Assembly: GCF_963676685.1 (NCBI RefSeq) | Contig: NC_092346.1 | Location: 82,708,001-82,772,000, forward strand | Reading direction: 5' to 3' | DNA: 64,000 bases | DNA from: Mytilus edulis | Lineage: Eukaryota | Part shown: positions 1 to 64,000 of the stretch, one piece after another | How the letters are laid out: each line of letters begins with the position of its first letter | Numbering within the stretch: the stretch's first letter is position 1 | Translations under genes and position numbers: made by a program | The notes under the pieces: model-generated | Databases searched by the model: none | The model's input: only the letters and a program-made list of their open reading frames with translations | Told to the model about the DNA's origin: nothing

Positions 1-340
1 GTAAATGCAGGGACAACATTTGGTTGCCGCCCGCCCGACTTACATCCCCAAATCAATAACCAACATTTTTGTCACAAAAATCAGGTTAAAAATGACCACG
101 TAATTGATAGTCATGTCAACACTAAAGTGCTGACTACACGTTGGAAAAGCATATAATTGAAGATTAAGTTTCCCCTGCATCTCACCATTTAACACTTTTG
201 AAAGCAGTCTGAACTTGACTGAATAATAAACTTTTATATTATATGCACAATAATAAAGGCATGAATGCATCTAAATATATTTTATTTTCTCTTAACAGAG
301 AAACAAAATGTCAATGACAACAAAACACAAATGAGTGAAT

Positions 341-597
341 CATACCTGCCAACTTTTCAAAATGCCCATGGGGGTTTTACGTGCAAGATGGTTCTTATAG
401 TCCTACAAAACCTTCAAGAGGGCCCTCAAAATATCTTAATGTTGTTTTTTTTGGCTTCTTCATAATTTTACAAGCCTATAGCAATTGTAAAATTAATTGT
501 TTGTTTACAATTTTGGACAAAATTACACTTTCAAAATTTCTATTTTGGAGCCTCCATGGGGGAAATCCCCCGTAAATAGTGACAGTTGGCAGGTATG
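341..597. mobile_element. MITE with 14-bp TIR and 6-bp TSD
   Basis: CATACCTGCCAACT ... AGTTGGCAGGTATG, flanked by GTGAAT at 335-340 and 598-603. Confidence 0.85.
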
Positions 598-1020
598 GTG
601 AATAATCAGTCATCAAAAATGAATATAACTATATTAAAGGAATTAAAAAGATTTATCTATTCTTTCTTTATATGTCCAAATTAAATTAAAACATGGTTTT
701 GAATTAATGTTTACTTTTATCTTTTGAATTTTGTATTACAGAATTACCAAAAAGGTGATCCTGCCCTGTCAATGTCACCAAGAAAAAAATTGTAAGAAAT
801 TTTAAATCTATAAATACAAAATCCTTATTGAATCGAATGTTGGGGGACGACATTTTCATTTACTAAATCACCATTTCATTAAATTGATGAAATAAGTTAC
901 CTTTAGCAGCGCAATCATAACTGTCAAATTTTAGACTGTATAGTGAACATGGTGAACGTGTACTTTTTTTAAATCTTTAACACTATTTGTTTAGTTGTTT
1001 TATATAAGCAATGTCATATA

Positions 1021-1199
1021 CAGTACAACCTGCATAATCCAACACCTGAGTATTCCAACATCCTGCTTTAATTGACACATTTTCATGATTGCCAAAATAT
1101 GCCTATCCTTGCAGAAAAAACCCTGAATTTTCTGACAAACTGCTTAATCCAACATTATTTCCTGATCCCCCAATGTTTCAGATAACACAGGTAACACTG
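1021..1199. mobile_element. Degenerate pogo/Tc1-mariner-like MITE
   Basis: TA|CAGTACAACCTG ... CAGGTAACACTG imperfect TIRs. Confidence 0.5.
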
Positions 1200-1990
1200 T
1201 TATTCAAAATCAGACAATCTCCATAAAAGCAAAAGGGCGCTTACTTCACCATTCTTAACAGTGTCATAAGATTTCACTTTTTGTACAAAGTGTAAATGGT
1301 CGAATGAATGAATGGTTGTATGTTACAATATGTTCCATTTAACTTTTTAAAACATTTTTGGGGCTCATGTTATTTTCTATTTAAAAATTTCAGATTAAAA
1401 TTTATAATGATATGACACATTTATAGATTCATATGATGATAGACTGTAAAAACATATTTGACTATAATAGAAATAGTTTCAAAACAGATCATACCTATTC
1501 CTTTCCTATAATTAATTATCCTTTTGTTTTTAACTATCTTCCATGATTTATCACATAAGAACAAAAAATCAATTTAATAAACAAAATTTGTTAGCCGAAA
1601 GACAATAATGTTTTGAACTATGAATCAAATTTATGGATGCATAAATTTTTAAAAAAAAATTGCTCATTTAAAAAAATAATATAGCCTGAATATATCTGGT
1701 TTTGCCTTAACTACATAGTGACTAACATAATATACAAAATTTACAATGTTTACTTCAGGTTCAACATCTCATTGCACAACCCAGTAGGTTTTGGCACAAA
1801 CGACAAAAAAAACAACAAATTAATAATATGGGAAGAACAAACTTTGTTTCCATTTGAGATCAGTAAATATAATCATGAATGGAAAAAACAAATAAAATGG
1901 ACAGTGTGTAAACAGGTATATATTCCTATCCTTGTTAAGATAGAGTGAGACCATCATTTAGACATAATATAAGAAAGAAATGTGAATGTA

Positions 1991-2198
1991 CTGTGGATTC
2001 ATTATTATTCGTTGGATACCAATTTTCGTGGATTTCGTGGGCACAGTCAAACCACGAAATTAAATATTCAACGAATGATAATTTTTCTATAGGTTTGTAT
2101 GCAGACTTCAGCAAAACCACGAAATTAAATATCCACGAATATGCAAGTTTTTCTTAATCCACGAAAATTGGTACCAACGAAAATAAATGAATCCACAG
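1991..2198. mobile_element. MITE with TA TSD (Tc1/mariner-type)
   Basis: TA|CTGTGGATTCATT...TTCGTTGG.TACCAATTTTCGTGGAT ... ATCCACGAAAATTGGTACCAACGAA..AATGAATCCACAG|TA. Confidence 0.85.
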
Positions 2199-2389
2199 TA
2201 AGTGCTAAATTACAGAATGGTATCAATATGGTAGAGTTATGTGAAACAATTAAACTCCATCAGACAAATAGATTTGAAAATGTTGAGCATGGTTGATGAG
2301 AATTCTAACTTTTTAAAATAATTTCTACATTTGCTTTGACCTTCATTCCTTGCACTCTTCAATAAAACTTTTAAATAAATGGCAATGAC

Positions 2390-2852
2390 TGATGGATTTG
2401 TGACCTTGTTGGTTACCTACTATAAATTTGTGGCTTGGGTGAATCTGATCAACGATTTGTGGCTTAAATGGCTGCCCATTATGGATTTGTGGCTTTATAG
2501 GCTGTCTAAAATGAATTTGTGTCTTAAGTGACAGCCTATTACGGATTTGTGTCTTTAGTGGCTGCCTAGAAGGATGTATGGCTTAAGTGACAGTCTTATA
2601 TGGATTTGTGTCTTTAGTGGCTGCCTATAATGGATTTGTGGCTTTAGCAACTGCCTACAAGGATTTGTGGATTAAGTGACAGTCTTATATGAATTTGTGG
2701 CTTTAATGGCTACCTTTAATGAACTTGTGGCTTAATTGACAACCTATTATGGATTTGTGGCTTTATAGGCTGCCTATAAGGGATTTGTGGCTTTTAAGTG
2801 ACAACCTTTTATGGACTTGTGGCTTTAATGGCTGCTTATGGATGGATTTCTG
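2390..2852. repeat. Degenerate ~30-bp minisatellite (~15 units)
   Basis: GGATTTGTGGCTT(T/A)AGTG(G/A)C(T/A)GCCTA..AT units of 29-30 bp, partly alternating two variants. Confidence 0.85.
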
Positions 2853-4191
2853 ACCTATATGAATGAGAAAATACGGAGATCAAATGATAAAGAAACAGTA
2901 AATATAGATAAATAAAGAATAATGTTTTAGGTTGTTGAACAGCCACTCAAAATATTAATAAAACAATATTTTTATTCTAGCATTCATAAATAATATATTT
3001 TTTTTTTTGGTATCAATTTTTCAATTTACCTCTTTCCTTGTGAATAAAAAATTATCTTTAGAATTAAATTCAATATACAATATTTGATAAATATATCAAA
3101 TGTCAAAAAATGCTATGAGATAGTCTATTGAAAAATAAGTTGAAGGTGCTGGTAAGTCAACCTCACTGTCAGAAGTCATTAGTTTTAAGACCAATGGTTA
3201 TTATTCTACCATATACAAATCAACATGAAAGAAACTATGTTTAATATCCATTTTTATCTTCAACCCAAATAATATTTCATAATCAGCTTACACAGAATAT
3301 TACATTTCAGACAATTTATGTATTTCACAAAAATGAAAAAAAAAAACATGCTGAGGAAAAATAAAAATCATACAAGTCACAAAATATAAGATAAATTGGC
3401 ATATGAAAATAGCAATGAAGAGTCATCTCAACTTGAAATAATTGGCAAGATAAATCAAACTTATTAACAAATCTCATTGGCATATTCTACATTATATTCA
3501 CTTTAGAAAAAAATAGACAATATCTTAATCAATTGTTTGATCAAATCTATTATAACATAACCAATTGGTGGAAAAACATACAATTTGTATATCAAGAAAC
3601 ACACATTACACATTTGTATTAAAATTAACTATCATTGATTTAAACTTTTATTGACCATAATACAATAACATATAATTTACAAGGACAAAAATAATTCAAG
3701 AATTCATGGCTTGTTAGGATTTCTAAATTTTCCGTAAAATCCTCTACCTTGATGCATGGACAAAACAATTGGGCTACATTTTTGTAACTTTTCAAATGAT
3801 AAAAACATTGCTGCCTTTCATGAATATAAAATTTATTATTTTATTCATTCTTTCATTCTTTCCTTTTCACACATGTCTAAGTTCTCTTTCAAACATACTT
3901 TGAGTTCAACAGACATTCATACATACATCTTGACAATTTATAGTAAAACACTAATTTCTACAGTCCAAAACTCTTGAGGAACAAAAAAAAATGTAATATT
4001 CCATAGAACACTCAAATAAAGGGCTATACCTAGGACAACATGAAATGACCACAGCAGCTAGCAAATACAATAAAAAAAATTAATAGTGACTTAATCATCA
4101 TGAATATTGAGCCTTGGGGCAAGCTGATATTCTAGCTGATGAAGTAAGTGAAAAAAAAAACATTTTTATTTTTATAAATCATTGGTCATTT

Positions 4192-4342
4192 AAGGAATGA
4201 CTGTAACATTTTTTCTGTCTATAAAGAAATAACATAAAAAATTTGGTGTACACTGAATAATGCGTGCAGCGAGTTATTTAACAGTGTGCACCACAGTTTT
4301 TATGTTATTTCGAATAGACAGAAAAAATATTAGTCATTTCTT
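4192..4342. repeat. ~150-bp imperfect palindrome (core of an interspersed element extending to ~4485)
   Basis: Left arm AATGACT..ATTTTTTCTGTCTAT..GAAATAACATAAAAA..TGGTGTACACTG mirrored by CAGTGTGCACCA..TTTTTATGTTATTTC..ATAGACAGAAAAAATAT.AGTCATT. Confidence 0.75.
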
Positions 4343-5487
4343 GTAATTAAATTCCATTTTAAACCGTAGAAAACCATGAAAAACCGTTGATGACGTCACA
4401 GTCACATGACTAAATTATGTCTATGGGCTGATAACAAAATAACATCTGCCAATCAGAAGACGCGTTACATCCAAAACTAAATTATTACTTCATGATTTGG
4501 TGTGGTTTTGAATATGAGACTACATGAAATAGCTGCCAAAACTGTTTTGGAGAGTTTAAAGCATTGTTAAAATTGTTTGGTTGAATCAATGAAGATGCAT
4601 ACTTTTCATTGTTAAATTGACATGGACTGACATGAAGATGTAAAGATGTTGCATTGTTATGTGACATTATTACTTGATATTTTCCTGTATAACTTCCTAT
4701 CCTTGATCTAACAATCTAATAAGGAAGTAGGATCAAAGTGAAAATGTATAAATTGCAGATAGTTTTTCTCTTCCTTATTTACATGAAATGTATTTTTATA
4801 AATAGCTTTTTATTTGATGAAAATTGAATAAAAAAAAACAACATATTACAGACCTTGTGACAATCTGTAATTCTAGCTGCTTTGGTAGTGTTCCCGTATG
4901 TTCTAAGTAAGAGTTACAATTGCAAGAATTGGAATTTATTCATAGACTTTAAAGAAACTAAATCTTTTATCAACAGGTAATAAAAACATTTACATGTTTT
5001 TTGTTTATAATTATTTTTTTTTAGTTTGTAACTAAAGTTGGAATTCTTAAAATCAATTTGGTCATATATTTTTGTCCATAAAGACTGCATCAAATTTATA
5101 AATGATTGCACAACTTGGTATAAGAGTTATTAAATAAAACAAAAGTCTATAGATTTCAACAAAATCATTTGCTAGCATTTGAAATTGTTACACTGGCTTT
5201 ATGAATTATTACAATTTACATTTATTCCAATACAAGTTTTAAAACTTTTAGTGAACTGTCTTTTATTGCAAATAAAAAGAACATTATTCAACTATTCTTC
5301 TTAAAAAAATTCACATCTACGAATCCAAAGAAGTCATTCCAATAGTCCTCTATTACAGTTCTCAGAAATTCAAGTATATATCAATATGTAGATTAATGCA
5401 TACAAAAACTGGAAAGAAAACATTTTACAACTCATGCATTCTTTGATCACCATTCATACAATTAAAATCACAATATTGAAACATACA

Positions 5488-5656
5488 TCAAATACTTTGC
5501 AAACAAAATATGGCTTCATGTAAAATAAGTCCAATGCTTTTTAATAAACACTGTATTTGGCTGTAGTCATTAGTTACAGTTGCTAATGGTAACAAGTTTT
5601 TAATGGAAGACGGAAGTTCCTCTGTATTACTTTCTTTTAAAATAGAGTAATGAGAT
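5488..5656 (-). CDS. M28B-like gene last coding exon
   Basis: ctttacag|(R)SHYSILKESNTEELPSSIKNLLPLATVTNDYSQIQCLLKSIGLILHEAIFCLQSI*; phase 2 matches exon 11; candidate minus-strand AATAAA at 5262-5267 and 5221-5226. Confidence 0.82.
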
Positions 5657-8600
5657 CTGTAAAGAAACAAAACAACATTTTAAGTTTCAATTTTAAACGT
5701 ATTTCATCAACTACCTAATACTTACTGTGCATTCAAGCAATGTGCTAGTTCTTTATATGTGAGAGGTAACAATGAATGATACAAGCTATGTTTCATGCTT
5801 ATAATTTGACTGCACAAATCTGTTTATGAACTATCTTTTTTCTGAAAATATCTTCATAGGAAAAAATTAATTAATGAAAACAATATAATATGGTTTTTGC
5901 TCTTATCTTACTATTGTTTCATTTTATTTACCTACTGGCTTTAGATTTTTAAGTTTAATATTCATCAAAATTAATTGAGATATTTTCTGGATGTATTAGT
6001 TATTTCTTGTTTCATTTGGCTGCTGTGCTTTAACATTTACCTCACATCTCCTTTTATTCATTTTCATACTGAGTCACATTATCCCCATGGTTGTAAGAAT
6101 ACAGAGCAGAAAACTATATACAGGTTCTTTGATGTCGTTTGAACAGACTGAATTCATTTATTCAAAATAATCCTTAAAATAAACAGTGAATGACTGGGAA
6201 AGACTTAACAGTATGAAAATGCTTTGATTATATATGAACTTTGATATTTTATACTCTTTCTATTTTCATATACAGAGAATGTGTTGATTGACCTATAGTT
6301 TTCAATACAGAAAAATACTTTTAGATCTATGGAAAAAAAAAACCTTTATAGTAAGGTCAGGTTTACATTTCTCTTTCATGCAAGTTTTTTTTACCATTTT
6401 TATTACTGTACCAAATAACTAAGACTTTTAAGAAAGTGAATTAGTTCAATTTGATTCTCATGGTCCGAGAACACAATTATTTTGTAGTGCATTTCTTTTA
6501 GAACATAAATAAAAATTAAAAAAATCCCACTTGCGCTTTCTCAAAGAAACTTTTACAGTGTGTTGTACTACTTTTGGGACAAATTATATCAAAATTATAG
6601 AAAACTTCATCGTCTCTAACTCAAAATATTGACAAATTTATGTTTAGGGCGTCTTGAAATCTTTTGACAGCTTCTGAAGTGCTAATTTTCAATCTTTTTC
6701 AGGTGGACCAAATCACTACTTTCCTTTAAAATTCTGGACCCAAATTTTTTTACAATGTAATTTCACCCCCCTACTTGCAATTTGAGGCATTAAACATGGA
6801 GAAATAAATTTGGAAGGGGTATAAAAATTAATGGCAAGTAACCCACTGTCAACACTAGGGACTATATTTGTGAACAACGAAAATCAAGGGACGACAATTG
6901 TGGTCTGGGACCTCATGTGTATATATGAATCAGTAAACTCATCATATCATAGATGCCAGGATTAAATTTTGTATTTACCCCAGACATGCATTTCGTCTAC
7001 AAAAGACTTATCAGTGATGCTCAATTCCTAAAAAGTTAAAAGGGCCAAATAAAGTACAAAGTTGAAGAACATTTGAGGACCAAATCTGATCTTAGAAATA
7101 GAGTTATCTTTCTTAGTAGGTTTATTTGTCATGTCCTAGGAAGTGTTGTGTATTGATTACAAATTATGATTTAAAGAAACCAGAGTCATATATGACCCAA
7201 AACTAATCATTCTACAAAATCACTGTAACTAAAAAGAAAAAAAAGGCAACTAAAATAAACTGGTATAAAATCTAGAAAAGCTATTCATAAAATTATAACC
7301 AAAAATTATAACCAAATATCAGTTCAATATTCTTAAAGAAGGTTGATAATGCGGGTAATAAAATTACATGGCTTCACAATCTTTGGTGATTCTTCAACTG
7401 GAAACCAATTTCAATATATGCACTTAATTATTCATCTATCAAAATATGAGTTCTTCAATATTATTGAATTAATTACCTGTATTTATTTGGCATTAATAAA
7501 ATTCTCTGTAATTTCATTATTGCATCATTAATTCTTCTCACTGCTAAACCATCCTTGGATTTTAAAAGTTGTGGAATGTATTCGGTAAATGTCTTTCCTG
7601 CATTCTTCAATTCAGTCACCTTTTCTACTATAATATCTGAAAAGGTTTATTATCATTAATTGGAATTTAGTTTATTTGATTAGTTTTATACTATGCACAC
7701 ACAAGAAAACCAGCATAGCCATCAATTAGAGGGCAACTCAGTATTAAAATAAACTTATAAAAGTTCTGGATCAGCCACTGTACAAGAACTAGAACATAAC
7801 GTAAAAAATTACCAGAAGTTTGAAGGATTGAGTCTTATAACTCTTGAAAGACAAGTCGATAAGAAATTTTCAAAGAAAGTTTACTTTCTCATTGCAACAG
7901 TTGGCCAATGTTTCAAGTAAATCAATCTGAGCAAATTCAAATATACAGCTTTTTTATTATCTTAAATCTGACAATTAACATTCTGTAACTATAGAAAACC
8001 ACATCAGAAAATTATGAAAATAAAAAAGAAGCTTCCTTTTATTAATACCAACAAGCACAGCATACTTTATAGTGTATGATATGTGAAAATTGTATAAATC
8101 TGACGTTAAAAGTTCCATAACTCTAAAACAAAAAGTAAACCATTTCTTCAAAATTAAAATTATAAAGGAGTCTTTTTTCCACCATTTCAAATATTTCATG
8201 CAATTTTCATGTTTTTAAACAAACCATTTTTGTATTTTTGTTTGACATGTGAACTGACAGACAAACAATGGTTAACAATAATACATACCAGCTATGATGA
8301 GCATATAAAATAGTATACATAAAGTGTTTATTATTGCAAAAGAATAATCAATCAAATAGATCTATACAATTTAAAAGAAATGACTGAAAAGTTCATTTAA
8401 AATTTAAAAAATTTCAAAATTCTGTTCACATTATATTAAGAGATTCACTGAATTTGTTTTGGGTTTTTTTTTGTGAAAAAAAATTAGGTTAAAAAAAAGA
8501 AATATACTAAAATTTAAAAGCTTACTGTAATGACTGTGTTGCATAGCAAAACTAAAAAAAAATTAGGGCTCTTTATACATCAATCAAAATCAATTTGATT

Positions 8601-11600
8601 CAAACAGACATTTTTTAAAAACATGTAATTAAACTACTATATTTACCTGTACTTAAAAGTTTTGAACTGCTTTCTTTTATCAACATCACAGTTCTAATTA
8701 TAGCATTATAAACTTTACTAGTAAAGAAGGTTATATTGAATGGAAGAAGTTCCTCATCCAAAAGTCTTAGTGTTACAAGGGAAGCAACTCTTGCTGCTGC
8801 TAGACTGTACATGTGATGATGATCATCGTCTGATGTCTGTGGAAATAACAAATATATTATAATGCATACAATATTACTGCTCGTGAATATAATATCTAGT
8901 AATTCTTTTGGAAAAGTTAAAGTAATACTAAAACAAAATGTAATTCCTTTTTAAAACTAATGACATTCAACCTATATTTAAAACTATTCATCTCATAGTC
9001 ATAAATCTCTTGTTTTCAGTAAATCTTATTGCATGGCAGATAACACATATAGTTAAGTTTTTTATTGTAACTCTAACATTATCTTTCTGAACATTAAGGT
9101 TATTTACCTGAGTAAGGTTATTTGTCTGTGATACAGAAGCATGAAAGACTGGTACCCCAAACTGTTGGATCCTTGTCTCTGTTTTCATACTGTGTAGCAA
9201 ACCATCCCATGTGTTCTCTAATACTAAATTATCGTTATTTGGATCTGGAACCTGTCATGTCAGATAAAAAATAAATTGTACAATTGTGTTCTAGATAAAA
9301 ACATATTGGATCCAAGTTTCACCAAAAATGTCCATTGTTTTTTGGACTGGAAACTTAGACCACATGCATTGACAAGAAGATCTTTTAACCAATGTCTATT
9401 GAAACATTTTACTTATCTGATTTGACTATACAGTTTATTTGAGCCTGCACTCTATGTTTCTTAGACCTTAAATTTGGTAGTAATTCTAACGAATTTGTCA
9501 ATTTTCATGAAAACCTCAACTTTTCGGTTGTAAATATCAATGCTTTAAAAGAAAAGCTACACAAATAAGTTCTAATTCATTTCCTTACATGTCTTTTAAT
9601 CATCCATTTGAAACATTTTTATCTTCAAACAATGGAATTAATATTTGGGGTCAAAAAAGATTGTTACCAAACTTACTCCTTTAAATAGGAGTGCATATTT
9701 TCCTTGTTACTCAGACCAAGAGTATATGTTTCAGTACTGCCATACTTCAAAGCATAATTATGTTTCAGAACTGTCATACTTCAGAGTATATGTTTCAGTA
9801 GTATTGCCATACTTCAGAGTATATGTTTCAGTACTGCCATACTTCAGAGTATATGTTTCAGAACTGTCATACTTCAGAGTATATGTTTCAGTACTGTCAT
9901 ACTTCAGAGTATATGTTTCAGTACTGTCATACTTCAGAGTATATGTTTCAGTACTGTCATACTTCAGAGTATATGTTTCAGAACTGTCATACTTCAGAGT
10001 ATATGTTTCAGAACTGCCATACTTCAGAGAACCAGGGCTCTATAATATGCAATAAAAGGTAAGTTTCTGCACACTGAAGTAAGGTACGTTTTTGATTTAA
10101 AAGGAATGCTCCTTCATTTGAACTTAAAGCCAAACAGCTATGAATGCTTGAAATTGTAGAAATGAATTTAGAAATCAAGGATTGATTGATTGTGGGTTGC
10201 TTAACGTCCTAGAAATCAAGGAGGCTATGAGTTATATTTATTATTTCACAAACACTTCCATACAATGTCTCTTTTTGAAAATTCAGTGTCAACACTTAGT
10301 ACATGCATATACTAGGAATATGCTTACTTTGCAAGACTTTTTTGATTTACTATGTTAAAGTTCTTTTCTATGTATCCAAGCACATTCCACATTGAAATGG
10401 AGAATTTGTCACACATATATCTGATTTACCAGTATGGTATGTGTGACCATGTTTTATCCTTGCTTCCTTACCTCCTTTACCACACTGGTGACAAGATCAG
10501 AGAACATTGAACTTCCTGCTAAGTGTAACCAATGGGATCCATTATTGATCTGTCCAAGGTCAAGGTCAATGTATGCTACAGCTGAGGATTGAGTGGACAT
10601 AGTCTGCATCTATAGAGAATATGAAAGTGTCTTTATGATTGAATACTCTCATTTACATTTTGAATGTGCAGGCATGTCAAATATTTAATTGTATATAATA
10701 CTTTTTATTGGTATGTCAGTATGTTAAGTGTAAAGTTTTAGAGTTACCTAGGATTTTAGTAATTAGAAACATGCTTCAATTATGTTGAAAGTTGTATTAT
10801 GTACCCACAATTTTAAGTTTATAAATGTATAAAGTATTATCATTAGTTTCAAGGAGATGGCTGCTGTTGCAGAAACCCTATTGGACACCAATATACCTCA
10901 ATTATCTCATCAACTTCTAGTAACTACAAATATTGTTCAATCATATTAAAAATTGTACATTGTGACATTTTTACATTTGGTAAACATATAAACATATAAT
11001 TGTGACTTGGATGAAAAGTTGTCTCATTGGCACTCATACCACATCTTATAATATCTATATGTTATATAATTTTAGTTTCAGGGAAATGGGTGTTGTGGCA
11101 GAAGCCCTAATGGACACCTGGTTACCCCAATAATCTCACCAACTTTATATTCTGTATTGATTGCTGATATAAACTGGTCTCTTTACCTTTAGGTACTGAC
11201 TAAAACCCAAATCTGAGATGCCATCATGGTCCCAGGAACAAAATTTCACACTTCTCCATGGAGTCCATCCATTTCCTCTCTGCATGTCTTTAAAACTTCT
11301 GGCTAGCTCTAACAGGTAGCTGGTACCTACTTGTAGATGTGATCTAGAGGCTCCAATCAGGATAAATCTATCTGTAATACATAAATGTTATGAATGAAAA
11401 AAATGTTTTCATCTATAAAGAAATATATAAAAAATAAATTAAATAGCATTAACTATTACTTGTTAATGTCTCAAATATTTAATTCACTGATAGACAATGG
11501 GATCAGTCTGCTCAAGTTGTGTTTGAAATTGTTTCAAGGAAAGTTTTTTAAGGTTATTTCTGATTGAATAAATCTAAAACATTTCCATTTAACTGAGGTT

Positions 11601-14600
11601 TCCATTGAGAAATTGTTTGCATGTATTTATCATGATGATAGTAACTAAGTTTTGTTGTAACAAATTCAAACAAGAATGTGTCCAAAGTACATGGATGCCC
11701 CACTCGCACTATCATTTTCCATGTTCAATGGACCGTGAAATTGGGTAAAAAATCTAATTTGGCATTAAAATTAGAAAGATGACATCATAGGGAACATGTG
11801 TACTAAGTTTCAAGTTGATGTGACTTCAACTTCATCAAAAACTACCTTGACCAAAAACTTTAACCTGAAACTCTCACTTTCATGTTCTATGTTCAGTGGA
11901 CAATGAAATTGGGGTTTAAAGACTAATTGGCTTATAAATTAGACAGATCATACCATAAGCAACAAGTGTACTAAGTTTCAAGTTGATTGGACTTCAGCTT
12001 CATCAAAAACTACCTTGACCAAAAACTTTAACCTGAAGCGGGACAGACGGATGAAACGGAAGGACGCACAGACCAGCAAACATAATGCCCCTCTACTATC
12101 GTAGGTGGGGCATAAAAACACATTCCACAAAATTTGTGACATTGTGTAAAATACTTGGTTATGAAACAAAATTTAGTTATACATGTACAAATAAGAAAAT
12201 ATGGGTGTTATGGTATTTTTTATTGTTTCTGTTCATTCCTAGTTTTTATAGATTCTGGAAAAATTAAAAGCTTGGCAAATTGTATAGAAACCTGCATCTT
12301 GTTACAAGACTGTATGCTGCAAACTGGATGTATTTTGGTTATTATCTTTTGGTTAAATTTGGTCATTTGGTTGCTATCTAATTGATGTTTACCGTTTTAT
12401 AAATATCTATTAATTTGATATTTACCTCTTTCTAAATCTCCCGTTATACTGCCAACCACATTCTTGACACTCTGGGTAATCTGTATATAATTTGACACCA
12501 ATCTTACAGATATATTTCCTGAAAAGATACAGTTATATCTCAATTCATAACACTTGAGACATTGCTTCCTAGCAAAAGATAAGGATAAAATTCCTATTCA
12601 GACTTACATACCCAAGGTTTGTGTGATTCATTATTCCTATTCAGACTTGTGAAGATAAGCTTTGTGTGATTCATTATTCCTATTCAGATTTGTGAAGACA
12701 TGGTTTGTATGATTCATTATTCCTATTCAGACTTGTGAAGATAAGGTTTGTATAATTCATTATTCCTATTCAGACTCATGAAGACAAGCTTTGTATGATT
12801 CATTATTTCTATTCAAGGTTTGGATAACTCATTATTCCTATTCAGACTTGTGAAGATAAGCTTTGTATGATTCATTATTCCTATTCAGACTTTTGAAGAT
12901 AAGGTTGTATGATTCATTATTCCTATTCAGACATGTGAAGACAAGCTTTGTGTGATTCATTATTCCTATTCAGACTTGTGAAGATAAGCCTTGTATGATT
13001 CATTATTCCTATTCAGACTTGTGAAGATAAGGTTGTATGATTCATTATTCCTATTCAGACATGTAAAGACAAGCTTTGTGTGATTCATTATTCCTATTCA
13101 GACTTGTGAAGATAAGCCTTGTATGATTCATTATTCCTCTTCAGACTTGTGAAGAAAAGCTTTATATGATTCATTATTCCTATTCAGACATGTGAAGATA
13201 AGGTTTGTATGATTCATTATCCCTATTCAGACTTGCAAGATAAGGTTTGTATGATTCATTATTCCTATTCAGACATGTGAAGATAAGGATTGTATGATTC
13301 ATTATTCCTATTCAGACTTGTGAAGATTAGGTTTGTATGATTCATTATTCCTATTCAGACATGTGAAGATAAGGTTTGTATGATTCATTATTCCTATTCA
13401 GACATGTGAAGATAAGGTTTGTATGATTCATTATTCCTATTCAGACATGTGAAGATAAGGTTTGTATGATTCATTATTCCTATTCAGACTTGTGAAGATA
13501 AGGTTGTATGATTCATTATTCCTATTCAGACATGTGAAGACAAGCTTTGTGTGATTCATTATTCCTATTCAGACTTGTGAAGATAAGCCTTGTATGATTC
13601 ATTATTCCTCTTCAGACTTGTGAAGAAAAGCTTTATATGATTCATTATTCCTATTCAGACATGTGAAGATAAGGTTTGTATGATTCATTATCCCTATTCA
13701 GACTTGCAAGATAAGGTTTGTATGATTCATTATTCCTATTCAGACATGTGAAGATAAGGATTGTATGATTCATTATTCCTATTCAGACTTGTGAAGATTA
13801 GGTTTGTATGATTCATTATTCCTATTCAGACATGTGAAGATAAGGTTTGTATGATTCATTATTCCTATTCAGACATGTGAAGATAAGGTTTGTATGAGTC
13901 ATTATTCCTATTCAGACTTGTGAAGATAAGGTTTGTATGATTCATTATTCCTATGCAGACTTGTAAAGACATGGTTTGTAAGATTTTTCATTCCTATTCA
14001 GACTTATGAATATAAGGTTTGTATGAGTCCTTATTCCTATTCAGACATGTAAAGATAAGGTTTGAATGATTCATTATTCCTATTCAGACTTGTGAAGATA
14101 AAATTTGTATGTGTCATTATTCCTATTCAGACGTGTAAAGATAAGGTTTTGTGACTCATTATTTCTTTTGAGACTTGTTAGGACAAGGTTTGTATGGTTC
14201 ATTAATCCTATTCAGACTTGTGAAGATAAGGTTTGTATAATTCATTATTCCTATTCAGTCTTGTGACGATATGGCTTGTTTGATTCATTATTCCTATTCA
14301 GTCTTGTGAAGATAAGGTTTGTATGATTCATTATTCCTATTCAGATGTGTGAATACAATGTATGATTCATTATTCTTATTAACCCTTTCACCGATTGCTG
14401 CCCAGACAGAAGCTACTCTGAGACGATGGCTTCCCTGGCTACTATTGCTCAAGTGGGAGATCTTCATAATAAATGTCAATAAAAACTTGTTTGTAGTTAT
14501 TTGTGTATTTATTTCATTCACTAACACCATGTTAACAGTTTTATTCATGTTTTGATAATTTTTTCCTCATAAAATATTCAAATTTTCAAATTTTCGGCAT

Positions 14601-17600
14601 TATCTAGGTGAAATTCTCAAAATTCTGCTCTTTGACCCCAAATCGTAATTTTTTAACCCAAAACGGCAAACTTTTGAAAAATTTTATGAGGCTGTACAAA
14701 TTCCTCACACTGAACGATGTCCATTCCAAGTGTTTTGTACATAAAACGACATTTTATGTCAAAAAAGTATACTAGTTTGGCTTCAATTCTTCCATATTCT
14801 TTCAAAAAAATTGTTCCCTCATTTCAAATTCTCGTAAATTCCGTAAATTTCGTCTGATTTTGACACGGTTTTCAACAAACGGAAGCGCCATGTTTTGACT
14901 TTCATCCAGGTATTCATCAAAGAAAGATAACTCATGTTTGCACTGTTTTGAGCGGGAAACATAAAAGATGTATTCCGATCCCGGTAAAACGGGACTCATC
15001 GTCAGTTGTCTGAAGCGTGAATCCCGGTAAACCGGGACTCATCGGCGAAAGGGTTAAGGAAAGTGAAATCTTGTTAATTATGATTCATTATTTCTACACA
15101 TTTTGGTAAAGACAAATCTTTGTATAGAAGATTTATTTTACAGTACTCATTACTCAAGTAAAAGTGCAGAAAAGTAACAAATATTTTTTTTTTCTTTTGT
15201 TGATATTTTATGCCTACAAAATCAAGCAAACTTTGACTTTTTGTAAATGGCTTGAACATAGTTTTAATTAGCGTTCCATGTTGATAAGCTGAGGTGACTT
15301 TTACATAGTAATGTCAACCAACTACCCCACCACAGTCACTGTAGTCAACAATTGTTAAGTAAACAAACTCACTATTGTGTGTTGAATAATACATCAGTAA
15401 CTGTTCAGAAATATTTCTGGATAACATCTGTACTGGAAATGGATACTGTTGACTTGTATCTATATTTAAAAAAGAATTACATGAGAGTATTACAGAAAGA
15501 CTGATAGCTTAATACCCTTTTTAATTATATTTGGTTGTTTTATTGGTTTGTCTGCATATCTTAGTTTTTTATTTCATTTAGTATATTTTGGGGTATTTAC
15601 CTCTTCAGCATAATTTCTACCTATTAGCATTTAAAATAAAGGAATTGTAATGCATGTATAAAATCAAAAGTTCCTGACAACAGACAAGGCAAATCGGAGT
15701 AAATTCAGAAGTCTAATAACTCAATGTTATTAACAATTAAATAAAATATTACAAAATAAAATTATTTGATTTGATTGTAGAAGAGAATAATCTTGTATAT
15801 GTATACATTAAGAGTGTTGTTGCTGATGGTGTGTTCTTTGTCATTTACAACTTATAACAACTAGAAAACATCCTACACAGATATGTCCTACCACTTATCA
15901 TGACTTTGTTGTAAAAATTTCATTTAATTAAGCTATTTAACAGTCAAGTATGGTCAATACTAGTGTAATCATATTGTCAGTAGACAAAGTTTTCACTACA
16001 TTATTGTCAAGTATGGTCAATACTAGTGTAATCATATTGTCAGTAGACAAAGTTTTCACTACATTATTGCTGTGGCTTCTTTGCCTTTGACTATAGTCTA
16101 AAGTGTATGTAAACTGTTGACTTCCTACCTAGACAGTCAGTGATGTCAGACATTTTTTCTTTCTCTGCATTTTGTATCAATATACCTCTCACACCAAAGG
16201 TTATCCCATTTCTAATCTGTAACAGAACATATATTTTCAAATGTATATTTTTTTCTTTCTTTTGTGTTCCCCTTAAAATTTCTCAATCACTATTACATTT
16301 TGACATGTTTGTTATTTTGACTTTGAGCTGATCATCCTTTGCTCTGGTTCACAATTTTGATTGGAGGTAGAAAATACCAAGTTAAAGTCTTTGGTTTGAC
16401 CTTCGTTGGCATCAACCAAGGCTAGCACAGACACTATATGGCATCAACCAAGGCTAGCACAGACACTATATGGCATCAACCAAGGCTAGCACAGACACTA
16501 TATGGCATCAACCAAGGCTAGCACAGACACTATATGGCATCAACCAAGGCTAGCACAGACACTATATGGCATCAACCAAGGCTAGCACAGACACTATATG
16601 GCATCAACCAAGGCTAGCACAGACACCATATGGCATCAACCAAGGCTAGCACAGACACTATATGGCATCAACCAAGGCTAGCACAGACACTATATGGCAT
16701 CAACCAAGGCTAGCACAGACACTATATGGCATCAACCAAGACTAGCACAGACACTATATGGCATCAACCAAGGCTAGCACAGACACTATATGGCATCAAC
16801 CAAGACTAGCACAGACACTATATGGCATCAACCAAGACTAGCACAGACACTATATGGCATCAACCAAGGCTAGCACAGACACTATATGGCATCAACCAAG
16901 GCTAGCACAGACACTATATGGCATCAACCAAGACTAGCACAGACACTATATGGCATCAACCAAGGCTAGCACAGACACTATATGGCATCAACCAAGGCTA
17001 GCACAGACACTATATGGCATCAACCAAGGCTAGCACAGACACTATATGGCATCAACCAAGACTAGCACAGACACTATATCACAAAACTGCAAAGATCTCA
17101 AAATGAAAGGTTAAATTGATCATGACCTTCTTTTTTATGACCCTTTTGATATCTTCAATTAATACCCCAAAATTTTATTTCCACAAAATGTGTGACGTAA
17201 AAATAAGATTTTCTTTCGTTCATGCACTAGTATTTCTTATTTCATTTTATTAATGTGTAATTCCATATTTTCCCATATAATGTATTTTAAATGACTTTAA
17301 TTCAATGCAGAACAGAATGACTAAATAGAGTTTCACTTATTATGATTCATTCTTATGCTTTTAGTTGACTCACATAACATGTATAGATAACTTTGATGCA
17401 TGAAATTTATAGAAATTATTCACATGTAACGTGTTGTTTTTATTTATTTTTTCAATATATTTGTGCTGAATCATAAAGTATTTAACCTCCATTACCGTTT
17501 GGAGTTTTTTTGTAAGTTAAACTTTTTAACAAAGTTGAATACTGCAAGACAGATAATAGTCTAAATATTACTATCAATTTAATCTTCAGATGTCTCAATT

Positions 17601-20600
17601 TCAATATTTTAAAATCATACACAGAAGTTCAAATGTTTCTTGTGGAAATGGGTTTTTGAAATAGTTGTTTAAATTGAATATTAAGATTTTATCCATGGAT
17701 ATACCCCATTAACTGGCATTATCAATAAACTCAAATGCAGTGAAATCTTATAAATTATGTCAAGTTAACTCTATACAAACAGGTCACATGAAATATTTTA
17801 ATATTATTGGATATAAAATGTTATTGTTCAAATATTCACATATAACAAAACATACTAACAATAGATTAAAAGTCACAATGCTATAAATGATTGTGAAATA
17901 TTTGAATTTATTATGTGTTTTATTACCAACATTACAAAACAGGACTTAATATAATCCAGTAAGACAAGCAACTTGTTACTAAGCAATAAAATTCTCTACC
18001 CTATCAATGCATTTAACTTAAATTTGTTTCAATTTACAATCAATTCACTATACTTAATTTAAATTTATTACCATCCAAATCAAACAGCATACCTTTTCAC
18101 AATACCGTAAATATTCTAGTAAATGTTAATGCTATCTAGAACATAATATTATATTTTCAAAAGTTGTAACGGCTTATAATTTGAAAATAAACAAACCAAA
18201 TATTTACTGTAATAAAAAAACTCTTGTCAAATACTGTTCTTTGAACCTCAAATTGATAAAAAATTCTTGTGATATATATAAATCAGATTTGTGAATAAGA
18301 ATGATAAAAAATTCTTGTGATATATATAAATCAGATTTGTGAATAAGAAATTGATTAACAAGGTACCTCCAATTAAAATAAATGGGGAATGTTTCATGGG
18401 ACACAGATGATGCCCCGCTTGCATAATCAACAGCATATTATAATGAAGTTAAAGAGGGACATAACTGATGAAAAGTAAAGGTGATGATATCCAAACTTGT
18501 ATTTGATCTATGTTTTGTGGTAATAAGTATTGTGTATATAACATTTGGTTGCGACTAACTTAAGTCAGAGTATTGGATATGATAAGTAGGTTTGAACAGT
18601 AACCCCTGGTCTGGTGTAATCCCTAATCTTTTTTTTGTAAATAAATAACAAACAAACAAAACCTAACACTGTGAGTGCTTGCTCCTTGTTATGATTCCTC
18701 CTCATGTATGGAAAAAAGATCCTGTTAACCCCGGGATCTTGGCATCTGAATTTTGTCCCAAAATACATAATAAAGGAGAGATCTTCAAATTGTCAAATTT
18801 ATTAGAGATAATTTGAATTTTTCCCAGAATATAAAATAAAGACCTTATAAACAGATCTCTAAAGTGACAATTTTATTAGAGAATCTATGGTAAGTCCTCT
18901 AGAAATGATCAGCACCACTTTAAACCTCTAATGTTTTCTGTATCATAAAATATTTTACATTGATCAAATCAAGCAGTAACTTCCTTTTCAAATTACTTCT
19001 TTAATATATCAATTTTGAATCAATAATAATCTATGAATTTGCACATTATATACATGATATAGTAATAAATGTCTCATATGACTGCAAGGGTCAAAAGTGC
19101 AAATTCATTCAATCCTAAGTGTAATTTAATTTATATTTAATAATTTATATTTTGAATTTCTAAATAATTTTTTTCTTAGATCTTAGAATTTATTTTTTTG
19201 TAAACGCTTGTTTTGTGTAGGTATACAAGATTTTTTTCCTCAGATTATGAATATATAATTGAATTTTAACATAGAAGTACATGAGTATCTTTAAATAAAT
19301 AAAAGGCCTGAAATATGTAATCCAATTTAACTTCAAAAGCAACTCTTACAATAGTCAAAGTGTCACTGAAACATCAAAAAGACACTTGTTGCTACAAATC
19401 TATACAATACCTATTTTTTATTTGTCAACGGGTTCAAGAAATTAAGGCAAGATTTTTTCAGCATAGTTTGTAGTAACATTGTATGATGTCATATGCAATT
19501 CAAAATCATAAAATATCTTGACAATTTATATATAATAATGATTTAATAACGCTGACACTTTTAATATTTTAATCATTTTTCTGCAAAAGATCATCTATGA
19601 CAACTTGAATGCTTAGTATTTTTTTTAATATAGAAATAAAACAAGGGTAAAACTTAATGCCCCCACTGTTATGGCTGGGGCATAATTATTCAAATAATGG
19701 AAAGTCTATGCAAATATGAATTAGTGCGAACAATTTTATAAGATTTGTAATTAGATTCCACAATTTTTTTGGTTTTGTCTGTTTTCAAGTGTTTACCTCA
19801 CTGGTATAAAGCTATATATTCTTTTACATCTGTCAAATCTTAGAATGAACTACACCATACTTTTTCTATTTTTCCTCACTTTTGCTATTATGCTTTTTAC
19901 ATCTAAATTAATACCAATTAGCAAAATATAATGACAAACCACCAAAAACTTATCACAGTTTATGTCTACTGAGTCTGAATTCCATTGAAAATTCAACATA
20001 AATATTGCTATCTCTGACGTCAGAAATACGACTTATATTACCGTACAATGTAAATATCCATGTTTACTTTCCTCTGTTAAGGGAAATAATAAAGGATTAT
20101 AGTTATCATTGCCATAAAGAGTTGTCTAACAATAATTCTGTATTGTAAAAAGTAGGGAGATACGCAAAGATATTTGTTTTATATTAAACGTCAAATTCTT
20201 TTTAAATAGTTGAGCATATTTGGCGTGGTCTGCAAATACAAAACCAACCTATAAAATAGTGTTTAAAAAGTGTGAAGAATGAAGTCGACTCAACAAGGAT
20301 GCTCAAGAATAAAGTCATAATAAACTTAAATTCAATAAACTTTATGGTCTGATAGAAGATCCTTGAGAATTCCATAGGGTTTTATTTACTTATCAAAGTA
20401 GTTTGTCACTCAAAACATTGAGTCATTCTGTTATAGTATAGAATTAAGGATTTTCTTCACATTCAACAAATTAGAAACATTGCATGCTCAAATGTTTAAC
20501 CATGGTGAAATGAAGTACCTGTCAACCATTACTAGCCATTATGCCTTCCTTTCTTGATTCTTTTTTTCTTGTTTTTGTTTCCTTCATTTAGCAGAAACAT

Positions 20601-23600
20601 GATTGTATTTACTTGGACCACAGTTCCGTAGCCAGGAATTTCCAAGGAGGGGTTTAATACATGGAATTGGGAACTCAACTTTAACAGTTACAATTCAACA
20701 GATTGTCGACTTTAACAGTGCTTATTTGTTTTCAAGGGGAGAGAGTGTACAAATCCCCTGACCCCCCCCCCCCCTATTCCTTGCCAAGGTTGTGGACAAC
20801 TAATTTCAAACCTCTTCAAAATTTATCCTTGCATTATTACAATAAAACATTTATGAAAAAATACACAAATGTCCCTTACAAACATAAAAATACTATAACA
20901 TTGGCTATTATCAAGATACATGTGTAAACTTATCATAACTTCTGTGTGTTTATATATACTTTATAAATCATTACCAACATGACCAAGAATGCTTTACATT
21001 CAGAAACACAGATTTTTTTTTTAATTCAACCACTACTGTAGTCAAGCATAAGCGTTAAGTAAATGTACATCAAACAATTTCTATATGAAAATTTAAAAAG
21101 CAAAGGCTACAGGCAAACACAACAGGAAAATGTTCATAAACTTGTGTCATTTCGTTCTCCTAAGGGTTCTTGTAAAATTATTAATATCTGTAGTTTCAGG
21201 CATTAAATAATGATCTAGTATTTGTTTAAAATAAAATCTGGTTCTAAAAACATGTATCAATGACATAAGATTGTTTTGTCAGGTTCAAAATTGATTTAAA
21301 TGGTATTATGAAAACAAGTCAATCCAAGGATTAAAATCTTGTTTAGGATCATTTATATGGCAAAAATCTTCAATCTTCATACTAAACCCCACAAAACTAG
21401 ATTTAACCCTATTTCATTTTTAATTCTACACAAAATTAGCCTATTTTCTCTGTATACAATATACTGTTTCTTTTGAAATAAAGAAGTTGTTAGTAGTTCC
21501 AGTATATGATAATTCCTGCTATTTTGTGTTATGTTTCAAAGATTTGTTATAATAAAATTTGATGCTGCTGCACATTTTGTGTAAATAGAATGTTTTGGGG
21601 TTTTTTTTATTTGCATTGGTTGTTTGGTAGTCATGATGTAAATTATTTTTAGGGGTCCAAACTCATTTTTGCACCTGTCCCAAGTCAGGAGCCTCTGGCC
21701 TTTGTTAGTCTTGTATAATTTTTAATTTTAGTTTCTTGTGTATAATTCGGAGTTTAGTATGACGTCCATTATCACTGAACTGGTATACATTTTTGGGTAG
21801 GGGCCAACTGAAGCACACCTCCAGGTGGGAAGATTCTCGCTGCATTGACCACCCCTTGTTGGCCTTCGGCTGTTGTCTGCTCTATGGTTGGGTTGTTGTC
21901 TCTTTGACACATTCCCCATTTCCATTCTCTATTTTATCATATATGGATAGATTAGAATGCTATTAAAGCTGGAGAAAGGAAAACAATTTGATCAATGAAA
22001 AGAATCCTAATTACATATATATATAAATTCTCATATGATTACCCTGTAGTTGACTAAAAACTGAACAAATATAATAAGTTAAAATGACTTTCATGTAATA
22101 CATTGTGTCGATTATTTTGATTATTGAAAGCATAATCTGTTCTGGTTATAACTTTATTGTGGGTAAAATAGTGTCTTAATGAAAGTTGCCTGGCTAATTA
22201 GCCTGTTAGTACAAATTGTCAATGATACATACCTTTTCCTTTATGGATACTTCTCCTTGTCGGATCATCAACACCTTGCCCTGGAGAGACATAGATCTAT
22301 TCTTCCTCACTAAGTCAATACTTCTACCATAATCACCATATACTAGCTCTCCCTGGATGTGGAAAAATTAGCAAAACAGTTAGCAATATATAGACAATAA
22401 GGTGTTAAGAGACTTCTCGCCTTTATGTAATTTTGATAGTGTTATGCAAATGTGTTTTTTTTAAGGGCAACAATTTAAAATGCAAACTATGCCACAGTTT
22501 CAAAGACAATGGAGCAAGACTTAGGTGCAGATAAAAATAATATCCATGGAATAGAGATGTGCCAGTGTGAATATAATACCAAATAAACCTGTATTATGGT
22601 TCCCCTTAAACTAAACTAATCACAAACTTGAAAACAATATTGTTGCTGCATGCCCTTTCTTTAGGTGGGGGGTGGGGGATTTCGTTGATAATATAGGGAA
22701 TCATTGAGACATGACTGTAGCGGGAACCCTCTTATAAAAAGTTCTGGATCCGCCACTGTATATACAATTTAACAGCAGCCTGATGGAACCAATAACCAAG
22801 GTGTCTTAATATGTCAATGATTGACAGATTGTTGTTACTTGCCTTATGTCCCCTGAAGTATTCCATGGCCATGAATTCAGGACAAGAACAAATAAAACAT
22901 CATTACAATAAGTATGTTTCCAAAGGTAGGTCAACTAATATGAAGGGAGGAAATTGGACTGCAGTGGAAAACAAGGGATATTGGAAAGGAGCAGAAATTT
23001 GTCCTTGCAACATCCCACTCATGTTTTATGTGAAGTCTAAGTTAGTTTCAGTGAGTGCATCTAATTTTACAGTACCGGTACATGAGATGTGAATTAATGA
23101 GATATGGGTATATACCAATGTTACAGCAGCCTAATGGAACAAATAACCAAAAGATATATTAAGGTCAACACACAGTCTTAAACAAAGTGTCTATACAATT
23201 TGTTAAGTCTAATAAAATTGGGAGTAAGCTTAACAGAAACTATCCAAAACAATTGAGGCAGTGAGCCATAAGAACCACAAATATTAGAATATCTTCTTAA
23301 CATAAATGAGACCGTGATATGCAGAAGTAACTTTATAATATCTTTGGCTTCATAAATGTATATAATGTTAATGGCAGTACTCCTGCATGTCCTGAGTCAT
23401 GAATAACTTCTAGAAAAATATATGCATTAGCTAAAAGATAAGAACTTTTAAGGTCTCCCATACACAACAGATATATGGTAAAGTGAAGTCAACCATGGAC
23501 TACTATTGAGAAACATGAAAATCAATGCATTTTTATAAACATATAGGTCCCCCACATCACTTAGTTTGATTTCTTCATAATATACTTGACATTTCCATGT

Positions 23601-26600
23601 TAGACCCTGTAGCATTTTTATTTCACCAGGTAACATAAGCAATAGACCTGACAATATCTATGTCTATGTAATCAATCTATTACATTAATGGAAAGTGCAT
23701 TATCTTTCCTTTGATAAAAAGGTGTTAAATGTGCATGTCATCACACCATTCTTCTGTCAATACTGATTGAAGCTTTAAATAAACTCTAGTGAAAACAGAC
23801 AAAATTGATTTTTCTAAGAAGGTTGTTGTGATTTCAAAATTTCGAGAGTTAAAAACGTAAAGATAAATTTTTACTGTTTTATTAACAAGGTATTTTCAGA
23901 AGTAAGATCCTCTCAATAATGAGAGAGCCTCAGAGCATGTCCAGTTAAGTTTCTGTATGTAAAATTTTCATAAAAGAAATTCTGTAATACTCTTTAACTG
24001 TACATATTGTTGTGCTTTTGTTTATTCCACATTGGCTAGAGGTAAAGGGGGAGGGTTGAAATCTCACAAAACATGTTTAACCAGGCCAAATGTTTGCGCC
24101 TGTCCCAAATCAGGAACTTCTGGCCTTTGTTAGTCCTGTATGTTTTATAAATTTTAGTTCATTTCTAATTTTCTGAGTTTAATGTGACATTCATTTTTAC
24201 TTAGCTACAAAATGTAGTACACATTTTTGTTTAGGGGCCAGCTGAAGCCATAATCTGGGTGCAGGATTTTCTTGTTGTGTTGAAGACCATTAGTGGCTGT
24301 TGTCTCTTTGACACATTCCCAATTTCTATTCTCAATTTATTAACAGACCCTGGTTAGAAAAGCAGTTATAGTTGCTGTTAAATCTTATTTTTTTACCTAT
24401 ATAGCTAAGTTAAACCAAGTTTTATTACAAAGCGTTCTACCTTTCTTACAGTTTTAACTGTTACAGGAATCCTTGTTTATATAAGCTATAACAGCAAGTT
24501 TATTGTAACAGCTTCATTTGCAAAAAGTCTGTAATTTTACTTAGTCTTAAAAATTGACATGATGACAATATCTTTTTAACAAATAAAGTTTAGATTCTTA
24601 AAATATTTAAGTTGTAAATCGTTGTTGAATTTTACAAAATTAAGAACAAATTAACACCTCAAATTATCTTTTCAAGCATAATCATTGTCTCTTTATTGTC
24701 AAGACAGCTTGCCATAAATCATACCATTTAAACAGAATTCATTTCAAATTTAATTCAAACAATTTTGTAGATAATGATTTATATTTCAATAGAATATCAA
24801 GTTTCTGTACAATGAAATGTGACCATGGGATAACATGTCTATTTCTCAACACAAAAGCATGTCATAATTTACATATTTTGCATTAAATAACAAAATAATT
24901 TTTAAACTTCTAATAAAAAAAGGTCTATAAAAGTCCACTTATATACACAGGAGATCTTCCTCGCTGTCTCATTTATTTTTAAATGTATATTTTGTTCTGT
25001 CTAAATTTAATTTAAAATTCATTTCACCATTGTTCATTAGTGACTGAGGGGAGAGAAAGGAGTCCTCTTGAACTTATTCTTATAAATCCTAGTCAGCAAA
25101 CAAATCTATTGAACAAAAGCACAGATTTGGATATTTTTCAATAAGAATAAGCAAAACTATATATTAGAAAGGTTCATACCCAAGTCTGCTGAAAATAAAT
25201 TTGAATGCAAGCCTCCCACAAATAAACTTGAATGCTAACAGCTATATATCAACAGCAATTATGAGTATGTCAGTAAATGAAGTACTATGTCAACTTTTGC
25301 AGCAATTATGAGTATGTCAGTAAATGAAGTACTATGTCAACTTTTGCAACAATTATGAGTATGTCAGTAAATGAAGTACTATGTCAACTTTTGAGCAAAC
25401 AAGCAATGAGTATGTCAGTAAATGAAGTACTATGTCAACATTTGAGCAAACAGCAATAATGAGTATGTCAGTGAATGAAGTACTATGTCAACATTTGAGC
25501 AAACAGCAATAATGAGTATGTCAGTGAATGAAGTACTATGTAAACATTTGAGCAAACAGCAATGATGAGTATGTCAGGAAATGAAGTACTATGTCAATAT
25601 TTGAGCAAACAAGCAATAATGAGTATGTCAGTAAATGAAGTACTATGTCAATATTTGACCAAACAGCAATAATGAGTATGTCAGTAAATGAAGTACTATG
25701 TCAATATTTGAGCAAACAGCAATAATGAGTATGTCAGTAAATGAAGTACTATATATAGCTATGTGTCAACTTTTGAGCAAACAAGCAATAATGAATATGT
25801 CAGTAAATGAAGTACTATGTCAACTTTTGCATCAATAATGAGTATGTCAATAAATGAAGTACAATGTCAACTTTTGAGCAAACAGCAATAATGTGACTTT
25901 TCAGCAAACAAGCAATAATATAATGAGTATGTTAGTACGTCAATAAAATGAAATACTATGTCAATCTTTGATTCAGCAGGAGTAATATGTACATGTATCT
26001 TAGTACATTGCAATATTATGTCAATATTTAATTCAACAGCTTTTATAAGTATGTTAGTATATCAAAGTGTTATGTCATTGCTTGCGTCAACAGCTGTAAT
26101 GAGTCTGTCAGTATATTGCAGTACTATGTCAATCTTTTTCTATCATCAGGAGTAATACGTTTTTTGTAAAAGTCCGCGAGTACATTGAAGTATTTATAAT
26201 ATGTCAATCTTTCAGTCGGCAGGAGTTATCAGTATGGCAGTACATTGCAGTTCTATATCAATCTTTCAGTCAGCAGGAGTAAACAGTATGGCAGAAGCAG
26301 AACATTGCAGTACTATGTCAACCTTTCAGTCACAAGAGTAATCAGTATGGCAGTACATTGCAGTAATATGCCAATCGTTTAGTCAGCAGGAGTAATCAGT
26401 ATGGCAGTACATTGCAGTTCTATGTCAATCTTTCAGTCAGCAGGAGTTAACAGTATGGCAGTACATTGCAGTACTGTGTCATATATTTGTAAAATTTTAA
26501 GTCAGAAGGAATATTGAGGGATGGGAAATAGAAAAGAAGCGAGCATTACACTTTAATTACTACTATCATGACTATCATGATGACTATATCAATGTAATCC

Positions 26601-29600
26601 ATTTGTATATTATTCATTATTAGAGTAAATAAACAGCTTATTACAAATAAACTGATCTATATCCACACAGATTAGCATTTAAGTACCAATTAAGACACAG
26701 TTTAATGTTGGTATTTGTGTACCACAGTTAAAATTAATCTGAATAAATCGTTCTAGATAAAAATGTTTTTTTAAATTGAAATTTCAAAGTCAGTCACTGA
26801 ATTAAAAAAATTTATTGTTCATTAGAGATTAACATTTGTCCACTTAGGGTTGACCTACACCTGACCATATGATAATATCTTTATTATGACAGCGGTCTAG
26901 CCTACCTCTGAACACCTGTAGGATCAAAGGATATACCTCAGGCATTCTACAGGTTAATTACAGGTACAATAAAACAGGAATCAAAAATCAGTTACCACCT
27001 GTATGTGAATTAATGTATAATAGTTTTGATATGTAAACATGGTAAAAGACCACTTTCTCTTAATTTTAAGTACCTGAGATAATTGAAATAAATAGACAGG
27101 GCAGTTGTGAAATAATCATTATTTGTTTATTGAATTAACTTTAGATGTGTTGTAAATTAATTGAATGTTTATTGCCTAAGGTATATCTTTTCATCAAAAC
27201 AAACTGGCCACATTATACTAGTATAATGGCCCAATAAACAGACCAGGAGACAATGGTGAAAAAATGTAGGATTTCTACGCATTAGAAATCAAGCTATTTG
27301 TACATATATGTTTCTTGTACGTTGTCAAGTTCAAAAACTTCATATTTTGAAAATCGTGACTTATGCATGGGATGTATATTTATACAAACATTGGTCAAGA
27401 CTTTTATCTACTGGTATCAACTATTTTACTGTTTTTTCTGTAATACCTCAACTTCATTTGGTGAAAGCCTTGTAACATCTCCTCCTCTCCCATCCTCAAT
27501 TATTTCTTCTACTTTATTGGTGACCTTGGATTTACTCAGGGTCACATTCTTCACCACCCGGCCGGAGGAATTAATGACTACAAGCTGATTTGGTCTATCT
27601 GGATCGGGGTATGTTACCACTACATCATATTCCTGGACTTCTACTCTGTCCAATCCATATGTCTGTAGTTCTTTCTTCACATATTCTGTTTGTCTTACAT
27701 CTTTCAGTAACTTCAAATCTCTGTAATAGTGAATAGAAACAGGTTTAATGTACTTTGGCAAGGAATGACAATTTGCATAGATATTTCTCAGGGGGTCAGG
27801 TTTTTGAATATTAACCCCTGCATTAAGTTCCTTCAAAGATTGTGTTTGTTTTTTCAATGAACACAATTAAATACTCACCTATATACAAATAACCATACCT
27901 ACAATGAACACAATTAAATCCTCACCTATATTCAAATAACCATACCTACAATGAACAGTTTTCTTGCAAGGGTTCTCATCTCAAAAATTTGTCAATGACA
28001 CATACCAAATGAGTAACAACTAAAGGTCACTGTATGGCCTTCAACAATGAGCAAAGCTCATGTTCTCTTCCTGAATATGCATTTAATTACTGCTGGACAT
28101 TAAACATCATCATCATCAAATTATGTCTCAGTTTTCCTTCCGAAGGTCAGTGGTTCTCTCTAAGTTCTCCTGCTTCCTCTACCAATTAAACTGACCGCCT
28201 CAAAATACACTGTAATCAAGGATGCTGTAAGTTATATGGTGTTTACAACCAACAATCAATCATCCATCTCTTTTGGGTTTTCTGGATTCTCAAAAACTGC
28301 TGGCTAGTAGTTTCTAAACATCCATTTCACCATAACATTATTTTTCAAAGTTTATTGACAAAAATATATTCAAAAATTTTATCATCTTTGAGCACCCTTC
28401 ATCCCTTCTTTAAATCAATTTGAGATCATGAATTTTGATTTTATAAAGTGCTGAAAAATTTCAATAAATTTAAAGTAACAAAAGAAATGTATTAAACCAG
28501 AACATTATCTTAGACTTAAGTTTGTAATTTTTTTTTAATTTCACAAATAAGCACAGAATGACACTATTCTGTGTAACAAAAACAACAAATTAGTCAATGC
28601 ACTCAGATCATAGCAGATATATATCAACATGATCAACATCATAATACCGAGTACATGGTATTTTCTGTACCAAATAAATTGAAGAAAATTGCTTGATGTA
28701 GTAATGATTATCTGAAAATTAAATTTATCACTGGTGCTAGTTACATTATCATACAAATATTTAATTGTTGTTGTATCAGAATATAATTTTGATAAAAAAA
28801 AAAAGATTAAATTTTATAATTTTGACAGGCAATTTATGTCAAACTTGATAAATTTTGAAATTATTTTCGAATTCTTTACAATTAAATCTTATAAAAAAAA
28901 TATACTCTTATAAAAATTAAAATTTAATTTATGTGATTCAAAATGAAAACAAAGTTTATATTTTATCAATATATATACATAATTTATTTTTAAATTCAAC
29001 CATACAAAAATTGATAATTTTATTTTAAATCAACTCAAGTATTGTCAAGTAAATATCATTATAATTTCTCACCAAGGCAAAATTTTATAATATTTTAATA
29101 AGGTTCAATTTATAATTTGAAAAGATCAAACAATTATTTCTTAAGAAATATTAATGTATAGAGAAGAACTATCTCAAAGCATGAGACATCAACCCAGTTA
29201 TTAAATCCTATACAGATAATTTGTATATTATTGTTGTCACTGTCCAATATAATAAGCGATTATTTCTTAACCTACAATTTTATCACAAAGTATCACAAAG
29301 AAGAACTGGTTTGTTGTAGAAAATCACCTTTAATTTTCCAAAAAATGCAAGTAATAAAAATCAAAGCATTAATACAAATATCACTGGGTTCATTATAGAG
29401 TAAATATACCATATTTGTCCTGTGGGTGTTACACATACATTAAACCACAGAAGGTACCTTTAATCCTTTGCATAAACTTTTAAAGGGGTGATCTCAAAGA
29501 AGTAAATGTATTATTCAAACATTGTTAAATCAAGTCAAGTTTACACATTCTTTTCCTAATCCTATTAGACCAAGATTTATATATCTTAATTAAATAACAT

Positions 29601-32600
29601 TTACTCTACATGAAATTGATAGTCAATTATTTGAAAAAGTATTTATAAAGAATTAAAAGGTACGCATATACGCATGTACATGATGTACATGTATACTAGT
29701 ACAATAGTATGAACAGTTAAAACAGCAGATTGTAGAAATTGATATACAAATAACAAATGTGCACGTAGGTTGTATTTAGCATTTTGATAAGAGATGACTC
29801 AAGATAGCTCAAACTTTTAAAATAAAAGGTGTCCACATTCTGCAAAGTTTCCAGGGATGAGAGTTGAAGACAAATAACAGGTTAATGTACATGTATCCTC
29901 ATTTCCATCATGGGTAGGGTACACATACAACTAAACCAGTGGCAGATAAAGGGGGGTCTTGGGTTTTTAAGGACAATCAGTGCATTTGAATGAGGATGTC
30001 ATATGGTTGAACCCCCCCCCTTTTTAATCCTTGTTTTAGATCCCCCCCCCCTTTTCAAAATGGCTGTATCTGCCCCTGTAAACTACACAAAATAGATGCT
30101 ACCGTTTATGACTGCACTACATGTTAAACCATTATACTAAAGAAGAAAGAATTGTAAGACCATGTTTTTAGGTCCATTGAATTGAAATTCATTTAGTATA
30201 TATTGTTACATATTTGTAAAAATAGCATTCTTAAAAAGTTCATACATTTTAGGGAGGAGTTATTCTGTCGAATTTGTATTAAAATGGTAATTGACAGGAC
30301 TTCAAACTAAATCTTGCATTTGATATAAAACTTCATTGATAAATAAAAATAATTTTTAAATGTATTGAAGAATTTTACTTTACATGTACTTCACCAAAAC
30401 TGGGTGGTAAGAATTTAAACAGAGAGTTTATTATGATTTGAATTAGAGCGACTTAACTTTCTTACATTTACATGTATAAGATAATAAATAACAAAAGCAT
30501 CCAGTACATCAACTATTAGTTGTTAATAATTATAAGCGCGCCATATCTTGTGTATCTCTATTTGTAAATCAGTTTTTAGACAAGTTAATTATAACCATGA
30601 TAACTGCCCTGATAATTTTTCTTAACTGTTAACAATTATAACCCATAATAAACTTGTTTTTACAACTTTTTAGTGATCAAAGTGACATTTAAATGAAATC
30701 TCTGTCTAAACAAAATGTGATCTCAATGGCATTATGTGTGGTAAATGGTCCACATAAATTAGATGAACACAGCTTTCTAAAAATTATCTTTAATCGTTAC
30801 AGCTTTTATCATTGAAAAGAACTTAACAGGTTTCTGTTTCATCACATAAAAGTCATTTTCACTGAGCACATAATGAATTTTTGTATTTTTATACAAATTA
30901 CAAGGTATGTTAGAAAATGGTTAAAGTATAAACAAGAAAAGTGGTTGCGTTTTGAATAGATTTTTCCATATAATTATTGTTATGAATGCTGTCCTGCAGA
31001 GAAAGCTTGCTTGTATTGTAAGTATGCTAATGTTACTTTGAATAAAGCCAGCAAGACAACAGTTGACTTCACATCAAGGTTTTGTCCTCAACTTTTTCAT
31101 TTTAAATCTCTGAACTCATTTCACTATTGAAGATAGGAGAAAGTAGCCTAAAATCCCTCCAATTTATCCCCTATCAATAACATAGGAACAGCTGTCCATT
31201 TCGATTGTATAGTGATGATCTACGTATACTGACCCTTACATGGTCACTACATCTTTAATCTTATTTTATACACAGTTGGGAATAACTCTCAGCATGAAGA
31301 GAGGACATTCATATGAATACATTTACAAGTCATGAATGACTTTATAAATTTTAAAATCTTCACCTATGAAACTTAGTGAAACATGTGAAAGGAAGTAACA
31401 GTATAGACTCCAAGCTTTAACCTAAGATCAAAGGAAGCACCACTGGTATACGTCTTAAAATAATTAATCTTATTTTCTGCGGTTTGATGGTCAAAAGTAC
31501 ATTTACCAGTTAAAGATACATTGTATAAATTGTACCTTGGAGGCTTAACAGATATAAAAGCATTCTTTTCTTCAATTTTTTTTATTATAATTTGTACATG
31601 TACATGTTGATCATGTTATGTACATGTTCATGTATGTTAATATCCATGTACAATTAATGTATATATTCACTATAGAAGTTTATATATCATATCTACATGT
31701 ACTATATATTGAACATAAATGAAACTTTCTAACATGTGAACCTGAACCCACAAAATGTATACATCTTTTAAGTATTTTTTACTGATGGATGTATATGCAC
31801 AACGTGTTTTCTTATTCTTATTTATATTCCATTATGCATAAATGAAGTTGCTATTGTGTATTTTTATTTTTTGTAAATTACTTAATTTAGAGTACAATAT
31901 ATAATAAATTAAAAGTTATTTATATATATATATACATGATATATATATTTTAATAAACATTTTTTTAATTATTTGTTCAAATAACAGTGCAGCCCTGACA
32001 GGCCTGAGAACTTTTAAAATGTCTGGGAAGATGTTTTTTGAAGAAGAAAAAATCAAAATTAATTAATAATAAATGATTGGTAAACCATGTTCATTATAAC
32101 TATATGTACATGTACATAGTATTTCATGACGGAACAAAATATTTTCAGCTAGGGTTATCTATACCTATTGTTCAATTTCATGATATTAATCAAGGTTTTT
32201 ATTACTCAATTCAAAGTTTTGTATGATCCTTTAAGAGTACTTGTAAATATTGTATTCAACAAATTTACGAAATAGTCATGAATTTGAGAAGACAACATAA
32301 ACCTCGTATTTCAAGTCAAAAGAATTTCTAAATCCACCCTTAAAATCTCTGTCAAAGGCTTACAATGTTGTCTAAGTTTGAAGTGTCTCATGTTATCTCT
32401 TAATAAATATTTTCTTTTAATTTCTAATAACACAAGTGATTCTCAAATAGTAGAAAGTTGCACAATAGTTCTTTTATCACACTTAAAACTTAAATTCCAG
32501 TAGAGGAGATAACTCAGTTTATTTTATTCATTATCTGGCTGAATGATTTGTTCTTCTGTAAACCTGAGCCTTACCATTGGTCATGTTGGTTTTGTTAATT

Positions 32601-35135
32601 TGGTGAATGGTATGAGATAATAATTTTCTAATTCATACTGATTGCCTTCATTTAACTCATTGTTGTTAAATTCATTTCTCAATAAAAATTAGTTTCATTA
32701 TTCACTGATCTATGAGACAGTTTATATATATACTGACACATGAAAGAAATCATAAATCCTATTCAGAATTAGGATTGATTATTTCGTCTTGAAAATTGAC
32801 AAGTGTAATAACTAATATTTAAACAATTAAAATATTATCATGTAATCTGAGGCATGTAAGGATTGTTTAAAGTTTTCAAATTTTGACAGTTAAAATCCAT
32901 TTAGCAATTTTACTGTACATGCTGAATAATGTATAACATGTATAAGTTAGAGCTCTGACAAGACTGATAAACCAATTCTGAATCTTGGAAGGCTTACTTT
33001 AAGAGGGGCGTTAAGGAGGAGTATCTGCGAAGAAGAACGAGAAATAAAATTTTCATTTCACTATGAACAAACAATTAAAAATTTCTTGCACGTTGATTTT
33101 TTTACAGATTTCAGGAAACATGGTGAATAATGAACCTTTTTCATGGCTGTGTGTGAAATAAAAATGGCATAACATGTTGCACGAAAATAACCCTTTACCA
33201 CCCTCATTTAAGCTGGAGCAAGTCATATGCATTTTTTACAAAGTTGTAATGAAATTTTTAGACTTACTTTAATGTCTGATTATGCTATAGATTCTGTTCT
33301 GTAAATCTTGAAATTTTTTGCATTTCGAGATTTGTAATAAATTTTCTATAATATAATCTTGAAATGAAAATACAATATCAAAATCTATCCTTCAATTACA
33401 TTCATTGTAAGATAAATAGATATAAGAAGATGAGGTATGAGTGCCATTGAGACAACTCTTCATCCAAGTCACAATTTACAAAAGTAAACCATTGTAGGTA
33501 AAAAAAAAAACTGCCTTCAACACAGAGCCTTGACTCACATCAAACAGCAAACTATAAAGGGCCCCAAAATATTACTAGTGTAAAGCCATTTAAACGGGAA
33601 AACCAATGCACATGTACAAATTTATCTATAATTATAAATGGCATATAATATACATTGTACATGTATCTATGAATCATATACATGTACAATGTACAACATT
33701 TATCCACAATTGTATAAAAAAAAATATTTAAAGTTGTTTTAGACTCTTATGTTTTTTTCTTATTAACTACATGTACAAAAAATGTACAATGTATATATTG
33801 CTATTTTGATTTTTCAATCTAAAGTTAGTCGCCTTTTTAAACTTTTTTTTCATCAAACTTTTCTTAGACTTGTACAAATGTATCTTCTCAGTACATACAT
33901 GTCACACAATTAAATACAGTGATCCACCTATTTATTTAGAAAATTTTTGCTGCATTTTTAATAAATATGTGCCATTTGAAGTATATAAAATATGGATTAA
34001 AATGCCTCTGGCCTTTGTTAGTCCGGTATGATTTTTAATTTTAGTTTCTTGTGTACAATTCGGAGTCTAGTATGCTGTCCATTTATGGCGCAGGAATAGT
34101 GTCACAATGGCGTTTTTATGCCATTGCATAAATGAATTATGCGATGGCATAAATCTATTTATTAAATAATTGTATTTCTGGACTTGCATTATTATTTATG
34201 CGATTGCATAAATCTATTTATGCGATGGTATAAATCTATTTATGCGAACGCAAAAATATCTTTACATTTACGCAACTATGGCGCAGGAATAGTGTCACAA
34301 TGGCATTTTTATGCATTGTGACACTATTACCATGCAATATCCATTATCACTGAACTAGTATGCACATTTGTTAAGCCAGCTGAAGGACGCCTCCTGGTTC
34401 AGGAGTTTCTCGCTACATTGAAGGCCCATTGGTGGCCTTCGGCTGTTGTCTGCTCTATGGTCAGGTTGTTGTCGCTTTGACACATTCCCCATTTCCATTC
34501 TCAATTTTATTAAAAATTGTAAACACAAGTTAGAAAAATATCCATAATAATGTTTGAGGACCTGTTTGGCAGATCTAGAGTTAAAATTTACAAAAGATGT
34601 ATCTTAAATTTGAAGCTGGGTCCATAATAAATATTAGCAGACATATGTCTCTGATATTAGTATTACTTAAATAGAATACTGTATCATATACTATACATGT
34701 ATATACAAATCATCCAATGAAGTCACTTATTTGGGATAGTTATTTTCTTTTTAAGGGATTGTGTTGAATGATTTGCTTTTTCATCTTCAAATATTCAAAA
34801 ACTCACCTTGATATTTTTCGAACATTGTCATTTGAAATAAAATACATGATGTTTTCATGTACAGAATGGAGCATGTGAGTGTCAATTTTATCCCTTCTTT
34901 TTCCAAAACTGCTTTCATCTTCATGAGATTCTTTCAAAAAATATCCAACCATTAATCCAACTAAAAACATAACACTTAAGCTCAAAATAATCAAAGAAAA
35001 TGCCCATGTGCTAAAAGTTCTTTTAAGTTTCTTTTGGGCTGGAGTTTCAGGTGTATAAATTCTCCCTACATCATTAGGATCATCCGACACAGTACTCCAA
35101 CTTCTGTATTTTGTAAACGAACTTGCACTCGCCAT
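5488..35135 (-). CDS. M28B family (GCPII/NAALADase/transferrin receptor-like) type II membrane protein, probably catalytically inactive; 12 coding exons, ~658 aa
   Basis: Exons 35135-34807, 27720-27447, 22352-22233, 16216-16129, 15459-15373, 12518-12426, 11371-11187, 10609-10472, 9251-9108, 8836-8647, 7636-7477, 5656-5488. All have GT-AG boundaries and compatible phases, totalling 1977 nt. Motifs are collinear with GCPII/TfR: GLDRVEVQEYDVVVTYPD, GELVYGDYGR, NVVGSITG..DRFILIG, GWTPWRSVKFCSWD, AVAYIDLD, LLPFN, RRINDAIMKLQR. Confidence 0.9.
6462..6912. mobile_element. Non-autonomous DNA transposon with 4-bp TSD
   Basis: TCAT|GGTCCGAGAACACAATT ... AATTGTGGTCTGGGACC|TCAT. Confidence 0.7.
6977..7020 (-). 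ncRNA. Decayed minimal hammerhead ribozyme motif (G8->A)
   Basis: Minus strand GCAUCA CUGAUAA GUCU-UUUGU-AGAC GAAA UGCAUG UC UGGGGU; lies in the same repeat family as the other copies (about 6932-7085). Confidence 0.7.
7477..7636 (-). CDS. M28B-like gene exon 11 (helical dimerisation domain)
   Basis: cttttcag|(D)IIVEKVTELKNAGKTFTEYIPQLLKSKDGLAVRRINDAIMKLQRILLMPNKY-AG|gtaatt; aligns with LRMMNDQLMFLERAF. Confidence 0.88.
8647..8836 (-). CDS. M28B-like gene exon 10
   Basis: ttccacag|TSDDDHHHMYSLAAARVASLVTLRLLDEELLPFNITFFTSKVYNAI...KLLST-G|gtaaat; aligns with [25 protein letters not shown]. Confidence 0.88.
9108..9251 (-). CDS. M28B-like gene exon 9
   Basis: catgacag|VPDPNNDNLVLENTWDGLLHSMKTETRIQQFGVPVFHASVSQTNNLTQ|gtaaat; overlaps track ORF 8988..9200. 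Confidence 0.82.
9719..10030. repeat. 30-bp minisatellite (~10 units), intron 8 of M28B gene
   Basis: Unit TCAGAGTATATGTTTCAG(T/A)ACTG(T/C)CATACT; explains track ORFs 9645..10055 and 9823..10062. Confidence 0.95.
10472..10609 (-). CDS. M28B-like gene exon 8
   Basis: ctctatag|MQTMSTQSSAVAYIDLDLGQINNGSHWLHLAGSSMFSDLVTSVVKE|gtaagg; aligns with VAYINAD...PLMYSLVHNLTKE. Confidence 0.88.
11187..11371 (-). CDS. M28B-like gene exon 7 (degenerate active-site exon)
   Basis: gtattacag|(D)RFILIGASRSHLQVGTSYLLELARSFKDMQRGNGWTPWRSVKFCSWDHDGISDLGFSQYLK|gtaaag. Confidence 0.92.
11669..12118 (+). mobile_element. HINE/pearl-like (Helentron-associated) non-autonomous element
   Basis: AACAAG start, two internal ~175-bp repeats (…AAACTACCTTGACCAAAAACTTTAACCTGAA), GAC(A/G) microsatellite-like tract, terminal hairpin ATGCCCC…GGGGCAT followed by an A-run. 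Confidence 0.7.
12426..12518 (-). CDS. M28B-like gene exon 6
   Basis: cttttcag|(R)NISVRLVSNYIQITQSVKNVVGSITGDLER-G|gtaaa; aligns with [27 protein letters not shown]. Confidence 0.88.
12590..14378. repeat. 43-bp tandem array (~41 units), intron 5 of M28B gene
   Basis: Unit TGATTCATTATTCCTATTCAGAC(T/A)TGTGAAGATAAGGTTTGTA. Confidence 0.97.
14383..15053. mobile_element. piggyBac-like non-autonomous element
   Basis: TTAA|CCCTTTCACCGAT ... ATCGGCGAAAGGG|TTAA (12/13 TIR match); subterminal direct repeat ATCCCGGTAAA.CGGGACTCATCG near the right end. Confidence 0.85.
15373..15459 (-). CDS. M28B-like gene exon 5
   Basis: aaatatag|(D)TSQQYPFPVQMLSRNISEQLLMYYSTHN-A|gtgagt; aligns with PSIPVHPIGYYDAQKLL; phase 1-1. 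Confidence 0.8.
15943..16069. repeat. Tandem duplication, 63 bp x2
   Basis: GTCAAGTATGGTCAATACTAGTG...CACTACATTATT repeated. Confidence 0.9.
16129..16216 (-). CDS. M28B-like gene exon 4
   Basis: ctgttacag|IRNGITFGVRGILIQNAEKEKMSDITDCL-G|gtagga; aligns with VKNAQLAGAKGVILYSDP. Confidence 0.8.
16408..17079. repeat. Near-perfect 32-bp minisatellite (~21 units)
   Basis: GGCATCAACCAAG(G/A)CTAGCACAGACACTATAT; no spacers. Confidence 0.97.
18254..18350. repeat. Tandem duplication, 48 bp x2
   Basis: TGATAAAAAATTCTTGTGATATATATAAATCAGATTTGTGAATAAGAA twice. Confidence 0.9.
21668..21937 (+). mobile_element. SINE-like interspersed repeat (other copies 24020-24340, 34005-34510)
   Basis: Shared CCTGTCCCAAGTCAGGAGCCTCTGGCCTTTGTTAGTC ... 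TTTGACACATTCCCCATTTCCATTCTC in three copies. Confidence 0.75.
22233..22352 (-). CDS. M28B-like gene exon 3 (PA/apical domain)
   Basis: acatccag|GELVYGDYGRSIDLVRKNRSMSLQGKVLMIRQGEVSIKEK|gtatgt; aligns with GCPII GDLVYVNYAR...SGKIVIARYGKVFRGNK. Not in the ORF track. Confidence 0.9.
25250..26482. repeat. Compound degenerate minisatellite (48-58-bp units)
   Basis: GAGTATGTCAGTAAATGAAGTACTATGTCAAC units (25250-25960) grading into AGTATGGCAGTACATTGCAGT(A/T)CTATGTCAATCTTTCAGTCAGCAGG units (26200-26482). Confidence 0.9.
27447..27720 (-). CDS. M28B-like gene exon 2
   Basis: Acceptor ctattacag|, phase matches exon 1 (AG|A = Arg); encodes DLKLLK...TYGLDRVEVQEYDVVVTYPDPDRPNQLVVINSSG...NEVE; donor GAG|gtatta. 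Confidence 0.88.
29937..30078. mobile_element. Short MITE (CAGTGGC…GCCCCTG family; end remnants near 7765-7780 and 22744-22758)
   Basis: CAGTGGCAGATA ... TATCTGCCCCTG imperfect TIRs with poly-G/poly-C runs. Confidence 0.6.
34084..34339. mobile_element. Non-autonomous DNA transposon (IS3EU-like termini) inserted into a SINE-like repeat
   Basis: TCCATT|TATGGCGCAGGAATAGTGTCACAATG ... CATTGTGACACTATTACCATGCAATA|TCCATT; 6-bp TSD; the uninterrupted host sequence is visible near 21757. Confidence 0.75.
34807..35135 (-). CDS. M28B-like gene exon 1: cytoplasmic tail, signal-anchor TM helix, stalk
   Basis: ATG at 35135; hydrophobic helix WAFSLIILSLSVMFLVGLMVGYFL (aa 44-67) preceded by basic KKLKR; donor AG|gtgagt, phase 2. 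Confidence 0.88.
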
Positions 35136-35673
35136 TTCCGCGTAAATACTGAAGTTATAATTGAGAGTTTCACCTGAGGCACTTCATTATTGATTTTGGG
35201 GACGATCTCAAAGTTTAATTCATGACTTATACTGAAAAGGGTTTAAATCACTCAAAATTTCAATTTCTGTCTAAGATATCGTTTTTTCGTTATACAGGTA
35301 AACTTTGATCTGTTTTTATAACTTTATCAAAGAAGAGTCTGAATTTCCCGCGGGAGATTGCAATGCAAACTATTAAAACATTTACAACTTCGGAATCAAG
35401 ACCGTTAGTAATCCGTACTTTCCCGAAATTATTGCATTTTTCAAAACTTTTTTTCTGAGTGTGTTTTTTTCCCCTACTATTCTGTAGACTATTCTTGCCA
35501 TGTGTAGGGTTATAGTTTGTCAAGTTCTTGTGATGTACCTTAACTTTAGTCATTTTCCTATGCATATACTGATTATGTGATGCTGTTTCTGTATCAAAGT
35601 TCCCATATTTTTTTCAAAAGTTTACATTTAAGTAGTCACGTTTAGTTTAAATAATTATTATTTGGACTTGTTC

Positions 35674-35759
35674 CACAGGCACTCGTCTCAGAAAAAAATT
35701 GCTATATACCTTTATATAACAAGGTATAAAGCAATTTTTTTCTGAGATGAGTGCCTGTG
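35674..35759. mobile_element. 86-bp foldback MITE with 8-bp TSD (P- or hAT-type)
   Basis: ACTTGTTC|CACAGGCACTCGTCTCAGAAAAAAATTGC..ATACCTT / AAGGTAT..GCAATTTTTTTCTGAGATGAGTGCCTGTG|ACTTGTTC. Confidence 0.88.
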
Positions 35760-35855
35760 ACTTGTTCACGTTCTGCTATATAGTTATTCATGTCCTCCCA
35801 CTAAATATAGAGCATACACCATATAAAGTTAAGTATGCCCATATCTTATCTTATA

Positions 35856-36130
35856 TCTAGAAATTGACAATGGGGGCTGGTTGAGAACAAAGCTTTACCA
35901 CAAAAGAGATGATTTCATCTTCCCCGTTTGTAAACCTTCCATTTTTATGTAGCAACAATCTAGGCAGTGCCTGCATATGAAGTATACTGAATCTCCAAGT
36001 TAATACGATATTCCAGAGCTTGCAGTTCCTTTTAGGATTGCTTTCATGCAAGGAAGCTACTGAACCAAGAGTTCCAAGTGCCAGATTGACGCTATCAAGA
36101 CGGTTGGTTGACCGTTATGACACCCCTGTT
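35856..36130 (+). mobile_element. Penelope-like retroelement RT C-terminal remnant
   Basis: Frameshifted LEIDNGGWLRTKLYHKRDDF.FP..N.PFLCSN…PAY.VY.S.LIRYSRACSSF. Confidence 0.7.
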
Positions 36131-37272
36131 TCAAAGATGACGGCGAAAGTGTTCCAACTGTCGTAACCACAACCATGGCAATTTGACATCAAATGTGACC
36201 TACCGAGTTAACTTATCACCGATTTTGTACTTACTAAATGTGGTGTTGGATCTGCTTAACCTTTCGAAGCAATTGAGATCACCCACGAATTTAGAATGCA
36301 TGGGTTCGTGTTGTTGAGTCTTTAAAAGAGAGGCGAAAGATACCAGAGCGACTTTCAAACTCATGAGTCGACTTGAAAAAAATGACAACGCCATTACTAA
36401 AAAAGAAAAGGACAAACAGACAAACAATAACTACACAAAACACAACATAGAAAACTGAAGTTAGACTGAACAACACGAGTTAGACTAAGCAACACGAACC
36501 CAACCAAAACATAGGGATGATCTCAGGTGCTTAGTTTTCTATATTGTGTTTTGTGAACTGTTGTTTGTTTTTTCTTCCTTTTTCCTGTTTTCCCATGGCA
36601 TCATCATTTTGTCACCTATTTTCGACTTATGATTTTGTTTATCCCTTTGCTCACTGTTATAAGTTCAAAGTTCAAATTTCTTTATTTTCCAATTAAGGGT
36701 CACTGATGGGACATAATGACAACAATACACAATACATTATCATTCATAATCTTCCATTAATCTTCAAGTTAGCTTAATGTTGGTTGGTTTTCTTGACTCA
36801 GTTATGACGACAGCCGGTTTCACAACAAGTTATTTTTAATCATTGATTGGTTTTGGTCCCTTTTTTGTACTTTCTCGATTTTATCAATTATATATGTTTC
36901 TTGTTTATAATGCTTTATGAGCCCACAACCGGTCCAATTAGCAAACTCTAGTTTGAATCGGACGATAAACTCAGCATTTTACTCTTAGACCTAACCTTCT
37001 CACTGACTTGTCACAAGAACAAAAAAGAAAGTGATATCAATATAAATCATATATAAAGATTATCCTTTAAAGGAGTTACTATATATAACATAGTCCTTTT
37101 AGCCTTACTAATTGCAAGAACACAATGTTATCTGGTTAAACTATAGTTAGATACGAATTTAACCCGGGCCTTCTTTTACCTTTATATATCAATAGAAATA
37201 AGAAGATGTGGTATGAGTGCCAATGAGACAACTCTCCATCTAAGTCACAATGTTTAAAAAGTAAACAATTAA

Positions 37273-37669
37273 AAAGCTGTCCAAGTAAATAACAGGCAAA
37301 TCCTATGGTATGGGTGGCACAACATATTTTTTTCCCACTGAATTTTTGGTTCCAATGCAATGTTTATATCATACAAAGGATATATATGTGTCAAAGATAT
37401 TTTTAAATCAACAGTGGATGGCTCAGAAAATGATTTTAAAGTTCACTAACAATAACAAAATTTTGTACAAAATGAAGAGTTATCTCCCCTTTTCAATGAA
37501 TTTTCAGTCCTTTCTATGTATTTTTTGCTTTTTATTTGTTGCAGTTAATAAAAAAAACAAAATCTAATTTTGAGATAGAATGAATTTGTGATATGAAATA
37601 GATGAACAAAATTTGAAAACAAAATATGTCATGTGCCACCCACTGCCTGGTTTTCCCATAGACACCCTC
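37273..37669. mobile_element. TTAA-flanked non-autonomous element
   Basis: TTAA at 37269-72 and 37670-73; internal inverted repeat GGGTGGCAC.ACATAT / ATATGTC.TGTGCCACCC. Confidence 0.5.
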
Positions 37670-38934
37670 TTAAAGGGAAACTTCGCAAAAAAATCAAAAA
37701 TTGATATTATGTTCATTCTGTATAAAAATGCTCAAATTCATAGATATTAAAGTTTTATTCCGCTAGATAAGCGATCACCATCGATTTTAAATTTAGAGTA
37801 TCAATTCTGTGCGATCCGCCATTTTGTCTTCTTTCCCGATTAATAAAAACGATATGTCTATAAACCACAAAGAAACAAAACTACAGTAACTGATGTAGTC
37901 GTAATTGCGTGTCGATATCTTGTCAATCGTACGGTTGTTTTATCCGACTAACTAACTTGATACGAAAAATATTCTTACTTTTTTTAAATTACCATGGTCT
38001 GTTGTTTTTAAACTGTTGATATTGGAATTAGGTGAACAGTCAAAGTTGAAATCATAAATAAGTGTTCCGTGAAAATTGTTTTCGAAAATCTAATTTGTTC
38101 ATAATTCTTTAAAGTAATAAAAAATTTTCAAATATATTTTGATCTTCCCTCATCTGATCACCAGCATGGCTAAAGGTATTACTTCCAAAGGTATTGTGAG
38201 GGGTGTGAGGTGACACGTCCAGGTATTCAAGCGATTTCCTGTCGGGCTTGCAAGTTCATGCATCGTTTCACTTCTGCAGGTATTGATCAGTGTACACGGC
38301 TGATAACTTATAACTTATAACTTTCCATTTCGAACTATCAGATGAATAATATACAACTCTGTCTTACTTGTCATTACTAAACTCATACGCTTGTTTATAA
38401 ATAACATTTCTGGTGTAAAGAATATAATTCATAAACATATAAATAATACCCAAAAAATAAGATTTGATGAAATTAAAATCTATTTAAATATTTTTTCCAA
38501 GGGTGAATTTGGGAAAATGTAATATATAGTCATTGTCAATAGTGAAGGACAGATTGGAACAGACCAGAAATATTGATTTAAAAAAATGTACGCACTTGCC
38601 GACGATTCGTTTATACGACTGGATAGAAAGTTGCGGGACTATAGCGCAATTTAAAATATATACATGTATACATTGAACATAAGAAAAAAACATATATTTT
38701 GAATAAATAGGGGTAAAAGTGTTGTAAATAGACTAGTCCACGTATGCCAACAGTATGTAATCATCGAATGTCGAAGATATACCAGAAGAAGAAGAAGAAG
38801 AAGAGAACCAATTTGATTTAAATACAGGTCGATGTATAACTTTTGCTTTGGTTCATTGAAGCTGTGGACCTAGTAAAATCACAGATTGATATTTCAATAA
38901 GATTGTTCTCGAACAAAGGAAGGAATTCGTCATC

Positions 38935-39368
38935 ACAATTGTTATAAATGTTTGTTTATTGAATAAATGCACATTTATACCCCAATGGGGTTGAAGGCAT
39001 ATATAAATGAACACAATACATCATACAAAAATAACAACAAAAGAACAAACATTATATACATATAAGTATCTATCATGCAGTTGTTGAGTCCACTCTCCTC
39101 AGTGACCATGACTTTTTAACAAATGGAGCCGTATACTGCATAATTGATGGACACGAAAGACATAAAACCAATTTATCCACACCATCCATATTATCTATAT
39201 CAGAATAGGTATTTCTAACTTTCTGCAAAAATTGAAGTCTCAAATCTTTATTTTTAATACATGTAAATAAAAAATGTTCTTCATCATCTATTTTATTTAG
39301 ACAACAATGTTGACATAAACGTTCTTCCCTTTTTATATTTTTGTATCTACCCCTTTCAATTTCCAAAA
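38935..39368 (-). mobile_element. 5'-truncated LINE 3' end (RTE-X/L2-like C-terminal Cys-His knuckle)
   Basis: EIERGRYKNIKREERLCQHC...DDEEHFLFTC....DLR, followed by a 3' UTR with AATAAA; nested inside the Kolobok-type element. Confidence 0.75.
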
Positions 39369-40187
39369 TATGGTTATATATGCCACTGGACGAACACTAA
39401 TTATCCCCAGGGGATGTGAATATTTTGCTGGGAAACTTTTGAGTATCAAAGTTTCAAATTAATTTCGGGATTTATTTTCTTTCTTGGTATTCAATAACAG
39501 AAAAAAGAATAAATTACTTGTCCGCTAAATAGGGGTATTCTTGTCAGATAAAAGACTTTTAGTTATATTTAAAAAATAGGGAAATATGACATTAAATTGG
39601 TTCTGTCTTTTTTTTTTTAAACATCGTTAAAAAGATGTGTGTCTAAGGTGAACGCCACAAGAACCCTGTAATACTAGTACGAGAGTATAGCATGTAAACA
39701 TTCCTTCTCAATAATATGGTTGTATTGGAAATCTTTTCATACAGATTGACAACTCATTGTCCGATATGCATGTAATATTTGCCACATGACGCCCATAGTT
39801 CTTTCTACCATCATCATCATATTCTGTGATATTGCTGTAAACATCGATGGTTCACACCCAAACAAAATGGGAGTAATGGACCTTCAGAGCTTCTCCGTGT
39901 TATACACTTGTGAAATATATAGACGAAATTTCTGTATTGAAATGAATCTACATCTCACAAACAGGATTTTCAAATAACGATTTTGAGTAATCACCTTACA
40001 AACCAATATAAACGTATGGCAAGATATAACCATGAAGGAATTTAGTTTTTGTCAGACGCAAGAACTCATCACTATATATATCATAAACGTATACGTATAT
40101 ATATGCATACAGTTTCAAATATTAAGAACAAGCGGTCGATGTCGATAGTCTGTTTTCTAACTGTTCAGAGTTAGACATGTCACTTGT

Positions 40188-40355
40188 TCATTCTTGGAAG
40201 CCTTCATATTCCCCGTCTAACGATGGGAACTCTTTCTGATTGTGTTGACTATAAATGCTTGTATGGTAATTCTGTCGTTTATCTGTACAAGCGGTTGCAT
40301 TTCCTCTCCTTTCCCAACAAACAAACGAACGAAACGCCACTAGTCTGATTTTTCT
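40188..40355 (-). pseudogene. Frameshifted P2X7-ballast/nanor/KolX-like domain remnant
   Basis: KIRLVAFRSFVCW…(frameshift)RITIQAFIVNTIRK-EFPSLDGEYEGFQE* fits R..AYR.FV.W…R..IP.C.V..IR..FP...G.Y.GF. Confidence 0.65.
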
Positions 40356-42125
40356 GGAGCTCATCCTCAATGGCTCTTATACGTCAGGAAACTTACATGT
40401 ATACTAATAATGATTGTTTCAAGAACAACGATGTATGGACGAACTATTATAAATTCGTCAATATCAGTTATGCATGACTAAAATATAACTTTTATTACAA
40501 CTACTGTATTACTTATTTGGATTAATGACGGCTATCATGTTCAACATTGCACAAATATTATCATAGAATTTTTAAAAAAATCCTCAAAAATCCTCAAAAG
40601 AAATAATGCCTTAGCTTAGATAATTGATATTCTTTTCACAAAAAGTTCGTGTAAATGATTGTCAAATGAATTTAATTATGTAAGAATAAAATGTTAAAAA
40701 GAAACTAAAAAAAATCATGCATGTTGTATGTTGTATTTTTTTGTCAATTAAAAACTTTAAAATTGCAATAGTTTTATTAGCATTTAAACACAGTCAGATT
40801 TGAATACAAGTTAAGAAATTCCGGTTAAGTCAATGATATCAAACAGATGTACAATGGTATATCAAATTGGGTAGTATTGCATTTAGTTTTTATTAAAGAT
40901 TAAAACTACTATTTTTTGCTTCATATTTGAATCTTTACGCCAATTGCCGCTAAGAAAGTAATCAAAAATTGTTTCCTTTTATTTTTATACACTTTCGGAA
41001 TTACACGAATCTGAATTTTATTTTCAATTAATTTACACAATTTAATTATTGTATCTTTATTCTCATCGTGTATTAAATCTTAGTGTATTAACATGGTGAC
41101 AGCATACTCTTTCTAATCCTTTCTGTTTATCCTTTCCAAATAACAACATTTATACCTGTGTACGCTTGAACTCACACCTGCGGCTAAATAGCTACAAGGT
41201 AAACGAATTGACCTCAAGCCGGGAAATATACAGTGACCTTTACAAAATAATATACACACTCTGCTCACACATTAGTTGCATTGAAATGATTATCAAAACA
41301 ATAACGGTAAATAGAACTGAAATATTTTTAGTTCAATATCAGTAAAAATGTTCAATAAATATTTTATGAAAAAAATCTCAACAATAATTAATTAAATTTA
41401 TTCAAAAACATTTACTAGAGATAATTTTATAGGAGTTTAATTCAATCAATACAAAACGGTATATGCATATTCATTTTCGTTCATTCTTATATTGTGGTTA
41501 ATAACTTCGACCATTCGTCAGCTGTGCGCTTTTAATTACGTATATTGTCGATAAGCTATAAGAGTTAAACAGATTTTATTTTTTCCCAGAATTCAATAAA
41601 TCGGGCTAATACGTCACGACCCACTCGAGAATTCAACCAAAAAAGTTACAAATACTTGATTTTCTCCGTTATTAGAAGGAATATAAATTTAAAACTTTGC
41701 AAATGTGTTTTTTATGTTAAGATGAACATAATTAGATGATAAGTAAAAAATCGCGGAATTTCCCTTTAATAGTTCAAAGTATGATCTTCAACACTTTAGC
41801 CCTGGCTCACACCAAACAGCAAGTTATAAAGGGCCCAATAATATCTTGTGTAAAACAATTCAACTAGCGATCTAATCTATATACAAAACGAGACAACTAT
41901 CTTTCTTACAAGGGAGCTGGATCGTTACAACATATGTATATAAGTCATTCCAGACATATATAAAAGTCATTGACTTTAACTGTACGTACATTAGTAACAT
42001 GAGCAGGGAGAACAATACCAAATCAATAAAGCTTTGTTTATCTCCCTTTGTACGTCAACTTGGAGAAGTTCTATCGAGTCACATGTAATATTTTTGTTGT
42101 TGAGATTATTGTCTATGAAACACAT

Positions 42126-42335
42126 GAGGGTATGGATGGGGGGGCCTGTTATTCTGTAAACATTTAATATTCACCCCATTTTTCTCTAATCTTTAAAAAA
42201 TTAACCCCTTTTTTCTCTAATCTTCCAAAAATTAACCCTTTTATTCTCTAATCTTCTATTTTTTGGCTCATTATTCTCTAATCTTCATTTTTTAAGGGCA
42301 TTATTCTTTAATCATTTAACCCCATCCAAACCCTC
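42126..42335. mobile_element. MITE with 6-bp TSD and internal TTCTCTAATCTT repeats
   Basis: ACACAT|GAGGGTATGGATGGGG ... CCCCATCCAAACCCTC|ACACAT. Confidence 0.8.
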
Positions 42336-43471
42336 ACACATGGCTATGAAAATCATCATCTCGGTGTCAGTCTATGGAAGAAGCGATTCGATAAAAGCTT
42401 TTCTTAAATCAACGAGCGATATTGTCTTATATCAACGAGTTGCATTGTGGGAAATTTCAGACGAATGTTAGCATTTGTACGAAGAAAGGCATATTTCTCG
42501 GTATAAAGTAATGATTCTTTTCTGAAAACAGGGTGACATTTAACATGACATACGTCTGGTGTATAATTTTCATGAGTTATTTTATGTAATAACAAGTAAG
42601 GTGTATTTAAACGAGAAAATTGAATTATTGAATAAATGAAACATAAATGCACGATTTATCATTTGTAGATGTACACATTCTATAAATATCATGTAGCAAA
42701 TTCAGTGGAATGCAATTGAGATGAATTCAATTGTTTGCTACGCCAAAATCACCTATAAGTCAACGATACTGCTATATTTTAAAATATCAATGCGATATTT
42801 GTCTTATAACATAGCGATGATTTTTTAATATCAAAAATTTATGAATGCGATACTTTTCTAATATAACTGCTAAAGTTTTCTAATATAGCGACCTATTAGA
42901 TTCTAATTTACTGGTCACACTGCTATAGTCTACCCACCTTGGTAATATCGAAATAGACAAAAAATATCATTACTTAAAAGAAACATTCATTCAAACAATC
43001 CAATCCGATACAGCTCCAAATTACAATGAATATTCAAATGGTAAAATCAATAATCCAAACAAATTAAAATGTACAAATGCTGGTGTCCCGCTCTTTGAAG
43101 ATACCAACTGAGTAGCCTCAGACTATAAATTGGACAACTTCAGATACAACGAAAATCAAAAATCTTGTCAAACAGAAAATATATTTATTATTAACATAGC
43201 AAAAGATATTGAGAAGGAAGACAGTTCTTTTTGGATATCAAAGACTTTTCCCCGTTGGTAAATCGATATCTCTATGAACATAATCAGCTCGCCGCGTGGA
43301 CACTCTTTTACATCGCGATGACCGTGAGGGTATTCCAATATATTGTTGCCACAGAGATTTGACTTTCGTTTTTGGCTAGTAACCGATCGTATAAATACGC
43401 GAACTTTTCTTAGTACAAAATAACAATCCGTATCGCTTGTTATAAATTCATTTCTTCAATGAGTACTAAAT

Positions 43472-44257
43472 ACTAGAGGCTCTCAAGAGCCTGTATCGCT
43501 CACCTGATTCTACTTGGGTTTTTGAAATCATATGAAAAAATATAAAATTTGGCTAAAAGTGACAACACAACCTCATTGATAAGGAATTTGGAACATGTTT
43601 AATTTCATTCAAAAGTCCCCCACTGGCGGCCATCTTGGATGGCGGATCGGCTACAAAGTAACAACACTTGGTCAGCACCTCATAAGGAACATTCATGCCA
43701 TGTTTGGTTTTATTCCATTCAGTGGTTCTCTAAAAGAAGTCATTTGTATGCATTTCCCATAGGGTCCTATGTTAAACTAAGTCCCCTGCTGGCGGCCATC
43801 TTGGATGATGGATCTGCTACAAAGTAACAACACTTGGTCAGCACCTCATAAGGAACATTCATGCAATGTTTAGTTTTATTCCATTCAGTGGTTCTCTAAA
43901 AGAAGTCATTTGTATGCATTTCCAATAGGGTCCTATGTTAAACTAAGTCCCTGCTGGCGGCCATCTTGGATAATGGATCGGCTACAAAGTAACAACACTT
44001 GGTCAGCACCACATTAGGAACATTCATGCCATGTTTGATTTCATTCCATTCAGTGGTTCTCTAAAAGAAGTCATTTGTATGCATTTCCCATAGGGTCCTA
44101 TGTTAAACTAACATTCATGCCATGTTTGGTTTCATTCCATTCAGTGGTTCTCTAGAAGAAGTTCAAAATGTAAATTGTTAACGACGACGACGACGGACGA
44201 CGGACGCCAAGTGGTGAGAAAAGCTTACTTGGCCCTTCGGGCCAGGTGAGCTAAAAA
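43472..44257 (+). mobile_element. HINE/pearl-like element with 166-bp core repeats
   Basis: Sub-TIRs GCTCACCTG (43498) / CAGGTGAGC (44244); cores starting at 43624, 43790, 43956; (ACG/GACG)n tract; 3' hairpin TGGCCC-TTC-GGGCCA; A-run. Confidence 0.8.
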
Positions 44258-44304
44258 TGTTTAGAACACAAATAAATAAGATGTAAATGTCTTTTCACGT
44301 TAGA

Positions 44305-44771
44305 AATGTGTATATTCGTTCATTCGTTCATTGTGTATTAATTTACGTTTTTTGATTGAGTTAAGTCTGCCAATTGATATTTTATCGTGTGTTTTTCTAT
44401 GTTGTGATGTTATGCTATTGTTTCAGAAAAAGGGAGAAGCTTTCGATCCATTAAAACGTTTAATCCCGCTGCAAATGTTTGCACCTGTTCAAAGTCAGGA
44501 ATCTGATGTACAGTAGTCGTCGTTTGTTTATGTAATATATACGTGTTTCTCGTTTCTCGTTTTTTATATAGATTAGACCGTTGGTTTTCCCGTTTGAATG
44601 GGTTTACACTAGTAATTTTGGGGCCCTTTATAGCTTGTTGTTCGGTGTGAGCCAAGGCTCCGTGTTGAAGGCCGTACATTGACCTATAATCATGGTTTAC
44701 TTTTTTTAAAAATTGTTATTTGGATGGAGAGTTGTCTCATTGGCACTCACACCACATCTTCCTATATCTAT
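44305..44771 (+). mobile_element. Abundant SINE-like repeat, longest copy (partial copies ~10998-11050, 33418-33605, 37195-37270, 41770-41890, 44858-45050, 58445-58620, 58960-59070)
   Basis: Shared TGGATGGAGAGTTGTCTCATTGGCACTCATACCACATCTT terminus in many copies on both strands. Confidence 0.75.
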
Positions 44772-45274
44772 ATTTCTTTTCTATATTCATAAATTTAGAT
44801 TGTTCAGTTGGAGGACTGGAAAGCAGTTATTTATAAGGGGAAATTTTAAAGATTTATAGATATAAGAAGATGGTGCATGAGTTCGAATGAGACAACTTTC
44901 CATCAAAGTAATAATTTGTTTAAAGTAAACCATTATAGATCAAAGTAGGTCCTTAAACACGGAGCCTTGGCTCACAGCGAACACCACGCTATATAGGAAC
45001 AAAAACATTGCTAGTGTTAAACCATTCAAACAGGAAAACCAACGGTCTAATTAAAAAAAAAAAAAAAAAAAAAGAAGATTCAAAAGTACAGGTCAATCAT
45101 TTTGATACTTAGCTATTTGATTATTTGATTACGGCATTGTTTATTAAACTCTTATTTGATTAGATTTGCTTCCAAAACCAATTGAGAAATTTGTAAGATG
45201 TTACCAAAAACAATTCGAATTAAAGCAATGGTCTTAAAACTGCTTATTTACATACAATACTACTAAGAAGTAAA

Positions 45275-45560
45275 ATTTAAAAAATGCTGAACTCCGAGGA
45301 AAATTCAAATCAGAAAGTCCCTTATCAAATGGTATAATCAAATGATAAAACACATCAAACGAATGGATAACAACTGTCATATTTCTGACTCGGTACTGGC
45401 ATTTTCAAATTTTGAAAATGGTGGATTGAACCTGGTTTTATAGCACTTCACCTCTCACGTGTATGACAGTCTCATCAAATTCTGTAATATTTACAACGAT
45501 GCGTGAACAAAACAGACATACTAGGTAAAATTGTCAAAATATTGGTACAGCAGTCTAATA
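45275..45560 (-). mobile_element. SINE-like repeat with GCCTGTACCAAGTCAGGAATATGACAGTTGT core (other copies 46690-46940, 52490-52770, 55980-56125, 56810-56930)
   Basis: Near-identical ~280-bp copies at 45275 and 52490. Confidence 0.75.
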
Positions 45561-46283
45561 TTAATACTAATCGGTACTAAAATTGATATAACAAAAACAC
45601 CGCTATGATATTTTAAAAGTATCGCATTGATATTTTAAAAGTATCGCATTGTTTATTTATGTATATAAGAAAAACACAGCACTTCAAATTTTACACTGAC
45701 ATAAACTTAAGCTTCTAACTAACTTCTGCATGTATATTTAGACTCAATTGTTGTTTATATTTGAACAATAAGTTTTAAAATTAGTATTTTCTTAATTTTT
45801 CGTTGCCGAAAACAACATTTTCCGCCTGGAATGTCTGCATATTTACAATTGATATTAGACAATATCGCTATGTGATATAAGAAAAGTTTTTATCGATACG
45901 CTTCTTCCATAGACTGGGTGTGTGTAGGATATCCTTGTTCAGGTTATCAAAATAAAGTAATAATAAAGCATACCCTGGAATGCTGCCGATAAAAACCAGC
46001 AAATGAATATTCATAAAACATAAATATTGTATTAAGAACTGCTCAATAAAATCGTAATAATACAAAACATACATATGATAGGAACAACCCCTGTCACAAA
46101 TGTCTGCTGTATTTAATTTAAACTTACATCTATTATCAATGATATTGTCCATCGCATACTGTTTAGATCAGTGGGCATTATTAAAGAGGAAACGGAGAAG
46201 CGCTCCGTCCTAAAACTTTAAATTGTTAAAAAAAAATGAAAAAAGGCAATTGCATTACAAAGCCATCGCGAAAAAAACCAAAT

Positions 46284-46682
46284 TTAGTTATGTTTTAATT
46301 TTCTGATGACAAAATCGACTGGTGTGCCAATGTAAAGTTTATTCAAAGATCTTATTTCAAAATTTGCAGGATAACCTTTATTAATAAGTTTGTTTAAAGG
46401 TTCGATGAGTTTTACACGGATCACAGTGATTTCCGCGCGTTTAGTACTCAACCACCGTAATTCAGAAATACCGTTTTTTAATAAGTTTTCTACAGGTACA
46501 ACCACATTTACTAATCAAATCTAATTTTATATGGTAACGAAATCCACGACTTATTAATTTACCAGTGATGCATTGACTACGTTCGTTAAAATCTATGACA
46601 TCACTACACAGACGGGCATGACGAACGAGTTTATTCAAAGTGTATATAAACACCGTATGGTGGAATTAAAGGAACATCGCCA
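46284..46682 (-). mobile_element. Penelope-like retroelement RT C-terminal remnant
   Basis: GDVPLIPPYGVYI…LVRHARLCSDVIDFNERSQCITGKLISRGFRYH…LIEPLNKLINKGY, with frameshifts. Confidence 0.7.
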
Positions 46683-47399
46683 ACAGCAGTATATCGCTGT
46701 TCAAAAGTCATAAATCGATTGAGAGAAAACAAATCGAGGTTACAAAGTAAAACCGAGGGAAACACAGCAACTATAAGAGGAAAACAACGGAACACCAGAA
46801 CACTGAAGTGCAATAACACCAAACGCAAACACACATAGAAACAGACTATTTGATAACAATTGCCATATTTCTGACTTGGTACAGGATATTTTGTCGGGTT
46901 GAACCTGGTTTTACGGCTAGCCAAACTTTCTGCTTTCACGGCAATGTTGATTCTGACACTAAAATAACAACGCCACGTGACAGGAATACAGTACAAACAA
47001 ACGCAAGAATACAGAAAAACGCATAAATAAATAGTGAAATAGTACATTAGTAACATGAAACCCACAGAATAAAAACGAACATATCCCAATAAAGACAACA
47101 CTGGACTCCACAAACAGTGATGTATTTTTGAGACGTACAGTTAATTGGAAGGAGATAAGAAAAATTAATTATTATTTTCCCAATACTAGTCCAAATAATT
47201 ATCATGATTATTACGGTATTTAAAAGGCTATTTTAGCTTTAAATTATCACATAGTTTGACCTCGAGCATGCTATATATTACACCAGGGTTAATCCACAAT
47301 TTTCTTAATTTAATTTTGTCATTTGTTTTGGGACTTTATATTTTGAATTTTCCTCGGACTTTGGTATTTTTGTGATTTTATTTTTTACGCCTTCATATG

Positions 47400-47540
47400 T
47401 AGTAACATTCCTACAGTGCCCGTATACGGGGTTTTCATCTCATAGTTGCTACATTATTCCAGGGCCTGACAATCATGATGTCCGAGCTTAATGGAAGATG
47501 ACTACAATGAAGATATTGCAGCAAGGGTGATAAGGGGGAA
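47400..47540 (+). mobile_element. Penelope-like RT remnant (third fragment)
   Basis: SNIPTVPVYGVFIS*LLHYSRA, the same motif as near 35950. Confidence 0.55.
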
Positions 47541-47839
47541 AACCTGAAACGTTTTTCTTTGTTTGGTCATAAAATTAAAGCACTTTCAAGTACAATAGTG
47601 TAAGTCATCCCCTCGAAAGTTTCATGGACCTCACTATGATTTGGTTAACCACTATGGACTATTAGTATATGTTTTATATATGACTACCGAAATATTCCAC
47701 CTATCATACTCATAATCCCTTCCCCATCTGATCCTTGATTGTGACGTTACCGAAAGTGACTCATTATTGAATGTTTACGAGATTGATCAACACGACAGGT
47801 GCATATAGTTATCAAATGTACCAGGCTTATCATTGGATT

Positions 47840-47881
47840 CACCAGACGCGCATTTCGTCTAAATAAGACTCATCAGTGACG
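47840..47881 (-). ncRNA. Minimal type I hammerhead ribozyme motif, core intact
   Basis: Minus strand CGUCA CUGAUGA GUCU-UAUUU-AGAC GAAA UGCGCG UC UGGUG: stem I, CUGANGA box, 4-bp stem II, GAAA, short near-palindromic stem III, GUC cleavage triplet. Confidence 0.8.
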
Positions 47882-47959
47882 GTCAGACGCTAAACTGGTT
47901 ACCCTTTTGATGTTTGATAAAACAAAATTAACAAAAAGACGATAGACAAGAATAAAAAA

Positions 47960-48660
47960 AATGGATGACGGAAATGTGATGTATCAACTGGGAAGATTAG
48001 GAGTATTACCAGATTTTGATTTTGCAGATGCTAATGTTCTTCTGTCAATCAAGAACACATTTGCCAGCCAAAGCAGATATCATAAAAGAAGAAAAGTAAA
48101 ACAATGTGTATAAGCATAGATGTAATACACCATGTTGCCTATTACACCGGACAATGACGAAATAGAGATGGTAGGCAGTTTAAATATACATTGGAGCTGT
48201 TATAGATACCAACGACAATGCAACAACCGACATAGCAAATGGAATTGAAAAAATAGCAAGAGCAGCATACTACAAGTTAAGAAAAATATGGGCATCAAAC
48301 CTACACAGTAGAAATATCAAAAAGAAAATTTATAAAATCAATTTAATATCAGTGTTATTACATTGGACAGAATGTTGGAATATAAGCAAGAGAAATGGAG
48401 AAATATATAACACCTTTAACACTAGCAACTGGAAAATAGTCAGGATATTTGGCCAGCTATATTTTCAAACTCAGAACTGCTGCAAAGAGCCAATATGTGC
48501 AGCATTACCAACACTAATTAGACCAGGAGATAGAGTCCGATAGGTGACATCCTGAGGATGGTCACACAAAACGATTACCAAATCGGCTTGACGTGGACAT
48601 CACCAGGAATGAGAAAGTAGGAATATCAACGGAATATGGAGATGAAAGGTAGACAAGTAA
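47960..48660 (+). mobile_element. Decayed RTE-clade LINE fragment
   Basis: DFDFADA (RT [YF]ADD box) followed by ARAAYYKLRKIWAS…KKKIYKINLISVLLHWTECW; multiple frameshifts. Confidence 0.7.
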
Positions 48661-49641
48661 AGAACGACTTATTTATAAGTTGTAAGAGTCTGCTTTCTCA
48701 TCTATTTTAAGAGGTATGAATGAGTGCCAATCATTTATAATACATGTATATATTCTGAATCAGTCAAGCCACCACTGACCAAAATATCATCTTGTTCTAT
48801 ATACTTAATCAAAGATATCAAATAATGTCATGCCATCACAAACGCGGACTAATGGGCTTATGTTTCACTGGAAAAATATGTCCACCTCCAATCGAATCGA
48901 CCCAGTGTTAAAAACTAATCAAATATTGCAGGATTCTAACATAGTTTTTCAGATACGCGTTTCGTTTGTATATGATAAGACTCTCAGGTGAAATTCAAAC
49001 TAAAATTTTCGAAAAGCCAAAAAACATTGGCAATTTTATACTAATGAACAAGAAACAAATTCAAATGAAGACAGTCTTGGTGTTGCTATATCTTTTTTCA
49101 TGTCCCACTTGAAAAATATAAATGAGCCAAAACCAGATTTCGCTGTGAATCAGTATAATAAAGAAAGCCTACCTACCCTCTAATGTACCTACATAATTAA
49201 CCCTCCATCATGTGAATATTCCAAGTCATGAAATTCTTTCAACATTGTCCTAGAGAATATTTTAGTGTTGCTCCCGAAAAAACCTTGTGTAAATGACAGA
49301 TCTTTAGGCGTCACTTTTAAAATTTACACTCTTTTTTTTTATATAGAGCAAGTAATGGTTAGCAAAATCTCAATATTTGATTCTCGTAAGATGCCTCATA
49401 CGAATAAGTCGTTTTGTGTAATGTTGCACTCACTTGTCAAATTCCACTAAAATCTTTAATATTTATACAATTGTATTCATACGCATATCGATAAGCTTAT
49501 ACATTTTTTTAATATTTTCCACCAACAATTTCTTTGAAATTTTAAGGTTTATATCAATATATATAAAATATAAAAAAAAATGATTAATTTGTCTTTTTAT
49601 CTCTATTTTCACTATTTGAATCTTCTCTATTGTTGCTCATT

Positions 49642-49784
49642 TCAGTGTTCACTATCCTCCGTTTCATTGTTTCCATTGACATTAGATAATCTAGGTCTAT
49701 TAGACAGTTCTACTGATCGTTTGTTTCTTGTTTCTTGTTTGTGTCTATGTAAGAGATCTTCAAATGACATCACTATTGTTTTGT
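49642..49784 (-). CDS. Probable terminal exon of the LDLa gene
   Basis: tatgttacag|(D)KTIVMSFEDLLHRHKQETRNKRSVELSNRPRLSNVNGNNETEDSEH*; phase compatible with exon C; no homology support. Confidence 0.6.
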
Positions 49785-52700
49785 CTGTAACATAAATTTG
49801 TTCATTATCTAAAATGCTATTTGCATTATTATTTAGTTTTAAACATCAATAAACTATTGTAAAGATGTTTATTTGAACCACTCGAACTGTATTTGTATAT
49901 ACATCAATTCGAAGAACTTTGACTAAAAGTGGTGCACTGTAACATGGATGGTTTGAATACACCGCTTTTCATTAAAAAAAAATAAAAAGTATAGTGATTT
50001 CTGTTACAGATATCTAAAGCTCTCCAATTATTTCGGTTTTTATACATTCTTAATTGAATTTCAAGAATTTGGCTACAAGCATGCCTGGTAATCGTTAATA
50101 AAAAAAAGTGTTATTCTCATTATTTTAATGTTGACCTGCAGTATTGCAGATTGGAATCCTAAAATGTCTTAATGTGTGTCTGGTCTGGGAAAGGCAACAT
50201 CTTTAATTGGCTTTTAACTTATACAACTTTTATCATATTATGATATTATGATAATTCTGAACTTTTAAATATGTGTATGATCATTCTAGTAAAATGCAAT
50301 ACATCATGCCTAAAACTTACCCGTTTTCGGAACATGGCCTGAAAAATATTTAACCTACAAAAGTTAGTTACGTGCATATATCGAGAGCTCGTTTCACAAA
50401 AGTGTCTTTCAATCTGATGGTATTTTTATTAGGTCAACAAAGGATAATTCTAAAATAAGTAATGTATTAAATTACGACATCACTAAAGTAACATGTTTCT
50501 TTACACAACATGTATCAATGCGCTGTTACAGACAAATAAATAGTTGATAAAGTAAATTAGTGCCATCAGAGATCATCAGAAAGTATGTGAAAATAGCAAG
50601 CTTTGAAAGTAAAAGTAGATCATAGCAGTAACTGTTGTGAAGTCATACGATTCGTTTGTTTGTTTGTTTTTGTTTTATTTTGCTGATGGTTCCGGACTTG
50701 ATGATTAACATTTTGGCAGAGTTAAGCCTATTCGTATTTTTTTCTATTCTTCATTATGATAAACAAAGCAACTAAATTAAAGAGCCCAATATATGCTATA
50801 CACGGTTAAAGATTAAAAAGAGAGTAAGAAAGAAAAGTAAATATGATAGACCGAAAATTGAAAACGCATTCATCAGATTGGCATTTGCGTCATGGCAAAG
50901 AACATCTTATTTACTCTACTAGACATCAATCATCTCATGGGTCAAAGACAATGTATTTAATTAAATTATAGAAAAAGCTTGATCTAAGATTAAAATTCAG
51001 AAGACCAAAATAATAGTTGCCAAGAAAAGATCAACAGCACATATTTGTAAACCAAAATATTACTTCTACATGAAAATTGGAATTTTGAAAACATTACTGG
51101 ACAATTAATTTTTTGATAAACATTATTTTTAAATAACAATTAATTCAGCAACAAAATACGAGCTCCTCTGGTGACAAAAATTCGCAAAAGCTAAACCATT
51201 ACAAATACATCCGAGCTCCAATCGAAAGGGCGAGATACTAGACAAAGTACAGTTATAGTACCTTGACAATCACTTTCATCAGAACCATCCGAACAGTCTA
51301 CAATACGATCACATATCCATGCTGTATACACACACTTCTTTCCATGATCACATGAGACCATACCTGTGGCACACTGTATGCGTATTACTGGTGCTTTAGT
51401 TGTAACTGTAACATAAACATTGATACAGAATTAAGACATCATATCATTATATTACGTAAGTAAACTTTTAAATGACTGTAGATGGTAAAAACTTTTTAAA
51501 ATAAACAGTATTCATTTTTTTTTATTATCATATACTATACTAGTCATCTCAAGTCTTCTTTTTTTTTGGAAAGGGTACATCTATATTTTAGCATTTGTGC
51601 TTTTATTTTATTTTCTTAGAAATTTGAAATTATTATTAGTACTTATATATTGATCATCTTTTGATGGCCATTCTTTTTATTTTATATTTCACATATTGTA
51701 TATTAACATTTAAAAATCACATCGTGGCTTGTTCAAACTTGATTTCTCTACAAACAATTGTGAATCCAGCGTTTATGGTCGGGTAAAGTATCTCTATCAA
51801 CTTGCACGAACCATTCAATGAAAAATTTGCTTTCACATTCATATTCTAAAAAGAAAAAAGTACCTTTCTACCAGAACCTTGATGTATAAACCATGAAATA
51901 TGGTATAATTTCAGATGATAATATTAACAATCAAACCCGTGGTTATTCGTAACTTGAGTAAAGGGGCTGATGCTGGAATTTTCTCATATTAGCAATGCAG
52001 ACGTGTGTTGGCACTGGAACTTCAGTATTATTTGCAGAAATGATTCGCCTACTGCTACATAAAGGGGGTAGACTAGTGATCAGTTTCACAAAAAGTCTTA
52101 CATCTAAAGTTGAACAATTCTATATACTCTAGTCGTAAGATTATTTGTGAAACTGAACACTGGAATGTGGTAGAAATGCGACATTAATGAGGGAAACGCT
52201 ACAGCCACAGAGTTGGAAATAATTTTCAAATTTTCAAATATTTTTCCAGGAAAAGGGGAACAGAAAACCTATAGCTATATAAAACAATACAATATGGAAA
52301 ATCAGCGTGTTGTAAACTCGATTATTCATATGTCTGTGTAATAATGTTCCTTGTATTGTCCGAGCAGCATCGGGTCGTAGGTTCACAGTTCTAATTTACG
52401 AAGGTGGAAACATTGTCTCATTATTTTATTTAGGAAATTTTTAAAGTGTATCACGTTTTACATGAAAAAGGTCCTGGAAATTTTTGTTAAAGAAAAATCA
52501 CAAAAGTACTGAACTCCGAGGAAAATTCAATCGTAAAGTCCCTATTCAAATGGCAAAATCAAATGACAAAACACATCAAACGAATGGACAACAACTTTCA
52601 TATTCCTGACTTTGTACATGCATTTTGAAATGTAGAAAATGGTGGATTGAACCTGGTTTTATAGCGCTAAACCTCTCACTTATATGACAGTCGCATCAAA

Positions 52701-55700
52701 TTCCGTTATATTTACAACGATGCATGAACAAAACAGACATAATAAATAAAAGTCAAAATATTGGTACATCAGTCATCAGTCACTGTGTTACAATTTCAAA
52801 AATACAATCATTTACAAGAAAGCACAAAAACCCCACCTCTAATATCTTGATTATGAGAAAGCAATTGCTTTCATCTTTTCAGTTGCATAATCATAAATTT
52901 ACTAAAAATTCTGGCTTTAGGAAGTCCGTAAATACGTTACACATACTCTTCTGACCTAAGTCTTTACACTATACACAGTCTTTATAATCCGATAATATTC
53001 ATGTGAGTAAGAAATGTATAAAACAAAATACCGATTTCAAAGGTAAATTAAGAAAGAGGATGTCGAATAAAAACTGACAAAATCAAATGTTATCAATCAC
53101 ACGAATCAACAGAACAAGTGAAAACAATAAAAAAAAAATGAAATGCTGTGTGTTCATATGTTTCTTACCAAGTGTCTATTATGAATAACATAGTTTAACC
53201 CTTTTTCATCTTTTTTTTTCTTTTTCTATCTCATGTATTGTTTAACAAAAAAAATGATAAAGATAAACGTTTTAAAGTTGTTGTTTTTTTTGGCAAAATA
53301 GTTTTCATCTACAGTTTTCCTGTTGAATTTGCCTCCAACTAATGCGGTTTATTTTGGATTTTTTTTTTGGTGAATTTTCAAAGAGGATAGAAAACTATTT
53401 TTTTTTTTAACGTGTTCAAATTTTAAATGATAAAATAAACAAACACGTCATAAGGGAAACAATGAACATTGCATAAAATATTGCAATCAATATTATAGGT
53501 TTAAACTACCTGGAATTAATATCGAATTTTCTTCATGTTGTGAAATATACCATTTTAAAGACAATTTCAAGAAGAAGACGCTTTACCAAAGTAAGTATAA
53601 TTTAACGGAATATGAAGATTATATTATAAATTAGAATTACACTTTATAAATAAAATGAACAGCAAGTGTATGTCCTAATAATAACAGATTTAGATATATG
53701 ATAAAATTGAACATCCCTTTTCTTAATTAGAAATAGCATGAAAAGAATTGTTCATCTAGTTTACATTTACACAATGTATATAGATAAATATGATTGAATG
53801 GATATTCTAATGGCATTAGCTTGACTGCTTCATACAAAACTAGTATTTCTACTTTCGTTTTATTGATAACATTTTATTAATTGGATGAAAGGTCTTGTTT
53901 TTTTCTGATTTTTTTTTTACATTTTGAATACTAACCGCCAAGCATAAACAATCACATTTTAATAATTATGTGTCTTATATCGAAATAGGGTATCAGCTAC
54001 TGCATGTTTATCGTCTCTTTAAACAGAGGTAGTTAATTAGTTCAAACGCATTGATGCACATATGCGATAACTATTTACTATATGGTAATATACAACTATA
54101 TCTTACATTAATAAAGTCTTCAACTAGAATTTTGGCAATGATATTTTTATAGACCGTCTTTACAACCCCATAATATTCACGTGAGGTAGAAATGTATAAA
54201 ACAAAATACCGATGTCCAAGATAAATAGGGGGAAGTCAATAAAAACTGACAACATCAAATGTTATTAATCACATGAATTAACGGAACGAGTGAAAACAAC
54301 TGTCATATTCCTAGCTTGGTACAGTCATTTGAGTGAAAACAACTGTCATATTCCTGACTTGGTACAGTCATTTGAGTGAAAACAACTGTCATATTCCTGA
54401 CTTGGTACAGAATTTGAGTGAAAACAACTGTCATATTCCTGGCTTGGTACAGTCATTTGAGTGAAAACAACTGTCATATTCCTGACTTGGTACAGAATTT
54501 GAGTGAATACAACTGTCATATTCCTGGCTTGGTACAGTCATTTGAGTGAAAACAACTGTCATATTCCTGACTTTGTACAGTCATTTGAGTGAAAACAACT
54601 GTCATATTCCTGGCTTGGTACAGTCATTTCAGCGAAAACAACTGTCATATTCCTGGCTTGGTACAGTCATTTCAGTGGAAACAACTGTCATATTCCTGAC
54701 TTGGTACAGTCATTTGAGTGAAAACAACTGTCATATTCCTGACTTGGTACAGTCATTTGAGTGAAAACAGCTGTCATATTCCTGACTTGAAATTGGCATT
54801 TCCCGACGACATTGGTGGGTTATACCTTTATATAGTTTAACCTCCCATTTGTATACTAGTTGTCTATAGTTCCAATATCGACAAAATTAGACGAGAAGGA
54901 CCAGGTTCAATCCACAATGTTTTCTTAAAATGTCCTGTACCAAGTCAGGAAAATGGCAGTTGTTATCTTATAGTTCGTTTCTCTGAGTTTTACATTGTCG
55001 TTTGGATTTTTGTAGGACTTTAATGTTTACAAAACTCTGAATTTTTGAAATAATAATAAGGCTTTTCTATCTCAGGAATAGATAACCTTAGCTGTATTTG
55101 GCAAAACCTTTAGGGATTTTGGTCCTCAATGCTCTTTAACTTCGTAATTTATTTGACTTTTAACATATTTTTTTTATTCAAGCGTCACTAATGAGTATTT
55201 TGTAGACGAAACGCGCGTCTGGCGCAAATATAAAACTTCCATTCTTCAATCCTGGTATCTATGATGAGTTTATTTAGTGTTTCTGTTGTTTCGTTGTTTT
55301 CCTCTTATAATTGATGTGTTTCACTTGGTTTTAGTTTGTAACCCAGATTTTTTTTCCTCTCAATCGATTTATAACTTTCGAACAGCGGTATACTACTGTT
55401 ACCTCTATAGTGTTACTATACAAATCATTGCAACCATCAGAAACAACAACTATTATTGGGAAGCAGCAGCCAAAACTAAATTAACATGCACAACAACTGA
55501 TCAAAAATTCAAACAAAAGTACAAATAAATCTAACAGAGACGCACATAAAAAAGTTTAAGTAGTTGATGCCATTTTGTTTTTTACTTTAACATGTTTGTT
55601 TGTATTCTATATATTGTATCCTATAGTTCGTTTCTATGTATGATGGCGTTTGCTTTTGTTGCACTTCAGTGTTCCTGTTGTTCCTTTGTTTTATAGTTGA

Positions 55701-58700
55701 TGTGTTTCCTCGGTTTTAGTTTGTAACCCGGAATTGTTTCTTTCGATCGATTTATGATTTTTGAACACCGGCATACTACTGTTTTCTTTATCTATAGTGA
55801 TTAAGATTATAACACAATGTTGACTGCTGTACTACTATTTTGGATATTTGTACTAATTATGTCTGTTTGTTTTGTTCACACATTTTTGTGTAGATAATTG
55901 AATTGTATACGACTGGTACAAAAGGCTGAGGTTTTAATATTAAGCAACAAAACTATGCTTCATCCAACATTATTTACACAAGGAAATGCCTGTACCAAAC
56001 CAGAAATATGACAGCTGTCTTCCATTCGTTTGATGTGTTTAAGCTTTTGATTTTGCAGTTTGATAAGTTCCTTTTAGTTTTGAATTTTCCGTTGAGTTCG
56101 GTATTTTTGTTATTTTACTTTTGACAAATAAAAAAAGTTCTTGAAGTTGATAGTACACACCGTATTTAGCTTGTTTACCACTTCTAGATAAAGTACAAAA
56201 TGTGAAGATTATTATCAGTAACATTTAAAAGTTAAAATTCTCAATGCTCTTCAAATTTGCAATTGTTTGGCTTTCTACATATTTTGATATGAGCGTCACT
56301 GATGAGTCTTATGTAGACGAAACGCGCGCCTGGCGTACTAAATTATAATCCTGGAACCATTGATAACTATTCTGTCTTCCAAAAACATAAGAATACCAAT
56401 GAACCATGTGAAACTCAAAATCTAATTGGTCTACACATGGGAGTAATATCAATGGCAATATTAACGTCGACATAAAACTTCCATGGTTCACTAAAGTCGT
56501 GTAAGAACTATCAAGTACTATAATAATTTGTTGTCAACATTAATGAAAATGAAATTTGGTAATGGGGTGTCCTTACGGTAGTGTATGTAACTAAAGAGAT
56601 AACAAAAAGGGAGAGAGGACAAAATTGATGAGATTCTTGAACTGTCCTCAAGTTCTCAAAGTAAATTTGTACATAATATCAACAAGAAATAAAATAAAGC
56701 CATGTGTGTCTTATTGCAAACTAATTGATTAAAATATGATTAAGATATGCAACATTTGAAAAACAGCAGTATAATTATAATAAAAAGTATGTATTACAAC
56801 TTATAAACTTTAAGTCAGGAATATAACAGTTGTCCATTCGTTTGGTGTGTTTGGGTGATTGATTTTGTCAATAGAAGGGACTTTCTGAATTGAATTTTCG
56901 TTTGAGTCCGGGTAATTTATAATTTTTACTTTTCTTTTATATATTTAATATCTATTTTATATTTAATAATTAAGTTAATGATGTTGTCCCGTTTCTGATA
57001 AAAAAAAATGTGGGAAATGTTCAAATATTGATGTTATCATTCAAAAACATGGTCACATTTTCGGTTGAATACAATTGAAGATGAGTTTTCTTAGTTTGGA
57101 TGACATTTACCACACCCTTAGACCATGACAATACATCAAAGATACCAGGGTTATAATTTGGTACTTTTTTCAACATATTTTTAAATCATTGCGCTCGAAT
57201 CCAAACAGTTAAAGTTCACTTTCAAAAACGAATTTGAAGAGCATCAAAAATATAAATCCAAATAAGGCAATATATACATAGGAGTATAGAAATCCCTTAA
57301 TGTTTCAAACTATTCCATATTTTATCAACAGTAAATTTACAGAAAATAAAAATATCAATAATTCTGGTTTTAGATAAGTAAATGGCTTTTTTTTTCATAA
57401 GCAAAAACTTTCAAAGGTCACTCTGCAACATGCAGCCTCTGGTAAAATTAAGAAATCATTATCAAAGGTTGCAATGGTAAATCCACATGACAGCATAACT
57501 AATGAAACCAAAAAAATAGTATTTTTCAACTATTGCTATTGTTATGTATTTTTATACGAAAAAATGAAATGAAGTTGCATTGAATTAGTATTTTTCAACT
57601 ATTGCTATTGTTATGTATTTTTATACGAAAAAATGAAATGAAGTTGCATTGAATTATGTATAAAATATTGGAATTTCACATTTTTCCCACAGCATGAGAT
57701 ATGTAGCAGCATACATGTTGGCTGTGATGGGTGGCATTGAAAACCCATCAGTCGACGATTTGAAGAGGATTATTGGAAGTGTCGGGATTGATTCGGATAA
57801 CGAGAAGATAAATCTTGTAATATCTAAGTTAAAAGGAAAGAACATAGAAGAATTGGTTTTGAAAAGTAAGTATTTCAACCAAATAGCTTCAATTTTTGTG
57901 ACTGTGTATGTTTTTGTATGTTGTATTTTCTCTGTCTTCACTTGATTTTGGAGGGTAGAACTTTCGGTATGATATTTTTGGCACTATCTCTTGTGAGTAT
58001 ATTTCTCTAGAGATTTACTTTTAGAGTTTGGCTTCTACAATTCTATTAAAGAAATAACCTACTGTTAAAGATTTATTTCGAATTCTTAACTGTTAACACT
58101 CAGCGTTGTTTACAATGACAGAAACAATTCTGCAAGATATGTTTGAAACATACGTTTTTTAATTGATAAACTCAATTCCAATAGAAATTTATTTTACGAA
58201 TGAAGTAAAAACAATGAAAGTTGACGACAACTAGTGCAATTTCAGTATTAATGATTCAGAATATTTCGTTTAAACTCACAAAAAGTACCAGATGTAGAAG
58301 ATTGTTCAACAAAATTGTGCACATATCACACATTATTAGTTATTATTGTCTTTGACTGGCTTTAAGTAAGTGCGAAAACTATCATATCTTTACTAAGTAT
58401 CGTGAGTCATTTTATTAATATAGATTAAAATCTAATAAATTACACCGTTGGTTTCCCCATTTGAATGGTTTTACACTAGTCATTTCTGGGGCCCTTTATA
58501 TAGCTCGGTGTGAGCCAAGTCTCCGTGTTGGAGACCGTACTTTGACCTATAATGGTTTACGTTTACAGATTGTGACTTGGATGGAGAGTTGTCTCATTGG
58601 CACTCATACCACATCTTCTTAGTAACGTCTTCTTCAAATATTGAATTGAATGCAGCTGATTTCAAAAGTTATACGAAATGAAAGGAAGTGGCCATAACAT

Positions 58701-61553
58701 TTTGGCAAATACTTTCGCTTTCATTTCGAATAAATTTCCACAGCATTTAATTCTGCTATCAATTACAGGTCAAGGTCTTCTGGCATCTGTATGTGGCGGG
58801 TCAGAATCAACTTGTAATCAGACAGGTACACCTCAAGTAAAAGGTATATTTTATTTAAGTAGTTCTTAATATCAAATGATAATAAAGGAATAACCGATAA
58901 AAACTGGAAATTAAGCCATGAAAAACTAGACACATATAGAAGTATACGCGGTATGGGCTTTGCTCATTGATGAAGGTCGTACGGTGACCTATAGTTTTTA
59001 ATTTCTGTGTCATTTTGGTCTCTTGTGATGAGTTGTCTCACTTGCAATCATACCACATCTTCTTTTTTTATACATAATGAAGATACGGTCTTCAGGTATA
59101 CTCAATCGGTCATCGTTTATTGTATATTTTTTATATAAACAGGAAGTTCCGAATCAGTTATGCATATCTTCCTCTCATTTAGAGTGGAACAACCTACGAA
59201 AGTCAGACCAAATGTATCATTTCTATGTTTACAAAACACAATCCTTGTAAGGAATACATTTTATTGTGAATTCAATTAAGAAAATAACAGACGGAAAAAC
59301 CTGAGGTTCGGCAATTAATCAAACAGAAAGGAAAAACAAATCGACAAGACCTTCAACAAAACAAGCTTTAGTTAAACATAAAGGTTTCAACTCTGGTAAC
59401 CTGGTTTGGCTTCCAGATGCGTTGACCAATATGACTTTCATTTTTGTCATAGGTGATCAATTCACTATAATTCTAAAATATTGGTACTAATGAGAATGAT
59501 GTCCAATTCATGGTCTGTGAAAACAATTTAAAATTTGTTTTAACGGGCTTTCAAATCATACCTCTATGTTCATTAAAACAAATGGAATTCACATAAATGC
59601 GTTGAAATATATAAAAAAAAACGAATGAGAGGTAATGACACGAAGACAGTTCATAGTATCCCAATGCTACACATAAAACAAAAGACTTAAATTGCAAATA
59701 TAACGGTCACAATAAAAAAAAACACCATATTTTTACATGCCATATTCGTGTGAAATCGGGTAACTACCTAAAAAAAGTCTAGGGATTTATGTGTTTCAAA
59801 CACCGGTATACGGTTGGCTTCATTAAGTAACATAAATGATTTCTTGTTGCTACTTTTTTGTGTGTAATTGTAACCGGTACCTATTAAAAATGCAGAAGTG
59901 ATGGGTTGTTTGTCAGCGGAAATACAAAGGACAAATACAAAAATACAATGGTTTAAATGTAGTGTTTAATTTAGTGAGAAAAAACATCTTCTATTACATT
60001 ATGCTGGTCAATGAGATAGATGATAGTATTTAAATAAAAACATGCATTGCGGGTATTACAATAATGCATGATAATGACGAAGACAGATATTGTAAATAGA
60101 TTTCATTTTTCTTTCAGAAGTGTCTAGAGAAGATAAAGAAAAGCCTAATGACAAAGATGATGGCAATGACAGTGATGGGAGTGACGGGAGTGATGTTAGT
60201 TTCGGGTTGTTATTTGACTAATCGTTATGTAAACATTTTGGTTTTATAAACAAATGCGTGTTATTCTTCTCAACAATAACTTAAAATTTATCAAATTTTA
60301 TACCATTTGATGTATTCATACGCAAACTATGTGAGTTTGTGTTTTATATTGAAACTATATACATACACTAAATGCTAGATTAAATTATATGGCTTTATAG
60401 TGTTCATGTATGGGATTTTGGGTGTTATAATGTTTAGTCTTCAAATATTAGCATGATTGTGTTTTCTTGCTTCTACCAATGTAGTAGGAGAATAGTAAAT
60501 CTTAATAAGCTGAATTGATAGTTTTAGTAATACCAGACAAGCAGAAGCAGCATAAGTTTATAGACAAAATTGTCTCGCATTGATATATTCACATACTTTT
60601 TCATGCTCTGATTTAAAAACAAATGTTGTAGATAGAGTTGATACAAAAATGGAGAAATGTTACAAAATTCAAAATTAATTCCTACAATGCTTTCACATTC
60701 TAATTATCATGAAATATTTCTCATAACAACAGTCTAAAAAAAACCTGTCAGTGCCTATTTACTGATATACACTCACCTCGGCAATGATGTTCATCTGACC
60801 CGTCATTACAATCGATGATATCGTCACATCTCCATGTGTTTGGACAACATCTCTCACCATCAGCACACATAAAATCTCCTTTAGCACAAAGTTTCGGAGC
60901 AGAAGTTGTCGTTGTTGTCGTTGGAGTTGTTTTCAGTGTGGTACCTAAAAATCGCTTTCAAAGATGTTACTTTCTTATATAAAAAAATATAACAAATTAT
61001 AACGAATACTTAGATACGGATATGATTTATAGCATACATTTTAAAAATTATGAAAATGGTGGATTAAACCTGGTTTAATAGCTTCTTCGATAGATCCTAT
61101 CATGTCTACATGGCACTGACCCACAGCGATTAATGGCAAATACCCGGAACGACCTGTGTAAAAGAAAGAAGCGGAAGCGATGCCAGAGAGACTAGAATCA
61201 TATTCAAAATAGTGTGGCTGTGGTCATTGATTGACGACCTAAATTATCCCATTGACTGATTGTCTGAATTAAGAGACTAAGTTTTATGAAAAATGGTCGA
61301 AACTATCACACATTGGAGACTTTTCTTCTATTATATGAATTTAAGCAGTGCAAAGATAAGAGAAAGACATCTTGTCTTGATTAGCATTCCGGTGGTAAAT
61401 CATGACTATACTATTGTATACCTTGACATTTCTGTTCGTCTGTATTGTCATAGCAGTCCATTATACCGTCACATCTCCACGAATCTGGGTAACATTTGTC
61501 ATTGTCACACAGGAACTCTTCTTCACCACAATGAGAAGTTTCACGTACCCGGT
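49642..61553 (-). CDS. 3' part of an LDL-receptor class A (LDLa) repeat protein gene; 5' end lies beyond the window
   Basis: Phase 1-1 exons 61553-61422, 60944-60777 and 51405-51262 each carry one LDLa module with the W.CD...DC.D.[ST]DE..C signature; a phase-1 terminal exon follows at 49784-49642. Confidence 0.8.
51262..51405 (-). CDS. LDLa exon C
   Basis: tatgttacag|(V)TTKAPVIRIQCATGMVSCDHGKKCVYTAWICDRIVDCSDGSDESDCQ-G|gtacta. Confidence 0.9.
52073..52163. mobile_element. Short foldback MITE remnant
   Basis: TAGTGATCAGTTTCACAAAAAGTCTTAC mirrored by GTAAGATTATTTGTGAAACTGAACACTG. Confidence 0.6.
54288..54790. repeat. 43-bp minisatellite (~11.5 units)
   Basis: Unit GAGTGAAAACAACTGTCATATTCCTG(A/G)CTTGGTACAGTCATTT. 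Confidence 0.95.
55030..55275 (+). mobile_element. Hammerhead-bearing interspersed repeat (retrozyme/PLE-associated); related copies near 56140-56370, 6932-7085, 47805-47890, 48950-49020, 57140-57300
   Basis: Shared flanks (tcaatgctctt..., then ..aatcctggta(t/c)...tgat) around the hammerhead core in several copies. Confidence 0.65.
55182..55225 (+). ncRNA. Minimal type I hammerhead ribozyme motif (G5->A)
   Basis: GCGUCA CUAAUGA GUAU-UUUGU-AGAC GAAA CGCGCG UC UGGCGC. Confidence 0.75.
56293..56336 (+). ncRNA. Minimal type I hammerhead ribozyme motif (U16.1->C at cleavage triplet)
   Basis: GCGUCA CUGAUGA GUCU-UAUGU-AGAC GAAA CGCGCG CC UGGCGU. Confidence 0.78.
57517..57656. repeat. Tandem duplication, 69 bp x2, just upstream of the P2 acceptor
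   Basis: TAGTATTTTTCAACTATTGC…GAAGTTGCATTGAAT twice. Confidence 0.9.
57694..60221 (+). CDS. RPLP2: 60S acidic ribosomal stalk protein P2-like (divergent paralog), 3 coding exons, ~116 aa
   Basis: Exon 57694-57865 encodes MRYVAAYMLAVMGG...SVGID...KLKGKNIEELVLK. Exon 58769-58843 encodes SQGLLASVCGGSESTCNQTGTPQVK. Exon 60118-60221 encodes EVSREDKEKP...SDGSDVSFGLLFD*. Both introns are GT-AG, phase 1. An acceptor (tttttcccacag|C ATG) just before the start codon implies an upstream non-coding exon. Confidence 0.88.
60777..60944 (-). CDS. LDLa exon B with Thr-rich linker
   Basis: atttttag|(G)TTLKTTPTTTTTTSAPKLCAKGDFMCADGERCCPNTWRCDDIIDCNDGSDEHHCR-G|gtgagt. Confidence 0.92.
61422..61553 (-). CDS. 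LDLa exon A
   Basis: atcacag|..RVRETSHCGEEEFLCDNDKCYPDSWRCDGIMDCYDNTDEQKCQ-G|gtatac. Confidence 0.9.
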
Positions 61554-61848
61554 CTGTGATAAATATCGAAACTAATAGTATATAAAATAGTACAGCTTTA
61601 AGGATATAACGATATTAGTATTAATAAATAATTGCTATTTAATAATTGGTGTAATGAAGCTTATATGAACAATTTCTCGTTGGTAATGAGATAAAAATAT
61701 AAATGGAAAATTACAAAATCTTACAAAAAGAAACAGCATTTGTTTTGTATCCAGTCATTTTAGTTCAATGCTGACTTTTCTAAATCAGATGATTTGAAAG
61801 GATGTTGAAAATTAGATATGCTTTTAAATAACAGTTAGGTTATAATTG

Positions 61849-63500
61849 TACGGCGGCTTTGTGAAAAATTGTGCACATCTTGCTACAAGCATGAAATCTG
61901 GCATAGATCGTACTCAACTATTTCTCTTTCATTTCAGATAGGGAGGCATTTGAAAAAAATGCCTCACTTCCGGTAAAATTCAAAATGGCGGATATCATAC
62001 TTAAATTAGCCCTATATCGAAGGCTAGTATGTGAAAAGGTGTTATTAACATGCTACTATCATAATATTTGGTATTAACCTTTGTTTTGTACTACTTTTGG
62101 ATATGTGATATAGATAAGATGTCTTCAAAAACCCTACTTCCGGTAAAATCAAACATGGCGGATATAGTACTACAATAAGCTTATTTTTAGGGAGGATAAT
62201 TGAAATGTGTTTTAAAGTATTGCTACTATCATTATATTGTGCAGGAACCTTTCTTTGGTGCTTCTCATGGATACAATGTATAAGACATATGTCTTTCAAA
62301 CCCTTACTTCCGGTAATATCCAATATGGCGGACATAGAAATATTGATATTTTTCATTTTTATATTCAACTTTTTTCAAACTGTAAATTAAATGAATTTTT
62401 GGGGTTGTCATTAAACTTTTTGCTTTAAGTCATCCTCAAAACCACTAATTCTATTCAATTGCATATGATTAAATACAAAATTAACACTTCCGGTAAAAAA
62501 TCAATATGGCGAAAATTACTAAGATGAGTCCTCAATCCACATAGTCGATGTAGAGTTTTGGATAGATTGATTAAAACAAAATAAAATCACTAAAGTTGTT
62601 AAACATCTTTAGAATGACTTATTTATGGCCGCATATACATGTTTACTCACAATCGGAGAGCTTGTTTTCCAAATTTACAGAAATCGTGGTATTTTTTTCT
62701 ACATCTATAATGTACAAGCTCCTGATAAGTTTAAGAGGCCTCACAAAAGAGTTGTTGAAAAGGGTGCCATGGATAATATTTTCCCCTTCGCCATTCATAA
62801 GGGATGGACTAGTTAGAAAAGGAACCAATACCAAGCTTGGTACTCATTCACATCCGCCATGGTATACTACACGTTTTACTTGCTGAAAAAGACAAGACCG
62901 AGTCGTGGGAATAGCCTCAATAAGTATTTCCTCTTCCAAAAACACATTTTTTCTTGCTTCGCTAACCGATTTGATAAGTTTCTTCGATCGTACAACAAAA
63001 CCATGTATCGTTCTATCAATGACATTGTCAAATCCATATCCGGTGATGTTGGTTGATCAATCATCATTCTTTAAACACCATCCATGTCACCAACGCAGTT
63101 CCTTTTCCAGCAAACGTGTAATATCTCAATGCCTAGTGTATTTGAAAGGTCATGGATAGATATATATCTGAAGCTTTTCCCACTTCCAAATGCAAACCAA
63201 AGTGTGTCTGCCCCTAGGTCACTGAAAAGCGAAACCGCAATGACAGCAACATCAGTATCGAATGTTCGAGTCATGACTCAGTCAAGTCTGTGTTTCACTG
63301 CATCAGACACATGCATCTTGATTCATGTGTCAGCCTCTTTACGTGAACATGATGCTAAGCTTGAAACATCACCATGTGATGGATAGCACAGAACATCCTG
63401 AGTAATTGTTGCTACAACTACCACCCTCAAAATCTATTGAGCAAGCTGTTGCGAATGAAAACTTAAAAGATCTTTCTTATTGTCGTAATCTTGTTTTGAC
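61849..63500 (-). mobile_element. Decayed AcademX-type DNA transposon (XPG-like nuclease and Cys-rich C-terminus) with subterminal repeats
   Basis: CSRKEADT*IKMHVSDAVKH..*VMTRTFDTDVAVIAV…LWFAFGSGKSFRYISIHDL; IERYMVLLYDR; IEAIPTT..CLFQQVKRVVYHGG; degenerate Cys cluster at ~62630-62740; ACTTCCGGT…AT(A)TGGCG repeats at 61966, 62136, 62306, 62486. Confidence 0.7.
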
Positions 63501-63719
63501 TCTTGATTCGTCAGTGTATTCCCTTTCCCCTAAATGTAGCTCTTGCTTTTTATAACAAATGCCGAGGATATTCTATCTTATCTACCTTGAGATGTATTTC
63601 AAGTTTATCACCATGTTCACATTAAGAGGCTGACAATATAATCATGGTGCATGTGTTTGATGCAATGAACCACGAACTTGCACGAGTCATGATACGAATA
63701 TTGTTTCGCTATTCCGTGA

Positions 63720-63960
63720 CAGGGGTAGACGAACTATGGATTGTGTTTTGGAGGGCAAAAAGCTTTGGATAAATATATTTACAAATGCACCTGGCAATGA
63801 GTTATTACACACACTTATTGTGCTCCATGTATTTACCAGTTGTGATATGGTTCTCTGATTGCTTGAAAAGGAAAATAAGACTGCGTGGGAGACATTGATG
63901 GCATTTGAAGATGTGACTTTGACATAAAGAATGAATATTGATCAGCCTAAATCACCGTGG
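63720..63960 (+). mobile_element. Second AcademX-type fragment, opposite orientation
   Basis: VDELWIVF…LIVLHVFTSCDMV..L.EKENKTAWETLMAFEDVT…NIDQPKSP (cf. H.FTGCD..S.F.GKGKKTAW). Confidence 0.65.
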
Positions 63961-64000
63961 TTTAACTGTAAGATCACACAAACTTATCAGATGGGGTAAA

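Follow-up and report, generated by a model that had tools for sequence, protein, structure and literature searches.

Transferrin receptors bind their partners through apical and helical surfaces. TfR1 and TfR2 are classed in MEROPS as non-peptidase homologues of family M28B, and the existence of non-enzymatic members is textbook knowledge, as far as the available parts of two sources go (PMC9768917, PMC10794815). The same parts describe the enzymes of the family, i.e., GCPII (FOLH1, PSMA), GCPIII (NAALAD2), NAALADase L and the GCP2 proteins of trematodes and C. elegans, as retaining H377, D387, E424, E425, D453 and H553 (ligand numbering of GCPII as in PMC10794815), unlike the mussel protein presented here. 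Human NAALADL2 has been linked to the aggressiveness of prostate cancer by a mechanism called elusive, and its overexpression changes matrix binding (PMC8115686, in the portion available). In molluscs, ferritin uptake is described without an agreed receptor in an extract of PMC10094261, and the receptor for mollusc ferritin is an open question in the accessible part of a chiton preprint (10.64898/2026.10.23.761458). A TfR-like role has been proposed for razor clam NAALAD2 in the available part of PMC12896564; this protein, ScNAALAD2, has a membrane segment at residues 7-29 and a match of 43.6% to amphioxus, and going by its description there it appears to be of the ordinary NAALAD2 type rather than a member of the clade discussed below.

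The window, the whole 64-kb stretch of Mytilus DNA analysed, holds an M28B gene whose product we read, with somewhat better than even confidence, as an intact protein of GCPII fold belonging to a mollusc clade, a probable orthologue of NAALADL2 and likely a non-catalytic binding or adhesion receptor. A splice search guided by annotated Mytilus proteins placed 12 coding exons on the minus strand, from 35135 to 5488, and a genome search found one copy of the gene; its upstream neighbour within the window is an LDLa-repeat gene. As originally predicted, all 12 exons are open and in phase: the coding sequence of 1977 nt has a single terminal stop, 11 of 11 introns are GT-AG, and the product has 658 amino acids. 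The features of the locus are the following.

34807..35135, minus strand: coding exon 1 (329 nt, amino acids 1-110), predicted cytoplasmic tail, single transmembrane helix and stalk (hydropathy; model helix 43-76)
35097..35108, minus strand: cytoplasmic motif Y10-R-S-W13, the sole YxxPhi-like match in the tail (alignment of orthologs)
34935..35003, minus strand: predicted transmembrane helix, about amino acids 45-67 (KD19 maximum 2.58 at amino acid 45)
27447..27720, minus strand: coding exon 2 (274 nt, phase 2 to 0; matches annotated Mytilus proteins)
22233..22352, minus strand: coding exon 3, apical/PA domain (120 nt, phase 0 to 0; PF02225 E 1.6e-4, below cut-off)
16129..16216, minus strand: coding exon 4, apical loop (N257, Ca site) deleted or remodelled (88 nt; alignments, read depth)
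15373..15459, minus strand: coding exon 5 (87 nt, phase 1 to 1; splice model, reads)
12426..12518, minus strand: coding exon 6 (93 nt, phase 1 to 1; splice model, reads)
11187..11371, minus strand: coding exon 7, dismantled zinc site (185 nt, AG/GT ends, phase 1 to 0; reads)
11348-11346 and 11225-11220, minus strand, within exon 7: codons of S339 and of D380/G381 (alignments to goat FOLH1)
10472..10609, minus strand: coding exon 8, with the D409 codon at 10561-10559 (138 nt; joint 7-8 in reads)
9108..9251, minus strand: coding exon 9, last core beta strand (473-479), YHS loop deleted (144 nt; model, alignments)
8647..8836, minus strand: coding exon 10, histidine pair H492/H493 at 8821-8816 (190 nt; ortholog alignment)
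7477..7636, minus strand: coding exon 11, helical/dimerisation domain (160 nt; PF04253 E 0.001, below cut-off; predicted interface 578-595)
5488..5656, minus strand: coding exon 12 (169 nt including the stop; joint 11-12 in a contig)

The exon 7 reading of the original prediction agrees with the translation of the minus strand from 11371 to 11187, which is identical to parts of the annotated proteins of M. edulis, M. galloprovincialis and M. trossulus; the annotated M. coruscus protein is 97% identical over this stretch. Across the 658 amino acids, 19 positions differ from the annotated M. galloprovincialis protein P0002 and 31 from the annotated protein of M. trossulus. The RNA-read evidence was taken from exon 4 onwards. 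In one stranded raw run, 48 reads span the joint of exons 6 and 7 and 40 that of exons 7 and 8 (among the joints listed), with the read direction on the exons as expected; a contig from another run contains both of these joints and also 11-12, and in a second raw run exon depth reaches only about 1x or less. RNA thus confirms the exon 6-7-8 joints, and no extra exon beside exon 7 that could restore the ligands occurs among the joints listed. A decaying pseudogene would fit the long terminal branch of the protein (1.2-1.3 in two careful trees) and its Pfam scores below the cut-offs, but is hardly credible for a gene with an open 12-exon frame, spliced RNA and mostly synonymous differences (five of six exonic ones among the 40 rows of read differences listed), and with orthologs that are full-length in Mytilus (three named species) and in each of three classes of molluscs. 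The earlier view that the gene is no pseudogene therefore stands, and its product is an intact, transcribed and constrained M28B membrane protein.

The window protein was aligned to the GCPII/TfR (M28B) family by HHalign with a probability of 100, all three M28B domains were matched in Pfam, each below its cut-off, and GCPII is the best PDB match by whole-protein sequence (E 1e-34). The predicted structure (pTM 0.70, mean pLDDT 73) shows a protease-like, an apical (PA) and a helical domain arranged as in GCPII, as judged from the model, structure comparison and HHalign. It superposes on GCPII with Z 37.8 (rmsd 3.9 over 532 residues) and nearly level with this on TfR1 (Z 36.4); the three-domain fold is shared with TfR1 and TfR2 at Z 32.5-36.4. 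The product is predicted to be a single-pass membrane protein with an N-terminal anchor behind a short tail, for which the family suggests a type II orientation. In the tail, the [FY]RSW motif is retained in bivalve (including Mya) and abalone orthologs and may be a sorting or phosphorylation signal. A dimer model, which had been among the checks proposed, was computed for residues 300-658: the homodimer scored 0.49 against 0.11 for the best control, with contacts agreeing in at least 83% and pLDDT of at least 76, a mark reached in calibration by 21 of 30 solved pairs, by 0 of 23 single chains and by 7 of 16 in animals. A homodimer through the helical domain is thus predicted, with a score that may reflect memory of solved TfR/GCPII dimers.

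With goat FOLH1 (P0027) as the residue reference, profile-profile and L-INS-i alignments agree and bear out the losses read from exon 7. H377 is replaced by S339, D387 is gone via a 7-residue gap, and E424/E425 have become D380/G381, while D453 persists as D409 in exon 8 and is, as had been claimed, the only one of the five zinc ligands retained. The Y552/H553 (YHS) loop is deleted. A histidine proposed as the H553 equivalent, H475, came from pairwise phmmer (domain E 0.99) and is placed by the two alignments in a core beta strand (model strand 473-479), at the position of R534; a first MAFFT alignment that also had a histidine at H553 was judged misaligned. With H475 so placed, the statement that H553 has no counterpart in exon 9 is upheld. 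None of the seven substrate residues (R210, N257, R534, R536, Y552, K699, Y700) is retained. TfR1 and TfR2 have likewise lost zinc ligands and kept D453; the Ca ligands E433/E436 are present in TfR but missing from the window protein. We regard the protein as very probably non-catalytic and functional.

Of 1.84 billion representatives searched, 885 matched, and the best 150 of these were listed; besides Mytilus fragments, the top listed matches come from Solemya, Pinctada, Saccostrea, Mactra, Arion, Haliotis, Physella and Biomphalaria, and further members were found in scallop, Mya and Argonauta. The clade of the window gene hence spans bivalves, gastropods and cephalopods, with a support of 1.0 in FastTree (run without six short rows and two near-copies), 100 in a quick 43-row tree and 100/99 in both careful trees (25 and 27 rows). 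What had been presented as a striking single case is instead a pan-mollusc orthogroup, and databases have given some of its members automatic names, 'transferrin receptor protein 1/2-like' or NAALAD-like. None of the 14 non-Mytilus members examined has H377, E424 or H553, D387 is retained in 9, E425 in 8 and D453 in 7 of them, gastropod members have S in place of D453, and the general base is retained in no clade member. Since the site is dead in all 14, the enzyme was dead before bivalves, gastropods and cephalopods split. The D387 deletion, counted earlier as part of the dismantling, is present in Mytilus, but with D kept in most relatives it would be a later extra, mostly of the Mytilus lineage. 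The clade also has its own deletions, in the apical and YHS loops.

Two other features stand out in the ortholog alignment: D407 is invariant, and the pair H492/H493 is clade-specific and nearly invariant, being present in the cephalopod members too. Together with D409, and with D387/E425 in most relatives, these residues could form a new single-metal site for metal binding or sensing, or for an unusual hydrolysis. Their conservation and the retention of D387 and E425 in 9 and 8 of 14 others argue for such a remodelled site; however, Mytilus is without D387 and E425, the gastropods have lost D453 and a general base is missing throughout, and we consider this reading very improbable. Between Mytilus species, variable sites are concentrated in the apical and helical domains (58 of 303, vs 14 of 245 in the protease domain, p 3e-6), a faster change that may be only relaxed constraint.

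Zinc-site loss recurs in M28B, and finding one more case would by itself be no surprise to specialists. Among 140 aligned M28B proteins covering the site, 55 are without one or more of the six key residues, a count that is biased upward by the query and may include some misaligned rows. The same genome holds a second degenerate M28B gene (on C13) with an ordinary intron pattern, and a dead tick protein (P0035) nests with an intact relative (100/100). Like the window clade, the hemichordate (P0024/P0061), copepod (P0139/P0111), tick and second Mytilus proteins have lost the catalytic glutamate and some ligands, but they form separate well-supported clades with other substitutions. The pan-mollusc pseudopeptidase is an addition to this already known class of dead M28B proteins.

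Independent losses such as those in tick and in the second Mytilus gene favour a pseudopeptidase confined to molluscs, whose site was lost independently of the vertebrate dead M28B proteins and whose likeness to NAALADL2 or TfR is convergent; the clade's own loop deletions point the same way. The intron pattern argues against it. Four M28B paralogs in the Mytilus genome retain all six key residues, and all four carry introns at goat positions 307, 340, 409, about 511 and 657, none of which is found in the window gene; an intron at 458, present in three of the four, is likewise absent. Exon 7 is uninterrupted where all four active paralogs carry an intron, and a phase-1 intron near goat 338, the one upstream of exon 6, is unique to the window gene and has no counterpart in the four. 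The gene models of the active paralogs are partly rough, about 10 of the 11 window-gene introns lie at or near positions the active paralogs use, and intron loss can be convergent.

The trees were examined in the same respect. In AU tests on the full alignment (LG+F+G4, 5000 replicates), all five constraints that made active mollusc paralogs, P0042 or FOLH1 the sister group were rejected, with p <0.001 for oyster or abalone active paralogs or FOLH1. When the active-site columns were removed and a mixture model was used, four of five sistership constraints were rejected (p 0.005-0.018 for oyster/abalone paralogs and FOLH1), and the active P0042 group as sister had p 0.063. Union with TfR had p 0.63 on the full alignment and 0.24 without these columns, and union with the hemichordate pair or the copepod proteins was never rejected. 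Under a simulated active-sister history, the likelihood gap of 58.6 was reached in 0 of 18 simulations (maximum 20.7); a clade of all long branches arose in 3 of 18. A careful 25-row tree has a starred all-dead clade including TfR (98/97), which collapses to a polytomy in the 27-row careful tree with more taxa; no non-mollusc protein joins the window clade with support in the latter, as the mollusc-only loss would have it. Cephalopod members aside, the best outside match of the clade profile is a hemichordate protein with 340 bits, which in line with that loss barely exceeds an intact enzyme (by 4.6 bits). The best genome match of the hemichordate protein is exon 7 (E 0.003, next 0.009), too weak to count. 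The trees do not decide the origin of the clade, and their deep branches are unstable. The maximum likelihood phylogeny proposed earlier thus secures the clade itself, and leaves deep branches that are unstable and contain no recognised NAALADL2. The original idea of a probably independent origin from a peptidase is less well supported, sistership with active paralogs and FOLH1 being rejected and ancestry shared with TfR or the hemichordate proteins not. With the Atlas and exon data that follow, which favour NAALADL2, a loss confined to molluscs is possible but unlikely.

In the ESM Atlas, ranks 1-3 for the window protein are NAALADL2-type clusters (0.97, 210-212 of 256 features), where clusters have at least 50 members and are chordate-heavy and a feature match is a lead, not an alignment; as a control, a dead copepod M28B protein was assigned to TfR1 (0.98). 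NAALADL2, like the predicted window protein, is an M28B member of type II topology whose zinc site has degenerated. In the human gene, coding exons 3-14 presumably follow the phase series of mussel exons 2-12 at all 11 introns, with one extra intron, and exons of 274, 120 and 93 nt would match the mussel sizes, a comparison drawn up with the mussel sizes already known. We further take NAALADL2 to lack the same introns as the window gene, whereas FOLH1 and TFRC presumably keep them. It would differ from the mussel protein in its length of 795 amino acids, in two extra introns and in keeping the apical loop that is deleted in the mollusc clade. One of 13 borders, c.43/44, is confirmed in the available part of PMC6393660 and lies outside the 11 shared introns. 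No NAALADL2 sequence was recognised in the homolog searches, among the PDB matches or among the best 150 of 885 representatives (31 of the 150 named), and a LisH search for the NAALADL2 neighbours TBL1XR1 and NLGN1 gave no signal anywhere, its own controls being silent too. In the literature outside subscription journals, no paper was found that ties NAALADL2 to molluscs, nor one on the transferrin receptor and invertebrate evolution. The likeness to NAALADL2 comes from Atlas features and the presumed exon table, the trees containing no recognised NAALADL2. Since these two lines favour NAALADL2, a TfR-like protein of independent derivation is not the preferred reading, and the window gene is probably an orthologue of vertebrate NAALADL2.

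The resemblance to the transferrin receptor seen in the original prediction holds for exon 7 by itself, where TfR1 is the first match (E 4e-5), and fails for the whole protein, which has GCPII first by sequence, a tie of GCPII and TfR by fold and NAALADL2 by Atlas; the TfR label taken from exon 7 was accordingly set aside. A counterpart of the transferrin receptor, i.e., an endocytic receptor that takes in haemolymph ferritin or some other carrier of iron, would also agree with the AU values for union with TfR, with the variable apical and helical surfaces and with further traits shared by TfR1 and TfR2: these form a dimer as predicted here, and both have a short tail with an aromatic motif, [FY]RSW itself resembling YxxPhi. 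The mollusc ferritin receptor, moreover, is still open in what is available of the chiton preprint (10.64898/2026.10.23.761458). The Atlas, in contrast, separates the window protein from TfR, yet puts the copepod protein with TfR1, and a supported pair of the window clade with TfR1/TfR2 was not recovered in the careful trees. No Rfam IRE was found in window positions 1-6000 and no IRE core pattern in the likely UTRs, including the region below 5488; across the window this pattern has 19 matches vs 19.3 expected. The TFRC gene presumably keeps introns that are missing here and so has a different intron set, and a genome search with gecko TfR2, a weak one, did not pick the window locus. We therefore hold the iron-carrier receptor to be improbable.

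Under the preferred reading, that of a non-catalytic NAALADL2-type protein, the protease-like core would serve as a retained scaffold, and an extracellular partner would bind to a surface presented by the apical and helical domains, which change faster, as in TfR. The product would then be a protein-binding surface receptor, a role we rate as only a little better than an even bet. A matrix or haemolymph protein is a candidate partner, and the sole pointer to a matrix or adhesion partner is the NAALADL2 overexpression data in the available portion of PMC8115686. The conserved tail motif would link binding to sorting or signalling.

If the gene is an orthologue of NAALADL2, the pseudoenzyme would already have existed in the ancestor of bilaterians, and its non-catalytic role would be an ancient one maintained by selection. 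The clam study of iron handling (PMC12896564, by its available part) appears to concern an ordinary NAALAD2-type paralog, and the mollusc clade described here is a ready candidate for the mollusc ferritin receptor sought in the chiton preprint (10.64898/2026.10.23.761458, as available). It is a long shot that the clade is the missing receptor for mollusc haemolymph ferritin and shares with NAALADL2, and perhaps with TfR, one non-catalytic M28B receptor that preceded the split of protostomes and deuterostomes. If true, receptor function would long predate the vertebrate TfR, and the function of human NAALADL2 could be approached in molluscs as tractable animals.

Nineteen amino acid differences separate the window allele from P0002, an annotated M. 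galloprovincialis protein, and 14 of these lie in the helical domain. The sites of note are the stretch at 7636-7614, in this domain, and exon 12. In the former, which encodes residues 551-557, five of seven successive residues of the window allele match neither M. galloprovincialis nor M. trossulus. This divergence possibly reflects a divergent haplotype or positive selection.

The window also contains the following features:

51194-61614 (minus strand): an LDL-receptor class A repeat in each of three exons (E ~3-9e-9)
11668-12118, 10998-11047, 6500-7050 and 14400-15060: intronic interspersed repeats
9761-10039 and 54306-54886: non-coding tandem repeats whose translation gives repetitive open frames

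The class A exons belong to a gene upstream of the M28B gene on the same strand. The intronic repeats draw very deep RNA reads that originate at other loci, and the Pfam matches to the tandem repeat at 9761-10039 are weak and under the cut-off.

Elsewhere in the genome, at least four M28B paralogs are catalytically intact, one further copy is partial, and contig C3 carries, in addition to the window gene, three of the M28B loci listed here:

C3, 73.89 Mb: M28B locus
C3, 73.98 Mb: M28B locus, partial copy
C3, 76.46 Mb: M28B locus
C7, 16.14 Mb: M28B locus
C10, 25.72 Mb: M28B locus

The same genome also holds a second degenerate M28B gene, on G000:C13 at ~18,397,000-18,414,000 (loci L023 and L024), which retains H377, D387 and D453, has S/K in place of E424/E425 and shows an altered YHS motif. 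It possesses the ordinary intron near position 409 (goat FOLH1 numbering), and towards the 5' end it encodes a tandemly repeated peptide. Its nearest relatives are the homologous proteins P0144, P0103 and P0142, which form a separate, supported clade.

Dead M28B proteins were also encountered in copepods (P0139 from Caligus, and P0111). Their nearest ESM Atlas clusters are TfR1 (0.98); one quick tree set them beside TfR (SH-aLRT 93), and the careful trees give them no supported placement there. They are possible invertebrate TfR-like proteins. Among hemichordates, the M28B proteins P0024 (Saccoglossus) and P0061 (Glandiceps) retain H377, D387 and D453, have lost E424 and carry H in place of E425, and they are candidates for a deuterostome link to the mollusc clade.

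Follow-up and report, generated by a model that had tools for sequence, protein, structure and literature searches.

A weakened hammerhead copy in Mytilus edulis belongs to an abundant repeat that shares a hairpin with Naiad elements

The window analysed here, a stretch of 64,000 nucleotides from Mytilus edulis (assembly GCF_963676685.1, contig NC_092346.1, positions 82,708,001 to 82,772,000 of the forward strand), carries on its minus strand, from 47840 to 47881, the complete catalytic core of a type I hammerhead ribozyme. The locus raises the question of what this ribozyme belongs to, whether this particular copy matters, and which enzyme would move the repeat that contains it. It is in our judgement probable that the hammerhead is part of a weakened 88-bp copy of an abundant 356-368-nt repeat, that this repeat is the published mussel retrozyme, and that its RNA is inserted by the enzyme of Naiad elements. 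Hammerhead repeats of this kind are known already from mussels; new are the hairpin and the fixed end point that the repeat has in common with Naiads.

The hammerhead at 47840 and its relatives in the window

An earlier note, made from the letters of the window, had claimed hammerheads at 6977-7020 (-), 47840-47881 (-), 55182-55225 (+) and 56293-56336 (+) and a more decayed one near 48950-49000. All four of the precisely placed copies were found where claimed, and the fifth is present with its core destroyed. The claim of a full core with the GUC triplet at 47840 was likewise confirmed, and this is the sole copy in the window with a complete core: the elements CUGANGA, GAAA and UH together with G10.1-C11.1 are present in it and in its family, whereas in each of the remaining four a lesion of the core breaks this consensus (Table 1). 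A type I descriptor gave one match in the window and none in any of 60 first-order Markov surrogates. Read on the minus strand, the copy consists of the helix I 5' strand, CUGAUGA, helix II (4 bp with a 5-nt loop), GAAA, a 6-nt self-complementary segment, and UC followed by the helix I 3' strand; cleavage would fall 3' of GUC between 47845 and 47844, exactly where it had been predicted. The Rfam Hammerhead_1 model (RF00163), proposed as a check, does find the 47840 copy, but with 23.2 bits and an E-value of 0.42 it stays under the gathering score of 34.

Table 1. Pieces of the retrozyme family in the window
Feature	Position	Strand	Remarks
5'-truncated solo retrozyme insertion: hammerhead and ~45-nt tail	47798..47885	-	88 bp; subfamily A-like, matching a subfamily A unit of the genome across 88 nt with 84% identity
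Type I hammerhead, complete core	47840..47881	-	5-bp helix I with two neighbouring wobble pairs, 4-bp helix II, A-U and U.G in helix III
5'-truncated copy, subfamily B-like	6945..7084	-	G8>A at 7009, predicted dead
Old decayed piece	48812..49024	-	68-69% identity; core destroyed; continues into a Naiad-type hairpin
5'-truncated copy, subfamily B-like	55007..55276	+	Mismatch in helix II besides G5>A at 55190, predicted dead
5'-truncated copy, subfamily A	56237..56371	+	93% identity; pair beside the cut site lost through U16.1>C at 56329, predicted dead
Tail-only piece, same retrozyme family	57135..57164	-	90% identity over 30 nt; overlooked in the earlier note
Interior piece of the family, without hammerhead	57263..57362	-	71-74% identity
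Interior piece of the family, without hammerhead	88..137	-	84% identity over 50 nt

The label 'minimal' that had been attached to these ribozymes does not fit, because the 47840 copy and its family, with a helix III of 2 bp closed by a palindromic loop and a helix II of 4 bp, are canonical. Minimal hammerheads are without helix III and loop 3 and have a helix II of 7-8 bp in Schistosoma, and canonical metazoan ones have helices of 6, 4 and 1-2 bp plus a palindromic loop, according to the accessible part of Cervera & de la Pena 2014.

Although complete in its core, the 47840 copy is weakened in its helices. Both of the helix I G-U pairs reported earlier are present, but the U.G is family-wide and only the G.U, which stands in for a family G-C pair, is decay. 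The copy has further lost the sixth (last) pair of helix I and carries U.G for C-G at 15.2-16.2. Its hammerhead fold was calculated at +1.6 kcal/mol, ~7-8 kcal/mol worse than the median of -5.7 to -6.7 kcal/mol obtained from 36 intact copies. Its distance from the ensemble is 11-14 kcal/mol, compared with medians of 5-8 kcal/mol for intact copies. The insertion begins at helix I and ends at the usual 3' end of the family, and since it has no second ribozyme it cannot release a circle alone. At 97% likeness, RNA over 47300-48400 amounted to 0, 2, 5 and 0 reads in four runs, 7 in total, all partial and on the core. No read fell on the flanks, and no locus-specific RNA was seen in the four runs; these come from other individuals, so this is weak evidence. 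We conclude that the copy is probably inert and has retained its core by chance. The prominence that had been given to it is not borne out, as intact cores number thousands in the genome; nothing sets the locus apart from the tens of thousands of copies of which it is a decayed one.

Co-option by the host, with the 47840 ribozyme cutting the transcript of a neighbouring glutamate carboxypeptidase II (GCPII)-like gene on the same strand, strikes us as very improbable. The complete core would suit such a role, and a GCPII-like exon lies at 27426-27866 (-) with a probable first coding exon at 34803-35183 (-), ~12.6 kb off; but the copy has destabilising changes in helices I and III, is 16% diverged as other old copies are, has flanks free of reads, and, with thousands of intact cores in the genome, one per window is expected. 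The exon at 27426-27866 is GCPII/NAALADase-like (E 1.2e-5 to human GCPII), and the one at 34803-35183 has a membrane-anchor-like look and gave no match in a family search. Positions 48000-48650 (+), immediately 5' of the 47840 copy but on the other strand, hold a decayed ORF remnant which we take to resemble an RTE-type LINE protein in its C-terminal portion.

Size, fold and RNA of the repeat family

A 24-nt core pattern gave 19,165 exact matches in the 1.37-Gb genome, against 0 for the reversed control, and a 24-nt pattern from the interior of the unit gave 5,786. Successive hammerheads are spaced 356-368 nt apart in a non-coding repeat of 36-38% GC. Among eight distinct full units two groups can be told apart, subfamily A of 356-359 nt and subfamily B of 362-368 nt, with 76-84% likeness between them. 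One hammerhead per 150-450-bp unit, tandem copies and low GC, the traits of metazoan non-LTR retrozymes, are all found in the family, of which the 47840 copy is a solo fragment. The retrozymes of Mytilus galloprovincialis are described, in the accessible text of Cervera & de la Pena 2020 (PMC7229834), as ~350-390-bp repeats with two related ribozyme families and abundant circular RNA, and share with the present family one type I hammerhead per unit, low GC, tandem and dispersed copies, and abundant RNA. Matched by this description (unit size, two ribozyme families), the family is likely the published mussel non-LTR retrozyme or a sister of it. The same accessible text gives ~5,000 motifs, compared with 19,165 exact matches here to a single 24-nt pattern, and concerns full units, whereas the 47840 copy is a fragment. 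On this point the earlier note was correct: the motifs are type I hammerheads of a retrozyme- or Penelope-linked repeat of a kind known from mussels.

The earlier note had asked for covariation of the stems, and this is seen when subfamilies A/B are compared with family C, a sister hammerhead family of ~545-nt units and 779 exact matches that has only the ribozyme in common with them. When 4 copies from the window were aligned with 8 from A/B and 8 from C, 5 of the 13 named pairs changed on both sides, across all three helices, and 95% of the alignment cells paired, against 14-45% in slid controls. Judged from these alignments, covariation supports the hammerhead fold, short of statistical proof because the signal comes from only two lineages. 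Both A/B and the commonest C variant have a perfect 8-nt palindrome as helix III segment, which makes a dimer fold possible, with duplex energies of -13.3 and -10.9 kcal/mol, respectively, against -9.7 kcal/mol for the 47840 copy. At the level of the family, cleavage does not need a dimer: one cloned mussel repeat self-cleaved at ~0.1 per min (accessible text of PMC7229834).

Tandems of family C reach at least six copies, and its units exceed the published mussel sizes (loci L261-L290, e.g. G000:C1:91014553-91017316). The genome also holds at least three further hammerhead types (L097, L135, L137-L139, L143, L145, L149), one of them just past the stop codon of a Penelope-like element (PLE) family with a C-terminal endonuclease and others in ~440-nt repeats or inverted pairs.

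The family is expressed in all four raw RNA runs. On a genomic subfamily A stretch we counted 6,984, 8,057, 11,519 and 4,273 family reads from 8.7, 8.3, 7.3 and 12.7 million records, respectively. In the unit interior the strand bias is 5-10-fold in three runs, the fourth being unbiased, and it drops to 2-3-fold over the ribozyme; the weaker bias there is explained by passive reads added by truncated copies. Under standard library chemistry, the family RNA would be mainly of the hammerhead strand. No pile-up of read ends at the cut site is listed for the family RNA reads of the four runs, and short reads that cross the unit junction fit circles and tandem transcripts alike. Circular folds of the unit have no special stability relative to mononucleotide shuffles (z -1.7 to +0.5).

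Ends of the insertions and the hairpin of Naiad elements

The form of the insertions was assessed on 69 elements from one contig, taken at the first 70 loci of a set selected for intact cores: 54 are solo, 14 are dimers and 1 is a trimer. Their 3' ends are nearly fixed, lying 38-52 nt past the cut site in 52 of the 69 and 0-7 nt before the start of a GC-rich hairpin in 50, while 5' ends spread from 31 to 356 nt upstream. At one locus an inverted truncated copy stands head to head with a tandem; an inverted head-to-head arrangement has been described for PLEs (accessible text of PMC8557442).

The 5' ends bear on the template. Counted by offset from the cut site with the subfamily A pattern, 5' breaks number 38 at 0, 51 at -2 and 34 at +2, and among those checked 28 of 30 at 0 and 28 of 30 at -2 are true breaks. 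A record of cleavage in the 5' ends was therefore rejected, there being no excess at the cut site. A cut linear monomer serving as template would pile 5' breaks up at this position, and as no such pile-up exists, the template is continuous there; it is a circle or an uncleaved tandem transcript, both of which fit the 5' break data. For the 3' end no ligation scars are claimed: in only 63 copies of the genome do both bases that follow the cut deviate, and most of the 30 inspected have small indels or substitutions and not truncations. Several independent copies (L101-L130) carry a 1-3-nt duplication or a two-base swap at the predicted cut site, which could be ligation or template-jump scars.

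Spread from uncleaved tandem transcripts alone, with the hammerhead a passenger and circles that form but do not serve as insertion template, is a possibility to which we give a minor share. It is consistent with read ends and 5' breaks that both fail to pile up at the cut site, with Naiads, which spread without a hammerhead, and with the anole PLE, whose insertion in vitro was not lowered by ribozyme mutants (accessible text of PMC11167929). It sits less well with the fact that units otherwise unrelated have kept the core and, by compensatory changes, its three helices, which argues for selection on the fold, and with Northern blots in mussel that gave mostly circles (accessible text of PMC7229834).

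Naiads are PLEs themselves. Three Naiad families, N1, N2 and N3, were found by searching with one N-terminal-endonuclease frame and have open frames of 1053, 1007 and 1000 aa. Pfam places GIY-YIG at 179-269 of the 1053 aa of N1; the GIY-YIG motif is present in N1 and N3 and was missed in N2 by the motif pattern, and the cysteine pairs as well as the CxC, DKA and C-terminal reverse transcriptase (RT) motifs are present in all three. The endonuclease of N1 has a long cysteine spacer of the kind noted for mussels in the accessible text of Craig et al. 2021 (PMC8557442), and the intact 1000-aa frame of N3 occurs in many near-identical copies. The hammerhead core pattern has no match in one full copy each of N1, N2 and N3, N2 having a destroyed core only.

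Just upstream of their first methionine, these Naiads carry a 63-nt hairpin, and this is the hairpin before which the retrozyme insertions stop. The retrozyme version is 86% identical over 71 nt to that of N3 (seven of seven loci) and 73% identical to that of N2 (seven of seven loci), with alignment scores of 113 and 107, where shuffles reach at most 80 and 85. For N1 the whole-locus alignment is no better than shuffles, and its hairpin, which has an inserted stem, is known by motifs only. Across retrozyme A/B, N3 and N2, only about four independent lineages, double-sided changes affect 7 of 17 pairs of the hairpin, slid controls having none to two, and 98.5% of alignment cells pair. In all 18 assessable loci out of 20, Naiad insertions themselves stop 1-8 nt short of the hairpin, the same offset as in the retrozyme. 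Taken together, the common hairpin and the common end position suggest, at the level of sequence, that the hairpin is bound by the Naiad protein, which would copy the retrozyme in trans. Family C has neither the hairpin of N1-N3 nor a match to the Naiad loci, so that it contributes to covariation of the hammerhead only and lends no independent support to the Naiad link.

All seven N2 loci (L187-L193) contain in their 3' UTR an old retrozyme piece of ~245 nt with ~71% identity and a destroyed core. These fossil pieces have two different lesion sets and were copied with the element (e.g. L187:4996-5233 and 441-678), and the retrozyme is thus older than the latest spread of N2.

The repeat might instead be a detached terminal repeat (pLTR) of a hammerhead-bearing PLE, moved by this parent, the hairpin being a general PLE feature or a relic. 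Such an origin has been proposed for Xenopus retrozymes, for which 24 of 57 families are homologous to known elements, 21 of the 22 being PLEs and the homology lying at the termini, in the accessible text of Li et al. 2026 (bioRxiv 10.64898/2026.07.22.740005), and other PLE families of the present genome carry their own hammerheads just past the stop codon. The survey of PLEs was moreover partial (at least 858 GIY-YIG candidates, many of them intact PLE frames; 150 scored and 15 long frames examined), so that a closer hammerhead-bearing parent may have escaped. No parent was found among these 15 long frames, 14 of which are of the C-terminal-endonuclease type: their flanks were without unit-length or hammerhead match, save ordinary nearby insertions, and those of the C-terminal-endonuclease PLEs had nothing comparable to the hairpin match. 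What the hairpin does match is Naiads, and its offset from the 3' end is equal in retrozymes and Naiads. We therefore regard the terminal-repeat origin as improbable and favour a link to Naiads.

The hairpin region of N3 has in one place grown to an 83-bp tandem array of at least 14 copies upstream of an intact frame (L197:1-1220), and one N1 copy (L132) has a 29-nt tail-only retrozyme insertion in its 3' UTR. The window holds decayed N3 3' fragments as an inverted pair at 35807-36531 and many N1- and N2-type Naiad 3' ends at 45261-47388 and 52489-56938.

A candidate route of insertion and the closest known systems

On balance we favour, with some confidence, a chimeric parasite: a hammerhead circle with a captured Naiad 5' hairpin, in which the hairpin is the cis signal that sets an internal RT start for both partners, so that adding the hairpin to any RNA circle would make it a Naiad substrate. 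Tandem copies would be transcribed, mainly from the hammerhead strand; the RNA itself is observed, and its sense would follow from the read orientation under standard library chemistry. By analogy with the published mussel family, the hammerheads would cut the multimer to unit-length RNA and a host ligase would circularise it. The hairpin, ~45-52 nt past the cut site, appears from its sequence and covariation to mimic the Naiad 5' hairpin and would be bound by the Naiad RT-endonuclease. Reverse transcription would start 0-8 nt upstream of the hairpin, as the fixed 3' ends suggest, run back through the tail and over the cut site, and halt at a random point. Random stops would leave truncated solo copies like that at 47840, and lapping of the template would give dimers and trimers; solo copies would then decay.

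Each of the closest known systems has part of this arrangement. Like Naiads, the retrozyme has 5'-truncated, partly tandem and sometimes inverted insertions (for Naiads, accessible text of Craig et al. 2021, PMC8557442), and like the Naiads found here it has the 63-nt hairpin, which is 5' in Naiads, and insertions that stop just before it. Naiads encode an endonuclease-RT and have no hammerhead, whereas the retrozyme is non-coding and has one. The accessible part of PMC8557442 describes for Naiads neither a hairpin nor a retrozyme partner, and that of PMC7229834 gives for mussel retrozymes no fixed 3' end, hairpin signal or named helper clade, with PLEs only as strong candidate. The green anole Poseidon PLE (Frangieh et al. 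2024, PMC11167929, in the part accessible) resembles the mussel family in that an internal RT start past the hammerhead cut site, near a structure, fixes the genomic 3' end; its main substrate in vitro was unprocessed RNA. Poseidon is autonomous, with a C-terminal endonuclease and its own hammerhead in the terminal repeat, whereas in the mussel family the signal appears to come from a clade that lacks hammerheads. Vertebrate retrozymes (Li, Clavereau & Pollet 2026, bioRxiv 10.64898/2026.07.22.740005, in its accessible part) are likewise non-autonomous, tied to PLEs and present as many monomers, but share a terminal repeat with PLEs, whereas the mussel family shares only the Naiad 5' hairpin. 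In the accessible part of the same survey, Naiads were reported from a coral genome only.

The results bear on the open question of which enzyme moves animal retrozymes and what that enzyme recognises. They offer a candidate protein (N3), a signal of 63 nt in the RNA whose pairs show compensatory change, and a predicted site of initiation; with these, a direct in vitro test becomes feasible. Neither a link between Naiads and retrozymes nor a Naiad hairpin was found in the literature searched, to which subscription papers and a supplement may add; if the proposed role is true, the hairpin would be the first Naiad cis signal within that literature, and retrozymes would have a route of origin besides budding from a hammerhead-bearing terminal repeat. 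Finally, ~170-210 RNA reads in two of the runs join other upstream sequence to the hairpin (L007:1221), which hints at another expressed element with the same signal.

What the first reader, a model, noticed from the sequence alone, without database searches (positions are those of the whole stretch)
57694..60221. Divergent ribosomal stalk P2 paralog with a rewritten factor-binding C-terminus
Seen: the N-terminal dimerisation domain is canonical. The usual Ala/Pro-rich hinge is replaced by ASVCGGSESTCNQTGTPQVK (two Cys, almost no Ala), and the C-terminus is …DSDGSDGSDVSFGLLFD instead of EESDDDMGFGLFD. Introns are retained and the frame is open, so this is a DNA-level duplicate rather than a retrocopy. 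Established: the SDDDMGFGLFD tail is nearly invariant in eukaryotic P proteins; it recruits translational GTPases, contributes to GCN2 activation and docks ribosome-inactivating toxins. Inference: a specialised stalk protein (tissue- or stress-specific ribosomes, a dampener of elongation, or a toxin-evading variant) alongside a canonical P2 elsewhere in the genome.
Basis: partly seen in the sequence, partly recalled or inferred. Interest (0 to 1): 0.7.

Follow-up and report, generated by a model that had tools for sequence, protein, structure and literature searches.

The report
Nested mussel P2 paralog, altered tail
Mussels carry a second, weakly transcribed copy of the ribosomal stalk protein P2, likely nested inside another gene's intron, whose almost invariant tail is changed but keeps its key Leu-Phe anchor, so it likely makes a weaker stalk in some minority cell type.

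Summary
Observation confirmed. Three coding exons give a 116-aa P2 identical to an annotated Mytilus edulis 'P2-like' protein, and contigs from two runs are spliced exactly so. A canonical P2 lies on another contig; P0 and P1 tails read canonical. It is old (synonymous sites near saturation, dN/dS about 0.15) and conserved in M. galloprovincialis and M. coruscus, whose last 13 residues match. It is barely expressed: no exon-1 depth against 249 and 2,587 canonical junction reads in two raw RNA runs. 'Rewritten' overstates the change: the Leu-Phe anchor stays; the DDD patch, CK2 sites and Ala hinge are lost. Similar divergent P2s occur in limpet, vent snail, Aplysia and blood clam; trees cannot show one origin. 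Best reading: a cell-type-restricted, weaker stalk P2 under relaxed purifying selection. Toxin evasion is unlikely. Tissue and ribosome loading are untested.

The parts
52350..52403 (+). Putative non-coding first exon (inferred, not read-verified)
   Evidence: 54 nt ending at a GT donor, matching the 54 unplaced 5' letters of the spliced X1 contig; the region is homologous to the upstream part of the M. coruscus gene model. It lay outside the stretch on which reads were laid.
57693..57865 (+). Coding exon 1 (ATG 57694; residues 1-57, most of the four-helix dimerisation domain)
58769..58843 (+). Coding exon 2 (end of helix 4; Ala-free, Cys/Ser/Thr hinge). An alternative donor after 58825 would give the 110-aa isoform annotated in M. 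galloprovincialis
60118..60400 (+). Coding exon 3 and 3' UTR (stop 60219-60221; ATTAAA at 60379; X1 contig ends at 60400)
60171..60218 (+). Variant tail: Ser every third residue (S101, S104, S107, S110) from a 9-nt near-repeat, then F-G-L-L-F-D
51406..60776 (-). Inferred 9,371-nt intron of an LDLa-repeat host gene that contains the whole P2 paralog
   Evidence: GT donor at 60776 and AG acceptor at 51406; both flanking exons phase 1-1. No read joining them was seen.
60777..60944 (-). Host-gene LDLa exon (168 nt)
   Evidence: PF00057, E 3.8e-9; splice sites
51262..51405 (-). Next host-gene LDLa exon (144 nt)
   Evidence: tblastn E 8.5e-11 to the previous LDLa exon; splice sites
61422..61553 (-). 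Upstream host-gene LDLa exon (132 nt)

Best explanation
This is an old, intron-retaining duplicate of ribosomal stalk protein P2, spliced but weakly transcribed and likely nested antisense in an LDLa gene's intron, that likely still pairs with P1 and loads on P0 in a minority cell type (likely germline), where its tail would recruit translation factors more weakly than normal. Shown: gene structure, splicing, low level in the runs laid, purifying but relaxed selection, kept P1-contact residues and kept Leu-Phe anchor. Predicted: the four-helix fold. Inferred: protein production, stalk loading, tissue, and weaker binding. The weakening would come from loss of the DDD patch and both CK2 consensus serines, and a one-residue shift of the inner Phe. 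On this reading the gene is mainly a second, separately regulated supply of P2 whose tail has drifted within the limits of the LF anchor, rather than a new machine.
For: Selection: NG86 against the canonical paralog over codons 1-65 gives pS 0.72, pN 0.30, dN/dS about 0.15. M. edulis vs M. coruscus match at 58 of 65 N-domain residues, against 30 of 69 (with stops and a gap) for translated upstream non-coding homology (Fisher p 2e-8). Relaxation: 7 of 65 changes vs 1 of 65 for canonical M. edulis/M. californianus (p 0.06; equal distance of the two species is recalled); 7 variable sites among edulis-complex alleles. Fold: AF2 helices 2-12, 20-29, 36-46, 51-68, pLDDT above 90 over residues 1-40, residues 68-107 under 50; 1.4 A rmsd over 55 columns to human ribosomal P2. 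P1 interface: human A5 L8 L9 I26 V30 I55 (PMC3326305) read A M L I V V. Tail: the LF pair needed for eEF1A GTPase is kept (PMC4267659); F111/L114/F115 sit at the same distance from the C-terminus as archaeal L103/L106/F107. Expression is far below canonical in 2 of 2 raw RNA runs. [quoted passage not shown] Most non-canonical fly ribosomal-protein paralogs are tissue-biased and dispensable or interchangeable (PMC12704716, abstract).
Against: No tissue-labelled expression, no peptide and no ribosome data were found; the germline step rests on analogy only. The last 13 residues are identical between M. edulis and M. coruscus while the hinge has 9 changes in 38 (p 0.03 at the hinge rate, 0.15 at the whole-protein rate), which hints that the new tail is itself selected. 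Helix-3 K41 is Leu, a P1-like change, and K61 is Leu; both recur in some other divergent molluscan P2s and may mark a different partner or geometry. At the levels seen, the protein could not occupy an appreciable share of stalks in those samples. The nesting rests on exon phases, not on reads.
Confidence: 0.5

Rival explanations
1. A functionally specialised stalk subunit. The Ser-every-third-residue tail would be a phospho-switch (a CK1-type relay; motif recalled) replacing constitutive CK2 sites, tuning elongation or uncoupling ribosomes from GCN2 in a given cell state. It may belong to an ancient molluscan second-P2 lineage.
For: Tail conserved over 13 residues across the genus. No S-x-x-D/E site in the tail against two in the canonical one; canonical tails are almost fully CK2-phosphorylated (PMC11624264, passages). 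GCN2 activation scales with the number of tails (PMC6421407, passages). Divergent P2s with hydrophobic residue 41 occur in Patella, Gigantopelta, Aplysia and Tegillarca; Patella and Gigantopelta group at 99/89.
Against: The other molluscan tails differ from each other and from Mytilus, which looks like drift around LF rather than a shared new motif. The ladder derives from a 9-nt near-repeat, its length varies (4 vs 3 Ser), and a D108N allele exists. One origin is unresolved: 83% of bootstrap trees in one taxon set, 3% in another; AU p 0.52 for one clade and 0.30 for a mytilid-only duplication.
Confidence: 0.2
2. A slowly decaying, nearly dispensable duplicate with leaky transcription and no role on ribosomes.
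For: No exon-1 depth in two deep raw RNA runs; a raised amino-acid change rate and 7 polymorphic sites; one M. galloprovincialis model looks rearranged (P0001).
Against: Open frame and splice sites kept in three named Mytilus species, and an intact exon 1 in unnamed relatives at 75% identity. Synonymous sites near saturation with dN/dS about 0.15; coding far more conserved than flanking DNA.
Confidence: 0.15
3. An extraribosomal P2: a free dimer or sink for P1 or translation factors, possibly redox-linked through the two hinge cysteines.
For: Both Cys are kept in M. coruscus; new hydrophobic surface residues L41 and L61; P2 homodimers form and do not bind P0 (PMC3326305); no matching P1 paralog was found.
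Against: One allele has C66S; the P1-contact residues are conserved; there is no direct evidence.
Confidence: 0.1
4. A variant that evades ribosome-inactivating toxins.
For: Both elements that one such toxin reads, DDD and FGLF (PMC3280276, abstract), are disrupted.
Against: P0 ends in the canonical tail and the P1 tail is canonical as far as read, so 3 of 5 tails per stalk would stay canonical; canonical P2 dominates the transcripts; no such threat to mussels was identified here.
Confidence: 0.05

Closest known systems
Eukaryotic 60S acidic ribosomal protein P2 (RPLP2; PF00428; human 4BEH, 2LBF, 4V6X)
   Same: Four-helix N-domain, P2-type start, P1-contact residues, acidic disordered C-half, terminal LFD, intron positions shared with the mussel's canonical gene.
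   Different: No Ala in the hinge, two Cys, no DDD or CK2 consensus, FGLLF in place of MGFGLF, K41L and K61L, very low transcript level, likely nested antisense.
Tissue-biased non-canonical ribosomal-protein paralogs (Drosophila set in PMC12704716; mouse RPL39L; zebrafish Rplp2/Rplp2l in PMC11383705)
   Same: A dispersed duplicate beside a canonical housekeeping gene, with low bulk expression and faster evolution.
   Different: DNA-level rather than retroposed; the change falls on the factor-binding tail; tissue and ribosome loading not shown. The zebrafish pair is expressed at similar levels.
Archaeal stalk protein aP1 C-terminal helix (L103, L106, F107; PMC4267659)
   Same: Hydrophobic residues at -6, -3 and -2 from the C-terminus.
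   Different: Arose from a eukaryotic P2, apparently by a one-residue insertion; similarity of binding mode is untested.
Other divergent molluscan P2-like database entries (Patella KAK6192802.1, Gigantopelta XP_041347914.1, Aplysia XP_005103046.1, Tegillarca KAJ8312701.1)
   Same: Hydrophobic residue 41, mostly Ala-poor hinge, tail departing from MGFGLFD to varying degrees.
   Different: Each has its own tail; orthology unresolved. That each species also has a canonical P2 was not checked.

Membership tests
P2 (RPLP2) family | PF00428 above the curated cut-off | tested here: met
   34.5 bits vs 28.1; canonical paralog 89
P2 (RPLP2) family | Four-helix N-terminal dimerisation domain of P2 type | tested here: met
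   AF2 model; top three PDB fold matches are human P2; best sequence hits are P2 chains
P2 (RPLP2) family | P1-contact residues A5, L8, L9, I26, V30, I55 | tested here: met
   A, M, L, I, V, V (residue list from PMC3326305)
P2 (RPLP2) family | Charged helix-3 triad D37/R38/K41 that separates P2 from P1 | tested here: inconclusive
   E, K, L; position 41 is hydrophobic in 60 of 215 rows of the set examined
Canonical stalk P2 | Ala-rich hinge | tested here: not met
   0 Ala in 37 residues vs 13 in 33
Canonical stalk P2 | SDDDMGFGLFD tail with CK2 serines | tested here: not met
   SDGSDVSFGLLFD; no S-x-x-D/E after residue 85
Canonical stalk P2 | Terminal Leu-Phe anchor for translational GTPases | tested here: met
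   L114-F115-D116; requirement from PMC4267659
Canonical stalk P2 | Incorporation into P0(P1-P2)2 on 60S and factor binding | not testable with these tools
   No proteomic or binding data found
Specialised-ribosome paralog | Tissue- or stage-restricted expression | tested here: inconclusive
   Very low in 4 of 4 runs laid; tissues unknown
Specialised-ribosome paralog | Not interchangeable with the canonical paralog | not testable with these tools
   Needs genetics or reconstitution
Retrocopy or pseudogene | Intron loss or a broken frame | tested here: not met
   Both coding introns kept at the parent's positions; frame open; spliced
Nested antisense gene | Whole gene within one intron of an opposite-strand gene | tested here: inconclusive
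   Phase-compatible LDLa exons flank it at 60777-60944 and 51262-51405; the host junction was not seen in reads

The most novel reading that the evidence does not exclude
Molluscs have kept, since before the bivalve-gastropod split, a second P2 lineage used in a specific cell type, probably germline. In Mytilus it swaps the constitutively CK2-phosphorylated DDD-MGFGLFD tail for an archaeal-spaced FGLLF anchor behind a switchable serine ladder, giving naturally specialised stalks that tune factor recruitment or GCN2 signalling.
Probability: 0.13. Interest if true: 0.72.

Novelty: new variant of a known kind. Interest (0 to 1): 0.42.

Why it matters
The stalk tail is among the most invariant motifs in eukaryotes, and most tested ribosomal-protein paralogs turned out interchangeable or dispensable. 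A conserved animal P2 that alters exactly this tail while keeping the LF anchor is a natural mutant. It could separate anchor from charge and phosphorylation in elongation-factor and GCN2 activation, and it offers a direct test of ribosome specialisation at a known functional site. If it is merely a drifting low-level copy, it matters only for annotation.

Tried and rejected
Run index: no holder on record as RNA was listed; only the four runs laid are used as evidence. A complex prediction of the tail with an elongation factor returned no model, so docking stays untested. A co-duplicated P1 or P0: PF00428 and a P1-exon search of the own genome found none (lower bounds, and the P1 query was a 44-aa exon). 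Homology of the putative 5' exon to the canonical 5' exon: a shared 10-mer, but shuffle p 0.23, so not claimed. Tail borrowed from the host's LDLa 'DGSDE' motif: the Ser codons differ (AGT vs TCA/TCT) and the strand is opposite, so rejected as coincidence. Intronic snoRNAs: 0 Rfam hits in the window and at the canonical locus. Metagenome scan: 5 loci, none an ortholog with flanks, so no cross-species DNA for branch dN/dS or synteny. ESM Atlas gave only generic P2 clusters. Phylogeny of 57-66 columns could not date the duplication. Literature: ten searches showed no paper on this gene in their listings; one search included three accessions, none found among the 20 papers listed. Supplements of PMC8892766 and PMC11470919 had no P2 entry. 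One preprint names a differentially methylated 'P2-like' gene in M. californianus gill without saying which paralog; its supplements could not be seen and may bear on this. Earlier scan notes: nothing relevant.

Full report
Observation. The gene is as described. Coding exons 57694-57865, 58769-58843 and 60118-60221, with GT-AG introns, give a 116-aa protein identical to P0053, which its source names M. edulis 'P2-like' XP_071164949.1. A 632-nt contig in run X1 joins all three exons and ends at 60400, about 20 nt after an ATTAAA; a contig in X3 carries exons 1 and 3 with an exon-2-sized gap. X1 and X3 are only guessed to be RNA, but intron-free joins, with no processed copy found in the genome (2 matches of 3 candidates scored), point to transcripts.

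Genomic context. The own genome holds a canonical P2 on C6 (= P0058) with the same two phase-1 coding introns, plus P0 and P1 on C12 and a second copy of the canonical last exon on C363. The P0 tail is canonical; the P1 tail is canonical as far as read (to an intron after MGFG). No second P1 was found (a lower bound). New here: three LDLa exons on the minus strand (61422-61553, 60777-60944, 51262-51405; a fourth lies beyond the window) are all phase 1-1 with proper splice sites, so the P2 paralog very likely sits whole inside a 9,371-nt antisense intron. The host junction itself was not seen in reads.

Expression. In raw RNA run X24 the canonical exon1-2 junction has 2,587 reads, while the paralog has zero depth over exon 1 and about 2 reads over exon 3. 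In X21 the figures are 249 and no exon-1 depth. Contig depths point the same way (10 vs 3,741 in X1; 5-15 vs 12,686 in X3) but are a poor measure of expression. I laid 4 of the 24 runs listed, and none carries a tissue label. The gene is therefore expressed, but negligible in these samples.

Selection and age. Against the canonical paralog, codons 1-65 give pS 0.72 and pN 0.30, dN/dS about 0.15 (dS is near saturation, so the ratio is rough and averages both lineages). Orthologs are 97% identical in M. galloprovincialis and 88% in M. coruscus. The N-domain matches M. coruscus at 58 of 65 residues, against 30 of 69 for translated non-coding homology upstream (p 2e-8). It changes faster than canonical P2 (7 vs 1 of 65, p 0.06), and 7 sites vary among edulis-complex alleles. 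Unnamed exon-1 fragments P0006 and P0060 (43 of 57 identical) group with it at 94-96 bootstrap, so the duplicate probably predates the genus.

Protein anatomy. AF2 with a 64-sequence alignment gives four confident helices and a disordered stretch at 68-107, matching human P2. P1-contact residues from the human NMR structure (PMC3326305, passages) are kept or conservatively changed; K41 and K61 are Leu. The tail keeps L-F-D. Ito et al. (PMC4267659, passages) showed that mutating this Leu or Phe cuts eEF1A-dependent GTPase to a third, and that archaeal aP1 needs L103, L106 and F107; the variant's F111, L114 and F115 have that spacing. Lost are the DDD patch (3 acidic residues in the last 14 vs 6) and both CK2 consensus sites, which are normally phosphorylated (PMC11624264, passages). 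In their place is a Ser at every third residue, from a 9-nt near-repeat; its reading as a kinase relay is recalled, not tested. GCN2 activation depends on the number of tails (PMC6421407, passages).

How unusual. Of 333 proteins fetched, 194 had a recognisable acidic-plus-LF tail; the 139 dropped were mostly fragments or read-throughs, and included four variant alleles. Among the 194, 119 end in MGFGLF, 178 keep canonical spacing, 8 have the archaeal-like spacing, and SFGLLF occurs only in the Mytilus paralog. The set is biased towards divergent sequences. Ala-poor, odd-tailed P2s recur widely, and include named entries from Patella, Gigantopelta, Aplysia and Tegillarca. With 66 columns, a single molluscan origin is neither shown nor rejected (83% vs 3% of bootstrap trees by taxon set; AU p 0.52, and p 0.30 for a mytilid-only origin), and long branches may attract. 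The second tree left out P0008 and the unnamed long-branch rows.

Mechanism. Most likely (0.5) the protein still forms P1-P2 dimers on P0 in a minority cell type and offers a weaker, CK2-independent tail. Germline is my guess by analogy with nested fly duplicates (PMC5174743, abstract and passages; PMC11694760, abstract) and with non-canonical ribosomal-protein paralogs, most of which proved dispensable or interchangeable (PMC12704716, abstract and opening). True specialisation (0.2), decay (0.15), an extraribosomal role (0.1) and toxin evasion (0.05) are the rivals. Evasion fails mainly because P0, P1 and the dominant P2 keep the motif described in PMC3280276 (abstract). Zebrafish Rplp2/Rplp2l (PMC11383705, passages) shows P2 paralogs on animal ribosomes, but at similar levels.

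Novelty and verdict. The gene is auto-annotated in databases. Ten paper searches (listings only) showed no study of it or of divergent-tail molluscan P2s; subscription papers and most supplements were not seen. It is a real, conserved new variant of a known kind, with an inferred nested position and a testable tail, but with no evidence yet that it reaches ribosomes. Interest 0.42.

Noticed in passing
window 51262-61553 (-) and L005 ~2050-2200 (-): Multi-exon LDLa-repeat gene with a Thr-rich linker, the likely host of the P2 paralog; a possible further exon near 49645-49845 has an RNKR basic site. Identity unknown.
   Followed up: partly
L003 ~2040-8150 (first coding intron of canonical P2, 6.1 kb): Heavy, strand-biased RNA coverage (up to ~3,000x in X21, well above the exons) with back-going joints; no Rfam hit. 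Could be repeats or intron-hosted stable RNAs.
   Followed up: partly
window 27429-35183 (-): Exons of a type II membrane protein resembling a glutamate carboxypeptidase/M28 peptidase (recalled resemblance; no Pfam hit on the two exons tested).
   Followed up: no
window 59143-59199 (+): Cryptic exon in intron 2, used by M. galloprovincialis model VDI78051.1, which also repeats exon 1: a tandem duplication allele or an assembly/model artefact.
   Followed up: partly
window 57509-57660: Near-perfect ~78-nt tandem duplication just upstream of the coding exon 1 acceptor.
   Followed up: no
G000:C363:4291-4362 (L009): Near-identical second copy of the canonical P2 last exon on a small contig, probably an uncollapsed haplotype.
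   Followed up: no
proteins P0106, P0219-P0249 (unnamed): A separate unnamed lineage of P2s ending MGMGLFD comes in two types, one also with Leu at position 61 and a hydrophobic residue 41, suggesting the same changes recur in second P2 copies.
   Followed up: partly
window ~62575-63400: Stop-interrupted ORF fragments that look like a decayed DNA transposon; no Pfam hit.
   Followed up: no
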